Origin: Roseburia sp.
Lineage (GTDB): Bacteria; Bacillota; Clostridia; Lachnospirales; Lachnospiraceae
DNA length: 63,222 nt
Direction of reading: 5' to 3'
Assembly: GCA_023664725.1 (NCBI GenBank)
Contig: JAMPFA010000001.1
Span: forward strand, 599,191-662,412
Shown here: positions 1 through 63,222 of the stretch, piece by piece
How the letters are laid out: every line of letters begins with the position of its first letter
Position numbering within the stretch: the stretch's first letter is position 1
The notes under the pieces: model-generated
What the model was told of the DNA's origin: nothing
What the model saw: only the letters and a program-made list of their open reading frames with translations
Databases searched by the model: none
Made by a program: the position numbers and the translations under genes

Positions 1-10
1 GGCACTAAAA

Positions 11-54
11 TAAGTCCTTTATTTATCATATTTCTACAACAAATAAAGGACTTA
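11..54. other. Perfect 14-bp inverted repeat (taagtcctttattt / aaataaaggactta) with 16-nt loop. Possible hairpin or terminator-like element; on the minus strand it is followed by TTTT.
   Basis: Inverted repeat read directly from the sequence; the loop is long for a classic terminator. Confidence 0.25.
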
Positions 55-438
55 TACTAATGTCCTAAACATATGTGCAAGATTCTCCTTTCCTGCATAT
101 TTTTACATAATGGTCACTTTTTTGGTCACTTTTTGTAAAGCAACTCTGGAAACCTTGATTTTACTGGCTTATTTAAGGATTTTTTCAGGGTTCAAGTCCC
201 ATCTTCCGCATTTGATTAAATTGTGGGAAACCTTGATTATAAGGTTTTCCCATTTTTTTATTACCAGAGTAATTGGTTACACTTTTCCAGCACAAAAGAA
301 ATTTTTCTAATTTTATGATGGGGGTACATGTTATGGTTATGTTTTTAAGATTAAGGAATATCTAAGAGCATAAATCCGTATCAATGGTTTTATGCTTTTA
401 AAGTCACCTAAAAAACTGCTTGATAAAGGAGAACAATA

Positions 439-636
439 ATGATATTCCAGGATAATGTACTAAAAAAGTATTTAGAGAATGTTTATTTTATCACGGGCAC
501 ACCATGCGGCGGGAAAAACACAATTTCAAGAACCCTGGCCAAAAGACAAGGGTTTATGGTATATGATATTGACGAGCACTTCCCAGAGCATCAACAAATC
601 TCAGATCCAATATTTCAACCAGTAATGAAACTTTAA
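439..636 (+). pseudogene. N-terminal fragment of a P-loop NTPase/kinase (Walker A GTPCGGKNT), truncated after ~65 aa; likely a gene remnant.
   Basis: Translation shows a Walker A motif, then a stop with no downstream continuation in any frame. Confidence 0.3.
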
Positions 637-920
637 GAATACTGAATATTGACAGGTATAAAAAAATCAAAAAACTTCCAATATGTAAACCAACATAGCT
701 GATAGAAGCGTTCATACTGTATACGTAACCCATTAGATATATTTCCAAGCACAAGAGTGTAAAGTCTATCAAAGGCTTTACACTTTTCTCATGAAATCAA
801 AACTTTACCCCATGGCTTTCTTTCCCACAAAAGTAATAATAATTTCAATTTTCATAGCTTATTCCTTCTCACAGCCCCAAGTGGAAAATCCTGCCATGAA
901 TGGACTTTACACCTCAAATA

Positions 921-929
921 TGGTATAAT
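921..929 (+). promoter_or_regulatory. Extended -10 promoter element (TGgTATAAT) upstream of the alpha/beta hydrolase gene.
   Basis: tggtataat lies ~40 nt upstream of the ATG at 967/973. Confidence 0.4.
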
Positions 930-966
930 AAACTTAATAATCCAATGAAGAAATACTCACAAAGGA

Positions 967-1959
967 ATGCCTATGAGAAAAAAGAAAAAATTATTGATCA
1001 CTTTTGGTTCCATAACAGCACTGCTTCTGATTCTGTACTTTATTCTGGTAAATTTTCTTGTCAGTGCCGCACTGGTTCCCTCTTTTATGGAAAAACTGGA
1101 AGCCTTTCAGCGGATCTCCGATGAAAGCTTTGCAGCCCTGGTGCAGACATCCGATATCAAAACCAACCGACAACTCGCAAGGAATGCCACCAAAAAATGG
1201 CTGGAAACCGCAGAATCTCAAAAAATATCCGCTGAGACATCAGACGGATACCAACTGATCGCAGAGGTATTTCCCAATGAGGAAGAAAACCACAAATGGG
1301 TACTTCTACTTCACGGGTATACCGGCTGGAAAGAAGAAATGTATCCCTTTGCCCACTGGTATCACGAAGAGGGATATCATATCCTTGCCCCAGATCTTAG
1401 GTGCCAAGGGGAAAGCGAAGGAGATTTTATCGGGATGGGGTGGACGGACCATTTTGACTGCGCCCTGTGGATCGACTATATGTTATCCCAGGACCCTGAT
1501 GCAGAAATCGTAGTTCACGGACAGTCTATGGGTGCTTCCACTGCATTGATGATAACAGGGGAAGAAAACCTATCTGGACATATCAAAGCCGTAATCTCCG
1601 ACTGTGCATACACGGATGCATACGCTATGTTCAGCGATAAGATTAAAGCGTGGTTCCATCTGCCCGCCTTTCCCTTAGTGGACAGTGCCTGTCTTGTCCT
1701 GCGGCTCCGAGGAGGATACAAGCTAAAAGATGCCTCCGCCATCCAGGCGGTTAAAACCAGCAGCACTCCTACCCTCTTTATCCACGGGGATGCGGACGAC
1801 TTGATATCTGTTCAAATGTCAAAGGACTTATATGATGCGGCTGACTGCAAAAAAGAGCTGTTAATCGTAGAGGGAGCAGGACATGCACAATCCCAGGACA
1901 AAAACCCGGAATTGTATTACGGCACCATAAAAGCATTTCTGGAAAACCTGGAAACCTAA
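967..1959 (+). CDS. Membrane-anchored alpha/beta-fold serine hydrolase (esterase/lipase-like).
   Basis: N-terminal TM helix; nucleophile elbow HGQSMGAS (GxSxG); downstream Asp/His; 330 aa. Confidence 0.8.
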   Translation: MPMRKKKKLLITFGSITALLLILYFILVNFLVSAALVPSFMEKLEAFQRISDESFAALVQTSDIKTNRQLARNATKKWLETAESQKISAETSDGYQLIAEVFPNEEENHKWVLLLHGYTGWKEEMYPFAHWYHEEGYHILAPDLRCQGESEGDFIGMGWTDHFDCALWIDYMLSQDPDAEIVVHGQSMGASTALMITGEENLSGHIKAVISDCAYTDAYAMFSDKIKAWFHLPAFPLVDSACLVLRLRGGYKLKDASAIQAVKTSSTPTLFIHGDADDLISVQMSKDLYDAADCKKELLIVEGAGHAQSQDKNPELYYGTIKAFLENLET

Positions 1960-2028
1960 TATTTGGTGTATCAGCGATTGACACATATTAAATTGAAGCC
2001 GCAGAACCTGTGGAAATCAGGCGGACTC

Positions 2029-2802
2029 TTATCGCTCCTCCACAAAACTGAGCATAAGGTTTCGCATATCTTCCATCCGCTGCTTCGCCTTGGCATTTTT
2101 GTAAGAAACTCTGTCCACCAGACGATTTACATAGTCATGTTCCCTCACATAGGCAAAACTCTGGGGAAGATTCAGATCAAACATATAGCCGATGTAGGAA
2201 ACCCACATATCCAGGTGGGTTTCCCTCTTTGCATTTAACAGGGGATTGTAACTCATAAACGTCTCGTAGGCATAATCCGAAACCTCTTCCTCCTCCAACT
2301 CCTCCATGGTTACATCCAGCATTGTCTCCATGCTCTCGATCAGCTTTGTGTGAAAATTATCAAGCTTATCTGCATCCCGGATCAGCTTCGTATAGAGAAG
2401 CTCCTCCCCCTGCAGTGTCTCGTCCACCAGAAACACTCCGTGATTTTTAATACTCTCATAGATCATATTGTCATACTCCTTAATGTCTATAAAATCCCGA
2501 AGATGCCCCTGGTCAAACAAAACCATAAGGCTGCACTTTGCATGGGGGATCACCGAATCGTCAAAACTGTTTGTGATGCGGAGCTGCTCAAACCTTCCAA
2601 TATCATGCAAAAGTCCGATCAGTCCTGCCAGATCTCTCTTTTCCTCCGGCATCCCCATAGACTCTGCCAAAAAAAGGCAGATATCCATCACCCGGTAGGT
2701 ATGGGTGATCTTCAGATTGATTTTCCCATCCTCCCTATCGTAAGCCGAAATATAATTTTCAAACTGCCTAACGGCGTCCTGTAAATGTATTCTTGAAGCC
2801 AT
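2029..2802 (-). CDS. HD-domain phosphohydrolase.
   Basis: H...HD motif (LLHDIGR) and downstream D residues typical of the HD superfamily. Confidence 0.75.
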   Translation of the reverse strand: MASRIHLQDAVRQFENYISAYDREDGKINLKITHTYRVMDICLFLAESMGMPEEKRDLAGLIGLLHDIGRFEQLRITNSFDDSVIPHAKCSLMVLFDQGHLRDFIDIKEYDNMIYESIKNHGVFLVDETLQGEELLYTKLIRDADKLDNFHTKLIESMETMLDVTMEELEEEEVSDYAYETFMSYNPLLNAKRETHLDMWVSYIGYMFDLNLPQSFAYVREHDYVNRLVDRVSYKNAKAKQRMEDMRNLMLSFVEER

Positions 2803-2938
2803 ATGATATCCTTTCCTGATCCAAAATCAACTAATGTGTAATTTATCATACCTTTATTTGTGCCGAATGTCAATAGCAAATCGAACATTTGTTTGTACTT
2901 GATTTTCTAAATTTCTTCTTTTCTATTTTTTATATCCC

Positions 2939-2967
2939 TTGACATTTATATCGGCGTACGATATACT
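2939..2967 (+). promoter_or_regulatory. Sigma-70 type promoter for the padR operon: TTGACA-17 bp-TATACT.
   Basis: Consensus -35 (2939-2944) and -10 (2962-2967) with a 17-nt spacer, ~60 nt upstream of the ATG at 3026. Confidence 0.5.
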
Positions 2968-2997
2968 CTAATTATGATATATCGTCACTCGATATAT
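2947..2997 (+). promoter_or_regulatory. Two operator-like palindromes, TATATCG-N5-CGATATA (2947-2965) and ATATATCG-N5-CGATATAT (2977-2997), overlapping the -10 and +1 region of the padR promoter.
   Basis: Perfect 7- and 8-bp inverted repeats sharing the same half-site; PadR regulators typically autoregulate via such palindromes. Confidence 0.4.
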
Positions 2998-3025
2998 TAG
3001 CAATTTACACATAGGAGGAAAGAAA

Positions 3026-3349
3026 ATGAATGACAATCCTGCACTGACCGAAGCAGTTTACTACATTCTTTTATCCCTATACACTCCCAGCCACGGCTAC
3101 GGGATCATGCAAAAGACAGAGCAGATGTCCGACGGCCGGGTCCACTTGGCAGCGGGAACCCTGTACGGCGCTTTAACCAATCTCTGCGCCAAGGGATGGA
3201 TCAAAGCCCTGCCGGGAGAAGCAGGGAGCCGGAAAAAGGAATATCAGATTACTGCATCTGGAAAAGAGATACTCACCGCAGAGTTAAACCGCCTGCAGCA
3301 GCTGGTAAAAAACGGAGAAGAAATTTTGGGAGGGAAAGAAAATGACTGA
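3026..3349 (+). CDS. PadR-family transcriptional regulator.
   Basis: 107 aa, winged-HTH PadR signature (YYILLSL...HGYGI...LYGAL); stop overlaps the start of the next gene. Confidence 0.85.
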   Translation: MNDNPALTEAVYYILLSLYTPSHGYGIMQKTEQMSDGRVHLAAGTLYGALTNLCAKGWIKALPGEAGSRKKEYQITASGKEILTAELNRLQQLVKNGEEILGGKEND

Positions 3350-3872
3350 ACGAAAAACAATCCACAGATGGTGGTGGGCATGGAACTTTGACAGGGAAGA
3401 ACAATGGTTAAACGAGATGGCTATGGACGGCTGGGCACTGTATGATGTGGGATTCTGCGTCTACCGCTTTGAGAAAAGTAAGCCAAGCGAATATACGATA
3501 CGCCTTGAAATGCATCGCCATGACAGCGCATATCTGGAATTTATGGAAGAAACAGGCGCCGAGTATATTGGACGCTGTGCCCAGTGGATGTTTTTCCGCA
3601 AAAAATCCAGCCTGGGCCAATTTGACATTTTTTCTGATATCGACTCCCGCATCCGTCACCTGAACAATATCATCAACTTGTTCCGGTTTATCGCAATAGC
3701 ATGTATCTTTGTTGGATTAACAAATATATATATCGGCATAGTTCCGCCTTCCCGCTTCAACATCTGGGGAGGAACCTCCAACCTGTTGATGGCATGTCTT
3801 GTCCTTTATGGTATGGGACGGATTCATGGAAAAAAGGACTTTCTGGAAAAAGAACGGCTGCTGCACGAGTAA
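3342..3872 (+). CDS. DUF2812-like membrane protein commonly paired with PadR.
   Basis: Overlaps padR by 8 nt; soluble N-terminal domain then two TM helices; classic PadR-associated architecture. Confidence 0.6.
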   Translation: MTERKTIHRWWWAWNFDREEQWLNEMAMDGWALYDVGFCVYRFEKSKPSEYTIRLEMHRHDSAYLEFMEETGAEYIGRCAQWMFFRKKSSLGQFDIFSDIDSRIRHLNNIINLFRFIAIACIFVGLTNIYIGIVPPSRFNIWGGTSNLLMACLVLYGMGRIHGKKDFLEKERLLHE

Positions 3873-3902
3873 AAAATATTGAAGTTTATGGAGGTAAATA
3901 AA

Positions 3903-4088
3903 ATGGCTGAAAAAGAAAGATTTGAAAAAGTTTTCTCACAGGGAAAATGGAATGTTGCCACAGAAATCTGGGTAGACAAAGAGACTGGCGTGAATTATGT
4001 GTTTCATGCAAGTGGATACGCAGGAGGAATGACTGTGCTCCTAGACAGAGATGGGAAACCAGTGGTCTCTCCGATTGTGAATAGCTAA
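3903..4088 (+). CDS. Small hypothetical protein (61 aa).
   Basis: GGAGG RBS 8 nt upstream of the ATG at 3903; the ORF table extends it to 3879 but the RBS favours 3903. Confidence 0.45.
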   Translation: MAEKERFEKVFSQGKWNVATEIWVDKETGVNYVFHASGYAGGMTVLLDRDGKPVVSPIVNS

Positions 4089-4124
4089 AGATTATATTTA
4101 TTTGCATGAAGTAGTTTTACATCA

Positions 4125-4160
4125 AGAGCCGGACAATCAAATGTCCGGCTCTTCATTCAT
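4125..4160. terminator. Bidirectional rho-independent terminator between convergent genes: 11-bp stem agagccggaca / tgtccggctct followed by a T-rich tract.
   Basis: Perfect hairpin plus tcattcattttctatttt; lies between the 3' ends of the small plus-strand ORF and uxaC. Confidence 0.6.
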
Positions 4161-4163
4161 TTT

Positions 4164-5579
4164 CTATTTTGTCTCCAGATCAAATCCAAAGTACCTTACT
4201 GCATTATTATAGGAAATTCCCTTTACAATCTTCTCCAATGCCTTGTAATCTGCGGGGTACTCTCCGTTCTCTACCCATCCGCCGATAAGCTCACACACAA
4301 TTCTTCTGAAATACTCATGCCTTGTGTAGGACAGGAAACTTCTGGAGTCTGTCAGCATACCGATAAAGTTGCCAAGCAGCCCAAGGTTTGCCAGGCTTGT
4401 CATCTGCGCCATCATTCCAGCTTTGTGGTCATTGAACCACCATGCGCTTCCCTGCTGAATTTTGCCGATCGTAGTGGCATCCTGGAAACATCCTATAATG
4501 GTACCGATGGAGGCATCGTCGTTGGGATTCAAGGAGTAAAGGATCGTCCTTGGCATCTCGTCTGTGGAATTTAAAGCGTTTAAAAAATCTGCCATCTGTG
4601 CAGAGGGAGCGTAATTGTTGATACAGTCATATCCTGTATCCGGTCCCAGCTGGTCATAGCGGAAACGGTTATTGTCCCTCTTGCATCCATAGTGAAGCTG
4701 CATTGCCCAGTTTCTCTTGTGATACTCTTTTCCCATGGCAAGCATAAATGCGGTCTTAAACTTCAGCTCATCTTCCCTGGAAACCTCATTTCCCGCCATT
4801 CTCTTTGCAAAGATATCCTCAATCTCCTTGTCAGAAGCCGGAGCGTACATGACATACTCTAACGCATGGTCAGACACACTGCACCCCATAGATGCAAAGA
4901 AGTCCAGACGATTCTTAAGAGCATCAAGCAAGGTTGCAAAAGAAGTAACTTTCACACCGCTGACACTGCTCAATTTCTCAAGATAATCCAGATAATCCGG
5001 TTTTTCCAGGTTCATCGCCTTGTCCGGACGCCATGCGGGGAGAACCTGCACCTCAAAGCTCTTATCCTCTGCGATCATCTTGTGCCATTCCAGGCTGTCC
5101 ACCGGATCGTCAGTGGTACAGATTAATGTAACGTTTGACTGTCTGATAATATTGCGGACAGACATGGAATCCTCTTTTAATTTTTCATTGCACAGGTTCC
5201 AAACTTCCTCTGCGGTCTCACCGTTTAAATGTCCCGTATACCCGAAGTACCTTTGCAATTCCAGATGGCTCCAGTGATAAAGTGGATTTCCGATTGCCTT
5301 CTCCAAAGTCTCCGCCCATTTCTGGAATTTCTCACGGTCCGGCGCATCCCCTGTGATATAGCGCTCATCTACCCCGTTGGAACGCATCTGACGCCATTTG
5401 TAGTGGTCTCCTCCCAGCCACACCTGGGTGATGTTTTCAAACTTTCTATCCTCTGCGATCTCCTTTGGATTGATGTGGCAGTGATAATCCAGCACCGGCA
5501 TCGTCTCCGCATAGTCGTGGAACAGCTTCTTTGCACTGTCCGTTGAAAGAATAAAGTCCTTATCCATAAACTGTTTCAT
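4164..5579 (-). CDS. uxaC: Glucuronate (uronate) isomerase.
   Basis: 471 aa; N-terminus ...PVLDYHCHINPKEIAEDRKFENITQVWLGGDHYKWRQMRSNGV matches UxaC signatures. Confidence 0.9.
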   Translation of the reverse strand: MKQFMDKDFILSTDSAKKLFHDYAETMPVLDYHCHINPKEIAEDRKFENITQVWLGGDHYKWRQMRSNGVDERYITGDAPDREKFQKWAETLEKAIGNPLYHWSHLELQRYFGYTGHLNGETAEEVWNLCNEKLKEDSMSVRNIIRQSNVTLICTTDDPVDSLEWHKMIAEDKSFEVQVLPAWRPDKAMNLEKPDYLDYLEKLSSVSGVKVTSFATLLDALKNRLDFFASMGCSVSDHALEYVMYAPASDKEIEDIFAKRMAGNEVSREDELKFKTAFMLAMGKEYHKRNWAMQLHYGCKRDNNRFRYDQLGPDTGYDCINNYAPSAQMADFLNALNSTDEMPRTILYSLNPNDDASIGTIIGCFQDATTIGKIQQGSAWWFNDHKAGMMAQMTSLANLGLLGNFIGMLTDSRSFLSYTRHEYFRRIVCELIGGWVENGEYPADYKALEKIVKGISYNNAVRYFGFDLETK

Positions 5580-5580
5580 T

Positions 5581-6609
5581 TTAAAAACCCTCCTGAAAAT
5601 TCTGAAATTTTAGTGATGTACTGTTTCTGATAACCAAATCTGCTGAGATCATTGTGCGGGCAGGCACTTTACAGTGATCCAGCACTTTCATTAATACATT
5701 TACCACATTCATGCAGGAATATTCCAACTTGTTGTCCACAGAGGTAAGCTCCGGCTCACAACACAGCCCCAGCTTGGAATTGTTGTATCCGATCACTTCC
5801 AGATCCTCCGGTATGCCGATTCCCAAGCACTTAGCATACTTGATGGCTCCGATGGCCAACTCATCGTCAACCGTTAAGATCACTTCTTCCCGGATTCCCT
5901 GTTTTGCCCGGGCGATCAGTATATCCCGCACTTCATCGATAGTTCCGTCATGAACGATAACCTGGTTTTTCCGGCATTTAATTCCCATCTCCTCATATGC
6001 CTTGATAAAGCCATTCCTCTTTTGGATTCCACTGTAAGAGAGACTTCTGCAGAGAAACAGCATCTCCCTTTTCCCTGCCAGAAGATATGTCTTGGTCACC
6101 CGGTATAAGGCATCTGTGTCATCACATAAGGCACAATACACATTTTCCGCTTCCAGATAGCCGTTTAAGATCACCACAGGAACCTTTGACGCCGCCTCTA
6201 CGATGTACCGGTTCCTCTCCTTTGTCTGCTCCACAAAATTGGAACCCGCAAGGATCACCGCATCCACACGCTTAGACAAAAGAAGCTCCATGTACTGCTT
6301 TTTGTTCTCCCACTCATATCCAGTGCAGCACAAAAGAACATCGTAATCGTAATTCCGAAGTTCCTGCTCTAAATAGTAGATCGCAGATGCCAGATAAGGA
6401 TCGGAAGAATCTGCGCACAAAATACCTACTGTCTGCATGGTATCCAGCCCCAGCCCTCTCGCAAAGGCATTGGGGGTATAGCCCATCTCCTCCATCACCT
6501 TTAAGACTTTCTCTCTTGTAGCCTCCCTGACCTTTGTATTTCCGTTCAACACCCGGGAAACAGTGGCGATACTTACCCCCGCCTGTCTCGATACGTCATA
6601 AATATTCAT
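5581..6609 (-). CDS. LacI-family transcriptional regulator (hexuronate regulator candidate).
   Basis: N-terminal HTH MNIYDVSRQAGVSIATVSRVLNGN plus periplasmic-binding-like sugar-binding domain; immediately upstream of uxaC. Confidence 0.9.
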   Translation of the reverse strand: MNIYDVSRQAGVSIATVSRVLNGNTKVREATREKVLKVMEEMGYTPNAFARGLGLDTMQTVGILCADSSDPYLASAIYYLEQELRNYDYDVLLCCTGYEWENKKQYMELLLSKRVDAVILAGSNFVEQTKERNRYIVEAASKVPVVILNGYLEAENVYCALCDDTDALYRVTKTYLLAGKREMLFLCRSLSYSGIQKRNGFIKAYEEMGIKCRKNQVIVHDGTIDEVRDILIARAKQGIREEVILTVDDELAIGAIKYAKCLGIGIPEDLEVIGYNNSKLGLCCEPELTSVDNKLEYSCMNVVNVLMKVLDHCKVPARTMISADLVIRNSTSLKFQNFQEGF

Positions 6610-6631
6610 AATCTAGTCATCCTTCATGGCT

Positions 6632-6645
6632 TGTAAGCACTTACA
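6632..6645. promoter_or_regulatory. LacI-type operator tgtaagcacttaca (near-palindrome) just upstream of the regulator gene start.
   Basis: 14-bp near-perfect palindrome of the TGTAAGC/GCTTACA class; related copy at 6774. Confidence 0.5.
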
Positions 6646-6741
6646 CTTTTTCTTTCCAACACATTATACAACACAATATCTTAAAATTCAATGTCTTTAT
6701 GGCAAACTGTTACATTTTTTATCGGTTCACGCAAAAAAGCA

Positions 6742-6770
6742 TTGACTATTTTTCCTTTTTGTCGTATTGT
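6742..6770 (+). promoter_or_regulatory. Candidate uxaA promoter TTGACT-17 bp-TATTGT.
   Basis: -35 at 6742-6747 and -10 at 6765-6770; an operator starts 4 nt downstream. Confidence 0.4.
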
Positions 6771-6773
6771 AAA

Positions 6774-6787
6774 TGTAAGTACTTACA
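6774..6787. promoter_or_regulatory. Perfect 14-bp palindromic LacI-family operator tgtaagtacttaca at the +1 region of the uxaA promoter.
   Basis: Self-complementary 14-mer. The flanking acttacacttttt is shared with the 6632 copy. Confidence 0.55.
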
Positions 6788-6834
6788 CTTTTTTCAATTA
6801 CTTTATCAACTATGTTTGAAAGGACAACAATTCT

Positions 6835-8325
6835 ATGCAGGATTATATTAAAATTCATCCGGACGACTGCGTCGCCGTGGCGTTAAAGCCCTTGTCTTCT
6901 GACACTTCTGTCACTATTGACGGTGAAGACATTCTGCTGGCGGAGGATATTCCCCAGGGTCACAAGTTTGCCTTGAAGGATATCGCCCTGGGAGAACCTA
7001 TTTTGAAATACGGAAATCCCATCGGCGTTGCCAAGGAGAAGATCAAAAAGGGAAGCTGGATCCACACCCACAATATCAAAACCGGGTTGGGAGACCTTCT
7101 GACTTACTCTTACAAAAAAGTGGACACGGACATCGCCCCCACAGAGGATGTGACCTTTATGGGATATCGCAGAAACGACGGTTCCGTAGGCGTCCGCAAC
7201 GAAATCTGGATCATCCCCACCGTTGGCTGTGTCAATAATGTGGCGACTTCCATTGAGAGACAGGCGCAAAGGTTCGTGGGAGGTACGGTGGAAGAAATTG
7301 TGGCATTTCCACACCCGTATGGCTGTTCCCAGATGGGAGACGACCAGGAGAACACCAGACAGATTTTGGCAGATTTAATTAAGCATCCCAACGCCGGAGG
7401 CGTTCTTGTCCTTGGCCTTGGATGTGAGAACAGCAATATTGATGAGTTAAAGAAATATATTGGAGACTACGATCCAAACAGAGTTCGTTTTCTTGTAGCA
7501 CAGGAATGTGAGGACGAGATTGGCGCTGCCCTCTCCATTATCGAGGATCTAACCCGTTTTGTGGGGAATTTCCACAGGGAACCAATCAGCTGCAGTGAAC
7601 TGGTGATCGGTATGAAATGCGGTGGTTCCGACGGGCTTTCCGGTATCACCGCCAACCCCACTGTCGGTGCATTTTCCGACCTTTTGATCTCCAAGGGCGG
7701 CACCACGATTTTGACGGAAGTTCCTGAAATGTTCGGTGCGGAGACATTGCTTATGAACCGCTGTGAAAATAAAGAAGTGTTCCAGGAGACTGTAGATCTG
7801 ATCAATAATTTTAAAAATTATTTTACCTCCCACAACCAGACGATTTACGAAAATCCATCCCCTGGCAACAAAAAAGGCGGAATCTCCACTTTGGAGGACA
7901 AGTCTTTGGGATGTACTCAGAAGTCCGGCAGTGCCCCGGTGAGGGGTGTGTTGTCCTACGGACAGAGAGTATGTGAGAAGGGTAAGAAAGGCTTAAACCT
8001 CCTTAGCGCACCAGGCAACGATTTGGTGGCCTCCACCGCTCTTGCCGCAGCCGGCGCCCACATTGTACTGTTTACCACAGGACGGGGAACACCTTTTGCA
8101 TCCCCGGTACCCACAGTGAAAATTTCAACTAACACCGCATTAAATGACAAAAAATTCAACTGGATCGACTTTAACTGCGGCACTATGGTGGAGGGAACTT
8201 CTTTAGATGACTTAAAGCAGTATCTCTTTGACTTTGTGATAAACGTTGCCTCAGGAGAAAAGGTGAAGGCAGAAAAGGCCGGATTCCACGATATGGCTAT
8301 CTTTAAACAGGGTGTCACATTATAA
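6835..8325 (+). CDS. uxaA: Altronate dehydratase.
   Basis: 496 aa; SAF N-domain followed by a UxaA/GarD-family dehydratase domain; in an operon with uxaB. Confidence 0.9.
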   Translation: MQDYIKIHPDDCVAVALKPLSSDTSVTIDGEDILLAEDIPQGHKFALKDIALGEPILKYGNPIGVAKEKIKKGSWIHTHNIKTGLGDLLTYSYKKVDTDIAPTEDVTFMGYRRNDGSVGVRNEIWIIPTVGCVNNVATSIERQAQRFVGGTVEEIVAFPHPYGCSQMGDDQENTRQILADLIKHPNAGGVLVLGLGCENSNIDELKKYIGDYDPNRVRFLVAQECEDEIGAALSIIEDLTRFVGNFHREPISCSELVIGMKCGGSDGLSGITANPTVGAFSDLLISKGGTTILTEVPEMFGAETLLMNRCENKEVFQETVDLINNFKNYFTSHNQTIYENPSPGNKKGGISTLEDKSLGCTQKSGSAPVRGVLSYGQRVCEKGKKGLNLLSAPGNDLVASTALAAAGAHIVLFTTGRGTPFASPVPTVKISTNTALNDKKFNWIDFNCGTMVEGTSLDDLKQYLFDFVINVASGEKVKAEKAGFHDMAIFKQGVTL

Positions 8326-8353
8326 TATAGAAAGCAGAGGAAAGGATATTACC

Positions 8354-9838
8354 ATGAAAAAATTATGTTATGAGACATTGAAAGAAATGAACTACGACGG
8401 TTATCTCTTAAAAGACGCACCGGAGAGAGTGCTCCAGTTTGGCGAGGGAAATTTCCTCCGCGCCTTTGTGGATTACTTTATCGACATGATGAACGAAAAG
8501 GCAGGATTTAACTCCAAAGTTATTCTCTGCCAGCCTATCGCACCAGGCCTTGCAGATCTGATCAACGAGCAGGAAGGACTTTACACCTTATACCTCCGTG
8601 GCTTTGAAAATGGACAGAAAGTAAATGACAAGAGGATCATCTCCTGTGTCAGCAGATGTTTAAATCCCTATTCACAGTTTAATGACCTTTTGGCCTGTGC
8701 AAAAAATCCTGACTTAAGATTTATTGCCTGCAACACCACTGAGGCAGGAATCGCTTACGACCCTTCCTGCAAATTTACCGACACACCGGCAGACAGCTAT
8801 CCCGGAAAACTCACCCAGTTTATGTATGAGCGTTTCAAAACTTTCGGCACAGAAAAAGGCAAAGGATTTGTTATCCTTTCCTGCGAGCTCATTGACAACA
8901 ACGGAAAAGAACTGGAAAAATGTGTATTGCAGTATGCAGACCTGTGGCAGCTTGGGGATGATTTTACAAAGTGGATCAAAGAGGAGAATATCTTCTGCTC
9001 TACTTTAGTAGACCGTATCGTAACCGGATACCCCAGAAACGAGGCAGAGGAAATCTGCAAAGAGAACGGCTATCAGGACAACATTATCGACACCGGAGAA
9101 GTGTTTGGCTTCTGGGTAATCGAGGGTCCACAGTCTTTAAAGGAAGAGCTTCCCTTTGAGAAAGCCGGACTTCCCGTACTGATCACAGATGACCACAAGC
9201 CATACAAACAGCGGAAAGTGCGTATCTTAAACGGTGCCCACACCTCTATGGTTTTAGGCGCTTATCTGGCAGGCCAGGATATCGTCAGAAACTGTATGGA
9301 AGATGATGTGATTCAGGGCTTTATGAACAAGACTATCTATGATGAGATCATCCCAACTCTCACCCTTCCAAAAGATGAACTGGAAGGATTTGCCGCTTCT
9401 GTTACAGAGCGTTTTAAAAATCCGTTTATTGACCATGCGCTGCTTGCTATCTCCTTAAACTCCACTTCCAAGTGGAAAGCAAGAGTTATGCCAAGCTTTA
9501 AGGGATATGTGGACAAATTCGGAAAGCTTCCCGCATGTATCACTGCTTCCTTTGCTTTCTACATTGCTTTCTATAAAGGAAAGAAAATGGGTGAGGACGG
9601 CATGATCGGACAACGAAAAGGCAACGAATACACCATAAAAGACGATGCGCCTATTTTAGACTTCTATCTTGCACACAAAGATGACGACAACAAAACTCTG
9701 GCACACGCAGTCTGCTCCAACACAGACTTCTGGGGTGAGGATTTATCCAAAGTTTCAGGATTTGAAGCGGAAGTTGCAAAATATCTGGATATGATTGACG
9801 AAAAAGGCACCTACGAAGTAATGAAGAGCTGCTTATAA
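8354..9838 (+). CDS. uxaB: Tagaturonate reductase (altronate oxidoreductase), mannitol-dehydrogenase family.
   Basis: ERVLQFGEGNFLRAF N-terminal signature; start placed at MKKLCYE (RBS aggaaagg upstream) rather than the overlapping 8312. Confidence 0.85.
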   Translation: MKKLCYETLKEMNYDGYLLKDAPERVLQFGEGNFLRAFVDYFIDMMNEKAGFNSKVILCQPIAPGLADLINEQEGLYTLYLRGFENGQKVNDKRIISCVSRCLNPYSQFNDLLACAKNPDLRFIACNTTEAGIAYDPSCKFTDTPADSYPGKLTQFMYERFKTFGTEKGKGFVILSCELIDNNGKELEKCVLQYADLWQLGDDFTKWIKEENIFCSTLVDRIVTGYPRNEAEEICKENGYQDNIIDTGEVFGFWVIEGPQSLKEELPFEKAGLPVLITDDHKPYKQRKVRILNGAHTSMVLGAYLAGQDIVRNCMEDDVIQGFMNKTIYDEIIPTLTLPKDELEGFAASVTERFKNPFIDHALLAISLNSTSKWKARVMPSFKGYVDKFGKLPACITASFAFYIAFYKGKKMGEDGMIGQRKGNEYTIKDDAPILDFYLAHKDDDNKTLAHAVCSNTDFWGEDLSKVSGFEAEVAKYLDMIDEKGTYEVMKSCL

Positions 9839-9853
9839 AAAAGGAGGTCTGCT

Positions 9854-10270
9854 ATGGATAATAATTGCGCATATTGTATGGAAGGGGAACTGGTGGCAAA
9901 ATTCGGCATTAAAATCTGCGAGCTTCCCGCCTCTAAAGTATTTCTGTTTAAAGAGCAGAGCCATCCGGGACGTCTGATCGTGGCCAGCAAGCACCATGTC
10001 AGCGAAATGGTGGATTTAAGCGAAGCTGACAGGAATGCATTTTTAGCCGATGTAAACCATATGGCGGAAGTAATGCACAAAACATTCTCCCCTGCCAAGA
10101 TTAATTACGGTGCATATGGAGATACCGGATGCCATCTTCATTTCCATCTGGTTCCAAAGTACACCGATGAATTTGAGTGGGGTGGCACATTTGCCATGAA
10201 TCCTGACAAAAAATATTTGACGGATAAAGAATATGATGAAATGATTGAAAAGATTAAGGCAAATCTGTAA
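9854..10270 (+). CDS. HIT-family hydrolase.
   Basis: Histidine triad CHLHFHLVPK near the C-terminus; 138 aa. Confidence 0.75.
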   Translation: MDNNCAYCMEGELVAKFGIKICELPASKVFLFKEQSHPGRLIVASKHHVSEMVDLSEADRNAFLADVNHMAEVMHKTFSPAKINYGAYGDTGCHLHFHLVPKYTDEFEWGGTFAMNPDKKYLTDKEYDEMIEKIKANL

Positions 10271-10388
10271 ATGGGAATTAGTACTGCGAAAATGACAAGC
10301 CAAACGGACAATCATTTAATATCCGCTGTACCGGCAGGGGCGGTATTTCCTATTCGCCCCTGCAAAATCCAACAGATATACAAAAAAA

Positions 10389-10413
10389 GAAACAGCCGAA
10401 GCTGTTTCTTTTA
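10389..10413 (+). terminator. Rho-independent terminator after the HIT gene (gaaacagc-cgaa-gctgtttc-tttt).
   Basis: 8-bp stem, tetraloop, and a T4 tract. Confidence 0.6.
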
Positions 10414-10628
10414 GGAGAAGGTATTTTTACTATGGGGTATAGCAAAAACTATATATAATGTATTGGGGGTTTTACAAGAATTATAATAGCATAGCATACC
10501 CCATTGTACTATTGGCCAGATATACAAATGTATTGTAATATCCGGTCGTTTTTTTGTCAGTTTAACAAGTAAAATCCAAACATGCGGAAAAATCCTTCAA
10601 AAATTGTTCTTGTTTTAGTGGATATTAC

Positions 10629-10670
10629 TAAAAAAAGAAATGCCGAAAATATAGCATTTTCAGGCATTTC
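10629..10670 (-). terminator. Rho-independent terminator on the minus strand downstream of the small ORF that follows ssrA.
   Basis: Stem gaaatgcc / ggcatttc (with inner pairing) followed on the minus strand by T7. Confidence 0.5.
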
Positions 10671-10679
10671 TTTATCACT

Positions 10680-10853
10680 TTACTGCTGAATTTCAAATTT
10701 ACTTAAATCTGTTACACCAAGGTGTGCCAGCCGCTCTTTTAACATAGCCGCCTGATAATCAAGCTCTTTCCCCATATCCGGAGCATACCTGGCTCTTCTG
10801 TTCTCTGCATACATTTGAAGCAATAAATCTGCTAACTCTTTTTCTGTCGGCAT
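10680..10853 (-). CDS. Small hypothetical protein (57 aa, MPTEKELADLLLQMYAENRRARYAPDMGKELDYQAAMLKERLAHLGVTDLSKFEIQQ).
   Basis: Not in the ORF table (below 60 aa). Strong RBS ggaggtgg 5 nt before the ATG; followed by a terminator; sits between ssrA and the HIT gene. Confidence 0.4.
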   Translation of the reverse strand: MPTEKELADLLLQMYAENRRARYAPDMGKELDYQAAMLKERLAHLGVTDLSKFEIQQ

Positions 10854-10878
10854 AAGACCACCTCCTTGATTTCTAAAA

Positions 10879-11225
10879 ATAAGAAGAATGGACTAGACGG
10901 GAATCGAACCCGTGTCCAAAAACCAATCCCCTGTCCTTCTACGAGTGTAGTCACTCCTTTGACATTTCCTCCGCCGCCCGGGGAGAGACACCCTGGCGGT
11001 TTTAGTAGCTTCATAATACGCCCACCGGCTCAAAGCTTTGCCGATGTCGTTTCCTACATAGTCGAAGCCTGGATCCTAATGTGTAGGTGCACTAGGTCAG
11101 ACTGCTGCCATTAGGCAGCGTAAGCTAAATTATCGTTAGCGTTTAATTTTAATTTTGGCATTTAACGCATCCCATACGACTCGCTTCTCCAGCTTCAAGA
11201 TCCCTGTCGAAACCTTTACTAGCCC
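10879..11225 (-). ncRNA. ssrA: tmRNA (SsrA), ~347 nt, CCA not encoded.
   Basis: 5' GGGCTAGTAAAGGTTTCGACAGGGAT... and 3' ...GGTTCGATTCCCGTCTAGTCCA form a tRNA-Ala-like acceptor stem with a G3:U70 pair and a T-arm GGTTCGATTCC. Internal tag reading frame ...GCT AAC GAT AAT TTA GCT TAC GCT GCC TAA (predicted tag ANDNLAYAA). smpB is immediately upstream. Confidence 0.9.
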
Positions 11226-11325
11226 TTATATAAAACTCCTGCAACTATTTTTAGCTTTACAGAAATTTTTTACTTTAATTATTATACCCAAAATATCTCT
11301 ATAGGTCAACAATTTTTCACTGCCA

Positions 11326-11790
11326 TTACGACATTTTTACTTTGAAATCCCGCTCCGCTTCCCGCTTTGCGTCCTTCTTTGCAATATCCTTGCGCTTATC
11401 GTAAAGCTTCTTTCCCTTTGCCAGGGCAATCTGCACTTTCACCAGGCTTCCCTTAAAATACACCTCCACAGGAACCAGGGTATATCCCTTCTCCGCAATC
11501 TTCTGTTGAAGTTTTAAAATCTCTCTCTTATGCATCAGAAGCTTTTTAGGACGAAGAGGATCTCTGTTAAAAATATTCCCCTTTTCATAGGGAGATATGT
11601 GCATACCATAAATATACACCTCCCCTTTTTCAATCCGGACAAATGCCTCTTTGATACTGCACTTACCCATGCGCAGGGACTTTACTTCCGTCCCGTGAAG
11701 GCTGACCCCTGTCTCATACAATTCCTCCAGAAAATAATCATGCCTTGCCTTCTTATTGTTGGCAATCAGCTTCCTTGAGTCTTTTGCCAT
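11326..11790 (-). CDS. smpB: SsrA-binding protein SmpB.
   Basis: 154 aa with the canonical SmpB sequence ([11 protein letters not shown]...[10 protein letters not shown]...[11 protein letters not shown]...). Confidence 0.95.
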
Positions 11791-11805
11791 ACAAACCCTC
11801 CCATT

Positions 11806-13926
11806 TTAAACCAATCTGAAATCTATGGTGCGTAGCAGTTTATTCGTAGATTCCACCTTAACACTCACCTTCTGTCCCAGCTTGTAATGCTTGTTTTTTG
11901 TCTCCCCCACCAGCTCGTAGGTAGATTCATGGTACACATAGTAATCGTCATCCAAAGAGGTAATATGCACCAGACCCTCAATGGTATTGGGCAGTTCCAC
12001 ATACATGCCCCAGCCGGTGACGCCGGAAATCACTCCCTCAAAAATTTCACCGATATGCCCGGCCATATACTCCACCTTTTTCATCTTCTCTGTCTCACGC
12101 TCCGCCTCGTCTGCCCGCCGCTCCATCTCACTGGAATGTTTTGCCACCTCCGGCAATATTTTTTCATAGTGGGACTGCCGCTTGTCATTCATCTTTCCCC
12201 GCAGGCTCTCCTTGATGATCCTGTGGATCTGCAGATCCGGATAACGGCGGATCGGAGAAGTAAAATGACAATAATAGGAAGTGGCCAGCCCGAAATGTCC
12301 TGTGCTCATGGTGGTGTATTTTGCCTGCTTCATTGACCGCAGGGTAAGGCGGCTGATCAATGGCTCCTCCGGCGATCCCTCTATTTTTCCCAAAAGCTTC
12401 TGCAGTTCTTTCGGGTGCACCTCATCCCGTCCGATATGCATAGAATATCCAAAGTTATTGATAAATGCGGCAAACTTACGGATTTTCTCCTCGTCCGGAG
12501 TGTCATGGGTACGAAACACAAAGGGAACCTGCTGCCAGTAAAAATCCTCCGCCACCGTCTCGTTTGCAATAAGCATGAAATCTTCAATGATCTTTGTGGC
12601 CACATTCCGCTCGTAAGGCTTGATCTCCACAGGATGTCCCTCTCTGTCAAGAAGAATCTTCGTCTCCGGGAAATCAAAATCAATAGATCCCCGCTTCATC
12701 CTCTTTTTCCGAAGGATCGACGCCAGTTCCTCCATCATCTCAAACATTGGCACAAATGCCTCATACTCTTTTAACAGCGCCTCATCTTTATCTACCAGGA
12801 TTTTTTTCACCGCAGTGTAGGACATGCGGCAATTTACCCGCACCACCGTCTCGCTGATCTTGTGATCTATCACCCTGCCCTTATCATCTATGGTCATGAT
12901 ACAGCTTAAGGCAAGGCGGTTCTCCCCCTGGTTTAAGGAACAGATTCCGTTGGACAGTACATGGGGCAGCATGGGGATCACTCTGTCCACCAGATATACA
13001 CTGGTGCCCCGCTTTAACGCCTCCACATCCAATGCACTGTGCTCCTGGACATAATTGGTCACATCCGCAATGTGAACGCCTAAAATATAATTTTCCCCTT
13101 CTTTAAAAAGGGTGATGGCATCATCCAGATCTTTGGCATCCTCCCCATCTATGGTGACCATCTGCCAGTCCCTGATATCCATCCGGCCTGCCATATCTGC
13201 CTCCGACACCTCTTTTGCCACACGCTCCCCCTGGTTTAGCACCTTTTCCGAAAATTCCATGGGAAGGTCATAGGCCCGGACAAGGGATAAAATATCAGTC
13301 CCCGGGTCATTGATATGCCCCAGGATCTCCACCACTTTCCCCTCCGGCTTTTTGTCTCTGGTGCCGTAGTCCGTGATCTCCACCACAACTTTGTGACCGC
13401 TCACTGCCCCCTTGGAACGCTCCTTTTGCACAAAAATGTCTCTGCCGAATTTAGGGTCATCCGGCACCACAAAGCCAAAGTTTTGGGAAAGCTCAAATGT
13501 CCCCACCACATGGGTCATGCCCCTCGCCAGGATTTTTTCTACTTTTCCTTCTCTCCGGCGTCCCCCGGAGACAGGAAGAAGGGAAATCTGCACCGTATCT
13601 TTGTGCATGGCGCCGCAGAGCTCATCGGCGGAGATAAAGATATCATCTTCCTCCCCCTCCACTGTGACAAAGCCAAAGCCCTTGTGATTGGCGTTAAAGA
13701 TCCCGGTTACATATTTTTTCTCCGCTTTCGAATATTTTCCCCTTTTAGAGAGTTCTATCTTCCCCTCCAAAACCAACTCTTCCAAGACCTCCTGTAAATA
13801 TTCCCGCTCATCCTTTGAGACGGAGAGCATCACTGCTATCTCTTTTGCCTTCATGGGCACATACAGCTCATCGCAGATAAAATTGTATACCGTCTTTTTC
13901 CGTTTTTCAAATCGATCTCTTTCCAT
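11806..13926 (-). CDS. rnr: Ribonuclease R (RNB-family 3'-5' exoribonuclease with C-terminal S1 domain).
   Basis: 706 aa; cold-shock-like N-domain, RNB catalytic core (...DAKDLDDAI...), S1 domain (EIFEGVISGVTGWGMYVEL); 16 nt upstream of smpB. Confidence 0.9.
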   Translation of the reverse strand: MERDRFEKRKKTVYNFICDELYVPMKAKEIAVMLSVSKDEREYLQEVLEELVLEGKIELSKRGKYSKAEKKYVTGIFNANHKGFGFVTVEGEEDDIFISADELCGAMHKDTVQISLLPVSGGRRREGKVEKILARGMTHVVGTFELSQNFGFVVPDDPKFGRDIFVQKERSKGAVSGHKVVVEITDYGTRDKKPEGKVVEILGHINDPGTDILSLVRAYDLPMEFSEKVLNQGERVAKEVSEADMAGRMDIRDWQMVTIDGEDAKDLDDAITLFKEGENYILGVHIADVTNYVQEHSALDVEALKRGTSVYLVDRVIPMLPHVLSNGICSLNQGENRLALSCIMTIDDKGRVIDHKISETVVRVNCRMSYTAVKKILVDKDEALLKEYEAFVPMFEMMEELASILRKKRMKRGSIDFDFPETKILLDREGHPVEIKPYERNVATKIIEDFMLIANETVAEDFYWQQVPFVFRTHDTPDEEKIRKFAAFINNFGYSMHIGRDEVHPKELQKLLGKIEGSPEEPLISRLTLRSMKQAKYTTMSTGHFGLATSYYCHFTSPIRRYPDLQIHRIIKESLRGKMNDKRQSHYEKILPEVAKHSSEMERRADEAERETEKMKKVEYMAGHIGEIFEGVISGVTGWGMYVELPNTIEGLVHITSLDDDYYVYHESTYELVGETKNKHYKLGQKVSVKVESTNKLLRTIDFRLV

Positions 13927-14014
13927 ATATACTCCCTTTTGCTGTCAATTTTCCCTTATGCGGGAGTGTGTACAAAAAAGAAACTGCCGCATTTTCACGA
14001 CAGTCTCTTATGTT

Positions 14015-14254
14015 CTAAAATATATTCGTATTCAGCACCGCAGCAATCACGATAAACAAAATCACCATGATCCTGGTTGCCTTTACCAAAATACCTTCCA
14101 TAGAACGTCCCTTGTTCTTGCCCCAGTATGTGTCTGCCGCACCTGCTATGGCTCCAAGCCCTGCAGATTTGCCCTCCTGAAGTAAAACAATCACTGTCAA
14201 TGCCAAAGATAACACTATAAACACTACGGTTAATATCGTCTTAACAACTGCCAC
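14015..14254 (-). CDS. secG: Preprotein translocase subunit SecG.
   Basis: 79 aa, two TM helices, LLQEGKSAGLG motif. Confidence 0.85.
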   Translation of the reverse strand: MAVVKTILTVVFIVLSLALTVIVLLQEGKSAGLGAIAGAADTYWGKNKGRSMEGILVKATRIMVILFIVIAAVLNTNIF

Positions 14255-14430
14255 GAATCTTCCCTCCTACAAAACACTAATTTTCCACACTTTATTTAGA
14301 ATAACACATATGTAACTATTTTTCAACTCTTTTTTTCTCATTCATAACAGACTGCACATCCTTTGTAAATTCCTGCCGGATGTGCAGTCTGTCTCCCACC
14401 ACATATTCATGCTTCGCAATCGTCCACACC

Positions 14431-15732
14431 TTAAAGGCTGTATTTGGAAACTGATCCAATCTCCTGCTCAATGCGTAAAAGCTGGTTATATTTTGCCACC
14501 CGCTCACTGCGGCAGGGCGCTCCTGTCTTAATCTGACCTGCGTTGACTGCCACCGCCAGATCTGCAATAAATGTGTCCTCCGTCTCCCCGGAACGATGGG
14601 AGATAACGGTTTTATATCCTGCCCGCTGGGCGATCTTAATGGCCTCCATAGCCTCCGACACGGTTCCGATCTGATTCACTTTTATCAAAATGGCATTTCC
14701 TGCGGGAACCTTGATGCCTGCCTCCAAACGCTTGGGGTTTGTGACAAAGAGATCGTCACCCACAAGCTGAATCTTATCTCCCAGGCGTTCTGTCATCTTC
14801 TTCCAGCCATCCCAGTCGTCCTCCGCCAGGCCGTCCTCAATGGAAAAGATGGGAAATTCCTCTAAAAGCTTTTCATAGTAGTCGATCATCTCCTGATCAT
14901 CCCGCAAAATCTTTTCTCCCCGCATTTTGCTCTCTCCGGGGAAATAGTACATGCCGCTGTCCTCCTGGTAAAGCTCACTGGCCGCCACATCCATGGCAAA
15001 ACAAATGTCTTCTCCCGGCTTGTACCCAGCCTCTTTCACGGCCTCCATCAGATAGGTCAACACTTCTCTGGCATCCTTTAAATCCGGGGCAAAACCTCCC
15101 TCATCTCCCACTCCTGTGGAGAGATCCTTTTCTTTTAACAGTCTTTTTAACGTATGGTACACTTCAGAACAGATCCGAAGTCCCTCGGCAAAACTTGATG
15201 CATGAATGGGCATAATCATAAACTCCTGGAAATCCACTGTATTCTCGGCATGTTTTCCCCCGTTTAAAATATTCATCATGGGAACCGGAAGCTGATGGGC
15301 ATAGACCCCTCCCAAATACAGATATAAGGGCAGCTCCAACGCAGCTGCAGCAGCCTTTGCCACCGCCATAGAAACCCCCAAAAGCGCATTAGCTCCAAGC
15401 CTCTTTTTGTTTTCCGTCCCATCCATCTCAATGAGACGCTCATCAATTTTTTTCTGGTTTAAGGCATTTCTTCCCACCAGCTCTTTTGCAATTTTATCGT
15501 TAATGTGGGATACCGCTTTTTTTACTCCCGCTCCGCCGTAACGCTTATCCCCGTCTCTTAATTCCACCGCCTCAAATCTGCCTGTGGAGGCTCCTGACGG
15601 CACTGCGGCACAGCCTACAAACCGTCCTTTTCCCTGGCTTTTTACCACAACCTCCGTCTCAACAGTGGGATTTCCCCTGGAATCCATAATCTCCCTGGCA
15701 AATACTTCCACAATCTCTACATAGCATTTCAT
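14431..15732 (-). CDS. eno: Enolase (phosphopyruvate hydratase).
   Basis: ...[19 protein letters not shown]... plus full enolase fold. Start trimmed to [10 protein letters not shown], consistent with other Clostridial enolase N-termini. Confidence 0.95.
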
Positions 15733-15839
15733 CTTGCACATACTCCTTTTCTTTTTTCATAGTATGTACAGATAAAATGAAAAAGATGCCTAATTTAGGC
15801 ATCTTTTTCAAGTATATAAATTTAGGATTAGGAATTGGC

Positions 15840-16805
15840 TTATTTATTCTGAGTCAGGTGAATTGCAAAACCACCAATCTCGTCTTTGAAGTAAATAAAC
15901 TTCAATGTACCGTCATCGTTGTACTGCTTGGAAGACTCGTCAAATGCAAATCCACGTTTCTCCAGGTGGTATACTGCACGGTCCACATAGTTGGTTCCCA
16001 CTGCGATGTGTCCGTTAGCTCCCTTGCCCTGGCCCTTCATCACTTCGATCATCTGGTTTACAAAGATGGAACTGTTGCCCACTGCTTTCTCCACACCGAA
16101 GATAGAAGCAAATTTGTCAGCCTGATCCTGGGCGTCACTCTCGCTCTGGTTGTTGATCCCCACATGCTTGATGGTGAATCCAAGCATAGTTGCAACTGCC
16201 TCTTTTGTGAGCTTTGTAATTCCTGCCCAGTCTTTTGCTTTCACCATATCACCGTTTACCATCCAGCTTCCGCCGCATGCGATGATCTTCGGAAAATCGA
16301 GATAGCTCTTAATATTTTTTGCGCTGATTCCGCCGGTAGGCATGAATTTCATCTTGCCGTAAGGAGCGGACATAGCTTTGATCACCGGGAGGCCGCCATT
16401 TGCCTCTGCTGGGAAGAATTTCACTACGTCAAGTCCCAGCTCAATGGCCTGCTCCACATCACTTGGATTTGCAGTTCCAGGGGTAATTGGAATATTTTTG
16501 TCTACACAATATTTTACAACCTTTGGATTTAAGCCCGGGCTTACGATAAATTTTGCTCCTGCATTCACTGCACGGTCTACCTGCTCTGTGGTGAGGACAG
16601 TTCCTGCACCTACCAGCATCTCCGGGAATTTGCTTGCCATAATGCGGATGGACTCTTCCGCTGCGTCTGTACGGAAGGTAACCTCTGCACAGGGAAGTCC
16701 ACCTTCAATCAATGCTTTTGCCAAAGGCTCTGCGTCTGCTGCATCGTTCAATGCGATAACTGGAATGATACCGATTTTGGAAAACTCTTCTAATACCTTG
16801 TTCAT
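15840..16805 (-). CDS. eda: KDPG/KHG aldolase (Eda) fused to a C-terminal ~110-aa VOC/glyoxalase-like domain.
   Basis: Residues 1-~210 match the Eda aldolase (GIIPVI...EVTFRT...GAGTVLT...FKFFPA). Residues ~215-321 (HVGINN...AIHL) resemble a VOC-fold domain. Total 321 aa versus ~210 typical. Confidence 0.75.
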   Translation of the reverse strand: MNKVLEEFSKIGIIPVIALNDAADAEPLAKALIEGGLPCAEVTFRTDAAEESIRIMASKFPEMLVGAGTVLTTEQVDRAVNAGAKFIVSPGLNPKVVKYCVDKNIPITPGTANPSDVEQAIELGLDVVKFFPAEANGGLPVIKAMSAPYGKMKFMPTGGISAKNIKSYLDFPKIIACGGSWMVNGDMVKAKDWAGITKLTKEAVATMLGFTIKHVGINNQSESDAQDQADKFASIFGVEKAVGNSSIFVNQMIEVMKGQGKGANGHIAVGTNYVDRAVYHLEKRGFAFDESSKQYNDDGTLKFIYFKDEIGGFAIHLTQNK

Positions 16806-16945
16806 AGTAATCTCCTTTTCCTAACTAAATTTGTAATAAAAACCCTCAGTTTCTGTTTCACATTATGAAACTTTGTTTCATAAAATGAATCTATACTTAG
16901 ATTATAGCATTATTCTGGGAAATGTCAACTGTTCTATTAAAAAAC

Positions 16946-18796
16946 TCAAATTTTTAGAATATATCCGCAGTCTGTCTCAAACACCACTTCTCTATCCTTG
17001 ATAAATTCTGGATTCTTCTTCATAAAATCAGATTTTTTCAACAAAACAACATACTCTGCCCCATTCTCCTTTATCCGTGACAAAATTTCCTCCAGGGGAT
17101 AACGCCAGCCATAATACATTCCCAAATCCACTCCGACAACACCCTCATAAAAATAACAATCCTTATAATCCTCTGTTTCCGTCAACAAGGGGACTTCCCT
17201 GTCATTTTTCTGTTCCCTGCGATATGAAATAATCCACTGATATAAATACAGTTTCCCCTGAGGCACAGCTTCCCTCCCCCAGCTTCTGTATATCTGATGC
17301 CACTGGTAAATATCGAACAATTCCGTCCGATGCTCTTCAATCTGATCAATCTCATCCATGGATGAGACAAAACTCCGCTCGTAACCTCCAACGCAGAGGA
17401 TAAAACACAGGGAATATACAGCGCATAATGACCAGACCATCTCTCTGGAATTTTCCCAAAGCTTTTTTAATGACCAGATCAGCTCTGCAAACCCCAAAGC
17501 CCACAAGGGATAGTAGCATTTATAATAGTAATACTGAGAAATGATCCCACATCTCACACCAATCCACATCAGTACAGCCATACCCCCAAAGGCCAAAAAT
17601 AGTCCACACTCTGGCAAAATTTTTTTCCGTCTTATCTGGTACAAGACAGGATAGATCATAAACGGCAGCAACAATGCAAAGTTGGCCAGCAGATTAGAAT
17701 AGATTCCCCCTGCATTGCCAATGCTTCCCCCAATGGTTGTCCCCTGTTTTGCAAAAAAATCAAAGTAACAGTAATACATCCCAAGCAGCAGAGGCAGCAA
17801 AAAGATTTCCAGCGTATTATTTATAAGCTTTTTTAAGTGTCTTTCCTCCCAGGCGTCTCTGGCCACAAAAAACCACAAAGCGATAAAAACCGCAGGTGCA
17901 AAAAGCATATAACAAACCACAACCGAAAAACATCCCAACATCATACGCCATTTAAAGCCCCCGCAAAAACCCTGTTCCAGCCCCTGGCGCACAAGCAGTG
18001 CCAAATACAGAACAAGCATTACTCCTATACCCCAGTAGGTAAAGGAAAAATAGAAACTATTGAGAGGATATGCCAGGTAATACAGCGGCAAAATGACCAA
18101 CACAAGGATCCTTCCTTTTAGCCCTCCTGCTATTTTTCGCATAAGCACAAAAAATACTAAGAGTTCCAAAAACTGAAACAATAAATCCGCTGCTATAAAT
18201 CCTTTGTACCACTCCACGGTATCCAAAAGAGGCTTCAGTACCTCAATTACCATGGCATTATGAAAATGAGAAAAAAACATCCCCTCCACCTTCTGCCCAT
18301 GTACAACCATTACCGCCTCCCGAAGGTGAAGCCCCGCATCAGAGTTAGTGTAGGTATAAGAGAGCCCCGGTGAAAAGACAGAGAGGCAATACTTGAAAAT
18401 AATGATCAAAATTTCTATTATCCCAACTAAATCCAGCCATACAAGCATCTTTTCTTTGTGCCAGGCCACAGTCTCCTGCCCCCTCAAATGTTTGGCAGGA
18501 TGAGAAAAATGCAGATGATCCAGCCCGGATCTTCCCCCTCGAAGTATCAGGAACAATACCAACAGATGGATAATTATCATTGTTCCCGTATGTACTGGTA
18601 TGTGAAACAGCGTACAGATCCCTGCCCAAAATGCATCCTGGCACAGTAAATGGATCACTTCCATAACCAGCCCTTCCAGCCAGTCTTTCTCCACTAAAAT
18701 GCCGGACTGGGCCTGCTGCTTCCTGCAGCCAAAAAAGCAACAACATCCAAAGGTCAGCACATATCCCAATGAACATACAATGTCCCAAAATCCCAC
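16946..18796 (-). CDS. Large polytopic membrane protein (GT-C-like putative glycosyltransferase), paralog of the 20381..22168 protein.
   Basis: ≥12 predicted TM segments; shares the YYYYK-YY-W motif with the 595-aa neighbour. Start moved to the GTG at 18796 (AGGAGG-N6-GTG directly after the upstream stop) instead of the TTG at 18838. Confidence 0.55.
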   Translation of the reverse strand: MGFWDIVCSLGYVLTFGCCCFFGCRKQQAQSGILVEKDWLEGLVMEVIHLLCQDAFWAGICTLFHIPVHTGTMIIIHLLVLFLILRGGRSGLDHLHFSHPAKHLRGQETVAWHKEKMLVWLDLVGIIEILIIIFKYCLSVFSPGLSYTYTNSDAGLHLREAVMVVHGQKVEGMFFSHFHNAMVIEVLKPLLDTVEWYKGFIAADLLFQFLELLVFFVLMRKIAGGLKGRILVLVILPLYYLAYPLNSFYFSFTYWGIGVMLVLYLALLVRQGLEQGFCGGFKWRMMLGCFSVVVCYMLFAPAVFIALWFFVARDAWEERHLKKLINNTLEIFLLPLLLGMYYCYFDFFAKQGTTIGGSIGNAGGIYSNLLANFALLLPFMIYPVLYQIRRKKILPECGLFLAFGGMAVLMWIGVRCGIISQYYYYKCYYPLWALGFAELIWSLKKLWENSREMVWSLCAVYSLCFILCVGGYERSFVSSMDEIDQIEEHRTELFDIYQWHQIYRSWGREAVPQGKLYLYQWIISYRREQKNDREVPLLTETEDYKDCYFYEGVVGVDLGMYYGWRYPLEEILSRIKENGAEYVVLLKKSDFMKKNPEFIKDREVVFETDCGYILKI

Positions 18797-18809
18797 AAAA
18801 TACCTCCTC

Positions 18810-20384
18810 TCACTTTTTCCAGACCGCAAATAAAACAAATATTACCGTAAGCATGTTCATATAGAAAAGAACTGCCTCTGCCATCGATGGCTCCTCCCCC
18901 GTCTGCACCGTAACTTTCCTGTTTTGTGCCACGATTGGGAACAGCAAAACCAGCGGCAGAAAATAGCGTCCCTGCACACATGCCACTGCCTCTTCCACAA
19001 GATCAGTCTCTGCCAGGAACATAACCAGGATCGGGGCTGATACTCCAAAAGCAATCATCTCTCCCACCAATATTTTCTGCCATCTGGAAAATACGATCCT
19101 GCTCTCTTCCCCCAGCACATATAACACCAGGAGAAACAAAAAAACCAGGAGAAAATGTCTGGGAATTTTCACGTCAAGCCATCCCAAACTTTTTCCCATG
19201 AATGTATCCAATGTCTCGTCCCCCCGCTTCAAACTCATACTATATATCAGAAAAAACAGCGAGTCCAGCGGATGGTGCAGAAGATACGACAGCGAATATC
19301 CCTGCTTCGCCGTTAAATTCGTGGTATCTGATGCAATAAAAGCAACCTTCCCAAGTTTCAGATAAACAGAGATCAAAATCGGCAAAACAAGAACACCTGC
19401 ATATGCAGCCTGGTATTTCCATCTTACTGACACTTTTTTTACAGGTATAAATAAAATGAGTAACAAAAATGGTATATACACCAGCTTAATCGGTGCAAAA
19501 CAGCATCCCATAATGACCATCAAAAAAAATTCTTTCCATGTTACCTTTTCCCTGTCGTAAGCACAGTGCATAACAAATGACACAAACAGAAGAATAAATG
19601 CCAGATTGACACTGTCATAGGAAATGGAGGAAACCAGTTCCACAGTCATGGGAATCTGGCACAAAACCATAATCACCCGCTTTCCATAGGGCATCCATTT
19701 TAGACTCCGGGCTGCAGCAATGCAAAAAAACAAGAAGTTAAAAATTCTTGCCAGGATCATCAGCCATCTCCCATTCAGATTTAAAACTCTCGCAAGCGTC
19801 ATTCCTGCTGCCGGGATAAAATACGTGGTAAAGGGCACTGTCTTTTCCGGGAAATAGGCTTCATAGACCACCATCTCCTCCGAATTCGCCTTTTTAAACA
19901 ATTCTCTGAAATACTCAGCGTATGTCTCTTTTTCATAGCTGAATACCTGGGTATCCCTGTCCTCCCTGCGAACATAAATGTGTCCATCACTATCTTCCAT
20001 ATTTTTCCCCATCATGATATTGGATATCCTGTATGCACTGGCAAAATGTACTCCCTCATCCGGCGCCGAAAATGCCGGAAGAACGATATTAAACATCATA
20101 CCTGTCAAAAAAAGCATTACTGCAAAACGCCGCTCTAATGTGTGTTCTATTTTTCCCTCCCTGCACAGCCACCAGTAACAAATTCCAATCATCGACAGAA
20201 TCATCAGAAGCAGATATATTTTAAAGAACATGTCTCTATAAGGCAATGCATATTCTTTTAATCCGGATTCCCAGTATAAAAAATACAGGATTCCCACCAC
20301 TGCTTCCATACATAAAAAAACTGTTAGCCTATTTTTCACCTGCCGATCCATACGCCATTCCTCCATAATCTTAACAGCTGTCAT
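18810..20384 (-). CDS. DUF2142-like polytopic membrane protein (GT-C-fold candidate glycosyltransferase).
   Basis: 524 aa; first extracytoplasmic loop carries FSAPDEGVHF (D-E motif typical of GT-C enzymes); start overlaps the upstream stop (ATGA). Confidence 0.55.
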   Translation of the reverse strand: MTAVKIMEEWRMDRQVKNRLTVFLCMEAVVGILYFLYWESGLKEYALPYRDMFFKIYLLLMILSMIGICYWWLCREGKIEHTLERRFAVMLFLTGMMFNIVLPAFSAPDEGVHFASAYRISNIMMGKNMEDSDGHIYVRREDRDTQVFSYEKETYAEYFRELFKKANSEEMVVYEAYFPEKTVPFTTYFIPAAGMTLARVLNLNGRWLMILARIFNFLFFCIAAARSLKWMPYGKRVIMVLCQIPMTVELVSSISYDSVNLAFILLFVSFVMHCAYDREKVTWKEFFLMVIMGCCFAPIKLVYIPFLLLILFIPVKKVSVRWKYQAAYAGVLVLPILISVYLKLGKVAFIASDTTNLTAKQGYSLSYLLHHPLDSLFFLIYSMSLKRGDETLDTFMGKSLGWLDVKIPRHFLLVFLFLLVLYVLGEESRIVFSRWQKILVGEMIAFGVSAPILVMFLAETDLVEEAVACVQGRYFLPLVLLFPIVAQNRKVTVQTGEEPSMAEAVLFYMNMLTVIFVLFAVWKK

Positions 20385-22168
20385 TTATAAACTGCGATAA
20401 ACCCTGCACTGTTTTCAAATACCTTGGGAAAACGTTCCCACAGTTCTTCATATTTTTTGTATTCTTTACTGTCTTTTATCACACACAGATACTCCGGCTG
20501 TGTCTCTTTTGCATACTCCTTTATCTCTTTTGTTTTCATATACAGATACGGTACATACCACTGGTTTGTGATCGCTTCCTCAAAATAACGCTCACGCACA
20601 TTCATCACCGGACAGATCCTTTTTTTCTCCGATTGATAAATCGCATATGCCTTCTCATACAACTCTTTTTTGAAAGGCTCCTTATCCAGATGTTCTGCCC
20701 GGTCCACTTCCCTGGTCATTGCGCAGAAATTCTCCATATAAATCCTGCAGTAATCATATCCCTCCTGGGGATTTTCTGCCAGGTATTCATTGGCAGCAGA
20801 AATTTTTGGCGGAATTTCTGCCAATACCACCACAACAGGCAAGATCCAGGCAGCAAAACATGCCAGCATGATCTCCTGTCCTTTTTTTTCCGCAATCTCC
20901 TCTAACCCTTCATAGGCAAACAGAAAAACAAACGCCCACATAAGATAATTATTTTTATAATAGTAGTACGCAGATACAGCCTCTGTTAAAGAAGCACAAA
21001 ACATGATTAGCATATATGCACCTTCCAACAGAAAAAACACCAGAAGGCAATAAGATTTCCTTTTCTTTATACGGTGAAATATGCCCAAAAAAAACAGGAA
21101 TAGAAACGGCACAAAATCTGTAAAATTATTTCTATAAATATACCCCTCCCGGCTAATAGCATTGGTCACTGTCACTCCGTCCTTAAATATGCCCCTGTAA
21201 GTAAACCAGAGCCCAATAAAACATGGATATGCAAACACAAAAAACTCCCTTGCTGCCCACACATAAAAAACTTTCCTTTCACTCCATGCCTTCCATGCCA
21301 ATATGACAAATACTGCCAAAAACACAGGCGGAACATACAGTGCATAGCAGCAGATCAATCCGCCGCATCCTGCCAAAAGATACCATTGTGCCGTATTTTC
21401 CGAGGCATTTCCCTCCAGATACTCCTCTAAAATTTTCCACAAGAATATCACCAGAGTAACTCCCATACCCTGATATAAAAATCCGGTAATCATATGGTTG
21501 AGCGGATACCCCAAAAGATATAGCAGCAGAAGTCCCCCGCCTGCAATCTTTCCACACTTTCCCCAGTTGTCTTTTCTAATAAAAGCATAGAGGGAAATTC
21601 CTGACAGATAAAGCCAGATCATGTCTATATAGGATTCCGCCCGATACAAATCCGTTTCTTTATAGATCATAGAAAAGAACGATAGCAAAAAAGAATTATT
21701 CAGGGAAGAAAAATACATCGCATCTACTTTTCCTGTCAAAAACACCATAAATGCCTCGTGATAATGAGTCGCCGCATCTGTAGAAATATAGACAAAACGC
21801 ACCGGAAACCCATACCGGATAACCCCCAGAGCCGCTACAAAAACAGCCAATCCTAAAATTGCAAAAACATCCAGCTTTTCCCATACATACTCCTGTCTGC
21901 TCCCGGTGCGGTATTCATAAAAAAGCAGGCTTATCCCAAGTACCGCATCTAATATTCCAAAAGATGTCACAGAACAGGGAATTTGCAATGCCATCACAAC
22001 GGGCGCTGCCAGTACATGGAAACAAAGTACCATAAGCACTGAGATCACGCCCCATGCAATACCCAAAAGAGTCTTTTCCGATTTTCTCTGTCGATAAATG
22101 CCGGCCACCGCCAGAAAAAATCCTGCTGCAAATAATATGTTTCCGGCTAAGATCGCAATGCCCATCAC
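20381..22168 (-). CDS. Large polytopic membrane protein, paralog of 16946..18796 (GT-C-like).
   Basis: 595 aa, many TM helices, AYYYYKNNYLMW motif shared with the 616-aa paralog; ATGA coupling on both sides. Confidence 0.55.
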   Translation of the reverse strand: MMGIAILAGNILFAAGFFLAVAGIYRQRKSEKTLLGIAWGVISVLMVLCFHVLAAPVVMALQIPCSVTSFGILDAVLGISLLFYEYRTGSRQEYVWEKLDVFAILGLAVFVAALGVIRYGFPVRFVYISTDAATHYHEAFMVFLTGKVDAMYFSSLNNSFLLSFFSMIYKETDLYRAESYIDMIWLYLSGISLYAFIRKDNWGKCGKIAGGGLLLLYLLGYPLNHMITGFLYQGMGVTLVIFLWKILEEYLEGNASENTAQWYLLAGCGGLICCYALYVPPVFLAVFVILAWKAWSERKVFYVWAAREFFVFAYPCFIGLWFTYRGIFKDGVTVTNAISREGYIYRNNFTDFVPFLFLFFLGIFHRIKKRKSYCLLVFFLLEGAYMLIMFCASLTEAVSAYYYYKNNYLMWAFVFLFAYEGLEEIAEKKGQEIMLACFAAWILPVVVVLAEIPPKISAANEYLAENPQEGYDYCRIYMENFCAMTREVDRAEHLDKEPFKKELYEKAYAIYQSEKKRICPVMNVRERYFEEAITNQWYVPYLYMKTKEIKEYAKETQPEYLCVIKDSKEYKKYEELWERFPKVFENSAGFIAVYK

Positions 22169-24396
22169 TGCCTCCCTCTAATTCTCTTTTTTTCATAAAC
22201 CCATGTGAAAATCCACAGGATCAGACTAAAAAGTGAAATCATATCAAATATATGCCACAGGGGAACCCCCGTGTATCCCACCTTCACATCCCCTGTATAA
22301 TCTGCCGGAAACCATATCCGAAGCCGGTTATTTTCCCCCAAACCGCAACGCAGGACATTCCCGCTTTTATCCCATGCCTGATATCCTTTAAAATACAGCA
22401 GGGTTGTATCGATATAAGAACCTGATCTCGCAGAAACCTTCATTCCCACACTCCCCATATCCTGTTGGTATTTAAACAGCGTTATGCCAGATTCTGAAAT
22501 CTTCGGTTCCATATTCTTCAGCGCTTCCACATCTGTAGACTGAAGCAGGTAATCACTTGCCATGTAAGTTTCCGGAATGGCATCGCCATGATAGATATAC
22601 GCAGTTTTGGTATAATCACATATGCCTATAAACAGAATAAACGAAATAACAAACCCGGAAACGATCAGTGTTTTCTTCGGTATTCCTTTCCCGACTTCCA
22701 CTGCCGCAAATCCTGTTCCCAATGCCAGAAACGCACTTGCCGGCCCTAAAAAACGCCAGGGAAATTGTAGCAGTCCCGCTACATCATGAAAGATATCACT
22801 TTGCATAAATAAATCCCAGGGAAATATTTTTGTAGCGCATACTCCTATCCCACAGGCAGCGCACCACAACGCCAGGATCATTTTTTTTCTGTGGGGATCC
22901 TGACAAATATTTTTATCATACAGCACACAAAAGCAAAGAACTGCCCCCAGTGTAAGGATCATCCCCAATGTCCTGGGATCTTCCCTGTTCACTGCTACAA
23001 ATAATTCTCCAAACTCAATAGCATAATTCTGTGCATCCACGATCATACTGGCTATGTTGGTGTACTCCCTGCCTTCATACATCTCAAAAAAAGGGACAAG
23101 AAACCAGGCACACAGCCCAAAAGATGCCACAGCTGCCTTGCACAAAGCCAAAAAAGCATCTTTCTTAAAAACTTTTCTTGTAAAAATTAATGAAAACCAT
23201 ACCAGCAGTACTACAGCAAATAATGTTGAAAGAATATGGCTTAACACCAATCCTGTCATAGCAATGCTAAGAGGTCTCCACTCTGCTCTCTCCTGAAAAA
23301 CCGCCACATAAAAACCACAGATAACCAGCGGGAAAAAGCACATGGCAACGCATTCACCCAGATCGGCCCGATAATAAAAATTGCAGGCAAAATATTCGCA
23401 AAACACATACACAATAGCGCAAAGCACCCCTACAGTATCGTCTCCCCCCATCTTCTTTGCAGCATAAAACATGATAAGAGCTGCCAGAAGATGAATGCAA
23501 AAACCAAAAATCTGCAGACTCACCGCTAAAGAAACGCCACACAAACACAACACAGCAGGAAAATACAAAAAGAGATCGGGATAATACAGGCCGCAGCCAT
23601 ATCCCGCTCCATAGTATGCGGATGGATATACCCTGACTGGAAACTGTCCTGCTAAAAGCCCATCCCGTATACCTACAATCCGCATTAAATGAAACTGCAG
23701 ATCATCTCCACCATACAAAACATTGGCGAAATACGGATAAGATGAGGCAATTGCGGCGAGAAGCAGCTGAGCAAACACTGTAAATTTCTTTCTCCCTCTT
23801 CTCTTTAAAACCACCATTCCCAGAATGTAAAAAAACAGCACAAAAAATGCTATGGCGAGAATGTCACACGGGCAATACTCCTGCCCATCCACTGCCATAT
23901 CAAAAATTTCCAGCTTTCCCTTTCCCCCGTAATACATATTGATATCTATACCTTCTGTATATTCATTCAGACAAATGGAAATCTCCTCGGCGCTCCAATC
24001 TTCCCCTTCTGACTTCGGAAGAACATAACGTTCTTTACATTTAATGGCATCTTTTATCCTCGTCTGAAAAGATATGTAATTGCCCTCACTGTCGGCAGAA
24101 TATCTGATCGTAATCCGGTATTCCCCCTTATCCAATGAAACAGCAGGGCAAGTAACAAACAACCCTGCCCCAAAAGAAAGTTCTTCGTCCACATACTGTG
24201 CCCTTTTCAAAAAATACTTCTTTGACTTTCCCTCTTCACATAAAAGATCACTTCTGCCATACTCCCTATGGTAGTAAGCTGTTGGCAGTTTTATAACTGT
24301 CACAAGGCAAATTAATATAAATCCAAAAATGAAAAAACGGAACCACCCGGCATGTCCATATTCATTCCACTGATCTTGCAGTATATTTTTTCCCAT
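22165..24396 (-). CDS. YfhO-like large membrane protein with an N-terminal signal anchor and ~150-aa extracytoplasmic domain preceding the polytopic core, plus a C-terminal TM.
   Basis: 743 aa; YGGDDLQFHLMRIVGIRDG motif at the start of the membrane core; C-terminal soluble region then a final TM; first gene of the 4-gene membrane array. Confidence 0.5.
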   Translation of the reverse strand: MGKNILQDQWNEYGHAGWFRFFIFGFILICLVTVIKLPTAYYHREYGRSDLLCEEGKSKKYFLKRAQYVDEELSFGAGLFVTCPAVSLDKGEYRITIRYSADSEGNYISFQTRIKDAIKCKERYVLPKSEGEDWSAEEISICLNEYTEGIDINMYYGGKGKLEIFDMAVDGQEYCPCDILAIAFFVLFFYILGMVVLKRRGRKKFTVFAQLLLAAIASSYPYFANVLYGGDDLQFHLMRIVGIRDGLLAGQFPVRVYPSAYYGAGYGCGLYYPDLFLYFPAVLCLCGVSLAVSLQIFGFCIHLLAALIMFYAAKKMGGDDTVGVLCAIVYVFCEYFACNFYYRADLGECVAMCFFPLVICGFYVAVFQERAEWRPLSIAMTGLVLSHILSTLFAVVLLVWFSLIFTRKVFKKDAFLALCKAAVASFGLCAWFLVPFFEMYEGREYTNIASMIVDAQNYAIEFGELFVAVNREDPRTLGMILTLGAVLCFCVLYDKNICQDPHRKKMILALWCAACGIGVCATKIFPWDLFMQSDIFHDVAGLLQFPWRFLGPASAFLALGTGFAAVEVGKGIPKKTLIVSGFVISFILFIGICDYTKTAYIYHGDAIPETYMASDYLLQSTDVEALKNMEPKISESGITLFKYQQDMGSVGMKVSARSGSYIDTTLLYFKGYQAWDKSGNVLRCGLGENNRLRIWFPADYTGDVKVGYTGVPLWHIFDMISLFSLILWIFTWVYEKKRIRGRQ

Positions 24397-24540
24397 TCCA
24401 TCACCTTTTTCTGTCTCGTATTATGATATTATTTTGTCATTTCTGTTTCCCAAGCTAATAAAACAATTTATTCTTGCCATCCCTCCCCTGGTATGCTATA
24501 TTAGTTCCATAATGTGAAACAAAAAAGGGGGACTGCTGTC

Positions 24541-25311
24541 ATGGAGGAAAAAAATCCAATCCAGTCTGCGGAACGAATTTTTAAAATAATGGAACTCCTT
24601 GCTGAGAAGGGGGAAATGGGACTGTTGGAATTAAGCCAGGAGTTAAATCTGAATAAGAGCACGGTACACCGCATGCTCTCCTCCCTGATCTATATGGGGT
24701 ACGCCAGGCAAAACGAAACTGACCAGAAGTACAAGCTGTCCTTTAAACTGGTGACTATGGCGGGAAAGCTGCTGGAGCACACAGATATCCTTCCCATTGC
24801 AAGGCCTTATCTGGAAAATCTCTCACGGCTTTCCGGGGAAACTGTCCACCTGGTACAACGGGAGGGCAGCCAGATCCTCTATATTGACAAAGTGGAATCC
24901 AATGTGGGCTCCATCCGCATGGTATCACATGTGGGCATGGCATTTCCCATGTACTGTTCCGGTGTGGGCAAAGCTATTATGTCCACCATGGGAGAAGAAG
25001 AACTTTCCCAGGTTTGGAATGACAGCAGGATAGAAAAAAAGACAGAATATACCATCACTGATTTCCACCGGCTCAAACAGGTATTAGAACAGGTGAAAAA
25101 ACAGGGCTATGCCCTGGACAATGAGGAAAACGAGCTGGGTGTCCGCTGTATTGCCGCCTGCATTTACGACTATCACAGAAAAGTCAAATATGCCTTTTCC
25201 ATCTCGGGACCTGTAAACCGCATGACAGATGAACGCATCAAAGAACTGTCCCTGGAGGTGCTGCGGGTAAAACAGGAATTGTCCGCAGAGCTGGGATATG
25301 CCGGAAAATAG
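24541..25311 (+). CDS. IclR-family transcriptional regulator (KdgR-like).
   Basis: N-terminal HTH (ERIFKIMELLAEKGEMGLLELSQELNLNKSTVHRML) and C-terminal IclR effector domain. ATG at 24541 with RBS agggggac preferred over the GTG at 24514. Confidence 0.85.
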   Translation: MEEKNPIQSAERIFKIMELLAEKGEMGLLELSQELNLNKSTVHRMLSSLIYMGYARQNETDQKYKLSFKLVTMAGKLLEHTDILPIARPYLENLSRLSGETVHLVQREGSQILYIDKVESNVGSIRMVSHVGMAFPMYCSGVGKAIMSTMGEEELSQVWNDSRIEKKTEYTITDFHRLKQVLEQVKKQGYALDNEENELGVRCIAACIYDYHRKVKYAFSISGPVNRMTDERIKELSLEVLRVKQELSAELGYAGK

Positions 25312-25317
25312 GCATTG

Positions 25318-25866
25318 TCATTCCACCCCCGGCATTCTCCTTGAAAGATTATGAAAATCTTTTACAGCATCCCAGATTTCCTCTATGGAAACCGGAGCGC
25401 CTTCATTGGCGTCTACTCCTACTTCATAACGGCGGATTTTCTCATATACCGGCTGGGAACGATGGAGATGCCCGTGAAGATGGATGCGGTCTTTTGCGTA
25501 ACCCGACCAGCTTTCTAATGGAAAATGAAACAGCACCCACTTCGTTTCAAGCTCATGCAGTTCATGATAATACTTCGCCCATACAAAATATCCTCTCTTA
25601 AAATCCGACTCTTCCAGATAGGCGTCATTGTTGCCGATGATAAGATACTTCTTTCCATTTAACGCCTCTAAAATCTCATTTGTCTCCCCTACACTCCCAT
25701 TAGAGAAATCCCCCAGGATATAAATGGAATCCTCCTCTCTTAACCTTTCATTCCAACGTTTTATGAGATAAGCATTTCTGTCCTCAGTGTTGTGAAACTG
25801 AATTTCTCCAACCCGCAGATCTCCTTTCTGATAGAAAAAATGTGTATCCGATGTAAAATAAATCAT
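25318..25866 (-). CDS. Calcineurin-like metallophosphoesterase.
   Basis: MIYFTSDTHFFY...ILGDFSNG...GNNDAY...HGHLH motifs. Confidence 0.75.
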   Translation of the reverse strand: MIYFTSDTHFFYQKGDLRVGEIQFHNTEDRNAYLIKRWNERLREEDSIYILGDFSNGSVGETNEILEALNGKKYLIIGNNDAYLEESDFKRGYFVWAKYYHELHELETKWVLFHFPLESWSGYAKDRIHLHGHLHRSQPVYEKIRRYEVGVDANEGAPVSIEEIWDAVKDFHNLSRRMPGVE

Positions 25867-25894
25867 AACCGCTCCTCCACCAAAATACGCCAGG

Positions 25895-27595
25895 TCAACT
25901 GCTCTTCACTGCGATCTCCCGATATAATGCAATATTGTTTTTCCCATGCTTTTTCACATAGTACATCGCAGAATCCGACGCATCCACAATATCCTTTACA
26001 TTATCTGCATCCTCCGGAAACATAGCTACACCGATGCTGGAATGGAGAGTATATTCTTTCTCCTCCAAGATAAAGGGGTCTTTAAATGTAACTTTGATCA
26101 TCCTAGCATAATTTTTTGCCAGCTCCTCGCTGGCTCCGTCCACAATGGCAGTAAACTCATCTCCCGCCAGACGGTACATCTGAAAAACCGCATTCTCCAT
26201 GTCACTGCACCGCCTTGCAAGTTCTCTTAACACCACATCACCATTATTGTGTCCCAATGTGTCATTTATATTTTTAAAACCGTCCACATCAAACAAGATC
26301 AACCCGAAGGGCTCTTTGTCATCAATTTTTCTCTGCAATTCCTTGTAAAATACCGCCCGGTTTTTAAGACCCGTCAGCCTGTCTGTTTTTGCCGCAGTCT
26401 CAAAGGTATCTTTCTCTATCTGCAGATTCCTGTTTATCCGGTTCTTTTTCCGGTTATCCACCATAAGCCGGATAACAATTACAACCAGTGTAGCCATGAT
26501 CAACACTGTAATAACGATAGGCACACGGTTCCTCTCCCAGAAACTGACCTGGTGATTGACAATATGGCTGCCTTTCGGCAGATCTGATTGTTTTATATTA
26601 AACCTCCGCATCATATTTTCATCAAAGCAGTACTCTCTGGGAGAGCTGCGGACCACATCAGGCAATTTTCCATCCCTGTTTTCAAACTCCTCTTTCAGCA
26701 TGGTGGCCGCAATGTATCCCATCTGGCTTTGGGAGATAATCTCCCCTCCAAACATTCCATATCCCATTCCTATGGAAACAATGGCAAATGTAGGCACGTT
26801 TGCATTTGAGCTCACCCAGGAAACAGCCTCTTTGCTTGTATAAGCATTGCCATCTTTATCATTGCTGCACATAATATAAAACAGAATGGAATCCTTCTCT
26901 ATCTCCCCCAGTTTTTCTCCAAATTCTTTCTTGCTGTACTCGCTTGCATTGATCTCAGAAAATTCCAGTTCCTGATAATCTGCCGCCAGACTGAAAAATG
27001 CTTTCCGCTCACTGTCTGCGGTAATACTGTCATCCAAAATAGCAACCAGTCTGGTTGCATTAGGATAGAGACTGCGTGCCAATTCTATGGTATTTACATA
27101 GGAGAGTTCCTCCACTACACCGGAAATCAGTGGATCATCTCTGCTGACCTCCATGGCAAGGTTTACATTGTTCACCCCCTCAAAGGCTATAAAAAGATCC
27201 GAAAACAATTCCTCCTCATGATCCAGCACAAACTGAAATGCCGCATCGTCCCCCACGATAACTCCGTCATAGGGTTTCACCTCCGACATATACTGGCGCA
27301 TGCTCTCATAGAACAGATCCATACTCTCCTGGGAATTGACATTTTTGGTATCCATAAATTTGTAGTCGATAACCACATCATCCCCGAAAGCCTCCTTGAT
27401 TCCCTCGATCTGCAATGGAACCGTCTCCCAGCTATAAGAGTAAGAACTGATAAACAACACTCTCTTATCCTCTGCCTGTGAGGCATATGAATGACATATC
27501 TCCGTCCTAAAAAAAATGCAAAAAATGAACAAAAAAATTGCCGGAAATTTTAACTTCCCCAACCTCATCATAATCCTTCCCTTTTTCACATGCAA
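25895..27595 (-). CDS. Membrane-bound diguanylate cyclase (GGDEF) with a periplasmic sensor domain.
   Basis: Signal/TM, ~330-aa periplasmic domain, TM, then GGDEF domain (RLTGLKNRA...FDVDGFKNINDTLGH...RLAGDEF). Confidence 0.85.
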   Translation of the reverse strand: MHVKKGRIMMRLGKLKFPAIFLFIFCIFFRTEICHSYASQAEDKRVLFISSYSYSWETVPLQIEGIKEAFGDDVVIDYKFMDTKNVNSQESMDLFYESMRQYMSEVKPYDGVIVGDDAAFQFVLDHEEELFSDLFIAFEGVNNVNLAMEVSRDDPLISGVVEELSYVNTIELARSLYPNATRLVAILDDSITADSERKAFFSLAADYQELEFSEINASEYSKKEFGEKLGEIEKDSILFYIMCSNDKDGNAYTSKEAVSWVSSNANVPTFAIVSIGMGYGMFGGEIISQSQMGYIAATMLKEEFENRDGKLPDVVRSSPREYCFDENMMRRFNIKQSDLPKGSHIVNHQVSFWERNRVPIVITVLIMATLVVIVIRLMVDNRKKNRINRNLQIEKDTFETAAKTDRLTGLKNRAVFYKELQRKIDDKEPFGLILFDVDGFKNINDTLGHNNGDVVLRELARRCSDMENAVFQMYRLAGDEFTAIVDGASEELAKNYARMIKVTFKDPFILEEKEYTLHSSIGVAMFPEDADNVKDIVDASDSAMYYVKKHGKNNIALYREIAVKSS

Positions 27596-27704
27596 ATCCT
27601 GATATTATATTATATTGTATTTTATCATACCATAATTCCCAGAGATTTTACAGTAATCTGGAGCAAATTGCACGATTTTGCTGATTTTTGACAAGTTTTT
27701 GCAC

Positions 27705-27738
27705 AAAAAGGAACTGCCGCAGGATCTACGGCAGTTCC
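27705..27738 (-). terminator. Rho-independent terminator of the dha operon: perfect 10-bp stem ggaactgccg / cggcagttcc followed on the minus strand by T5.
   Basis: Directly downstream of the dhaK stop (27761). Confidence 0.6.
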
Positions 27739-27760
27739 CTGTAAGAAATATAAGATTGAT

Positions 27761-28756
27761 TTAAACCTGCACAAATGCCGGTGTGTCAGCCGGAGCATTT
27801 AAGTATTTCTTTAACTCGTCGTCCAGTTTCAACAGTGATACAGAGTACCCAGCCATATCGATGGATGTCATATAATTGCCCACAAGAGTTTTGGCAATCT
27901 TAATCTTCTTGTCAGAAAGTATCTTTGACACTGCCAGATTGGCAAGATAAAGTTCCTGTAAAGGTGTTGCCCCCAGGCCGTTTACCAGAACAGCCACTTC
28001 ATCTCCCTCTTTGTAAATGCCCTCCGCTAAGATTTTATCCAGAAGATGTGCGGTGGTATCTTCCACACTGCGAATCTTTTCTCTATGGGTTCCCGGCTCG
28101 CCGTGGATACCCATTCCGATCTCCACCTCATCCTCTGCCAGCTCAAAACTTGGTTTTCCGGCAGATGGAACAGTACAGGGTGCAATCGCCATGCCCATAC
28201 TTCTCACATTTGCGATTACCTTTTCTGCCACAGCTTTTACTTTTTCCAGATCATTTCCTTCCTCTGCACATGCACCTGCGCACTTGTGTACAAAAATAGT
28301 TCCTGCTATACCTCTTCTTCCGGTGGTCCAGGTGCTGTCCTCCACAGCCACGTCGTCGTTTACCACGACCTTTTCCACCTTGATCCCCTCGTCCTCTGCC
28401 ATCTCTGCTGCCATCTCAAAGTTCATCACGTCTCCGGTATAGTTTTTGATTACCAGAAGTATTCCCTTGCCGCCGTCTGCAGCTTTGACCGCCTCGTAGA
28501 CCTGATCCGGGGTGGGGGAAGTAAACATAGCGCCTGCAACTGCTGCATCCAGCATACCTTTTCCCACAAATCCCCCGTGTGACGGCTCATGTCCGCTTCC
28601 GCCGCCGCTGATCAATGCAACTTTGCCCTGAGTGCCCCCTGCTCTCACCAGCACATCACAGTCCTCCACCCTCTTTACATACTCCGGGTGGGCACATACC
28701 ATGCCTCTTAGCATTTCATCCACGATATTGTCCGGATTGTTGATCATTTTCTTCAT
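27761..28756 (-). CDS. dhaK: Dihydroxyacetone kinase subunit DhaK.
   Basis: 331 aa; IVDEMLRGM...ALISGGGSGHEP signature. Confidence 0.9.
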   Translation of the reverse strand: MKKMINNPDNIVDEMLRGMVCAHPEYVKRVEDCDVLVRAGGTQGKVALISGGGSGHEPSHGGFVGKGMLDAAVAGAMFTSPTPDQVYEAVKAADGGKGILLVIKNYTGDVMNFEMAAEMAEDEGIKVEKVVVNDDVAVEDSTWTTGRRGIAGTIFVHKCAGACAEEGNDLEKVKAVAEKVIANVRSMGMAIAPCTVPSAGKPSFELAEDEVEIGMGIHGEPGTHREKIRSVEDTTAHLLDKILAEGIYKEGDEVAVLVNGLGATPLQELYLANLAVSKILSDKKIKIAKTLVGNYMTSIDMAGYSVSLLKLDDELKKYLNAPADTPAFVQV

Positions 28757-28775
28757 CGTAAAATCCTCCCTTTTC

Positions 28776-29165
28776 TCATCCTAATTTTGACATCTCTCTC
28801 GCCTGCTCCGCCATCTTTTTTACTTCCTCCAGATTTCCGCCCACAGCGGCCTCGACGGCAGCCCCCACGGCTCCCTCCAAAATCGGTGCGTCTGCGATTT
28901 CCACTGTAATGTCCTCCTCCAGCAGATCGATGGCAGTCTGAGCGCTTAATATTCCGCTGCCTAGATCTGCCAGAACCAGCACTCCGTCGCCGTCATTTGC
29001 CTTTTCAATGTGCTCCTTGATACGGATCGCATCTGTCCCCAGACTGCCGTCCTCCATGCCCCCCACGGCAAAGATGCGGTGACCTTCCCCCGCCATCTGG
29101 GCTGCCAGCTCATAGATGCCCTCTGCGGCTTTTTTACTGTGGGATACAATAACCATTCCTACCAT
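28776..29165 (-). CDS. dhaM: Dihydroxyacetone kinase phosphotransfer subunit DhaM (PTS EIIA-Man-like).
   Basis: 129 aa; MVGMVIVSHSKKAAEG...DLGSG pattern. Confidence 0.8.
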   Translation of the reverse strand: MVGMVIVSHSKKAAEGIYELAAQMAGEGHRIFAVGGMEDGSLGTDAIRIKEHIEKANDGDGVLVLADLGSGILSAQTAIDLLEEDITVEIADAPILEGAVGAAVEAAVGGNLEEVKKMAEQAREMSKLG

Positions 29166-29181
29166 AGCTCTCTCCTTTCGC

Positions 29182-29811
29182 CTATTTTAGATTTTCCTGG
29201 TAAAATTTCAAAATAGCCTCCAAAGTGATGAGGGAAGATGTCGCTCCCGGGTCCTGATGCCCGATACTCCGCTCCCCAAGATAGCTGGCACGGCCCTTTG
29301 TTGCCTTGATGGTCTTTGTATATTCCACCCCTTCTCTTGCCGCCTGGCACATTGCCAAAAGACACTTTTCCGGGTCATCGCCGTTTTCCATTCCTTTTGT
29401 CAGTGCATCCATTGCGGGTTCCAATGCGTCCAACATCGTCTTTTCTCCCCGGTTGGCTTTCCCCCGCATTTTGATTCCCCCGATAACCGCCTCAAGCATC
29501 GCCTTTCCATCCTCCAGGGTAATGGCAGTCTTTCCCGCCACCGGACCGGCGGCCTTCATGTACGCTGTTCCGTATAGTGGACCGGAAGCTCCCCCCACCT
29601 TGGAGAGAAGGGTCATGCCTGCCTTTTTTAACACCTTTCCTATGTCCTCCTCATCCTGAGGAAGCTTGGCAAGCACCTCGGTATACCCCCTTGCCATGTT
29701 CACCCCGTGGTCGGCATCGCCAATCTCCCTGTCCAGATCCGTAAGAAAATCTTTGTTGGCGATAATATCGTTTCCGATCTGTTCCACGCACTGATAGATT
29801 TTCGTTGCCAT
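29182..29811 (-). CDS. dhaL: Dihydroxyacetone kinase ADP-binding subunit DhaL.
   Basis: 209 aa; DLDREIGDADHGVNMARG signature. Confidence 0.9.
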   Translation of the reverse strand: MATKIYQCVEQIGNDIIANKDFLTDLDREIGDADHGVNMARGYTEVLAKLPQDEEDIGKVLKKAGMTLLSKVGGASGPLYGTAYMKAAGPVAGKTAITLEDGKAMLEAVIGGIKMRGKANRGEKTMLDALEPAMDALTKGMENGDDPEKCLLAMCQAAREGVEYTKTIKATKGRASYLGERSIGHQDPGATSSLITLEAILKFYQENLK

Positions 29812-29877
29812 TGTAAAAACCCTCCTTTTCTCTTAATTTATAGGCCGAAAGGTGGATTCCCCGGCCGCTGCACCGGC

Positions 29878-31362
29878 TTATTCCCCTGTATTCCCCACAG
29901 GAAAGTTTACGCCGGAAACATTCAGATTATTATTCACTTTTGCATCATATGTATTTGCCTTCATCACTTCCGTCAGATCAAAGCCGGTGGTCTCTTTCAC
30001 CGCCTCGATGGTTTTCTTTAAAATGGCTGGTGTGTAATCCCCCATAGAGGAAACTCCGGCTCCATCCCCACTGTCAATAATCGTAACTTTGTCGATAGCG
30101 GCAAGAGGCTCTGCCACAGCCTTTGCCATCTCGGGAAGCATGTTTACGATCATCTCCACCATTGCCGCCTGACCATACTGCTTCATGGCCTCGGCCTTTT
30201 TCAGAAGCGCTTCCGCCTCGGCCTCTCCTCTTGCCCTGGTGGCCGCCGCCTCCGCCTCTCCCTCTCTCTGGATTGCGGCAGCGTTTCTCTCTTTTGCCTC
30301 TGCAGCCTTCTCAATCTCGTATTTCTTTGCGTCTGCCTCCGCCTGCCTTTTGGCCAACTCTGCTTTTGCCTGCTGCTCCGCAGCGTATCGCTGGGCATCT
30401 GCCGCCTGCTCTTTCGCATATTTCTCCGCCTCTGCCCTCTTGCGGATCTCTGCGTTTAACACCTGCTCCTGGGCCTCTACTTCCTTGCCCTTTAACTCAT
30501 TGTCCTTCTCCTGTTTTGCAATGTCCGCCTCGGTCTTTGCAACCTCAATGACTTTACGCTGCTGCTCCTTCTGAATGCTGTAGGCTGCGTCCGCCTCCGC
30601 TTTCTTGGAGTCCGCCACGATCTGAAGTTCTGACTGCTTTAATGCCAGCTCATTGTTCTTCTCCGCAATGGCTGTGTCCGCCGCAACTCTGGCATCGTTG
30701 GATTCTTTCTCCGCCTTTGCCCTCGCAACATTGATCTCCTTTTCGGACTCCGCCCTGGAAATGGCAGCTTCCTTCTTTATCTTTACGATATTATCCACAC
30801 CAAGATTTTCAATGACCTGGTTGTCGTCCACAAAATTCTGTACGTTAAAGCTGATAATGTCAAGGCCCATCTCCGCCAGATCCGGCTCCGCATTCTCCTT
30901 AACCAGATTGGCAAACTTCTGCCTGTCATTTACCATCTCCTCCAAACGCATCTTGCCCACAATCTCACGGACATTTCCCTCTAACACTTCCCTCGCCACG
31001 GTCCCCACGTAATCTGGCTTTTTGTTCAGGAAATTTTGAGCCGCCAGCTTCAATTTGTCCGGCTTGTCGCTGATTTTCACATTCACCGTGGCGTCTACCA
31101 TGATATTGATATAGTCCGCTGTGGGCACAGAAGAGCTAGTCTTCACATCGATGGAGATCAACTGTAAACTCAGCACATCCTTCCGCTCCAAAAAGGGTAT
31201 CTTGATACCCGCTCTCCCGATCAATGTCCTTGCATTTTTTCGCAGACCGGAAATCAAAATCGCCTGATCCGGCGCCGCTTTCACATAGCCGCACATCAGG
31301 ATCACTACGATCAGAATCACGATCAACACGATCACTGCCTTAGGCAGAATACTTGCCAACAT
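29878..31362 (-). CDS. Flotillin-like SPFH/band-7 protein with a long Ala/Glu-rich coiled-coil.
   Basis: N-terminal TM, SPFH domain, EA-rich repeats. Start set at MLASILP (RBS aaggagga 7 nt upstream) rather than the upstream ATG at 31428. Confidence 0.85.
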   Translation of the reverse strand: MLASILPKAVIVLIVILIVVILMCGYVKAAPDQAILISGLRKNARTLIGRAGIKIPFLERKDVLSLQLISIDVKTSSSVPTADYINIMVDATVNVKISDKPDKLKLAAQNFLNKKPDYVGTVAREVLEGNVREIVGKMRLEEMVNDRQKFANLVKENAEPDLAEMGLDIISFNVQNFVDDNQVIENLGVDNIVKIKKEAAISRAESEKEINVARAKAEKESNDARVAADTAIAEKNNELALKQSELQIVADSKKAEADAAYSIQKEQQRKVIEVAKTEADIAKQEKDNELKGKEVEAQEQVLNAEIRKRAEAEKYAKEQAADAQRYAAEQQAKAELAKRQAEADAKKYEIEKAAEAKERNAAAIQREGEAEAAATRARGEAEAEALLKKAEAMKQYGQAAMVEMIVNMLPEMAKAVAEPLAAIDKVTIIDSGDGAGVSSMGDYTPAILKKTIEAVKETTGFDLTEVMKANTYDAKVNNNLNVSGVNFPVGNTGE

Positions 31363-31457
31363 AATGAAATCCTCCTTTTCCTTTTGTATAACTGTAGTAT
31401 ACCAGAACAGGAGGATGATTACAAACAATTATGAACACATTTTATCTAAAATCTAAT

Positions 31458-32582
31458 TTAGTCCCCACAGGCTTTAAAATTATAAATCGGCCGGATCACC
31501 TTCTCCACATCCACCGTATCCCCGATATTATCTACGATATCATCCATCCCCTTATACGCCATAGGGCACTCATCCAGAGTATCTTTATTTACCGATGTCG
31601 TGTAAATCCCCTTCATCTGACCCTTAAACTCCGACACCGTAAAGGACTCTTTTGCCGCCGACCGGCTCATCAACCGCCCTGCCCCGTGGGGCGCTGACTG
31701 ATTCCAGTCCTCATTGCCTTTTCCGATGCAGATCAGAGCGCCGTCCCTCATATTGATAGGGATCAAAAGACGCTCGCCCTTCTTCGCCGACACAGCCCCT
31801 TTTCGCAAGATCATAGTCTCTATATCGATATAATTGTGGATGGTGGTAAACTGCTCTGTGACGTGGATTTTCATCCCCTTTATGATCTCATCCATCATTG
31901 CCTGCCGGTTCAGTTTCGCATATTCCTGGACAATTTTCATGTCATGGATATACTGGTCAAAGAGTTCAAAAGACACATAGGCCAACTGCCTTGGGATATT
32001 GGTTCTCTTGATATTTTTGTCCGTGCCGTTTAAGACCTTATATCCCTCTTCCTGATAGAAATTCGCCACTTCCAGACCCAGATGACGGCTGCCGGAATGT
32101 ACCACCACATAGATATTCCCCTCATCATCTTTGTCCGCCTCGATAAAATGATTTCCTCCCCCCAAAGTTCCAAGGCTTTTCTCCGCTCTCCTTGTATCTA
32201 TATGCTTATAGCAGTACAAGTCCTCCAGATTTATTTTTTCCAAATATCTGTGATTTTTCTCCCGCACATTAAATCCTGAAGGAATCTTTTCATAGATCAT
32301 CTTATCCAGTTTTTGCAGCTCTATATGCTTTTCTTTGATCTGAATGGTTTCCATCCCGCATCCAATGTCCACTCCCACCAGGTTGGGGACGATTTTGTCT
32401 GAGATGGTCATTGTGGTTCCGATGGTGCAGCCCATTCCCGCATGGATATCCGGCATCAGACGGATTTTACTGCCTGCAACAAATTCCTGATTTAAAAGAA
32501 GCATCAGCTGTGAAATGGACGCCTCGTCTACCACATCGGTAAAAATTTTTGCCTCGTTATATTTTCCTCTTAGCTCTATCAT
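31458..32582 (-). CDS. rtcB: RtcB-family RNA ligase (short, 374-aa form).
   Basis: Metal-binding motifs DIHAGMGC, VGVDIGCGM, GGGNHFIE and APHGAGR. Confidence 0.75.
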   Translation of the reverse strand: MIELRGKYNEAKIFTDVVDEASISQLMLLLNQEFVAGSKIRLMPDIHAGMGCTIGTTMTISDKIVPNLVGVDIGCGMETIQIKEKHIELQKLDKMIYEKIPSGFNVREKNHRYLEKINLEDLYCYKHIDTRRAEKSLGTLGGGNHFIEADKDDEGNIYVVVHSGSRHLGLEVANFYQEEGYKVLNGTDKNIKRTNIPRQLAYVSFELFDQYIHDMKIVQEYAKLNRQAMMDEIIKGMKIHVTEQFTTIHNYIDIETMILRKGAVSAKKGERLLIPINMRDGALICIGKGNEDWNQSAPHGAGRLMSRSAAKESFTVSEFKGQMKGIYTTSVNKDTLDECPMAYKGMDDIVDNIGDTVDVEKVIRPIYNFKACGD

Positions 32583-32794
32583 ATTTTCACCCCCACTTCA
32601 CCAAAAATACTTACGCTCTTAAAAGATATTATAAGCAAAATTTATTAGAAATACAACTCTTACAAAATAGGAATACAGAACAGGAAAATCAATCTTTCTT
32701 AAAAACATAAAAATCTTTAACTTTTTAGTAGACTTTACACTATGGATATGATATAATTCTTACACTACCAAAGAAACATTCTCACAATAGGAGC

Positions 32795-33136
32795 GTGATT
32801 ATTATGGCACTCACCAATGAAGATTTACAGGCGATTTCAGGTTTATTACAGCCAATCCATAACAGACTCGATGGGATAGACAACAGGCTCAACGGAATGG
32901 ACAGCAGGCTCGATAGGATGGACAGCAGGCTCGATAGGATGGACAGCAGGTTCGACAGAATAGAAAACCGTTTAGACAAAGTAGAATCTGAAGTATCCAC
33001 ACTAAAATCCGGACAAATAGAAATCAAGAAAGAACTCAAAGAAGTGAATGAAAAAGTTTCTGAGACATATCAGATTGCCTTAGACGCCTGGGGCACCAGC
33101 AGAGAAAACAGGAACTGGCTTAATAAAATCGGGTAA
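32795..33136 (+). CDS. Small coiled-coil protein built from six heptad repeats (NRLDGID/NRLNGMD/SRLDRMD x2/SRFDRIE/NRLDKVE).
   Basis: 113 aa; the DNA carries tandem 21-nt repeats at 32861-32986; no TM segment. Confidence 0.6.
   Translation: MIIMALTNEDLQAISGLLQPIHNRLDGIDNRLNGMDSRLDRMDSRLDRMDSRFDRIENRLDKVESEVSTLKSGQIEIKKELKEVNEKVSETYQIALDAWGTSRENRNWLNKIG
32861..32986 (+). repeat. Six tandem in-frame 21-nt repeats (two identical: gacagcaggctcgataggatg) encoding a heptad coiled-coil.
   Basis: Read directly in the sequence. Confidence 0.8.
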
Positions 33137-33242
33137 TACATTACAAAAAAGGACAGAAAAACCAATCTTAAAATTTGGTTTTCCTATCCTTTTGTTATCT
33201 GTCCTTAGAACAGCCAAACATAGCTGCACAAATCTCTATCTG

Positions 33243-33992
33243 CTATTTGTAGCAGACAATCTTTCCAAAATCTGGTTTCAAGGACGCTCCTCCCACCAGA
33301 CCGCCGTCGATATCCGGTTTTGCAAAAAGCTCTGCTGCATTTCCTGCATTTACGGAACCGCCGTACTGGATACGGATAGACTCTGCTGTTGCATCGTCGT
33401 AAACCTCTTTGATACAGTTACGGATCGCTGCGCAAACCTCCTCTGCCTGATCGGAAGTTGCTGTCTCGCCTGTTCCGATTGCCCAGATTGGCTCATATGC
33501 GATTACTGCATTTTTTGCCTGGTCTGCTGTTACATTCTGGAATGCGATTTTGATCTGCATACGGATCCAGTCAATGTAAATGCCCTGTTTTCTCTGGGTT
33601 AAGGACTCACCACAGCAGATGATCGGTGTGATGCCGTGCTCGAAAGCCTTTAACACTTTTTTGTTTACTGTCTCGTCTGTCTCTGCAAAGTACTCTCTTC
33701 TCTCAGAGTGGCCGATAACAACATACTTTACACCAGCGTCTGTAAGCATTGCCGGAGAAATTTCTCCTGTATATGCTCCGCTCTCCTCAAAATACATATT
33801 CTCAGCGCCAATCTGAATATTGGTGCCCTTAGCTGCCTCCATAGCAGGGATGATATCAATCGCAGGTACACAGAAAACTACATCTACCTCATCATTTTTT
33901 ACCAATGGAGCAAGCTCCTTCACAAGAGCAACTGCCTCGCTGGGAGTCTTATTCATTTTCCAGTTTCCAGCAATAATTTTTTTTCTTGCCAT
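33243..33992 (-). CDS. tpiA: Triosephosphate isomerase.
   Basis: [14 protein letters not shown]...; 249 aa. Confidence 0.95.
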
Positions 33993-34053
33993 TTTTTATT
34001 CTCCTTATCCTTCCATTTTTTGGCTTCACTACATTTACAAGGATGTTCTGTTC

Positions 34054-34149
34054 GCTAAGCTCAGCCTGCACCTACGGCTTGGCTTTGCTAATCTCACAGA
34101 ACGGCCTCGCACTAAGTTCAGCCTACGCCTGCGGCTTGGCTTCACTAAG
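34054..34149. repeat. Two imperfect ~38-bp direct repeats (ctaag-y-tcagcct-r-c-r-cct-r-cggcttggctt...) in the pgk-tpiA intergenic region, flanked by tggcttcacta copies at 34021 and 34139.
   Basis: Seen in the sequence; a 167-nt intergenic spacer inside the gap-pgk-tpiA operon. Confidence 0.45.
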
Positions 34150-34159
34150 TGCTTTCGGC

Positions 34160-35368
34160 CTATTTATCATTAGCTGCTGCTACACCCGGCAGTTCTTTTC
34201 CCTCTAAGAACTCTAAGGAAGCGCCGCCGCCTGTGGAGATATGGCTCATCTTATCGCCGAATCCCAGCTGATTTACAGCTGCTGCGGAGTCGCCGCCGCC
34301 AATGATCGTAGTAGCGTCTGTCTCTGCCAGTGCCTCTGCCACTGCAATAGTTCCCTTTGCAAGAGTTGGGTTCTCAAATACGCCCATAGGTCCGTTCCAA
34401 ACAACAGTCTTTGCAGATTTCACTGCATCTGCATACATCTGAGCTGTCTTCGGTCCGATGTCGCATCCCTCTCTGTCAGCAGGCATATCTTTTACATCGT
34501 ATGTCTCGATCTCAACAGGAGCATCGATGGGATTTGGGAATCCTACAACTGTTACGGAATCTACCGGAAGAAGTAATTTCTTTCCAAGCTTTTCTGCCTT
34601 TGCGATCATCTCTTTACAGTAATCAATCTTGGTGTCATCCAATAAGGAGTTTCCAATCTCATAGCCCTGAGCTTTTAAGAATGTGTATGCCATACCTCCG
34701 CCGATGATCAAGGTATCACATTTCTCCAGCAGGTTGGAGATTACGTTTAATTTGTCTGCAACTTTTGCGCCGCCTAAGATTGCAACGAAAGGTCTTACCG
34801 GATTCTCTACTGCATTTCCTAAGAAATCAATTTCTTTCTGCATTAAGTAGCCCACAACTGCTGTGTCTACCAGTCCTGCAACACCTACGTTAGAGCAGTG
34901 TGCTCTGTGAGCTGTACCGAAAGCATCATTTACAAATACATCGCAGAGAGATGCCAAGTCTTTGGAGAATGCCTCTCCGTTTTTGGTCTCCTCTGCTCTG
35001 TAACGGGTATTCTCAAGCAAAATAACTTCGCCGTCTTTCATAGCTTCCACTGCTGCTTTTGCATTAGGTCCTACCACTTCCGGGTCTGCTGCAAATTTTA
35101 CTTCCTGTCCCAAAAGCTCTGTCAGTCTTGCTGCCACAGGAGCTAAAGACAATTCCGGCTTTGGCTCTCCCTTAGGCTTGCCAAGATGAGAGCAAAGAAT
35201 TACTTTTCCGCCATCTTTGATTAATTTTTTGATGGTGGGAAGGGCTGCCACCAGACGGTTTTCGTCTGTGATTTTTCCCTCTTTTAAAGGTACGTTAAAA
35301 TCGCATCTGCAGAGAACTCTCTTTCCTGCAACGTTGATATCATCTACGGATTTCTTGTTCAAAGACAT
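34160..35368 (-). CDS. pgk: Phosphoglycerate kinase.
   Basis: 402 aa with canonical PGK sequence. Confidence 0.95.
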
Positions 35369-35454
35369 GGGTGTATCCTCCTTAAAATTTAATGAAAAAA
35401 GGGTCCGGCCCCAATAGACCGGACCCTTTTGAGTCTGATTTTTGTAATGTCTGC

Positions 35455-36456
35455 CTATGATAACTCAGAGAAGTATTTGATTGTACGAACCATCTGAGAA
35501 GTATAGCTGTTCTCATTGTCATACCAGGAAACAACCTGTACTAAGTTGTCCTCGCCTACCATAGTCTGTGTAGCATCGAATATGGAGCCTGCTGTGCTTC
35601 CGATGATATCGGAGGAAACGATCTCCTCATCATTGTACTCGAAGGACTCGGTAGCTGCTTTCTTCATAAAGTCGTTGATCTGCTCTTTTGTCACAGATTT
35701 CTCAACAGTTGCAACTAAGATAGTTGTGGAACCTGTCGGGCAGGGAACACGCTGAGCAGAACCGATCAATTTTCCGTTTAACTCTGGGATAACCAGTCCG
35801 ATTGCCTTTGCAGCGCCTGTGCTGTTTGGAACAATATTTACTGCTGCTGCACGGGATCTTCTCAGATCGCCTTTTCTCTGAGGTCCGTCAAGAGTCATCT
35901 GATCACCTGTGTAAGAGTGGATTGTGCTCATGATACCGGATTTGATTCCTGCTAAGTCGTTTAATGCTTTAGCCATTGGAGCCAAGCAGTTTGTTGTACA
36001 GGAAGCTGCGGAGATAATGGTATCTTCCGGTTTTAAAGTTGTGTGGTTTACATTGTATACGATGGTAGGAAGGTCATTTCCTGCTGGAGCAGAGATAACA
36101 ACTTTTCTGGCACCTGCATTGATATGAGCCTGAGCTTTATCTTTGCTTGTGTAGAATCCAGAACACTCTAATACAACGTCAACTTTTAAATCACCCCATG
36201 GGCAGTTGTTCGCATCCGGGAAAGCGTAGATCTTGATTTCTTTTCCGTCAACTGTGATAGAATCCTCTCCTGATGTCACTTTGTCAGCCAAAGCGTATTT
36301 TCCCTGAGAAGAATCATATTTTAACAAGTGTGCCAACATTTTCGGGCTTGTCAAATCATTGATTGCTACTACTTCATATCCTTCTGCACCGAACATCTGT
36401 CTGAATGCAAGACGGCCGATACGGCCAAAACCATTGATTGCTACTCTTACTGCCAT
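35455..36456 (-). CDS. gap: Glyceraldehyde-3-phosphate dehydrogenase.
   Basis: [15 protein letters not shown]...SCTTNCL...; 333 aa. Confidence 0.95.
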
Positions 36457-36596
36457 TCTTAATTCCTCCTAAAAAAATTTTAAGTAAGTTAATATTTGAG
36501 CAAGCTTGCCCAACCTGTCTATATTTTAACCAATTTTTTCCCAAATTACAAGTCTTAACCTGTACTTTGTTAAAATTTTCACTTTTTTTCTGTTTT

Positions 36597-37142
36597 TCAG
36601 GAAAAAAAAGGTTTATCGTCATATTGACCAAAAGCCGTGGAAAGCCCCACAGTCTGCAGATTTTCCACAATTCCCTCCATCATTTTATCTTTTTTGTGGT
36701 ATATGCGCATGTTCTTCCAGGGAATGTCCGTGATATATTCCCGCTGCCGTTCCTTAAGACAGTCAAGGATTTTTTCATACAGTTCCCTTTCCCTTCCCAT
36801 TACCAGGCCAAAATCACAGGGGAGATAGATGTCCATCTCCCCCGGATCTTTCACCTCTGTCACTCTCCGGAAACTGGTTCTCCCGTATTTGTCATACTCT
36901 TTCACATAGCTCACCTGCTCCTGCCTGTGGGCTCTTTCCGGTTTTGTAAGGCAGATCACACCAGTATCCACCAAATGGTCCCACACTACATTCTGCACCC
37001 TCTCATAGGGGGCGGGATAATCAAGACTTTCCATAATCTGGCTGACGGAATAGCCCAGATTCCAGAGGTGGCGGATGGCCCCGCCGTTTGCCATATCCTG
37101 GGAAAAATTTTTAAGGGCTCTCTTAAAAAATTCCTCCGACAT
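36597..37142 (-). CDS. Hypothetical cytoplasmic protein (181 aa) upstream of the gap operon.
   Basis: No recognisable motifs; sits where central glycolytic regulators are often encoded in Firmicutes, but shows no HTH signature. Confidence 0.45.
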   Translation of the reverse strand: MSEEFFKRALKNFSQDMANGGAIRHLWNLGYSVSQIMESLDYPAPYERVQNVVWDHLVDTGVICLTKPERAHRQEQVSYVKEYDKYGRTSFRRVTEVKDPGEMDIYLPCDFGLVMGRERELYEKILDCLKERQREYITDIPWKNMRIYHKKDKMMEGIVENLQTVGLSTAFGQYDDKPFFS

Positions 37143-37144
37143 GA

Positions 37145-37993
37145 CTATTCCACCAGCTTATCTTTGAAGAAGCAGATAATACACTGCCAGATCTCTCTCT
37201 GGAAAAACTGAAGGTCCGCATGATCCGCATCCTTGATCTCCAGCAGTGTCACGTCGCAGCCTGCCTCCTCCAATTTGTCATACAGCGCTTCCCCCTGGGA
37301 AAATGGCACAGTGTGGTCATTGTTTCCATGGATAATCAAAAATGGCGGTGCGTCTTTTGTGACATAGTTCACCGGGCAGATTTTCTTTGCCTCCTCCTTA
37401 TTGGTCATAACATTCATTCCAAGGAGCATAGATTCCGGCGATACTGCGGCAAAGACTTCCGAAGGGTATTCTATACTGGCAACATCGGCTGGGGGATACC
37501 ATGTACATGCCGCCTGGACAGTGCTGGCATGATCCAGATAAGTTCCCACATCATAGGAAGGCGCATTTGCCAGTGCCGCCATGGCGGCAAGATACCCTCC
37601 GGCAGATTCCCCCATCACTCCCATGCGTCTGCTGTCGATATTGTAGCGCTCTGCATGTGCTTTTAAATAGCGGATTCCCGCTTTCACATCCTGTAAGGGC
37701 ATGGGAAAGCGCACTTCGTTGGTAGTGCGGTACTCTACGCTTGCCACCACAAAACCGCTTCTGGCAAGTTCCGCCAGATAGGCAAGGTGGGCGGACCTGT
37801 CCATGGTCATCCAGGCCCCTCCGCAGATCCAGACGATACAGGGATACTTCTTTGTGGAATCTTCAGGATAGATAATATCCATTTTCAGGTCTTTTCTGGT
37901 GTGTCCAAACCAGGTATCCACCTGGGCAAAACTGACACCTGTAATAACGGAATACTGTGGCTCCTCTACTTTTACTTCAATTTTCCTTCTCAC
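37145..37993 (-). CDS. Alpha/beta hydrolase (HSL-like carboxylesterase).
   Basis: HGGAW-type box (WICGGAW) and nucleophile elbow GESAGG; 282 aa. Confidence 0.8.
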   Translation of the reverse strand: MRRKIEVKVEEPQYSVITGVSFAQVDTWFGHTRKDLKMDIIYPEDSTKKYPCIVWICGGAWMTMDRSAHLAYLAELARSGFVVASVEYRTTNEVRFPMPLQDVKAGIRYLKAHAERYNIDSRRMGVMGESAGGYLAAMAALANAPSYDVGTYLDHASTVQAACTWYPPADVASIEYPSEVFAAVSPESMLLGMNVMTNKEEAKKICPVNYVTKDAPPFLIIHGNNDHTVPFSQGEALYDKLEEAGCDVTLLEIKDADHADLQFFQREIWQCIICFFKDKLVE

Positions 37994-38044
37994 TATTTTT
38001 ACCTTCTTTCTTTTGAATACTTTTATTATACTCCCCTTTTTCCC

Positions 38045-39712
38045 CTATGTCAGCACCTGATTTAAAGCATAGACTGCCGCCCCGGCAGCTCCCACGATCT
38101 CAGGTTCCTCACAGATATACAGCTTTGCGCCGATTTTTTCTTCCAGGGCACGGACCACCCCGGGGTTTTTGGCAACACCCCCGGTCATCATGTAATCCCC
38201 CTCCATGCCCACACGCTTCATCAGGGAGTAAGCCTTCCCTGCGATGGCATTGCAGATTCCGTTGGCAATGTCCGCTTTTTCCTTATTGTTGGCAATCAGG
38301 GAAATCACTTCGGACTCCGCAAACACAGAACACATGCTGGTAATCTCAATATCCTCCGTGGATTTCAATGCAATGGGTCCAAGCTCGTCAATGTCAATTT
38401 CCAGAGAGCGGGCGATCATCTCCAGAAAACGCCCTGTCCCAGCGGCGCACTTGTCATTCATCACAAAATCCACCACTTCCCCCTCTTCATTCAGGCGGAT
38501 TCCCTTGCTGTCCTGACCGCCGATATCTAAAATTGTGCGTATCTTTGGATTAAAATAGTGCGCTCCTTTTCCGTGACAGCTGATCTCCGTCACATTCTCA
38601 TCTGCAAAATCGATGCTGACCCTGCCGTAGCCTGTGGACACGATCCTCTCGATATCCTCCTTTTTAAGACCAGCCTTGTCCAACACTTCCTGTAAAATCC
38701 GCTCTGCGCTCTCCCCGGACTTTGCCCCGGTGCGCACCACATCATATGCCACGATCTCCCTCTTGTCATTCATGATCACCGCATTGGTGGAAGTAGAGCC
38801 GCTGTCAATTCCCATGACATACATTTTTTCCTGTCCCCTTTCCCTCTTTTTCCCTTTTCCCTCCAGAGTGCCCAGAGATTCCAAAAAGGCCTCAATTCTG
38901 GTAAGTATCTGACCATAACTTTGTTTCGTATAATCTGTCTCCAGCAAAAGCTTGGGCTTTTCTATTTTATCCTTCAGCCAGGCATATTCATAGGCATAAT
39001 TGTCGCAAAACTGCACAGTGTGGTAAATGATCCCATCTACGCTGTCCGCATATTTTTGCACCAGACCGTCCCGGTCCGCAGCCTCCTCCATACGCATACA
39101 GGGAAACTGGCTCAAAAGCCCTCTGGTGTAGCCTGTCAAAATATCCTCTTTCTCCAGTAAAAGTTTTCTGGAAAGTCCGGTGCAGGTTAAGTCAAAGGCT
39201 GCGTTTGCCCCTTTCTCCTCCAGGATCTTGCGGATATTCTGGTTTGCCCTTGCCCCCACGATCCCGATGTTTTTGCAACCCTTTTTCAGGGAGATGGGTT
39301 TCGTATTTTCTGCTTTATCTATAATCTCTTTTAGCTTATCTTCCTCAAAACTTTTTCCGGAAAACTCCTCATAAGCTTCTATCATCCTTTGGATTCTCTT
39401 TTCATACAGGACAATGCCAGGATCTTTTGTAATCCTTGGAATATCCAGTATATAGATAAATTTATCCGGCAATTCCTCCTTCAGCACATCATACAGTCGG
39501 CGGATGCTGTCACAGCAGGTGGTAAGCAGCACTCCCTCATACTCTTTTGCCAGAACGGTTTCCAGCACTCCCTTGGCAAAACTGCAGATATTGGGATGCA
39601 TTTTCATATCCGCCTGGTTAAAATTTGTCACCTCCGGCTCAATCCGCTCTACTTCGGTTTCCATAGCCTGAAAAATTTCCACAGGCGCATATTTACATAT
39701 ATAACCTATCAT
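38045..39712 (-). CDS. Fusion protein: 2-hydroxyacyl-CoA dehydratase beta-like subunit (HgdB-like, N-terminal ~290 aa) fused to a BadF/BadG/BcrA/BcrD-type ATPase activase (HgdC-like, C-terminal ~260 aa).
   Basis: N-terminal YICKYAPVE...TTCCDS...HTVQFCD motifs. The C-terminal half begins MYVMGIDSGSTSTNAVIM (activase actin-like fold) with cluster-ligating Cys residues. Confidence 0.75.
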   Translation of the reverse strand: MIGYICKYAPVEIFQAMETEVERIEPEVTNFNQADMKMHPNICSFAKGVLETVLAKEYEGVLLTTCCDSIRRLYDVLKEELPDKFIYILDIPRITKDPGIVLYEKRIQRMIEAYEEFSGKSFEEDKLKEIIDKAENTKPISLKKGCKNIGIVGARANQNIRKILEEKGANAAFDLTCTGLSRKLLLEKEDILTGYTRGLLSQFPCMRMEEAADRDGLVQKYADSVDGIIYHTVQFCDNYAYEYAWLKDKIEKPKLLLETDYTKQSYGQILTRIEAFLESLGTLEGKGKKRERGQEKMYVMGIDSGSTSTNAVIMNDKREIVAYDVVRTGAKSGESAERILQEVLDKAGLKKEDIERIVSTGYGRVSIDFADENVTEISCHGKGAHYFNPKIRTILDIGGQDSKGIRLNEEGEVVDFVMNDKCAAGTGRFLEMIARSLEIDIDELGPIALKSTEDIEITSMCSVFAESEVISLIANNKEKADIANGICNAIAGKAYSLMKRVGMEGDYMMTGGVAKNPGVVRALEEKIGAKLYICEEPEIVGAAGAAVYALNQVLT

Positions 39713-40980
39713 GTCTCCTCTGACCTCCCCAAAAGTTCTAAAAATGCCTCCAGCCTGGTTTTCAACTGTCCGTCATGGCTGTTTCTCTTGTCAATGCCGT
39801 CCCCATCCAAATTTAACATGGGAATATCAAGTTCCTGCATTTTCTCTTTTAACAGCACACTGCCCCCGGCTGCCTGCTTGCACCCCCAATGGCAGAAATG
39901 GATGACCGCATCCGGTGAAACCTCCCCGCAAAGTTCTGCGATTGCCTGGGCCTTATGGCGGTAGGTACCGTTAAACACATTGTGAATGATCTTCTCTGCC
40001 AGGGCGAGAAAGGGATCTGAGACATCCAGATCCTCTGTGTAATCCAGCACGATATCGCTGGCGATCACCTGATACTCTTCATTTCCGTTAAAGTATTCCC
40101 GCAGGCTCTCCTGATAAAAAGGCAGAAGATGCACCCAGAGGATCCGCTTCCCCGTAAATTTGGGATAAGTCTTAATATCCTCTATCATAAATTTTACCAC
40201 ATCCCGAAATTCTTTTGTCCCCATAAGAAGATGGGTACCCATCATCAGATAGAGCTGACAGATCAGCTCACCGGGATAAAAATATTCTTTTTGGAGACGG
40301 AAAAATTCTCTTAAATCCCGTCTTGTCTCATTTTCAATCAGAAGAATTTCTTTCAGTTTCTCCTCCTGAAACCGTATTCCAAATCTCTCCTCCAGATCTT
40401 CTGCCAATTTCTGAAGCTGGTCTCTTAAATACAAGACAGAATCCCTGTCATCCCCATAGGGCACATCCAAAAAAGAAAAGGGAACCCCCAGCTTTTTTTC
40501 CAGATAACGGAAAGTGTTGAGATTGCCGTCACAGGATAAGGATGTGGTGACGGAATATTTTGGCGCATGAATGGTGCCGCTCTCCACTGCCCCCACAAAA
40601 GTTTTGTGGTAGGAACACAGAGTTGGGGCAATGCCGCTGTTCTGGGCACAATCGATAAAATAATCCTCCAGGTGATACCCGGTAAAAAAGCAGGATAGAC
40701 ACTCTACGGAAAGGGTTTTCAGTCCAAAACATTCCATGATCTCACAGGGTGCAAAAATATTTCCCCATACATATCTGTCCTCTTTTCCAAGGGAATCTGC
40801 TACCAGGGACATCATAAGCCCTTCCAGCTTCTGGTATCCTTTACTTAAGTTTTTCTTGGGCAGAAATCTGGTTCTAAGCCTGTTTGCCTTAAATCCCAGG
40901 ATCATTTTCTCCCAGCCCTTGTCTGACTCCTCCACGACTTCTTTTTTCACATGGTCAATATATTTGTCTACAACACTCAT
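39709..40980 (-). CDS. 2-hydroxyacyl-CoA dehydratase alpha-like subunit (HgdA/BcrC/BadD family; double-cubane-cluster protein family).
   Basis: 423 aa; family-typical N-terminus (...FLPKKNLSKGY...GNIFAPCEIMECFG...) and conserved cysteines; 4-nt overlap with the downstream fusion gene. Confidence 0.7.
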   Translation of the reverse strand: MSVVDKYIDHVKKEVVEESDKGWEKMILGFKANRLRTRFLPKKNLSKGYQKLEGLMMSLVADSLGKEDRYVWGNIFAPCEIMECFGLKTLSVECLSCFFTGYHLEDYFIDCAQNSGIAPTLCSYHKTFVGAVESGTIHAPKYSVTTSLSCDGNLNTFRYLEKKLGVPFSFLDVPYGDDRDSVLYLRDQLQKLAEDLEERFGIRFQEEKLKEILLIENETRRDLREFFRLQKEYFYPGELICQLYLMMGTHLLMGTKEFRDVVKFMIEDIKTYPKFTGKRILWVHLLPFYQESLREYFNGNEEYQVIASDIVLDYTEDLDVSDPFLALAEKIIHNVFNGTYRHKAQAIAELCGEVSPDAVIHFCHWGCKQAAGGSVLLKEKMQELDIPMLNLDGDGIDKRNSHDGQLKTRLEAFLELLGRSEET

Positions 40981-41001
40981 TGCTTGTCCCTCTCTTTTCT
41001 G

Positions 41002-42387
41002 CTAAAAATGCCGGATAACCTCAAACCGCTCCAATGCCACATCCTCTTCCCTCCGTATACCCGCTTTCTGTTTTGCGATAGCAATCTGCTCCTCCACAGT
41101 ATCTACCCCCTCCAGGTTCGGCAAAAGCAGTCCTCTTTTGCTTCCCTTTGTCACAATCACTCCATACCGCTTTACATCCAGCTCCTTTGGAGAATCAATG
41201 CGCTGTATCTCCCCAAGCACATCCACGCTGATCGTGAGATACTCCAATTCCTCCGGCTCCACCGGGTCAAATCTGGGGTCATTGGATGAGGCGCTTATGG
41301 CATTTTCTATGATCTCCTGTGCCACAGAGCCGTAAACTCCCTGGATAGTTCCGATACATCCTCTAAGGCTTCCCTGCTTTTTGATGGAGACAAACACTCC
41401 TGCCCTCTGGCCATACATCTCCTCCGAAAGCCCCTCCGGCACATCTATTCTTCTGCCTGTACACACAAACTCTTCTATGGTATGTCTCGCAAGACGGACA
41501 AAATCATCCTCCCGCTCCCTAATGGCAGCCATTTTTTTCCGCTCTCTCTCCTGATACTGTTCTTTAAAATTTCTGGATAGATCCTCCTCTGATACATCGT
41601 AGGCACAGATTCCATATCCCACCCCGAAAGGCCCCTCATAGGAGAGTCGCTCCGGTTTCACTGCCGTTTTGTCCAATGCTCCTGACAGGAGCACAAAAGA
41701 CCGGTGTCCGCACTCTCCTGCCCTGCTGCAAAACTCCTCCGAAAAATCAAAGAGTTCCAGAAAATTTCCTTTTTCCATAACTTCCATAATATTTTTGTCA
41801 TATACAGGGCCTTCCTCCTGATAACCGTAAGGACCGTCCGGTTTCAGACAGTGGGACAGATCCCCGCTGGCAACCAGCACGACGTTCCTGCCCAAATTCT
41901 CTGCCACCTCTTTGATACACTGTCCAAGCTCATAATGGCTGACAAGAGACAAACCAGAGAGGCCGATGCGCACCAGGCGGTAATCCCTCCAATATTTGTT
42001 GACAAAATACAGGGGAACCATTGTCCCGTGGTCCAGTTTTTTCTCTTTCTCCCCAAAGGTTCCGGCAGGTAAACCTTTCTCTCCTGCAAGTCCACTCAAT
42101 TTTATCACAAATTCCCTGTCATAGGAAACCTTTATTTTTTCCTGTCCTGCACGAAACTGTCCAAAATCTCCCTGGGCGCTCTCCCCCGGCGAGATATGAA
42201 AATAATCTGCGTACATAGTCTGATGGGGCGAGATCAATACGATAGTCTCCGGTCTGTGGACAGAAATTCTCTGTCCTGTCTCCTCATAGGCATCAATTGT
42301 TTTTTGTATCTGCTTTTCCTCCCCTTTTCCCACCGATGGAATGATCAACGGCGGGTGGGGAACCATATATGCGGCTGTAATTCCCAT
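41002..42387 (-). CDS. Fusion of a LigB/Memo-like (class III extradiol dioxygenase fold) domain with a C-terminal AMMECR1 domain.
   Basis: N-terminal MVPHPPLIIP... LigB-like fold (~270 aa). The C-terminal ~180 aa carries the AMMECR1 signature (...SLRGCIG...LLLPNL...). 21 nt upstream of the dehydratase gene. Confidence 0.7.
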   Translation of the reverse strand: MGITAAYMVPHPPLIIPSVGKGEEKQIQKTIDAYEETGQRISVHRPETIVLISPHQTMYADYFHISPGESAQGDFGQFRAGQEKIKVSYDREFVIKLSGLAGEKGLPAGTFGEKEKKLDHGTMVPLYFVNKYWRDYRLVRIGLSGLSLVSHYELGQCIKEVAENLGRNVVLVASGDLSHCLKPDGPYGYQEEGPVYDKNIMEVMEKGNFLELFDFSEEFCSRAGECGHRSFVLLSGALDKTAVKPERLSYEGPFGVGYGICAYDVSEEDLSRNFKEQYQERERKKMAAIREREDDFVRLARHTIEEFVCTGRRIDVPEGLSEEMYGQRAGVFVSIKKQGSLRGCIGTIQGVYGSVAQEIIENAISASSNDPRFDPVEPEELEYLTISVDVLGEIQRIDSPKELDVKRYGVIVTKGSKRGLLLPNLEGVDTVEEQIAIAKQKAGIRREEDVALERFEVIRHF

Positions 42388-42514
42388 AAGAACCTCCTAC
42401 TCGCTGTGCGGGGGTGTGTGCTGCGAAAGCAGCTATGCTCCTTACGCACCCCTGTGCATACAAAACGGGCAAGTTCCTCACGCTAAGGAACCTGCCCTGC
42501 TTCTCTCTCACGTT

Positions 42515-43273
42515 TTAAATACTGTAATTAAAATGACTTCCTGTGCCGGTGGTCTGTTCATCTTTCACCTTATCCCAATTTACATTCTGAATCTTCTCTA
42601 ACAGCTCTTCCACAGAATTTGCCTTTACCATAGTGCGCTTTCCGTAAGGCTTCTCCATCCATTCTTTCTCGGCTTTCTTGGCCTGCTCTCTCGCAGTCTT
42701 GGCATCCTCTTCTTTCTTGGCTTCTTTTGTCTTCTCGATATGCTCTTTCTGCTTATCGCTCATTTTCTGAAGCTCTGCAAAATAGGAAACTGTACCGTCC
42801 TTGCCGATGGATACGCCAAGATTTACCACTTCATCTTTTTTATCTCCAAGCTGATCTTTGATCTCGTTCAGCTTGCCCGTCGACTCCTCTATAATGGAAA
42901 GATTCTTCTCTTTGTAATCGGAATCTGTAGCCATTTTTTCCAATTCCTCCGGGTCGATCAACACACTGTACTCTTTTGTCCCTCTAGAAAGATATTCCTG
43001 GGCTTCCTCGTCGGAATCGAAGCTTGCCACCATGAAGTCCATGTTGCCATATCTTCTTCGAAGCTCCGCCAACAATGCCTTGGCGTTGTCACTGAGTTTT
43101 GTGTTGTTTTTCACGGCACTGGCACTGTCTTTTTTATCGGCCTTTGCAGTTGTATTCTGTTTGTTCTTCTGATTTTTCAGCGTATTGTCGTAATTGTTTT
43201 GATACGCTCCATAAGTTCCCACTTTGTTCATTGGCATAACCTCCCTGTTATACAGCCAGCCAAAAGCCGGCAC
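42515..43273 (-). CDS. Lys/Glu-rich hypothetical protein (252 aa).
   Basis: Low-complexity charged protein; no recognised domain. Confidence 0.5.
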   Translation of the reverse strand: MPAFGWLYNREVMPMNKVGTYGAYQNNYDNTLKNQKNKQNTTAKADKKDSASAVKNNTKLSDNAKALLAELRRRYGNMDFMVASFDSDEEAQEYLSRGTKEYSVLIDPEELEKMATDSDYKEKNLSIIEESTGKLNEIKDQLGDKKDEVVNLGVSIGKDGTVSYFAELQKMSDKQKEHIEKTKEAKKEEDAKTAREQAKKAEKEWMEKPYGKRTMVKANSVEELLEKIQNVNWDKVKDEQTTGTGSHFNYSI

Positions 43274-43341
43274 TTGTAATTCCGTTTATATATTATAAAG
43301 ATTATATCGGCAAAAAATGGGAATTGCTTAATGGCAAATAT

Positions 43342-45804
43342 TTATTCACTGTATCGAATTCTTTCTATTAATGATTCCTTTTTCACAGAACCTCCCAACA
43401 CCCCTGCCAGGAGCATCTGAACCACGAAAAGAATCACTGTGACCACAATCACTGCGTCGAAAGGATAATGATATTCACTGATATTAAACCATCCCAGATC
43501 CTTTGCCGTCAAATATACCGGATAGCCAAGGATACTGCCAAGTCCCACGGAGAGGATCAGAGTGCCTGCCGTGTAGAACAGCCCTTCCATCCGAAGCATT
43601 TTCACCAGCTGATGGTTACTCATTCCCATTGCCTGCATCATGCCGATCTCCTTTTTTCGGATATGGACACTGTGGATCATGGTATTGATTACATTCATAA
43701 TGCAGATTGTTCCCAAAATCCCCAGAAATGAATAGGCGGCGGCTGTGGTCACGGAAAGTCCGCTTTTCCATGTCTCATATTCCTCTTTCCATGTATGGAG
43801 GCCTAACAGCTCATTTTCTTCTGTTAAATCTTCCAATGCTTCCATTGTCTGCTCATTATATTTCTCTTTTGCAAAAATAGAAAATGCGGATTCTAAATTT
43901 CCCTGGCATATTTTTTCCAGTCCCTCATTTGCCATAAGCATATAGCCAAACTGCGAAAAACCACTGGGATAATCTCCGATTGCTATAATCTCCACCTCTG
44001 CCACCGTCTCTGCTTTGTCCTTCAACTTTAATGTTAAAATATCTCCAAGCTGAAGCTCCGGGAACCAGAAAAACATATTTTTATCCAGAATACATTTTTT
44101 CCCGGTTTTCAAATCTTCGTATGTGGCGCTTCCCTCTGTAATCCCATTTAAAAGCTGATCCATACACTCTTTTGGCACGCCTCTCATGGCCCAGATTTCA
44201 TCCCCGAATGTGTCAGAGCTTCCATACACTTGCGTAAATTCTATCACATCCAAAACGCCTTCGATGCCCCGAATCTGTTGTTTTAACTCCTCTGTGAGAG
44301 GGTTGTTTTCAATAACATTGCTCCATTCCCGCTCCGGGTGCTCCCTGTTGCCAAACTCCGCTCTGGCCACTACCTCATACTGCCCCACCAGAGAATTGTC
44401 GGCGCTTTTCTTTGGATCAGCGCAGGCTAAAACTGTTGCCACCACCACTACAAAAATCCCCGTTAAAGACATAGCAAACACTGTGATGAAACTGTTTTTC
44501 TTTTTTTCAATAATATATATTTTAGCAAGCTTAAAAACAGACATCTCTCTGTTGCTTTTTCTCACTTTTTTTGCTCTGCCGCCTTTTCCTCTCTCATCCG
44601 CATTGCCCTGGTAACGGATTGCCTCTATCTCTGAAATTTTGGATACGACACTCATAGGCTTTTGCAGCCCTAACCGCACGGTGAGAAGGGTTATAACAAC
44701 TGCCAGGAGATACAAAGACATATGATAAAGTGGAAGCTCCCCGGATTCCAAAATCTGATTTAAAGTCGTGGCAGAGATGCTGTCGGAAAACTGTACAAAC
44801 ATCTGGATGATCACCTTTGTCAGAAGGCTTCCAAAAATCAGACCTATGGGCATTGCGATCATGGCGACAGAGATTCCCTCCCACAAGACAATGTTCTTCA
44901 ACTGCTTTTTTGTCGCCCCCATGGCTTTTATTTTTCCAAATTCCCTGACTCTCTCTGAAATCCCCACATAGTAAATACTGTAAATGGTCACCACTCCGGC
45001 AAATACAATGATACACATAATCCCGATAATCACCGGCACGATCACAGGATCCACGTAATTTGCCATAAGATAATCGCTATTTACTTTGACATCCTCCTCC
45101 GGTATGCCGAAACGCTCCGCCAGTTCTAAAATTCTATTTTCGATTTCATCTGTCCGATCATCCTCCGTTGTCTCCACCTGGAACAGATATCGATAGCGGA
45201 TCTTTTCTGCCGGCACTTCGCTTTTTAAAAGTTCCTCCGATACAAGGGAAGCAAACATGGTCTGGTCTTCGGACTGATCCTCCAAAAATCCAGTCACCAC
45301 AAACTGCTTTTCCTCTGCAAAATCCAAGGTATTTCCACGAAGCACCTGGTAAGGGATGGTCACGGTATCCCCGATTTTTGCCCTCTGCCTCAGTTTTGCC
45401 AATATCCCTTTGGAGACAACGATCTCATTTTCTTTCTTGGGAAGGCTTCCCTCCTTAAGCTCCATGTTATAAAATTCCAGGCCTTTGGCATCCAGATACA
45501 TCATGGAAATTTCTGCATCTTCCGCCACCATATTTCCCACGTCACTTCTAAGCCCATGGACCAGGATATCATGGTAAACAGAGAGCTGTTCCTCTGTTTT
45601 TACATCTACATTCCGAAACAGGGCATGAAAACTTGGATACAATTTATTGATGAGGGCAAACTGACCGTCTATCATATCCTTCCCGATGGTGGGAACCAGA
45701 AATAAGAGCAGCGTTGTGAGAAATATTGCAATTCCAATGAGAATATTTTTGCTCTTATGATATTTCATGTTTTGTACTGCAATCCTTCGCACCATCTTCC
45801 TCAC
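43342..45804 (-). CDS. ABC transporter permease with two FtsX-like domains (MacB-type).
   Basis: 820 aa; two 4-TM FtsX modules each preceded by a large extracytoplasmic domain; 4-nt overlap with the ATPase gene. Confidence 0.85.
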   Translation of the reverse strand: MRKMVRRIAVQNMKYHKSKNILIGIAIFLTTLLLFLVPTIGKDMIDGQFALINKLYPSFHALFRNVDVKTEEQLSVYHDILVHGLRSDVGNMVAEDAEISMMYLDAKGLEFYNMELKEGSLPKKENEIVVSKGILAKLRQRAKIGDTVTIPYQVLRGNTLDFAEEKQFVVTGFLEDQSEDQTMFASLVSEELLKSEVPAEKIRYRYLFQVETTEDDRTDEIENRILELAERFGIPEEDVKVNSDYLMANYVDPVIVPVIIGIMCIIVFAGVVTIYSIYYVGISERVREFGKIKAMGATKKQLKNIVLWEGISVAMIAMPIGLIFGSLLTKVIIQMFVQFSDSISATTLNQILESGELPLYHMSLYLLAVVITLLTVRLGLQKPMSVVSKISEIEAIRYQGNADERGKGGRAKKVRKSNREMSVFKLAKIYIIEKKKNSFITVFAMSLTGIFVVVVATVLACADPKKSADNSLVGQYEVVARAEFGNREHPEREWSNVIENNPLTEELKQQIRGIEGVLDVIEFTQVYGSSDTFGDEIWAMRGVPKECMDQLLNGITEGSATYEDLKTGKKCILDKNMFFWFPELQLGDILTLKLKDKAETVAEVEIIAIGDYPSGFSQFGYMLMANEGLEKICQGNLESAFSIFAKEKYNEQTMEALEDLTEENELLGLHTWKEEYETWKSGLSVTTAAAYSFLGILGTICIMNVINTMIHSVHIRKKEIGMMQAMGMSNHQLVKMLRMEGLFYTAGTLILSVGLGSILGYPVYLTAKDLGWFNISEYHYPFDAVIVVTVILFVVQMLLAGVLGGSVKKESLIERIRYSE

Positions 45805-46472
45805 TGTTTCACCACCTTTCCGTCCTCGATCATAATGACCACGTCCGCCATCTGTGCAATTGCCTCGTCATGGGTGATCATGACCAGTGTCTGACCGTAA
45901 TCTTTGACACATTTTTTTAGGATGCTCATCACTTCCCGCTCTGTCTGAGAGTCAAGGTTTCCTGTGGGCTCATCTGCGAGAATGATTGCCGGTGAGGAGA
46001 CAAGAGCCCTCGCAATGGCACAGCGCTGCTTCTGTCCGCCTGACAAAGTTCCCGGCAGTGCGTCTTTTTTCTCATCCATCCCTATATTTTTTAAGACATC
46101 CATCGCTTCTTTTTCGTCTACTTTTTTCCCCGCAAGACCCAGGGGCAGCACTACGTTTTCCCACACTGTCAGGGAAGGGATCAGATTGAAGTCCTGAAAG
46201 ATAAACCCAATCTTTTCCCGGCGGAAAGCTGCCAGTGCGTCCCCTTTTAAGGCGTACATATCTCGGTCCTCTATAAAGACTTTCCCGGAGTCCGGTGTGT
46301 CAAGTCCCCCTAAGAGGTGGAGCAGCGTGGATTTCCCTGAACCGGAACGTCCAATGATGGCTGTGAACTTGCCCCTCTCTATCTTCAAATCCGTGTGATC
46401 CACAGCCTTTACCAGATTTGTGGCGGAACCGTAATATTTCACCAGGTCTTGTACTTTTACAATATTGCTCAT
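45801..46472 (-). CDS. ABC transporter ATP-binding protein (MacB/LolD-type).
   Basis: Walker A GRSGSGKST, signature LSGGQKQR, Walker B ILADEPT. Confidence 0.9.
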   Translation of the reverse strand: MSNIVKVQDLVKYYGSATNLVKAVDHTDLKIERGKFTAIIGRSGSGKSTLLHLLGGLDTPDSGKVFIEDRDMYALKGDALAAFRREKIGFIFQDFNLIPSLTVWENVVLPLGLAGKKVDEKEAMDVLKNIGMDEKKDALPGTLSGGQKQRCAIARALVSSPAIILADEPTGNLDSQTEREVMSILKKCVKDYGQTLVMITHDEAIAQMADVVIMIEDGKVVKQ

Positions 46473-46546
46473 ATGATTGTCTCTCCTTTTTGAATGGTTA
46501 GGTAAGATGTTTTGTTTTTTTAAGTATAGTGCCTGGGAATTACAAA

Positions 46547-46592
46547 ACCCTTACAAAAAGAATTACAGTTTTGTAAGGGTTGGGAGATTTCA
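46547..46592 (-). terminator. 12-bp perfect hairpin (acccttacaaaa / ttttgtaagggt); likely terminator of the DUF262 operon.
   Basis: Stem-loop followed on the minus strand by TTTGTAATT. Confidence 0.4.
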
Positions 46593-46641
46593 TTGTTGTC
46601 ATTTCCTAGTGTCTTTGCTTACATTCCACACAACATCCAGC

Positions 46642-46833
46642 TTATCCATCCTCTTGTAGAAATACAAAATCATTATGACCGTCTACAATATGGTTCCCTA
46701 ATAAGATGAGTTTCTTACAAACCAGCGTAACTGTTACCTCTTCAAACGATACAGACTCTCCTGCTACCTTTGGAGTAAGACCGCTATTGCTAATTTTATC
46801 AATTTGGCTGAATATTTCAATGTTGAGTTGCAT
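46642..46833 (-). CDS. Small hypothetical ORF (63 aa) tightly coupled to the 3' end of the DUF262 gene.
   Basis: ATG 4 nt after the upstream stop; low GC like the island; no motifs. Confidence 0.3.
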   Translation of the reverse strand: MQLNIEIFSQIDKISNSGLTPKVAGESVSFEEVTVTLVCKKLILLGNHIVDGHNDFVFLQEDG

Positions 46834-46836
46834 ATC

Positions 46837-49131
46837 CTATTTCTCCTTATCGTCTTTATTTCTAATCTCTTCTTCTGCCTTCAACACATTCTTACACATA
46901 AGTTCCAGTTGCTCTACATAATCTAAATCCTCTATGTCCTGAGTTTCCCATAACTCATCAGCTCTCGTTGCAATCTGGTCGGTAATGTCCCCCTCCTCGT
47001 TATACCATACTTGCACTAAATCATCCGGAGTAATCTTAACCCTGGTTTCCGACATAAATATTAATGAACTCAACTCGTCTGCATCCTTGCCCCTTTTTAC
47101 ATAGTAAATGTCATTGCATAGTCTCATTGAAACCTCAAGATACAAAGGACAAGCATGGTATCCTGTCAATAGCTTACCATTTAATCTGTGAGGGATATAG
47201 AACGAATCCTCTTCCGGTTTTTCTAACATAACAACAAAATTATTCGCATCTATGAACCCCTGATAATTTGCAACTGTTCTCGGATATTTTACAAAATAGT
47301 ATCTCCAGTCTTTATGCTTATCGAGTTTAGGAAGATTATTGTTTATTATGATTTCAAGGCTTTTTTCTATATCTGATGAGTCTGCATCATAATACTGCTC
47401 AAGAAACTCTGTTATTATCCTGGGATAATCACCCCGATCCGTTGTTGAAAGGATGTTATACCAATCCCTTACTCTATTTCCATAATAATATCTTCGTCCA
47501 AAATAACTATTTCCAAGGTCAATACCATAATCATTAACTGACAATATAGCTCGGAAAAGTTTTTCAAAAAACTGTTCACTAAACAACTCAGCAATATTGT
47601 CGGCCAAATCTTCAATATGCCGTTTTTTTACGAAAGGCATGACATTATGGATGAATGTTCTGAATTCGTCCATGTCTTCCAGTTTGTGTATATACTCTTC
47701 CATCTCAGGATGTTCAATAATATAATCCGCCTTATCTTTTTCGTACTTAAGGCTTTCACTATTTACCCTATCATCCTTCATTCCAGAAACAAATTCATAA
47801 ATGTCGTCTGCCTCCATGATTTCATCAAGTCCAAATGAGATATACGGGATTCCATGTCTGCAAAAACGAAAGTCCGGAGTATAACTCTCATACTTCCTCT
47901 GTCGCACCTTAATAACAAAATTACGGATGATTCTTACATAATTCTTTATATTATCATCTGTCACGCCCTTCTTTTTGAAATGAATAAGTCTCTTCATGAA
48001 CAGAAACAGGATCACCTTATTAAATACCTTCAAACCATTCTTGTTAATGGTTGCATCGATAAGATTATGTTTATCATCAAACACACGAACCTTGCCCTCG
48101 CAATACCGGTCAGAGAATACAGCATCAAAACACTCCTCTATTTCTTCCTTACTCTTCCACAAATCAAAAAGCTCATATAACTCCTCGACTTTCTCCTTGG
48201 TATCATAGAATGAAATCAATCCACGGATATCTGTTACCTTGAATGGAGAGTTTCCGTCTTTTTGCCCTGAATACTCAAGGTATATCATCTCTGTAAAATA
48301 AAGGAATAAATACATAAACTGCTCATCGATTGTATTATCAATCGGAGACCTATAGTCCCACAGCAAATCAGTCCACTTGGTATCTACAGATGCCTCAAAA
48401 TGCCCATATGGTAATCCATTCTTTTTCATATGCTGTATAAACTTAGCCTTGAAATTCTCGAAGTCAGATAGATTTTTTCCACGAGCGTTCATCTTGATAT
48501 ACAAATCATCTGTCAGAGCATAGTTCTCCATCGGCAGATAATTAAAAGTTATTATTGGACTCTCACCCATATCCCTTGTCAAGAGTGGATATAATTCTTT
48601 ATCCTCATCAAAGAACTTCTCGTGTATCGCATCAAGCATTACAAGCATATGGCGGATGGTTGGATCCTTATCCCATATGTCAAAGTATATATTTTGGTCT
48701 TTTATATGCTCTGATGGCGATATCCCGTCCTCCGGGACATAATCCATACTTATCAGCTTTTCACAGAATTCCCGTGAACTGATTCTTGTTTCATATGAAA
48801 AATTTTGAAGTACTTCTCTTGCTTCATCAATTGTTCCTTCTTTACAAGCAATATACCAATGTAGAAGATAAAGAGTTGTAAGTCTCTGCTGACCATCCAA
48901 AGGATATAGTACTCCGTTCTTAAAAGTTCCATAAACGAAATCAAAGTCCATGTTCTTTTCATTGATTAAAGCGTTATATATCGAATCAAGCAGTTCCATC
49001 CTTATAGCTGTAACATTCTCCGACATTCTTCCCTGTGCATAGTCTCTCTGCATTATAGGAATTTTTATTGTATATTGATTTATCAACATCCAAAAAGTAT
49101 ATCTGCTGTTATCTGACTGTAGATCTGGCAT
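46837..49131 (-). CDS. DUF262 (ParB/GmrS-like NTP-binding) domain protein with a long C-terminal region lacking an obvious nuclease motif.
   Basis: 764 aa; N-terminal IPIMQRDYAQG...PLDGQQRLTT...MNARGKNLSDFE (DUF262 hallmarks); low-GC coding sequence. Confidence 0.75.
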   Translation of the reverse strand: MPDLQSDNSRYTFWMLINQYTIKIPIMQRDYAQGRMSENVTAIRMELLDSIYNALINEKNMDFDFVYGTFKNGVLYPLDGQQRLTTLYLLHWYIACKEGTIDEAREVLQNFSYETRISSREFCEKLISMDYVPEDGISPSEHIKDQNIYFDIWDKDPTIRHMLVMLDAIHEKFFDEDKELYPLLTRDMGESPIITFNYLPMENYALTDDLYIKMNARGKNLSDFENFKAKFIQHMKKNGLPYGHFEASVDTKWTDLLWDYRSPIDNTIDEQFMYLFLYFTEMIYLEYSGQKDGNSPFKVTDIRGLISFYDTKEKVEELYELFDLWKSKEEIEECFDAVFSDRYCEGKVRVFDDKHNLIDATINKNGLKVFNKVILFLFMKRLIHFKKKGVTDDNIKNYVRIIRNFVIKVRQRKYESYTPDFRFCRHGIPYISFGLDEIMEADDIYEFVSGMKDDRVNSESLKYEKDKADYIIEHPEMEEYIHKLEDMDEFRTFIHNVMPFVKKRHIEDLADNIAELFSEQFFEKLFRAILSVNDYGIDLGNSYFGRRYYYGNRVRDWYNILSTTDRGDYPRIITEFLEQYYDADSSDIEKSLEIIINNNLPKLDKHKDWRYYFVKYPRTVANYQGFIDANNFVVMLEKPEEDSFYIPHRLNGKLLTGYHACPLYLEVSMRLCNDIYYVKRGKDADELSSLIFMSETRVKITPDDLVQVWYNEEGDITDQIATRADELWETQDIEDLDYVEQLELMCKNVLKAEEEIRNKDDKEK

Positions 49132-49134
49132 AGC

Positions 49135-50844
49135 TTATCCCTCCTGTAAGAACTCTTTTAGAGTATTTTTGATGGCTTGTAAGTAATCTGCTCTGTCCTT
49201 CTGACTCCAATAATGAATCTGGCTTGCATCTTCACTATAATATTTCAGAAAAACATTTCTTGTACATATAGGAATAAACTCTCCGTTCCTATCCTTTTTG
49301 ACTATGATTCCTCTCTTAACATCAAAGAAACTGTTACTGAGGGCACTATTTGTATTTCTGTCAAGTAATGCCAAGTTACTTATATTATTCAAATCCGTAC
49401 CATAATCCGATTCTATTTCTTTGCAGATTTCATCAAAAAGCTGAGTGAAACTGTCCTGTGTTATATGTTTCCTGTCGAAATTCTCAAGCATCTCAACAAT
49501 CTTCTCATATTTATTGCTGCCTTCTTGGTTCACGATAGTTTTGAAACTTGTAAGATGTTCATCTATCCATGCAAGCATAGCATCGGAAGAATTCAGAATA
49601 CCTTCTGCATTTTGAGCGTGTATATGTTCTAAAGACCACTCATTCTTATGGTATTCATCAAAACGGAATCTGGAATAAGCATTACTTTTATTCATAATTG
49701 TTATAACATTGAACAAAAGAAGCACCGTGTTGATATCATCTGCATTATCATTATAATCCAAAATACTAATATCCCCTATCCGCTCCATCTTTCTCTTGAT
49801 AATGTCCTTTATACTTTCAAGAAACTCAGACTTTGAATAGTTGCAAGCCTTATATTCGTATATCAAGTCTTCAATTGAACTAAGTTTCCTTGATGTGATA
49901 AATCCGATCAGATGGTAATAAACCTGATTGTTATACCACTCCATGACAGTCTGAAAATAATCCTTGATTTTCTTCCACACATCATCAACCAACATGGTTT
50001 TTAACATCTCATTAAACTTATGAAAAGTCGCAAATTCTCCATTGGTCTCATAGTCACTATAATTTATGGAATCAAAAATATATTCAATACGAACCTCAGG
50101 CTGTTTTGAATACTGCCGATTGATAAAATACCACACCTTATCATCCTGCAGTGTGTTTTCTATTGTATCCCACTCATTAGCAATCTCCATTTGACGTAAA
50201 TATGTAACTTTGCTATCCCCGGAATAATTTGATTCCTTGAGAAGAAGCGCCTTGATAAGCTCAGCATTTGTCAGCGGAATCTTTCCAATGTTGAGTCTGG
50301 TAAAAATACTCTCTGCATCTACATCATCAACCTCATACCAGATTACCTTGCAGAATCTTAACAAATGAGTTGTCATCTCCGTCTCGAGGGAATATTCTTC
50401 ATATTCTTCTACCATTGTGTCAAACCAGTTTTCAACAGTAGCAAAAGCTGTCTTCATAAAATAGAAATCAATATTCTTTTCCACAATCTCCCCTTTTGCC
50501 CTATCACAAATCTCATCAAGGAACTTTTCGCTGCCTTCTCTTGACGCATAATCAATGCTATAGGTTCTTCGCTGATTAAGGTATTTCAGAATAATCAGTA
50601 TCGTGGTAAGTCTCTGCTGACCATCTATGACATCATATAAGCCTCCCCTTTTTTTCACAACAATAGGTTGGAGGCAGTAAAACTCTCCTGCACTTGTATT
50701 TGCGGAATTTTTAAACTCATATAAATCATTCAGCAAGTCTTCTACTTGCTGAACATCCCATCTGTATCCCCTTTGGTATGTGGGAATAAAGAACTTCTTA
50801 TTAATCAATTTATTTACTTCCCATAGTTCAATCGTATTTGACAC
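49135..50844 (-). CDS. GmrSD-like protein: N-terminal DUF262 plus C-terminal DUF1524 HNH-like (His-Me finger) nuclease domain.
   Basis: 569 aa; FFIPTYQRGYRW...VIDGQQRLTT...RLNIGKIPLTNAE (DUF262) and EHIHAQN...ALLDRNTNSALSN (DUF1524 H-N-N); 4 nt upstream of the next DUF262 gene. Confidence 0.8.
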   Translation of the reverse strand: MSNTIELWEVNKLINKKFFIPTYQRGYRWDVQQVEDLLNDLYEFKNSANTSAGEFYCLQPIVVKKRGGLYDVIDGQQRLTTILIILKYLNQRRTYSIDYASREGSEKFLDEICDRAKGEIVEKNIDFYFMKTAFATVENWFDTMVEEYEEYSLETEMTTHLLRFCKVIWYEVDDVDAESIFTRLNIGKIPLTNAELIKALLLKESNYSGDSKVTYLRQMEIANEWDTIENTLQDDKVWYFINRQYSKQPEVRIEYIFDSINYSDYETNGEFATFHKFNEMLKTMLVDDVWKKIKDYFQTVMEWYNNQVYYHLIGFITSRKLSSIEDLIYEYKACNYSKSEFLESIKDIIKRKMERIGDISILDYNDNADDINTVLLLFNVITIMNKSNAYSRFRFDEYHKNEWSLEHIHAQNAEGILNSSDAMLAWIDEHLTSFKTIVNQEGSNKYEKIVEMLENFDRKHITQDSFTQLFDEICKEIESDYGTDLNNISNLALLDRNTNSALSNSFFDVKRGIIVKKDRNGEFIPICTRNVFLKYYSEDASQIHYWSQKDRADYLQAIKNTLKEFLQEG

Positions 50845-51125
50845 GTTTTCACACCTCCGTTCTGTTTACTCTGATTATACCTTTTTACTGCATGAAGTAC
50901 AACAAAAGTTTAACATATTCATCGTATGGAAGCTCTTCCCAATCTGTGTAATTTCTATATTCTTCTTTTCTACAAAATAAAAGCATCTGGATATTTATTC
51001 TCCAAACGCTTTTAAACAACTCACTGAAACGAGTATTTTTTTCGTGTTTGTTATCGGACAAACTTGCGTACTTTTGACATAAATTTCGTCAATCGGTCTT
51101 TTTTAGAATGTTTCCAATCTATCTA

Positions 51126-52295
51126 CTAAATCTCCTCCCCCAACATCTCAGAATAAAACCCTCTCACAAACTCCTCCACGTCTTTTTCACCTTCCGCCTC
51201 CCCTTTCACCCCCAGCTTTTGAAGCCTCCCAACATAATCCAGGAGAAACAGGTACTCATTGTCAAAAGTCTCCCCAAACAACTCACTGTATGTCTGCTCT
51301 ATGCCCAAAATTTTCTCCGCTTTCCTGTCCCCAAAATCAATGTCCATCTGAATATCACCATGGGCCTCGTAAAGCCGAAATCCTGTTACTTCCTGGATGG
51401 AGTACACCTCTTTTCTCCACAGATTGCAGATGCGAAATTCGTCCCCTGCAAATTCTGTGTAAATGTGTGTCCCACAGGACATCAGCAGAATCCCGGAAAA
51501 AAAGCAGACGATAGACAAAACCTGCAGAAACTTTGAAACCTTTCCCCTCTCCCTGTTCCAAAATAACCAGGCTCTGGCAAGCACAAAAACCAGGATAGCT
51601 GCAAAACTGTAATCCCAGTGATAATTGCGCAGCAAAATTACCGTCTCATCCACTGGCGGCTCCAACGCAGCATACAGAAGAATCCAGGAAACCACTACCG
51701 CCAGAACTATGGCACACATGAAAAATATCACCTCCACTACAGCCATAATTTTTTCCAGGATAAAAAGGACAATAGGAAGCAATCCCTCTTTTCCCATTTT
51801 TAACTGATGATAAAACAGTTTCTTTTCTATTATGACCAGAGCATAGGGACACAGGGAACAGACAATGCCAAGCCCGGTCAAAAACCCAATCTTTTCACAG
51901 TACCATACCCCATCTTCCTGCCATATTCCCGTCATGACCATGACAAAGGAAAAACTTAAAATCCAGGTGGAGGGACGCTTCATCTGATGAAAAACATGGC
52001 GCAGATATTCCTCCGCCGGAAATGCGTGAAGACGCACCACCTGGCTGATGGACATTCTTTTTCCTGTGATCTCATCCTCCATCACATTCAGATACATATC
52101 CCAACAAAACCGCCCCACCTCCAGAGCTATGATGATCAAAACCGCTGCGCCGAGAATACGATAGAGCATACTCTCCTCCCAGGCCATCACATACAGGAAG
52201 GAAACGCACACATAGCCTGCCGTTGCAAATACACTTCTCTTGTAATCCAGGAAATTGTTCTTTTTCACCCACGTCGCAAAACCCTTTACATCCAT
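51126..52295 (-). CDS. Membrane protein (~8 TM) with a C-terminal soluble domain, downstream of the frameshifted ABC ATPase.
   Basis: 389 aa; hydrophobic core; acidic C-terminal domain; 10-nt overlap with the ATPase gene end. Confidence 0.55.
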   Translation of the reverse strand: MDVKGFATWVKKNNFLDYKRSVFATAGYVCVSFLYVMAWEESMLYRILGAAVLIIIALEVGRFCWDMYLNVMEDEITGKRMSISQVVRLHAFPAEEYLRHVFHQMKRPSTWILSFSFVMVMTGIWQEDGVWYCEKIGFLTGLGIVCSLCPYALVIIEKKLFYHQLKMGKEGLLPIVLFILEKIMAVVEVIFFMCAIVLAVVVSWILLYAALEPPVDETVILLRNYHWDYSFAAILVFVLARAWLFWNRERGKVSKFLQVLSIVCFFSGILLMSCGTHIYTEFAGDEFRICNLWRKEVYSIQEVTGFRLYEAHGDIQMDIDFGDRKAEKILGIEQTYSELFGETFDNEYLFLLDYVGRLQKLGVKGEAEGEKDVEEFVRGFYSEMLGEEI

Positions 52296-53004
52296 AGCAC
52301 ACTTCCCCCCATCTGTCCCGGGAAACTCTCTCTGTCCCCAAAAAAACTCATCCTGCCCTCTTCCATCACTCCCACATAGTCGGCCACATCCTCAATGTCC
52401 TCCAAAATATGGGTGGAGAGGATCACACTAAGCTCCTCCCTGGCAATCTGGCTCTGAAGCTTATCCATCAAACTTACCCGAAACACCGGGTCAAGGTTTG
52501 CCCCAGGCTCATCCAAAAGCAGAAGCTTTGGCCTTCTCGCCATTGCAAAGGCCAGCTGGATCTGTTTTTTCTCCCCGGTGGACACTTCCCCCAGCGGTTT
52601 TTCCAACATGTTTACGTCCATTCCGAAATCCCTCAAAAGCTCATGAAAAAATTTACGTGAAAATCCTGGGTAAAAATCGCTGAAATAATCCACGTTTTCC
52701 ACAATGCTTCCCTGCCGAAAAAAAGTTCTTCCTCCCCCACGTAGGCAATCTCCTGGCGAAAATCCGCCTTTTCTATCTCTCTGGCACTGCCAAACTCTCT
52801 GCCCTTCCATGTGACCGTCCCCTCATCAGGCTTTTTCAGCCCGTAGAGCAGGCGAAACAATGTGCTTTTCCCGGAACCGTTTTTCCCAAGCAGACACATA
52901 AAATATCCCTGCTCCAGTTCAAAATTTACATTGCTGATCCTAAAGTCTGTCCGCCTCCCTCTTGCGGTGCGGACAAAATATGCAAGATTTTTTACCTGTA
53001 ACAT
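52286..53004 (-). pseudogene. ABC transporter ATP-binding protein interrupted by a -1 frameshift in a T7 tract (plus-strand A7 at 52718-52724).
   Basis: ORF 52633..53004 carries Walker A (GKNGSGKST). ORF 52286..52810 carries the signature (LSTGEKKQIQLA) and Walker B (LLLLDEP). Inserting one T restores a continuous ~239-aa protein (...EEELFFRQGSIVENVDYF...). Confidence 0.7.
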
Positions 53005-53042
53005 TGTTTTCCTCCCCTGTGAAAAATGCTTCGCCCTTTCTC

Positions 53043-53420
53043 CTACCAGAAAATATCGATCATTTCTTTTATATCTTCTTTTGAGATTCCCGCCTCTTTA
53101 CATTTCCCAATCACCTTTGTCAATTCTTCCTCCACTCCACGTACCCTTTTTTCCTCCAGAAACTCTCTGTCCGGGTTGTCCACATAAAACCCTTTTCCCG
53201 GCACAGAGTACACCATGCCCTCTTTTTCCAGCTCCTCGTAGGCCCGTTTTGTGGTGATCACACTGATTTTCAGATCGCTGGCAAGACAGCGGATGGATGG
53301 CAGCGGCTCCCCCTCCTTCAATATTCCTTTCAATATCAGTTCTTTGATCTGGCTGCCGATCTGCTCGTAAATCGGCACACCGCTTTTTGACTGTATTCGC
53401 AGATTCATAATTTCCTCCAC
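53043..53420 (-). CDS. GntR-family (YtrA-like, short) transcriptional regulator.
   Basis: 125 aa; HTH ...LPSIRCLASDLKISVITTKRAYEELE... Confidence 0.85.
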   Translation of the reverse strand: MEEIMNLRIQSKSGVPIYEQIGSQIKELILKGILKEGEPLPSIRCLASDLKISVITTKRAYEELEKEGMVYSVPGKGFYVDNPDREFLEEKRVRGVEEELTKVIGKCKEAGISKEDIKEMIDIFW

Positions 53421-53441
53421 CTACACGCTTTTTCCCATTCA

Positions 53442-54137
53442 CTAACGTTCATATCCCTGTCTCCAAATCCATATCGTCTGTAGGAAAAACAGCACAAAAA
53501 TAATCCCGTCAATCACATAGGCAAATTTCCACTTGCTTCCCACCAGAAATCGGAACAGTTTTATATCGCCAAACACACCCAGCGTATAGAAAAAAAGATA
53601 AACCACTCCTCCATAACAACAGGAGATAACGCACAGCGGATTTGGCACTCCTCTTTTCGCTTTCTTCTCCCGCTCACTGCCGGCTCCCCCTGAAAGATAC
53701 ACAGCTCTCTCCCCTTCACGGATCACTGCCAGGATAAAACACATTCGGATATTAAACAAAATGAGAAACAAACAGACAGTGATTTTCACAAGAAAATATA
53801 TGGTCTCACCTTCCCAGGAAAATCTCTCATTTAGACAAAACCAAAACACATATCCCAGGGTTACAGCCAAAGTGTAGATCCCTGCAATGAATATACTCTC
53901 TCTGGCTGCCATCTTTTTTCTCTGGCTGCCTGTCTGGGGAAGGAAGTTTTCCACAGGAGAAAGCGCAACATCCAATGTGGTTTCCATAAAGAGCATGCTA
54001 TGTGCCAATACGATCATGCAGGGAATTTCTTTAAAGGGGATTTCCCCAAATAGCATCAAAAGAATGATCGGTATTTTTAAACAGATGAGAATCCCTTTAT
54101 TCTCCGTCCAAATTCGTAAAACCGCCTGTTTCCACAT
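53442..54137 (-). CDS. Membrane protein (6 TM) partner of the ABC ATPase (ABC-2-like).
   Basis: 231 aa; hydrophobic; overlaps the upstream ATPase gene. Confidence 0.55.
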   Translation of the reverse strand: MWKQAVLRIWTENKGILICLKIPIILLMLFGEIPFKEIPCMIVLAHSMLFMETTLDVALSPVENFLPQTGSQRKKMAARESIFIAGIYTLAVTLGYVFWFCLNERFSWEGETIYFLVKITVCLFLILFNIRMCFILAVIREGERAVYLSGGAGSEREKKAKRGVPNPLCVISCCYGGVVYLFFYTLGVFGDIKLFRFLVGSKWKFAYVIDGIIFVLFFLQTIWIWRQGYER

Positions 54138-55047
54138 AGTATATGATCTCCTTTAACGTCGGACGCCTGCTGACTTTTTTCAACCACTCCGGTAGATTTT
54201 CTCTTGAAATCCTTACCAGCAGTTCCTTTGCATTCTCCCTGTCCCGTATAAATGCCACCGCCTCCGCCGGCAATTCCCACGCCTCATCCCTGGATGCCTG
54301 GATCAACTGGAACTGTCCCATAAGTTCCTCTGTCTCGCCAAAATATTTCTGGACGCCTTCTTTTATCTTCTCCTCTTTTTTTCCTGCCCCAATCCACAAA
54401 ATGTAATCTGCCATCCGCTCCAGCTCATCCACCAGATGGCTTACATAGATCACGCTGCGATCTCCCTCTCTGATCAGTTCCTTTGTTCTCTCCCAGAACA
54501 GCTCCCGAACCCCCGGGTCAAGATTTCCCGCAGGCTCGTCAAAAATATAAAGCCTGGCATCATAGGAAAGGGCAAAGGCAAGCTGCTGCCTGATCTTTTG
54601 CCCTGTGGAAAGCTTCTTTATGGGAATCTTTTCCGGAACCCCAAATTCCCTTAAAAGCGATCTGTATTTTGACCTGTCAAATTTCTCATAATAGCAGGCA
54701 TAGAGCCTGGCACAGTCCAAAGCGTTTATTTTTTGTGGAAAAGGCGTCTCATTTAACACAAACGCCAGACTTTTTTTGTATGCGGCAATATCCTCTCCCA
54801 TGGTCATGCCCTTTAACACTACCCGGTTCTGCTCTCCCCTCTTATATTCCCCCAAAAGAGCGTACACCAGCGTGGACTTTCCCACACCGTTTCGCCCCAT
54901 AACCCCCAATATGTACCCTGACGGCAGATCAAACTGAATATTCTTTAACGTAAAACTGTCTCTCTCCAGCGTAAGATTCCTGCACTGCAGTAAATAGTCA
55001 TTGTTCTGTGACATATAAATCCTCCTGTTTATATATACAGCATACAC
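54097..55047 (-). CDS. ABC transporter ATP-binding protein with a C-terminal extension.
   Basis: Walker A GRNGVGKST, signature LSTGQKIRQQLA, Walker B LYIFDEP; 316 aa. Confidence 0.85.
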   Translation of the reverse strand: MYAVYINRRIYMSQNNDYLLQCRNLTLERDSFTLKNIQFDLPSGYILGVMGRNGVGKSTLVYALLGEYKRGEQNRVVLKGMTMGEDIAAYKKSLAFVLNETPFPQKINALDCARLYACYYEKFDRSKYRSLLREFGVPEKIPIKKLSTGQKIRQQLAFALSYDARLYIFDEPAGNLDPGVRELFWERTKELIREGDRSVIYVSHLVDELERMADYILWIGAGKKEEKIKEGVQKYFGETEELMGQFQLIQASRDEAWELPAEAVAFIRDRENAKELLVRISRENLPEWLKKVSRRPTLKEIIYYVETGGFTNLDGE

Positions 55048-55127
55048 AGTTATATACAGAATGTCAACAAAAAAAGTTCTATTTCGTCAAAGCATATGCC
55101 GATTCAGGCAAAACTGCCTGTTTCCTG

Positions 55128-56336
55128 TTACGCATCCACTGTCATTGTAATCTGAAATACCGTCCCCTTTTTCTTCCGCTTTGCCACGATCATCCCTCCC
55201 TGCCCCTCCAAAATTTTTCTTGTAAGATAGAGACCAACGCCAGCCCCCTCTTTTACCAGCTTAGAAGCCTCCTCCCCCCGGTAAAATCTGTGAAAAATCT
55301 TGTGAAGCTCCTGGGAGGAAATCCCGATTCCCTCATCCTCGATCTCAACAGAAACCATCCTGTTCCATGCAGTGACTCTAAGCTCCATCCTACCCTTTGG
55401 ATGGGAATATTTGATTCCGTTGTCCAGTACGTTTACAAAGGCCTCAACTGTCCATTTTTTATCCAAAAAAAGCCAGATATCTTCCTCTGGAAGATCCGCC
55501 TGCAGTTCGATCCCTTTGTGATTCGCTTTCATGTAAACCTGATTCATGGCTTCCACCAGCAGCTCTTTCAGATTTGCCCGCTCCCGCTTCAACTGGATCA
55601 TACTGCTCTCCAATCTGGAAAGTTTCATAAGCTCTTCCAAAAGGCTTTCCAGTTTGTCTATTTCCTGCTCTTCCCTCTGGAGAAATTCCTCCCGCTCTTC
55701 CTCTGTAAGACATTCCTCCTGCATCATCTCATAGTTTAAGCGCACGGCAGCCAGCGGGGTTTTCAGCTGATGGGAAATGTCGGTGATCAATGATTTTGTG
55801 CTGTCTTCCTCCATCGCCAGTTTCTCTTTCAGCACGGAAAAATATTGTCCCAGCTCCCATATGCTCTCCTCCATCTGCGAGAAAGCGATCCTTGATTCCA
55901 CGTCGAAATTTCCCAAATCCAAATCTTTTCTCACTTCAAAATTTCCCTTTTGGAACTGTTCCATCTGCTCCCGAAACATCTGCAGATTATAGATATAAGA
56001 CTGAAAAAATGCTCTCTCCCTTCTCCTTCCCAATATCTCCATCACCAGCAAAGCTATCAAAACTACAGCTGCCAGGACAATAAAAAAGGTTAGAGTATTC
56101 TGCTCCATCTCCCCGGCGTAATAAGCGCAGATTCCCTTAAGCTCCTCCTGCATCTTGGGGTATAGGGTGGTAAGTTCCTCCTCCTGCCGGCCAAAGAGCC
56201 TGATATTTTCCCTGATACAAAACAATGCCCCAAAAAACGCCAACAGCAATACGGCAATAAACTCTGCCAATAATTTTATGATTTGTTTACCTTTTCTGTC
56301 CATATATATCCCAGCCCTCTTATATTGGAAATACAA
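55128..56336 (-). CDS. Sensor histidine kinase (intramembrane-sensing type, two TM helices).
   Basis: HisKA H-box DISHQLKTPLAAV and an HATPase_c domain (N, G1, G2 boxes). The precise start is uncertain because the ORF overlaps the response-regulator gene end. Confidence 0.8.
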   Translation of the reverse strand: MYFQYKRAGIYMDRKGKQIIKLLAEFIAVLLLAFFGALFCIRENIRLFGRQEEELTTLYPKMQEELKGICAYYAGEMEQNTLTFFIVLAAVVLIALLVMEILGRRRERAFFQSYIYNLQMFREQMEQFQKGNFEVRKDLDLGNFDVESRIAFSQMEESIWELGQYFSVLKEKLAMEEDSTKSLITDISHQLKTPLAAVRLNYEMMQEECLTEEEREEFLQREEQEIDKLESLLEELMKLSRLESSMIQLKRERANLKELLVEAMNQVYMKANHKGIELQADLPEEDIWLFLDKKWTVEAFVNVLDNGIKYSHPKGRMELRVTAWNRMVSVEIEDEGIGISSQELHKIFHRFYRGEEASKLVKEGAGVGLYLTRKILEGQGGMIVAKRKKKGTVFQITMTVDA

Positions 56337-56962
56337 TCTGTCCCCAGTTTATTTTTCAGCCTGCTGATATTTACATTCACCGTATTGTCATCCACAAATT
56401 GTCCGTCGTTTCCCCATATTTTGTCCAGAATCTGCTCTTTTGTCAAAATCTGTCCGGCATTTTCCAGAAAATATAAAAAGAGAAGCATTTCCGTCCTGCT
56501 CAGAGATAAAATCTCCCCATGCTTTTTAACCTGCATCTCTTTTTTGGAATACTCAAACTCCCCGGAATACAAAAGATCTGTTTCCAGCCCTTCAAGCCTC
56601 CGCATCAGGGCATTTACTTTGGAAATTAAAACTGCCAGGGAAAAAGGCTTTGTGATGTAATCATCCGCCCCGGTGTCATAGCCGTTGATCATGTCAATTT
56701 CCGTATCCAGCGCAGTGAGAAACAATAGATAGCAGCTGCTGTTTTCCCGGACAAAACTTCCAAAGCTAAGACCATCCCCGTCCGGCAGATTGATATCACT
56801 GATCACCATTTCCACTTTCTGTTTTAGAAATATGTCTTTCGCCTCATGTATGGACTGGGCGGAGAATACGTTGTAGCCTTCTCTGCCCAATTTTAAGGAA
56901 ATGCCTCTGTTTAAATTTTCATCATCTTCTAAAATTAATATTTTCTGATAACCCACAGTCAT
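56276..56962 (-). CDS. OmpR-family response regulator.
   Basis: Receiver domain (KILILEDDENL...D...) and winged-helix output (…RGLGYIW). Start set at MTVGYQK; the longer ORF in the table begins with TTG at 57055. Confidence 0.85.
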   Translation of the reverse strand: MTVGYQKILILEDDENLNRGISLKLGREGYNVFSAQSIHEAKDIFLKQKVEMVISDINLPDGDGLSFGSFVRENSSCYLLFLTALDTEIDMINGYDTGADDYITKPFSLAVLISKVNALMRRLEGLETDLLYSGEFEYSKKEMQVKKHGEILSLSRTEMLLFLYFLENAGQILTKEQILDKIWGNDGQFVDDNTVNVNISRLKNKLGTDCISNIRGLGYIWTEKVNKS

Positions 56963-57076
56963 ACCCTGTCTCAATAATACCTTCATCTCTTCTGGGATGT
57001 TCAGCATCATGGAGCGATACTGCCCCATCCCATGGCTTTTCACCATAATAAACAACCTCGGGATAAATCAAATTCT

Positions 57077-60000
57077 TTACATAAAATATTTCACTCCCGA
57101 CTCAAAGAGCTTCATATCCTGCTCCCCGTAAATATTTACGGCGACAGACTGTCCGATACGCTCTGCATGCGCCATTTTTCCAAGAATGCGCCCATCGGGG
57201 CTGGTGATGCCCTCGATGGCTGCATAGGAGCCGTTTACATTCCACTCCTCATCCATAGTGGGCCTTCCCTTTTCATTGACGTACTGGGTAGCCACCTGCC
57301 CGTTGGCAAAGAGCTTGTCAATCCACTCCATGGGAGCCACAAAACGCCCCTCCCCGTGGGAAGCCGGATTGCAGTAGACACTGCCTGTCTCTGCCCCCAA
57401 AAGCCATGGGGACTTGTTGGTGACGACTTTCGTGTAAACCATCTTGCTGATATGGCGTCCCACCGTGTTGTAGGTCAGGGTGGGGGAATCCGGGGACTGC
57501 TCCCTGATCTGGCCATATGGCACCAATCCTAACTTTATCAGTGCCTGGAAACCGTTACAGATGCCAAGCATCAGTCCGTCCCTCTCGTTTAACAGCTTAT
57601 TTACCGCCTCCGTCAATCTCTCATTGCGGAAGGCTGTGGCAAAGAATTTTGCAGATCCCTCCGGCTCATCCCCGGCGGAAAATCCTCCCGGGAACATAAT
57701 AATCTGGGACTTTGCAATGGCCTTTTCAAAGACTTCCACAGAATCCCTGATATCTTCTTCACTTATATTCTTAAAGACTTTTGTGATCACATCCGCCCCT
57801 GCTGCCTCAAACGCCTTTGCGCTGTCATACTCGCAGTTTGTCCCCGGAAATACAGGGATAAACACAGTAGGCCTTGCCACCTTATGCTTGCAGACATAGA
57901 CACTTTCTGTCTTGAAAACCTCTGCCTTTACTTCCGACCTGTCAAGGGTTGCCCTGGTGGGGAACACTTTTTCCAATGTACCGGTCCATGCCGAAAGCGC
58001 CTCCTCCATGGAAAGTTTCATCTCTCCGCAGATAAAAGCTGTCTCATTATTTACCTTGCCCACTGGCATGACAAAATCAGAAAGCCCTGCTGCCTCAAAT
58101 GCCTGTGTGATCTCTCCCATTTTGCCCGGGGCTGCCTCTGCAATCATATTTCCAAATCCCGGCGCAAAGAGAATCTCTTTGGTAACCTGATCCGAAAGGG
58201 TAACGCCAAGTTTATTTCCAAATGCCATTTTGCCAAGGGCCGCCGCAAGTCCTTTTCCATCCAGAGCATAGGCGGAGATTACGGCACGGCTCTCTGTCAG
58301 AGTGTGGATAATGTCATATATCTTCATCACTGTCTCGTATTCCGGCAGATCATACTCGTCTCTTGGAACGCTAAATAATACCAGTTCATTTCCCGGCTGC
58401 TTCAATTCCGGCGTGATGATATCCCCCTCTTTTGCCACGTCCACGGCAAAGGACACAAGGGTGGGGGGAACGTCAATCTCGTTAAAACTTCCCGACATGC
58501 TGTCTTTTCCACCGATGGAGGGCAGGCCAAAACCAATCTGTGCACTGTAAGCTCCCAAAAGCGCAGCCAAGGGCTGGCTCCAGCGGGATGGCTCCTGTGA
58601 CATTCTCCTGAAATATTCCTGGAAGGTGAAACGGATCTTATGGAAATCCCCTCCTGCTGCCACTATCCGGGATACGGACTCAAGCACAGCATACACTGCC
58701 CCGTGGTATGGGCTCCAGGAAGATAGATAGGGATCAAATCCGTAGCTCATCATGGTTACCGTATCTGTTTTTCCCCCGGCCACCGGAAGCTTTGCCACCA
58801 TGCTCTGGGTCTCTGTCAGCTGGTAACGCCCGCCATAGGGCATGTACACGCTGCCTGCACCGATGGAGGCGTCAAACATTTCCACCAGTCCCTTCTGGGA
58901 GCACACATTCAAGTCTGAAAGCTCTGCCAGCCATGCTGCTTTCATATCATTTTTCTCCAGAGCCTCTTTCACCTTTGGAGTGGAAATCTTATTCAGATAA
59001 CTGTCCTCTTTCGAGGGAATGTCAACGGCAGCTTTCGTTTCCTGGTGTGCTCCGTTGGTATCCAGAAATGCCCGGGAAATATTTACGATTTCCTTTCCCC
59101 TCCAGCTTAACACAAGCCGGGGTTCCTCTGTCACAACAGCCACTTTTACTGCCTCTAAGTTCTCTTCCCTGGCATATGCCAAAAACTGCTGGGCATCCTC
59201 CGGGGCAACTACTACAGCCATCCTCTCCTGGGATTCGGAAATAGCAATCTCTGTTCCGTCCAATCCTGCATATTTTTTTGGAACCTTATCTAAGTCAACC
59301 CGAAGGCCGTCCGCCAGCTCACCGATGGCAACAGAGACACCCCCTGCGCCAAAGTCGTTACATTTTTTGATCATGTGGCTGACTTCCTCTCTTCGGAACA
59401 ATCTCTGGATTTTCCGCTCTGTGGGCGGATTGCCCTTCTGCACTTCTGCACCGCAGGTATCGATGGATGCCGTGTTGTGGGCTTTGGAGGAACCTGTTGC
59501 GCCGCCGCAGCCGTCCCGCCCGGTACGTCCACCTAAAAGGATAATGATATCTCCCGGGTCGGAGGTAAGCCTCTGCACCGCACGCCTCGGGGCGGCCCCC
59601 ATCACCGCACCAATCTCCATGCGCTTTGCCACATAATTGGGATGATACACTTCCTTTACATAACCGGTGGCAAGTCCAATCTGATTGCCGTAGGAGCTGT
59701 ACCCATGAGCTGCCCCCCGAACCAGCTTTTTCTGGGGAAGCTTGCCTTCCATGGTTTCCTTTACCGACACGGTGGGGTCTGCCGCACCTGTCACACGCAT
59801 TGCCTGATACACATAGGTTCTGCCGGATAAGGGGTCGCGGATTGCCCCGCCAAGACAAGTGGCAGCCCCTCCGAAAGGCTCTATCTCCGTGGGATGGTTG
59901 TGTGTCTCATTCTTAAAGTTCACCAGCCACTCCTCCACTTTTCCGTCCACCTCCACAGGCACTACAATGGAGCAGGCATTAATCTCATCGGATTCTTCCT

Positions 60001-60880
60001 GATCCTTAAGCTTGCCCTCTTTTTTCAGACGCTTCATGGCCATAAGTGCAATGTCCATCAGGCAGACAAATTTATCGTCCCGTCCCGCATAAATATTTTT
60101 ATATGTTGCAAGGTAATCCTCATATGTGTCCTTGATCGGCTTTTTGTAATCTCCCTCGCCAAAAACCACCTCTGTGAGCTCCGTGGAAAATGTGGTGTGG
60201 CGGCAATGGTCTGACCAGTAGGTGTCCAGCACCCGAATTTCCGTCATGGAGGGGTCTCTCTTTTCCTCATTTTTGAAATATTTCTGGATATGGAGAAAAT
60301 CCTTAAATGTCATGGCAAGATTCAAAGAATCGTAAAGCTTTTTTAACTCCTCCTGGGGCATCTCGTTAAAGCCTGTAAATATCTTTACATCCTCCGGCTC
60401 CCTAAATTCTGTGATCAAAGTTTCCGGTTTCTGCAAGTCTGTCTCCCTGGAATCCACAGGATTGATACAGTGTTCTTTGATAGCCGAAAGCTGATCGCTG
60501 CTGATATCTCCGGTGACGACATAGGTAGTTGCCGTTCGGATGATGGGCTCCTCTTTTTCGTTTAACAGCTTTACGCACTGTTCCGCAGAGTCCGCCCTCT
60601 GGTCAAACTGCCCCGGCAAAAACTCCACGCTGAAAGTCTGTCCGCCCTTTAAATCAAAAGTCTCCTCGTAGACATCATCCACAGGGGGCTCAGAAAACAC
60701 GGTGCGCACAGCCTTTCCGTAGGTATCGTCGGAAATGTTTTCAATATCATAGCGGATCAAAACCCGGACATTCTCTAATGTCTTAATGCCGAGATAACTT
60801 TTTATCTCGGATTTCAGTTCCTTTGCCTGCACTGCAAAATCCGGCTTCTTTTCCACATAAATTCTTCTTACATTGCTCAT
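57077..60880 (-). CDS. purL: Phosphoribosylformylglycinamidine synthase, single-chain large form.
   Basis: 1267 aa; N-terminal PurS-like, AIRS/PurM-like repeats, C-terminal class-I glutamine amidotransferase (GICNGFQAL, H/E). Confidence 0.95.
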   Translation of the reverse strand: MSNVRRIYVEKKPDFAVQAKELKSEIKSYLGIKTLENVRVLIRYDIENISDDTYGKAVRTVFSEPPVDDVYEETFDLKGGQTFSVEFLPGQFDQRADSAEQCVKLLNEKEEPIIRTATTYVVTGDISSDQLSAIKEHCINPVDSRETDLQKPETLITEFREPEDVKIFTGFNEMPQEELKKLYDSLNLAMTFKDFLHIQKYFKNEEKRDPSMTEIRVLDTYWSDHCRHTTFSTELTEVVFGEGDYKKPIKDTYEDYLATYKNIYAGRDDKFVCLMDIALMAMKRLKKEGKLKDQEESDEINACSIVVPVEVDGKVEEWLVNFKNETHNHPTEIEPFGGAATCLGGAIRDPLSGRTYVYQAMRVTGAADPTVSVKETMEGKLPQKKLVRGAAHGYSSYGNQIGLATGYVKEVYHPNYVAKRMEIGAVMGAAPRRAVQRLTSDPGDIIILLGGRTGRDGCGGATGSSKAHNTASIDTCGAEVQKGNPPTERKIQRLFRREEVSHMIKKCNDFGAGGVSVAIGELADGLRVDLDKVPKKYAGLDGTEIAISESQERMAVVVAPEDAQQFLAYAREENLEAVKVAVVTEEPRLVLSWRGKEIVNISRAFLDTNGAHQETKAAVDIPSKEDSYLNKISTPKVKEALEKNDMKAAWLAELSDLNVCSQKGLVEMFDASIGAGSVYMPYGGRYQLTETQSMVAKLPVAGGKTDTVTMMSYGFDPYLSSWSPYHGAVYAVLESVSRIVAAGGDFHKIRFTFQEYFRRMSQEPSRWSQPLAALLGAYSAQIGFGLPSIGGKDSMSGSFNEIDVPPTLVSFAVDVAKEGDIITPELKQPGNELVLFSVPRDEYDLPEYETVMKIYDIIHTLTESRAVISAYALDGKGLAAALGKMAFGNKLGVTLSDQVTKEILFAPGFGNMIAEAAPGKMGEITQAFEAAGLSDFVMPVGKVNNETAFICGEMKLSMEEALSAWTGTLEKVFPTRATLDRSEVKAEVFKTESVYVCKHKVARPTVFIPVFPGTNCEYDSAKAFEAAGADVITKVFKNISEEDIRDSVEVFEKAIAKSQIIMFPGGFSAGDEPEGSAKFFATAFRNERLTEAVNKLLNERDGLMLGICNGFQALIKLGLVPYGQIREQSPDSPTLTYNTVGRHISKMVYTKVVTNKSPWLLGAETGSVYCNPASHGEGRFVAPMEWIDKLFANGQVATQYVNEKGRPTMDEEWNVNGSYAAIEGITSPDGRILGKMAHAERIGQSVAVNIYGEQDMKLFESGVKYFM

Positions 60881-60969
60881 GTTCTTTCCTCCATCTGTAT
60901 TTTGCTTCTCGTCCTATCATATCACACCACTGGTTATATCTGCAATGAGACATTGGGAAAAAATAGCCA

Positions 60970-61518
60970 TTACAGCTCTTTCATCATCAAATATTCGTCT
61001 GCATAGCTCCCGTCCAGATACTTCATGCTGTGCTTTTGAGTTCCATATCTTTGAAATCCCAGCTTTTCATACAGAGCGATGGCATTTGCATTTGTGGTGA
61101 CAACTTCCAGCTCCGCCTGCTCGTACCCCATTTCTTTTGCCTTTTCAAGTACTGTGCCAAGCATGATCTTTCCAAGTCCCAGCCCCCAGTATTTCTGATA
61201 CAGGGCAATGGCAACGCTGCACCTGTGGGCATACCGTTCAAATCCTCCCATAGGCATACAGGACGCATTTCCCACGTGGTTTCCGTCAATTACTCCAATC
61301 AGCAAAAGGCTCCCCGTGGCTTCCTTTCGCCCGTTGATAAACGCTTCCTCCTCTTCCATTGTGAGGTTGATCTCCTGGGGATTTCTCATAAGATAGGGCG
61401 TCTCTGCTGCAGTGGTCTTTAAGCATTTTATGAGATCCTCTGCATCTTCCGGCTCTGCATTTCTTATAATAACTGACTTTCCGTTTTTTAGTTCCTGGGG
61501 TTTTGGCCTGATTATCAT
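60970..61518 (-). CDS. GNAT-family N-acetyltransferase.
   Basis: 182 aa; acetyl-CoA-binding motif A (…QKYWGLGLGKIML…). Confidence 0.8.
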   Translation of the reverse strand: MIIRPKPQELKNGKSVIIRNAEPEDAEDLIKCLKTTAAETPYLMRNPQEINLTMEEEEAFINGRKEATGSLLLIGVIDGNHVGNASCMPMGGFERYAHRCSVAIALYQKYWGLGLGKIMLGTVLEKAKEMGYEQAELEVVTTNANAIALYEKLGFQRYGTQKHSMKYLDGSYADEYLMMKEL

Positions 61519-61705
61519 AGTTGCTTCCTTTCGTGAAAAAATGTTTAATGCTTTGTAAGGATTATAGCACGGTATCGTTTTTTTACAAGCTATTTTTTTG
61601 TTATGGCAGCATGAATTTGCACTACTCAGAATTCAAAAATATATTGAATTAAGGAAATACCCATGCTATAGTATTCTTATATTAGACTGTTTAGAAAAGA
61701 GGATG

Positions 61706-62131
61706 ATGCCGATGTGGAAGAAAAAAGTAATATCGGCCATTGCGTTTGTGGCGATTGCAATGGTATCAGGCGGTTTAGTTTCAATTTATGGAATGAATAA
61801 AAGCTCAGAGAACGTTAAGGACGTGGCTCAGGTAGAAATCGTGGACACGGTACAAACCAAGAATGATCGGACTGCTCAGGCAGAGATTAAGAACAGGGTT
61901 CAGGCAGATAAAGTGACGTTTTCCTGTGGGGTATCCGGTTGTACATTGACGGAAACACACCAGCACGGCTTATGTGGAATCGACGGATGTACACAGATTG
62001 GAGAGCACTGTCATGGAGAAAACAGTAGCGGATATCATCAGTCTGGTCATCATGGAAGCGGATATCATCAGTCTGGTCATCATGGAAGCGGACATCATCA
62101 GTCTGGTCATCATGGAAGCGGACATCATTAA
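61706..62131 (+). CDS. Small membrane-anchored Cys/His-rich protein with a C-terminal tandem decapeptide repeat (SGYHQSGHHG)x3.5; putative metal-binding protein.
   Basis: N-terminal TM (MWKKKVISAIAFVAIAMVSGG), then a Cys cluster (FSCGVSGC...HQHGLCGIDGC...GEHCHGE) and His-rich 30-nt tandem repeats. RBS aaagagga upstream; strong terminator downstream. Confidence 0.6.
   Translation: MPMWKKKVISAIAFVAIAMVSGGLVSIYGMNKSSENVKDVAQVEIVDTVQTKNDRTAQAEIKNRVQADKVTFSCGVSGCTLTETHQHGLCGIDGCTQIGEHCHGENSSGYHQSGHHGSGYHQSGHHGSGHHQSGHHGSGHH
62027..62128 (+). repeat. Three and a half tandem in-frame 30-nt repeats (agcggatatcatcagtctggtcatcatgga) encoding SGYHQSGHHG.
   Basis: Read directly in the sequence. Confidence 0.85.
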
Positions 62132-62143
62132 GAGCGAGTCAGT

Positions 62144-62176
62144 GCGTATAGGAACAACCTATACGCTCTTTTTTAT
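62144..62176 (+). terminator. Rho-independent terminator (gcgtatagg-aacaa-cctatacgc followed by TCTTTTTT).
   Basis: 9-bp perfect stem plus a T6 tract immediately after the stop of the His-rich gene. Confidence 0.7.
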
Positions 62177-62329
62177 AATGGAATAAAAAACGAATTCTAT
62201 ATTTTACAGCACAGGCCAAAATGCCGTAAAATATAGGATTCGCTATTTGTGGGGTGTTCCTTTTACTAATAAATCTGGTATACTTTCTTTGTTCAAAAAC
62301 ATACTGCAAGCAAAGAAGGAGAAAAAATT

Positions 62330-63040
62330 ATGGATGTTAAAAAAATTGGAAAATATATTGCAATAAAACGAAAAGAAAAAGGACTTACTCAAGAACAGCT
62401 GAGTGAAAAGCTGGGGGTAACCAATAAAACCGTCTCACGCTGGGAAAATGGAAATTATATGCCGGATTTATCTCTTTTAGAACCTCTGAGCCGTGAATTA
62501 TCTATTACTTTAAATGAACTGCTTGCAGGAGAAAATATAGAAAAAGAGGATATCTGCGAACATTGTGAAAAAAATCTGGCTGACACAGTAGAATATACTG
62601 CTAAAAAACTGAACACGGAACAAAAGAAACATTCTTTCCTATTTTTAGGAACAGGCGTTATTTTAATCATATGCGCTTTCCTGTTTTTCCCGCCGGAAAG
62701 CAGTTGGCCTTCAATCTATTCCATCCTTGGTGCAATTTTATTTTCCATTGGACTATTTCGGGCGCTAAAACTAAAAATGCTCTCCAAAAGGCTGGCAGTA
62801 TCTATCTGTATTTTTGCCTGTATATTGGCTGTTTTTCATGTTATTGACTACATAGGCGTCATTTTTTACCAAAAGCCGCCTGTTTACAGATACATAACGG
62901 AAACAAATGACAGTGCGATTGTTTACCACTCTTTGTTTTATAATGTGTACCGGCTCAATAAAGATACCCCGGAAGAATATTATGTTGTAGATAGCGAGAA
63001 AAAATATACATTAGAAACCATCTCTGAACTCCAGAACTGA
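62330..63040 (+). CDS. XRE-family HTH transcriptional regulator with a C-terminal membrane domain.
   Basis: N-terminal Cro/C1-type HTH (IKRKEKGLTQEQLSEKLGVTNKTVSRWENG), followed by TM helices. Confidence 0.8.
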   Translation: MDVKKIGKYIAIKRKEKGLTQEQLSEKLGVTNKTVSRWENGNYMPDLSLLEPLSRELSITLNELLAGENIEKEDICEHCEKNLADTVEYTAKKLNTEQKKHSFLFLGTGVILIICAFLFFPPESSWPSIYSILGAILFSIGLFRALKLKMLSKRLAVSICIFACILAVFHVIDYIGVIFYQKPPVYRYITETNDSAIVYHSLFYNVYRLNKDTPEEYYVVDSEKKYTLETISELQN

Positions 63041-63154
63041 CAAAGCTTTTCACAAATGGGGGACTGTACCAAACGCAGGACCCCATCCGAGACCGTTTCA
63101 AGTTTTGTGTAAACTCAAAAAACTTATATAAGATTTCGTAAATAAGTTATAAAT

Positions 63155-63195
63155 GGGCAGAGCCGGATTTTCTGGTTCTGCCCTTGTCTGTATTA
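63155..63195 (+). terminator. Probable terminator hairpin (gggcagagcc / ggttctgccc) downstream of the XRE gene.
   Basis: 10-bp stem with one mismatch, followed by ttgtctgtatt. Confidence 0.35.
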
Positions 63196-63222
63196 TACAG
63201 GGATTTGCCGCCTTGTCAATCG

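Follow-up and report, generated by a model that had tools for sequence, protein, structure and literature searches.

The locus analyzed here lies in a 63-kb window (the whole stretch of DNA under study) of Roseburia sp. and places a gene for a LigB/Memo-like-AMMECR1 fusion protein directly before two genes of an ATP-driven, dehydratase-like enzyme. The Memo-AMMECR1-radical SAM context was reportedly described by Burroughs et al. in 2019 (J Biol Chem 294:10211). The question is whether the dehydratase-like pair stands in for the radical SAM enzyme, as suggested in the earlier note on this DNA, or whether the genes are simply neighbors.

Gene order and the product of g1

Three co-directional genes (Table 1) are separated by a gap of 21 nt, with a ribosome-binding site inside it (g1-g2), and by a 4-nt ATGA start/stop overlap (g2/g3), as read from the sequence and the ORF calls, in line with the previous description. 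Neither the g1-g2 nor the g2-g3 junction has a convincing terminator; the only stems are weak ones of 5-6 bp, located inside the ORFs. The hairpin upstream of g1 marks the 5′ boundary of its transcription unit; the DUF6033 gene beyond it is the conserved upstream neighbor of g1 within the clade and was used as a synteny anchor. A promoter-like site at the 3′ end of g3 lies 32 nt ahead of the start of the esterase gene, which may thus be transcribed from a promoter of its own. The esterase gene bounds the variable slot with g2-g3 on its downstream side, a conserved position, and lies outside both modules discussed below.

Table 1. Features of the g1-g2-g3 locus (window positions)
Feature	Positions	Strand	Remarks
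BD-FAE/alpha-beta hydrolase esterase	37145..37993	-	Pfam; synteny in L001, L081, L082, L083, L166, L169
Promoter-like site	38025..38053	-	CTGACA-17-TATAAT, 11/12 matches; consensus match only
g3	38045-39712	-	555 aa; HGD-D + activase (ORF call)
g3 C-domain, ASKHA-type ATP-dependent electron-transfer activase (archerase)	38057..38824	-	residues 297-552
g3 N-domain, short HGD-D subunit, beta/N type	38858..39712	-	residues 1-285
g2	39709-40980	-	423 aa; HGD-D (ORF call)
g1	41002-42387	-	461 aa; LigB/Memo-like + AMMECR1 (ORF call)
g1 C-terminal AMMECR1 domain	41014..41499	-	residues 297-458; Pfam AMMECR1, TIGR04335
g1 N-terminal LigB/Memo-like domain	41608..42372	-	residues 6-260; Pfam LigB, Memo, TIGR04336
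Terminator-like hairpin	42467..42497	-	14-bp stem, T-rich tail; ends upstream DUF6033 gene
DUF6033 gene	42515..43273	-	Pfam; synteny across relatives

HMM scans with Pfam and NCBIfam agreed with the domains assigned earlier to all three proteins. The AmmeMemoRadiSam system is covered by models for protein A (TIGR04335), protein B (TIGR04336) and the radical SAM enzyme (TIGR04337), and g1 passed both AmmeMemoSam_A (131.6 bits, cutoff 99) and AmmeMemoSam_B (32.3 bits, cutoff 26). It corresponds to proteins B and A joined in one polypeptide, the same fusion as in all of the at least 80 Lachnospiraceae orthologs examined. Public records name this type ‘AmmeMemoRadiSam system protein A’ or ‘A/B’, the former being the annotation of a 100% identical protein from a Roseburia sp. 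MAG. The AMMECR1 domain was clear in Pfam (1.6e-44, 151.8 bits). The N-terminal domain, of a family with the class III extradiol dioxygenase fold, departs from the known system in scoring far better against LigB (1.4e-45, 156 bits) than against Memo, which was barely over its cutoff (28.5 vs 27 bits).

A second departure is the missing radical SAM member, which directly follows g1 in most relatives. As had been remarked before, none is nearby: tblastn with an AmmeMemoRadiSam radical SAM protein gave no match in the window at E<=1e-5, no window ORF of at least 90 aa contains a CxxxCxxC or CxxCxxC motif, and none of the best 120 database matches listed fell on the 996-kb contig of the window. 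The genome could truly be without this partner.

The g2-g3 enzyme

The g2 product (Pfam HGD-D, 2.5e-64) appears to be a subunit of the alpha/O type, similar to HadB, its best match in the PDB sequence search (2.9e-10), and to BzdO. The latter belongs to class I benzoyl-CoA reductase of the Bzd/Mbd type, with a BzdNO core and a BzdPQ ATPase (PDB 8s02, 9gai; PMC11971306, also the source of the BzdN/BzdO ligand numbering). Three cysteines were invariant in 47 g2 orthologs (C122, C150 and C367), as in the three-cysteine open-site [4Fe-4S] subunit BzdO (Cys95/128/380); C122 aligned to Cys95, and C150 fell at most one residue from Cys128. An open-site [4Fe-4S] cluster and a substrate-binding role are predicted for g2; in both proteins the cofactors are assigned by alignment.

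The N-terminal part of g3 is also HGD-D (7.4e-44). In 53 orthologs C6, C43, C67, C177, C205 and C236 were invariant, together with C66, and the first six aligned to the six [8Fe-9S] ligands of BzdN (8s02_B; Cys36/73/100/263/293/327), although the N-terminal part of this alignment is not significant alone. Foldseek comparison with an AF2 model of moderate confidence (pLDDT 71.6) gave TM-scores of 0.62 for HadC, the top fold match, 0.59 for BzdN, 0.51-0.53 for the double-cubane protein DCCP and 0.49 for HadB. The domain is predicted to be a double-cubane subunit for electron entry and storage. The remainder of g3 matched BcrAD_BadFG (2.4e-68, residues 301-549) and passed CoA_E_activ (TIGR00241, 286.1 vs 125.4 bits). 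It carries a GIDSGST nucleotide motif, and its invariant C422 and C461 would hold a [4Fe-4S] cluster that bridges the dimer; its PDB matches were MbdQ (2.6e-73), HadI (7e-73) and HgdC (1.6e-63), with Foldseek TMt of 0.82-0.85.

Compared with Bzd/Mbd, to whose MbdQ the ATPase of g3 is close, the catalytic subunits are remote (TIGR03190 and TIGR03191 gave 30 and 23 bits vs cutoffs of ~450), the N-domain of g3 is shorter than BzdN by ~90 residues, and a single fused ATPase domain stands in place of two distinct ATPase subunits. Moreover, aromatic-degradation genes are absent near g2-g3, and the host is a gut fermenter. The DCCP/DCCP-R proteins of Carboxydothermus hydrogenoformans (PDB 6eno, 7yyl; NCBIfam NF040772) gave the top PDB sequence match of the g3 N-domain, via its C-terminal 65 residues (2e-12). 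In contrast, NF040772 scored 102.7 bits for g3 and 73.6 bits for g2 vs a cutoff of 350, and the cysteine spacing of g3 departs from CX19CX18-19CX29CX166-170CX32-34CX32C; DCCP is a homodimer, whereas g3 is always paired with the distinct three-cysteine g2. Putative ‘class III’ DCCPs are described by Jeoung, Martins & Dobbek 2020 (PMC7317905) as abundant among Firmicutes, with six ligand cysteines and no seventh, a reductase fused in the same polypeptide and a length of ~550 aa. The description matches g3 in cysteines, fusion, size and taxon, and its class III passages make no mention of a three-cysteine partner. The g2-g3 pair is probably a self-contained ATP-driven Fe-S enzyme, with g3 fitting the published class III proteins.

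It seems unlikely that g2-g3 encodes a conventional (R)-2-hydroxyacyl-CoA dehydratase and the cognate activator for Stickland-type fermentation of amino acids, with the proximity of g1 irrelevant. HadBC/HadI and HgdAB/HgdC (PDB 3o3m, 4eht, 1hux) share the alpha/beta HGD-D pair plus archerase, HadB and HadC are the top solved-structure sequence matches of g2, HadI and HgdC are among the top activase-domain matches, and relatives are publicly annotated ‘2-hydroxyacyl-CoA dehydratase’. However, the equivalog models were missed by a wide margin (63.5 bits against a cutoff of 750 for HadB, 43.6 against 700 for HadC), the activase of g3 is fused, and the beta-type subunit conserves cysteines at six ligand positions where HadC has three, its six or seven invariant cysteines following the BzdN pattern. 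The absence of nearby pathway genes held up as well: no CoA-transferase, acyl-CoA dehydrogenase, ETF or 2-hydroxyacid dehydrogenase was found among the ~40 largest window ORFs scanned. In ~85 related loci g2-g3 had no recurrent neighbor of any kind, and none of the recurrent neighbors sampled was tied to acyl-CoA metabolism, as judged from sequence reading only.

As a self-contained enzyme, g2-g3 would presumably form a (g2.g3)2 complex, in which the archerase domain of g3 would dimerize with the bridging [4Fe-4S] cluster at its center. ATP hydrolysis would drive a low-potential electron into g3’s own N-terminal cluster (a BzdN-like six-cysteine site, predicted to hold an [8Fe-9S] double cubane); the activase is stated to hand its electron to the beta subunit (PMC11574389). 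The electron would then move on to g2 and its open-site [4Fe-4S] cluster with three cysteines, where a substrate would be reduced or would undergo a ketyl-type radical reaction.

Neighborhoods and history of the slot

Outside the clade of the window, orthologs of g1 (63-75% identity) were surveyed at 80 loci in Lachnospiraceae genomes, each with ±10 kb of flanking DNA. The usual neighbor, a 275-aa radical SAM enzyme, had a homolog within 10 kb in ~73 of the 80, mostly immediately 3′ of g1, some of these homologs being fragmentary, inverted or displaced; neither g2 nor g3 lay within 10 kb of g1 in any of them. In all, ~12 Lachnospiraceae g1 loci beyond the clade were without an intact adjoining radical SAM gene and also without g2-g3; in seven of them no such gene fell within 10 kb, and several more had just fragments. 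Relatives of g3 (31-82% identity) were examined at 80 metagenome loci, where g2 immediately preceded g3 in every case with sequence on that side, an obligate pairing; g1 and radical SAM genes occurred in none. The other flanks differ and are unrelated between lineages, for instance RpiR-g2-g3-uracil permease in Faecalicatena fissicatena and rpoC-VanZ-g2-g3-SpoIIID in L172; there is no conserved linkage to g1.

The order g1-g2-g3-esterase was confined to the window, L083, L166/167 and L169-171, i.e., to one narrow Roseburia-like clade; at least four species-level lineages there have retained it, even as g1 diverged to ~70% identity. In L082, which is the outgroup whichever of the compared genes is used, the order is g1-radical SAM-g2-g3-transglutaminase-like gene-esterase, with a radical SAM product passing TIGR04337 (246.8 vs 220 bits) and the first four genes co-directional (gaps of 67, 40 and -7 nt). 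The pair thus joined the radical SAM gene rather than taking its place. All ingroup members lack this gene beside g1 (L166 and L169-171 from called-gene tables only). Two of them, L081 (closest by g1, 85%; g1-transglutaminase-like gene-esterase) and L001 (g1-esterase), have an intact g1 adjoined neither by it nor by g2/g3, the transglutaminase-like gene being the other cargo of the slot in L081 and L082. The g2-g3 pair was lost twice within the clade, with g1 retained. Of the 175 g1 columns conserved in at least 97% of 82 orthologs, 173 are kept in the window and all 175 in L001, despite the latter’s lack of either neighbor; g1 remains under purifying selection. Both surveys, together with L082, L001 and L081, therefore point to a single evolutionary origin of the adjacency.

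Readings of the shared locus

The locus probably holds two independent, already recognized modules side by side in a variable slot, with no new partnership. One would be g1, the fused A/B protein of the AmmeMemoRadiSam system, whose radical SAM gene would have been lost from the slot in the ancestor of the sublineage and possibly lies elsewhere in the genome. The other would be g2-g3, an autonomous two-gene ATP-driven enzyme of the benzoyl-CoA-reductase/2-hydroxyacyl-CoA-dehydratase/double-cubane superfamily. The two would be co-transcribed because of gene order, not shared work.

That g1 works with g2-g3, which would supply the radical or low-potential chemistry of the lost radical SAM enzyme, was the reading of the earlier note and is now very unlikely. 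The operon-like spacing uninterrupted by terminators, the retention of the arrangement across the clade, the absence of radical SAM neighbors in the ingroup and the continuing selection on g1 agree with it. Against it stand the single origin of the adjacency, its absence from both sets of 80 loci, the coexistence of radical SAM gene and g2-g3 in L082, the intact g1 of L081 and L001, the unrelated cargo of the slot and the ~12 loci with neither an intact adjoining radical SAM gene nor g2-g3. Of the observations that were to count against this partnership, one was made, adjacency that is not conserved beyond one narrow clade. Nothing points to separate transcription of the genes, which therefore form a physically real operon in this lineage.

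Radical SAM enzymes require a low-potential reductant, and the four-gene cluster of L082 might suggest that the clade ancestor took up g2-g3 as an ATP-driven low-potential electron source or downstream processor for AmmeMemoRadiSam, with a tie to g1 that persisted after relocation of the radical SAM gene, but this is highly improbable, given that g2-g3 has a full catalytic architecture (substrate-type subunit, storage subunit and ATPase) beyond that of an electron donor, stands alone in all other lineages examined and was lost twice while g1 was kept. With the two modules taken as independent, the persistence of their order and the operon-like spacing (a stop/start overlap in L169 vs the 21-nt gap in the window) may reflect some selective advantage of co-expression.

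Gene organization and transcription signals

The gene of a LigB/Memo-like–AMMECR1 fusion (g1), that of a HadB/BzdO-like HGD-D subunit (g2) and that of an HGD-D N-domain joined to an activase C-domain (g3) together occupy positions 38045-42387 on the minus strand of the window, which lies on a 996-kb contig from the MAG of a Roseburia sp. In database comparison, g1 and g3 were 100% identical to the NCBI MAG proteins P0001 and P0121, respectively. Inspection of the sequence showed that a 21-nt spacer with an RBS separates g1 from g2, and that g2 and g3 share 4 nt in an ATGA stop/start overlap. Because of this gap and overlap, a single g1-g2-g3 transcript is very likely, and a hairpin scan found no convincing terminator between the three genes. 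A strong terminator-like hairpin precedes g1, and a promoter-like site, matching the consensus at 11 of 12 positions, lies at the g3 end just ahead of the esterase gene.

Pfam searches assigned LigB (1.4e-45, 156 bits), AMMECR1 (1.6e-44) and a borderline Memo domain (28.5 bits, cutoff 27) to g1, HGD-D (2.5e-64) to g2, and HGD-D (7.4e-44) followed by BcrAD_BadFG (2.4e-68) to g3. With the NCBIfam models, g1 passed TIGR04335 (AmmeMemoRadiSam protein A; 131.6 bits, cutoff 99) and, marginally, TIGR04336 (AmmeMemoRadiSam protein B; 32.3 bits, cutoff 26). The radical SAM enzyme (rSAM) of the same system is, however, not encoded alongside: a tblastn search of the 63-kb window (E<=1e-5), for which a bona fide AmmeMemoRadiSam rSAM served as query, found no homolog, and the motifs CxxxCxxC and CxxCxxC were absent from all its ORFs of at least 90 aa. 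Neither a CoA-transferase nor a 2-hydroxyacid dehydrogenase nor an acyl-CoA dehydrogenase/ETF was present among the ~40 largest window ORFs scanned. The earlier note had reported these domains, the tight co-directional spacing and the lack of a nearby radical SAM gene, CoA-transferase or acyl-CoA dehydrogenase; since the ORFs, domains, spacing and absences were all confirmed, its factual description was correct.

Homologous loci in genomes and metagenomes of relatives (L-numbers) were used to compare the segment upstream of g1. A good promoter, TTTACA-17-TATAAT, is located between the DUF6033 terminator and g1 in L001, L166 and L169, the window has a degenerate version of it (TATGCA...CATAGC) in the same place, and in L081 the segment holding it is deleted. 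With such a promoter, expression of g1-g2-g3 in the window may be weak or dependent on read-through. No riboswitch or leader was detected upstream of g1, and Rfam over the window gave only a tmRNA elsewhere. The window neighbours are ABC/FtsX transporter genes, a DUF6033 gene and the esterase gene, and its other genes include GAPDH-PGK-TPI, RtcB, a flotillin-like gene, DhaKLM, a GGDEF protein and a GmrSD-like pair. The ORF directly after the esterase gene has no Pfam or NCBIfam match; L001 and L083 conserve it at the corresponding place, and in L166 and L170 the esterase gene is likewise followed by an ORF of comparable size.

Coordinates of the features in the window and in homologous loci
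Locus	Feature	Position	Strand	Product
Window	g1	41002-42387	-	461 aa
Window	g2	39709-40980	-	423 aa
Window	g3	38045-39712	-	555 aa
Window	Terminator-like hairpin	42497-42467
Window	g1-upstream segment (with degenerate promoter)	42388-42470	-
Window	Promoter-like site before esterase	38053-38025
Window	ORF after esterase	36597-37142	-	181 aa
Window	GmrSD_N/DUF262 pair	46837-50844	-	764 + 569 aa
Window	Four-ORF cluster	16946-24396	-	630, 524, 595, 743 aa
Window	RNase R gene	11806-13926	-
Window	ORF between tmRNA and RNase R	11326-11790		154 aa
Window	tmRNA gene	10886-11225	-
L001	g1-upstream segment	9860-10008
L166	g1-upstream segment	5180-5308
L169	g1-upstream segment	935-1090
L081	g1-upstream segment	1225-1320
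L082	rSAM gene (query)	7865-8692
L081	Transglutaminase-core + fn3	2724-5660		978 aa
L082	Transglutaminase-core + fn3	11697-13841		714 aa
L083	Excisionase + integrase	2232-3724
L032	rSAM fragment	7917-8267
L043	rSAM fragment	11693-12211
L068	rSAM fragment	11537-11902

Neighbourhoods of g1 and of the g2-g3 pair

The earlier note had suggested that the AMMECR1/Memo pair may associate with dehydratase-type chemistry as an alternative to the radical SAM partner, and this central inference was not supported. Scanning a genome collection with g1 gave 80 loci (63-75% identity, mostly annotated Lachnospiraceae, with flanks of at most 10 kb per side) outside the clade of the window's close relatives, none of which contained g2 or g3 homologs by tblastn at either E<=1e-10 or E<=1e-5. 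A 275-aa rSAM gene was found within 10 kb of g1 in ~73 of these 80 loci, mostly directly downstream, being fragmentary, inverted or displaced in a few; the rSAM query, taken from L082, passes TIGR04337 at 246.8 bits (cutoff 220). The reciprocal scan of metagenome contigs with g3 also gave 80 loci (31-82% identity), with g2 directly upstream of g3 in every one having upstream DNA and with g1 or the rSAM gene in none. Judging from both sets of loci, g2 and g3 are obligately paired and make up an autonomous module, with the rSAM gene as the normal partner of g1.

The remaining flanks of g2-g3 vary from lineage to lineage: clustering of all flanking ORFs in ~85 loci revealed no conserved neighbour, and hence no clue to the substrate. 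Reading the sequences of the few recurrent clusters showed unrelated representatives (transposase-like, chloride channel, fucosidase-like, HEAT repeats, permease). The order is RpiR-g2-g3-uracil permease in Faecalicatena fissicatena and rpoC-VanZ-g2-g3-SpoIIID in L172; the uracil permease/RpiR context was rejected as a general one, being seen in Faecalicatena but not generally.

The adjacency of g1 with g2-g3 is confined to close relatives of the window, with a g3 identity of at least 85%. Pairwise identities of five genes place L082 as the outgroup, L081 beside the window (g1 85%) and L001 beside L166/L169. Most parsimoniously, the ancestor of this clade would have had the gene order of L082; a single loss at the ingroup base would have removed the rSAM gene from the variable stretch (slot) between g1 and the esterase gene, and L081 and L001 would account for at least two losses of g2-g3. 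This slot is plainly fluid. An origin of g2-g3 as a mobile insertion was dismissed, as neither flanking repeats nor a shift in composition were present.

Gene order in the window and in its close relatives
Locus	Gene order
Window	DUF6033-g1-g2-g3-esterase
L083	FtsX-g1-g2-g3-esterase
L166/167	DUF6033-g1-g2-g3-esterase
L169-171	DUF6033-g1-g2-g3-esterase; g1 stop overlaps g2 start
L082	DUF6033-g1-rSAM-g2-g3-transglutaminase-like-esterase
L081	g1-transglutaminase-like-esterase
L001	g1-esterase

Large transglutaminase-core + fn3 proteins are encoded in the slot in L081 and L082, after g1 and g3, respectively, and ahead of the esterase gene; they weakly match MAG6410-family transglutaminase-related lipoproteins. 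In L083, a Tn916-type excisionase and a tyrosine integrase are encoded 3.5 kb upstream of g1, directly ahead of the ABC/FtsX genes and not adjacent to g2-g3.

Several observations oppose replacement of the rSAM by g2-g3. Both coexist in L082, L081 and L001 keep g1 with neither, and g1 is equally intact in the window, L082, L081 and L001: at 175 columns that are at least 97% conserved among 82 orthologs, the window deviates at 2 and L001 at 0. Moreover, g1 loci outside the clade that have no intact adjacent rSAM gene also have no g2-g3, both where no rSAM gene occurs within 10 kb of g1 (L007, L046, L053, L057, L070, L077, L080) and where only fragments of 116-172 aa follow an intact g1 (L032, L043, L068). 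Such loci would reflect either repeated loss or relocation of the neighbour or else frameshift errors in the MAGs. That the AmmeMemo A/B fusion is repeatedly kept intact despite loss or decay of the neighbouring rSAM gene is of modest value. Overall, the locus reads as an AmmeMemo A/B fusion of known type, minus its neighbouring rSAM gene, beside a module of known type from the BCR/HAD/DCCP superfamily.

It is very improbable that g1 in this Roseburia-like sublineage, its rSAM partner having been lost from the genome, relies for a radical or low-potential step on the BzdNO-like [4Fe-4S]/[8Fe-9S] enzyme transcribed with it. In a collection of 5.8 billion proteins, none of the best 120 matches to the L082 rSAM was on the 996-kb contig of the window, and an ortholog of ~70% identity could rank lower or sit on another contig. 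AMMECR1/Memo, a long-standing orphan system, has homologs linked to human disease; literature searches retrieved no functional work on AmmeMemoRadiSam or on AMMECR1 from prokaryotes. Dependence of g1 on g2-g3, if true, would provide a first clue to the chemistry of this and the other orphan system, and a general association would give a handle on AMMECR1/Memo and on an uncharacterised branch of ATP-dependent Fe-S radical enzymes. The juxtaposition is lineage-specific and therefore opens no such route.

The g1 gene diverges much faster than its neighbours: between the window and L083 (L166 was also compared), identity was 71% for g1, against 94% for both g2 and g3 and 89% for the esterase. The pattern suggests either that recombination has replaced the g1 allele or that constraint on this gene is relaxed.

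Predicted cluster-binding sites and affiliation of g2-g3

The best solved relative of g2 by sequence is HadB (2.9e-10). Only C122, C150 and C367 are invariant cysteines in 47 g2 orthologs, and they align with three conserved HadB cysteines; C122 also aligns with Cys95 of BzdO, and C150 falls within one residue of its Cys128 (ligand numbers from PMC11971306). The g3 N-domain (~285 aa) has seven invariant cysteines spaced C-X36-C-X22-CC-X109-C-X27-C-X30-C. In a phmmer alignment with BzdN (8s02_B), C6, C43, C67, C177, C205 and C236 fall on Cys36, 73, 100, 263, 293 and 327, precisely the six residues with which BzdN ligates its [8Fe-9S] double-cubane cluster (PMC11971306). The N-terminal half of this alignment is weak on score and was accepted because three invariant cysteines coincide there with three ligand positions. 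Foldseek searches with an AF2 model of g3 (mean pLDDT 71.6) matched the C-domain to HadI, MbdQ and HgdC (TMt 0.82-0.85) and the N-domain to HadC (0.62), BzdN (0.59), MbdN (0.55), DCCP (0.51-0.53) and HadB (0.49), so that the predicted fold of the N-domain is closer to beta/N-type than to alpha-type subunits.

As in the archerase/activase family, the g3 C-domain passes TIGR00241 (NCBIfam; 286.1 bits, cutoff 125.4) and has a GIDSGST motif and two conserved cysteines for a predicted bridging [4Fe-4S]. Both of these, C422 and C461, are invariant across 53 orthologs; they lie 39 residues apart, matching HgdC Cys127/Cys166. They match the cysteine pair that bridges [4Fe-4S] across the activator dimer, a structural principle described in PMC11574389.

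In terms of family models, g2-g3 stay well below the 2-hydroxyacyl-CoA dehydratase equivalogs (HadB model 63.5 against 750 bits, HadC model 43.6 against 700). These dehydratases have a three-Cys [4Fe-4S] site per subunit, whereas g2 has three such cysteines and the g3 N-domain seven, six of them at BzdN ligand positions. In comparison, the three-Cys aqua-[4Fe-4S] O-type and six-Cys [8Fe-9S] N-type subunits of class I benzoyl-CoA reductases (Bzd/Mbd) are matched by g2 and g3 at the level of aligned invariant cysteines, but the scores fall short here as well (TIGR03190 30.3 against 453.8 bits, TIGR03191 23.5 against 448.6, TIGR03192 229.2 against 380.2), and Bzd/Mbd have two distinct ATPase subunits instead of the single fused ATPase domain of g3. 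The double-cubane model NF040772 gave 102.7 bits for g3 and 73.6 for g2 (cutoff 350), and the cysteine spacing of g3 departs from the seven-Cys DCCP motif CX19CX18-19CX29CX166-170CX32-34CX32C. Since the HadB, HadC, BzdN, BzdO and double_cubane models were all missed by wide margins, g2-g3 represent a distinct, uncharacterised branch outside every characterised enzyme family.

As described by Jeoung, Martins and Dobbek (PMC7317905), 'class III' putative DCCPs have six ligand cysteines but not the seventh, are fusions of enzyme and reductase of ~550 aa and are abundant in Firmicutes. Compared by that description only, g3 fits, with 555 aa, six aligned ligand cysteines, a fused activase and a Lachnospiraceae host. 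The new point is that the fused g3-type protein is always accompanied by a separate three-cysteine HadB/BzdO-like partner, so that g2-g3 would resemble a BzdNO-type heteromer, unlike the DCCP-type homodimer: a BzdNO-like core whose electron-storage subunit carries the ATPase as a fusion. Fused double-cubane-type subunit/activase proteins are common in gut Firmicutes, and the value of the heteromer insight is modest. In such a complex, two g3 chains would dimerise via their archerase domains around one [4Fe-4S], and ATP hydrolysis would push an electron of low potential into the double cubane predicted for the g3 N-domain. This cluster would feed the open-site [4Fe-4S] cluster of g2, where substrate reduction or ketyl-type radical chemistry might take place.

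Other features of the window

The two tandem GmrSD_N/DUF262-domain proteins are encoded where the GC content of the window is lowest (0.35-0.39 vs ~0.45 elsewhere) and probably constitute a horizontally acquired restriction/defence island. Of the four co-directional overlapping ORFs, only the 524-aa one has a Pfam match (DUF2142, predicted to be a membrane protein); together they may make up an uncharacterised cluster with an envelope or glycosylation role. The tmRNA gene (Rfam RF00023, 140 bits) is adjoined by the RNase R gene with RNB, CSD2 and S1 domains, and a 154-aa ORF lies between the two.

Follow-up and report, generated by a model that had tools for sequence, protein, structure and literature searches.

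The stretch of DNA analysed here (the window) comprises 63,222 nt of contig JAMPFA010000001.1 from a Roseburia sp., and its ORF listing contains two intact, adjacent reading frames on the minus strand. Gene A (49135..50844) starts with GTG and encodes a GrwA-like protein of 569 aa, in which a helical linker joins a DUF262 NTPase-like domain to a DUF1524 His-Me nuclease. Gene B (46837..49131) encodes a GrwB-like protein of 764 aa, with a DUF262 domain and then about 530 aa lacking a nuclease motif. Both proteins matched Pfam GmrSD_N, in agreement with an earlier note on this DNA that had placed two adjacent DUF262 genes here. Three nucleotides separate the stop codon of A from the ATG of B, and GGAGGG lies directly 5′ of this ATG. 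Probable expression signals for the operon were read from the sequence at 50845..50879 (minus strand), where a perfect TATAAT (50874-50879) precedes a ribosome binding site, GGAGGTG, 5′ of the GTG; a consensus promoter scan called no full −35/−10 pair in this interval. The AT-richness attributed to the segment relative to its neighbours was evident from its composition. GC content is 0.355 from 46473 to 51125 and 0.450 in the remaining window, making this the lowest-GC 4.65-kb stretch of the window (mean of 4.65-kb stretches 0.446, sd 0.027), and GC3 is 0.374 in A and B compared with 0.47-0.57 in six neighbouring genes. The segment is flanked on one side by genes for an ABC ATPase and an FtsX permease, and on the other by genes for a GntR regulator and another ABC ATPase, in line with the earlier note. 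For three of the flanking genes (ABC ATPase, 389-aa protein and GntR) there is no database record of an identical product.

Two hairpins bracket the insert. The one 3′ of B (46546..46581, minus strand) has perfect 13-nt arms and a 10-nt loop followed by TTTTGT on the minus strand. The insert's upstream edge is marked by the other (50978..51014, minus strand), which lies about 110 nt 3′ of the 389-aa gene on that side. Both had been proposed as pointers to horizontal acquisition. Each is followed by a T-run on the minus strand, and we read them as ordinary terminators, of the A-B operon and of the upstream operon respectively, and not as a signature of mobility. No flanking direct repeats or att-like sites were found around the insert, and there is no tRNA near it. 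A 63-aa ORF (46642..46833, minus strand) begins 3 nt past the stop codon of B, as previously described. It has no family match in Pfam, NCBIfam or PADLOC, tblastn found it in none of the related loci, and DNA similarity to the closest relatives stops at the B stop codon. Its position thus stood while its membership in the unit did not: the ORF probably lies outside the module, and it may be no gene at all. Together with a second small ORF of 58 aa, it was ruled out as a module part for lack of conservation.

In protein A, GmrSD_N was matched over residues 12-202 (E 3.3e-33; 50239..50811, minus strand), with the DGQQR motif encoded at 50611-50625. An alignment of 32 sequences showed Q24 and R25, D74-R78 and the FxxxN-type motif F181...N185 of this domain to be invariant. 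The match to GmrSD_C (E 8.7e-5, 22.9 bits) fell marginally below the curated cutoff of 23. The His-Me (DUF1524) catalytic segment (49333..49629, minus strand) nevertheless contains E406, H407, N490, N499 and N504, all invariant in 32 homologues. H407 and N490 are 83 residues apart and N499 follows nine residues later; the N-x8-N pattern and the H-to-N spacing are conserved family-wide. Of the PADLOC 2023 models, those for HEC-06, SspE and most of Orf5 matched only the N-terminal ∼100 residues of A; the HEC-06 models reached E 7e-21, with a best aligned stretch of only residues 9-95, and the HEC-05 match spanned about 25 residues (E 3e-4). An exception among the Orf5 models, PDLC02693, aligned to residues 15-513 (E 7.7e-11).

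GmrSD_N was the sole Pfam match of protein B (E 7.5e-20, residues 16-231; 48439..49086, minus strand; DGQQR motif at 48883-48897), and among 40 homologues Q28, R29, D79-R83 and Y211...N215 were invariant. The claim that the His-Me tail is confined to A is therefore supported by the invariant residues and near-cutoff score in A and by the absence of a corresponding Pfam match in B. The C-terminal region of B (residues 236-764; 46840..48426, minus strand) consists of predicted helical domains followed by an alpha/beta subdomain. Searches of Pfam, NCBIfam and PADLOC returned nothing for B beyond DUF262, consistent with the earlier description of a C-terminus devoid of recognisable motifs. Homology between A and B is confined to DUF262 (hhalign probability 95.7%), and profile comparison found no similarity of the C-terminal region of B to A (0.3%). 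The AF2 model of full-length B has a pLDDT of 87.6, and the C-terminal region (∼530 aa) is predicted to fold confidently (pLDDT 91). Foldseek with full-length B matched only SspE (E 3e-4) and BrxU (E 0.2) in the PDB, where the C-terminal region by itself has no significant structural analogue. More than 100 full-length homologues of B were found, and the C-terminal region occurs exclusively fused to DUF262. Its invariant residues are K347, R400, R403, N404, R410, R422, Y445, E464, E485, D486, N496, G551, Y616 and D737, forming Arg-rich and acidic patches.

In 76 of 80 genome loci the B-like gene is immediately preceded by an A-like gene that covers the full length of the A profile, including the nuclease. 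The hosts of this set include Bacillota, Bacteroidota, Actinomycetota, Alpha-, Beta- and Gammaproteobacteria, Campylobacter, Chlorobium and Treponema. The same order was seen in 26 IMG/VR viral contigs and in loci L001-L004, L085-L087 and L125. In related gene calls the A-B junction is either an overlap of 8-14 nt or a gap of 0-3 nt. The closest relatives of the pair are from Lachnospiraceae and other Bacillota. Two of them, L085 (89% DNA identity) and L086 (80%), align only to 46864..50858 of the window; in L085 the pair sits between addAB and maf, and in L086 it is part of a mobile element, where its neighbours are a MutH-like gene and one for a C5 methylase. The transferred unit is two ORFs alone. 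These 80-89%-identical relatives in unrelated contexts, along with the lowest GC of the window, uphold the earlier suggestion of horizontal acquisition. At another locus, L004, the pair follows pglX-pglZ-brxL, and its place after brxL is the position of BrxU in BREX. Plasmid-borne relatives are annotated merely as 'DUF262 domain-containing protein'. E. faecalis pTEF2 EF_B0058/59 was considered as a relative that might already have been tested, and the 18 plasmid matches for B included no Enterococcus record.

A domain arrangement of this kind has a published precedent. GrwAB is a two-protein GmrSD-like type IV restriction system of Vibrio cholerae (Nat Microbiol 2025, PMC12137116). GrwA consists of DUF262 and DUF1524, and GrwB of DUF262 and 'multiple domains of unknown function', in the order A then B. 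Neither GrwA nor GrwB protects alone, and defence is abolished by R81A, H431A, N521A or N530A in GrwA and by R86A in GrwB. The system restricts DNA containing glucosyl- or arabinosyl-hydroxymethylcytosine (hmC) or 7-deazaguanine and is present in ∼1% of genomes. The possibility of a new variant raised in the earlier note thus did not hold up, since a DUF262+DUF1524 protein followed by one with DUF262 and a long C-terminus is the architecture already published as GrwAB (PMC12137116).

The window pair shares with GrwAB the adjacent, co-oriented genes, with DUF262, linker and DUF1524 in the first product and DUF262 with a long C-terminus in the second. It also has equivalents of the essential residues (R78, H407, N490 and N499 in A, R83 in B), all of them invariant, as well as the N-x8-N nuclease spacing and a widespread, mobile distribution. 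The numbering differs between H431/N521/N530 of GrwA (spacings 90 and 9) and H407/N490/N499 of A (83 and 9), which implies indels. Whereas GrwAB is located in a defence island adjoining Shedu, the cassette in the window stands alone between transporter operons in a host of ∼45% GC. Profiles derived from the window proteins matched a Thiocystis pair, whose arginines (R81 in A, R86 in B) bear the GrwA and GrwB numbering, with E values of 4e-148 for A, 1e-135 for B and 1e-48 for the C-terminal region of B. When B-like proteins of proteobacteria were used in a profile search, members from V. parahaemolyticus and Thiocystis were retrieved, and none from V. cholerae. The locus is most likely a further example of the published GrwAB kind, a likeness drawn from architecture, gene order and residue pattern. 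Our main reading, which we hold at a probability of roughly 0.78, is that the low-GC insert arrived by horizontal transfer as a two-gene, GmrSD-like anti-phage cassette of GrwAB type and most likely cuts modified DNA.

A second two-protein GmrSD-like system, TgvAB, also requires both partners (PMC11411939) and likewise has DUF262 in both proteins and DUF1524 in only one. It differs in that the DUF262-only TgvA comes first, whereas the nuclease gene is first in the window, and in that it sits between hsdS and hsdR of a type I restriction-modification (R-M) system, whereas ABC-transporter and GntR genes flank the window pair. The mutated residues H571 and N602 of TgvB are 31 apart compared with 83-92 here, and TgvA reportedly does not resemble GrwB outside DUF262. 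With gene order reversed and no type I R-M operon at its flanks, the pair was not assigned to TgvAB. The earlier reading of the locus as a candidate modification-dependent restriction or defence module is supported by the domain calls, the more than 100 conserved loci, the mobility and the two-protein precedent of GrwAB and TgvAB.

The layout of A, DUF262 followed by linker and DUF1524, is that of the single-chain GmrSD family (Eco94GmrSD, BrxU/HEC-05, HEC-06, SspE and EF_B0059). These enzymes act as single proteins, in the cases of BrxU and SspE as homodimers, whereas A is obligately paired with B, and A resembles the models for HEC-05, HEC-06 and SspE only in its first ∼100 residues. Assignment to BrxU/HEC-05 was rejected on the short HEC-05 match and on the absence of BREX genes flanking the window pair, and assignment to SspE on the weak, exclusively N-terminal matches and on neighbouring genes that are not ssp.

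By analogy with these systems, A and B may assemble into a heteromer, with B taking over from the second protomer of the intertwined BrxU and SspE homodimers. Upon meeting modified DNA, the two DUF262 domains would gate the nuclease of A through NTP binding and hydrolysis, and the C-terminal region of B might add target recognition or regulation. Published experiments on GrwAB, TgvAB, BrxU and SspE suggest that both proteins would be essential, as would the His-Me residues of A and the DUF262 arginine in each of the two, and that the targets would be hypermodified phage DNA (glucosyl- or arabinosyl-hmC, 7-deazaguanine). A sensor/effector split, as the earlier note proposed, may be envisaged; however, A would not be a pure effector, because the DUF262 arginines of both GrwAB proteins are needed (PMC12137116).

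The two proteins might also cooperate with B acting mainly, instead of as a sensor, as a regulator that holds the nuclease off until a trigger arrives, or as a decoy for phage anti-restriction proteins. B has no nuclease and diverges faster than A (44-45% versus 57-60% identity at the same loci), and the GrwAB authors suggest that a two-protein format may overcome phage anti-defences. In several genomes A is split into two ORFs and B intact, as might be expected were the nuclease costly, but most of the split genes come from metagenome bins, so that faulty assembly could account for them. The NTPase motifs of B are invariant and R86A in GrwB kills defence, which favours an active catalytic partner over a passive inhibitor, and the available part of the GrwAB report (PMC12137116) makes no mention of toxicity of GrwA alone. 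We consider such a role for B unlikely.

Slightly less probable still is that A is a self-sufficient enzyme of the single-chain GmrSD/BrxU type and B a DUF262 protein that merely lies next to it and has a separate role. The GmrSD architecture of A is complete, Eco94GmrSD, BrxU, HEC-06 and EF_B0059 function alone, and Machnicka et al. 2015 noted only a tendency of DUF262 proteins to neighbour GmrSD homologues. This is difficult to reconcile, however, with linkage of A and B across phyla in over 100 loci, where the two genes overlap or are separated by no more than 3 nt, with transfer of the cassette as exactly two ORFs, with restriction of the B C-terminal region to DUF262-fused architecture and with the failure of either Grw protein to protect singly. 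A component resembling SspE or DndB, reading host phosphorothioate marks and nicking unmarked invading DNA, is very improbable: SspE is the best PDB match of both proteins and PADLOC SspE models match A, but these matches are weak and N-terminal (E 0.034, residues 17-92), the genes on both flanks are ABC-transporter and GntR genes rather than ssp or dnd, and no ssp or dnd genes adjoin the pair in the related loci checked.

With the GrwAB-type reading preferred, a probable function can now be assigned to two genes whose plasmid-borne relatives carry no annotation beyond the DUF262 domain. The GrwAB-type pair appears as a compact two-ORF cassette spread over many phyla, predicted viral contigs and BREX loci. 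How GmrSD-like enzymes recognise modified DNA is, according to the literature, still not understood, and structural and biochemical studies of this question could most obviously begin with the C-terminal region of B. We tentatively raise the possibility, at about one chance in four, that this region is a new kind of modified-DNA reader that determines which targets the complex accepts. In that case this Bacillota clade may restrict other modifications than V. cholerae GrwAB does, such as those carried by phages of the gut or of Firmicutes.

The two adjacent minus-strand genes reported by the earlier note are both intact ORFs: A (49135..50844, GTG start, 569 aa) and B (46837..49131, ATG start, 764 aa). 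Three nucleotides separate the TAA stop of A from the ATG of B, with GGAGGG just 5′ of that ATG; the GTG start of A is preceded by GGAGGTG and has a perfect TATAAT 29 nt 5′ of it. Pfam GmrSD_N (DUF262) matched residues 12-202 of A (E 3.3e-33) and residues 16-231 of B (E 7.5e-20), the latter being the sole Pfam match in B. The score of A for GmrSD_C, the DUF1524 His-Me nuclease, was 22.9 bits, just below the cutoff of 23. Since Q24 R25, D74-G-Q-Q-R78, E406 H407, N490, N499 and N504 are invariant in an alignment of 32 homologues of A (identity down to 50%), its NTPase-type motifs and His-Me finger are intact. Q28 R29 and D79-R83 are likewise invariant among 40 homologues of B (identity down to 34%), and, judged from sequence, the DUF262 active-site motifs of both proteins and the His-Me motif of A are preserved. 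Searches of Pfam, NCBIfam, PADLOC and PDB sequences gave no match to residues 236-764 of B. Profile-profile comparison confined the homology between the two proteins to DUF262 (B 15-233 with A 12-203, probability 95.7%) and found no similarity between the C-terminal region of B and the linker and nuclease of A (probability 0.3%). The reading of a DUF262 domain in both proteins, a nuclease in A alone and an uncharacterised C-terminus in B was thus borne out. B (48875-48897) and A (50603-50625) share a 23-nt stretch coding for DGQQRLTT with 22 matching positions, although their DUF262 domains are elsewhere only ~21% identical. The codons may agree by chance, or gene conversion may have acted on a short tract.

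Eco94GmrSD, BrxU, SspE, HEC-06 and EF_B0059 are single-chain GmrSD enzymes that work alone and have the same layout as A. Machnicka et al. (PMC4619093) had observed that genes for DUF262 proteins often lie next to those for GmrSD homologues. Later work on V. cholerae characterised two systems of two proteins each, TgvAB (PMC11411939) and GrwAB (PMC12137116). In TgvAB, located within a type I R-M operon, the DUF262-only TgvA is followed by TgvB (DUF262 and DUF1524); both are needed, and glucosylated or arabinosylated hmC is targeted (PMC11411939). Its gene order and architecture differ from those of A and B. In GrwAB, GrwA (DUF262, linker and DUF1524) is followed by GrwB (DUF262 and 'multiple domains of unknown function'), both proteins are needed, defence is abolished by GrwA R81A, H431A, N521A and N530A and by GrwB R86A, the system restricts Tevenvirinae and 7-deazaguanine-containing Queuovirinae, with escapers mapping to dpdA, and homologues occur in ~1% of genomes (PMC12137116). 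As described there, gene order and architecture are the same as in the window pair. In A, R78 is followed by H407, N490 and N499 at spacings of 83 and 9, compared with 90 and 9 for H431-N521-N530 of GrwA; throughout the family, the catalytic His is followed by N-x8-N. The two mutated residues of TgvB are only 31 apart. GrwB R86 compares with R83 in B. In a Thiocystis pair that matched the window-derived profiles (E 4e-148 for A, 1e-135 for B and 1e-48 for the C-terminal region of B), the arginines carry the numbers of their GrwA and GrwB counterparts, R81 (A) and R86 (B). No V. cholerae member was among the matches of a profile search with proteobacterial B-like proteins. Membership of the pair in GrwAB, based on architecture, order and residue pattern rather than on alignment to the V. 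cholerae proteins, is well supported but not proven. The earlier reading was essentially right, except that the suggested new variant is an arrangement already described.

The pair is a conserved unit. More than 100 full-length relatives of B (35-92% identity) were among the matches listed. Of the 1.84 billion cluster representatives searched with a profile of its C-terminal region, 1373 matched at E ≤1e-3, 783 of them at E ≤1e-10. In complete proteins, which are 700-830 aa long, the match always started near residue 230-270; the region is therefore found only behind a DUF262 domain. All ORFs of the retrieved loci were scanned with profiles from the window's A and B families. Of 80 genome loci from species representatives, 76 have an A-like gene, covered over its full length including the nuclease half, as the next gene upstream of the B-like one; the four exceptions have B ≤600 nt from a contig end. 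Hosts include Lachnospiraceae, Christensenellales, Bacteroidales, Flavobacteria, Hymenobacter, Actinomycetota, Zoogloea, Acinetobacter, Bartonella, Novosphingobium, Campylobacter, Chlorobium and Treponema, and A-then-B was also found in 26 IMG/VR contigs, V. parahaemolyticus and Thiocystis. The two gene calls overlap by 8-14 nt or lie 0-3 nt apart, and A is better conserved than B at the same loci (57-60% versus 44-45% identity). A and B are obligately linked. In five related loci, A is broken into two ORFs beside an intact B: the Fervidicella metallireducens AeB assembly GCA_000601455.1 (L003 3008-4692) and four metagenome bins (L007 3131-4993, L058 3134-5001, L064 52-2059 and L075 3188-5010). 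These may reflect recurrent nuclease inactivation or assembly errors.

The AT-richness and horizontal acquisition proposed for the segment also found support. GC of 46473..51125 is 0.355, compared with 0.450 in the remaining window, making it the window's lowest 4.65-kb stretch (sliding mean 0.446, sd 0.027), and GC3 is 0.374 in both genes versus 0.47-0.57 in six neighbouring genes. Low-GC stretches also occur at the window edges (1-1000, 0.32; 62001-63000, 0.37). The nearest relatives match the window over 46864..50858 only, essentially both ORFs. One copy (L085, 89% DNA identity) sits between addAB and maf; another (80%; L086 294-7964) has MutH-like, C5 DNA methylase and SymE toxin genes as neighbours, on an element carrying DNA polymerase A and VapE-like genes, and forms with them a small defence cluster within a mobile element or prophage. 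A related pair (L004 1-10265; A 58%, B 45% identity) comes straight after the BREX genes pglX, pglZ and brxL, where BrxU sits on plasmid pEFER, and is itself followed by a gene for an FtsK/SpoIIIE-like ATPase. In Thiocystis violacea (L125 4214-12816), Hen1-like methyltransferase and Pnkp-like RNA-repair genes follow the pair. Together with composition, these data support horizontal acquisition.

No flanking direct repeats, tRNA or integrase marking an insert were found, nor was an empty site; three flanking gene products looked up for that purpose had no exact match on record. As the earlier note had it, the pair lies between an ABC transporter (ABC ATPase and FtsX permease, downstream) and a GntR/ABC module (389-aa membrane protein, ABC ATPase and GntR regulator, upstream). 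The bracketing hairpins (46546-46581 and 50978-51014) are both present, but on the minus strand each leads into a run of Ts, so they are read as terminators of the A-B and upstream operons rather than as signs of acquisition. The 63-aa ORF after B, which matched no family and lacks a counterpart across the related loci, is not counted as part of the module. The upstream ABC ATPase (52286-53004, minus) is split into two overlapping ORFs, 52633..53004 (123 aa, N-terminal) and 52286..52810 (174 aa, C-terminal), each matching one half of Pfam ABC_tran; this frameshift makes the gene a pseudogene unless it stems from a sequencing error. Elsewhere the window, which looks like ordinary chromosome, holds a tmRNA gene (10889-11225, minus; tag peptide ANDNLAYAA) and a 252-aa DUF6033 protein (E 2.8e-56; 42515-43273, minus) between AmmeMemoRadiSam-like and FtsX permease genes.

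Less probable readings are that A acts alone, as single-chain enzymes of its layout do, that B is a brake or decoy, or that the pair senses phosphorothioate. In experiments on the relatives, both partners and the matching residues were essential and the targets were hypermodified DNA. BrxU depends on NTP binding and hydrolysis at DUF262 for control of its oligomeric state and nuclease activity. A and B acting jointly would form a heteromer, B standing in for the second protomer of a dimer like that of BrxU or SspE, with the nuclease of A as the only cutter and the C-terminal region of B adding recognition or control. AlphaFold2 modelled full-length B with a mean pLDDT of 87.6 (40-sequence alignment) and its C-terminal 529 residues alone at 91.2 (pTM 0.87), predicting helical domains, then an alpha/beta subdomain and a final pair of helices. 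The only PDB matches of the full-length model in Foldseek were SspE (E 3e-4) and BrxU (E 0.2). This C-terminal region of the nuclease-less partner, on which interest now centres, is therefore confidently folded and has no counterpart among solved structures. Invariant within it are, among other residues, the Arg-rich stretch R400, R403, N404, R410 and R422 and the acidic pair E485 and D486.
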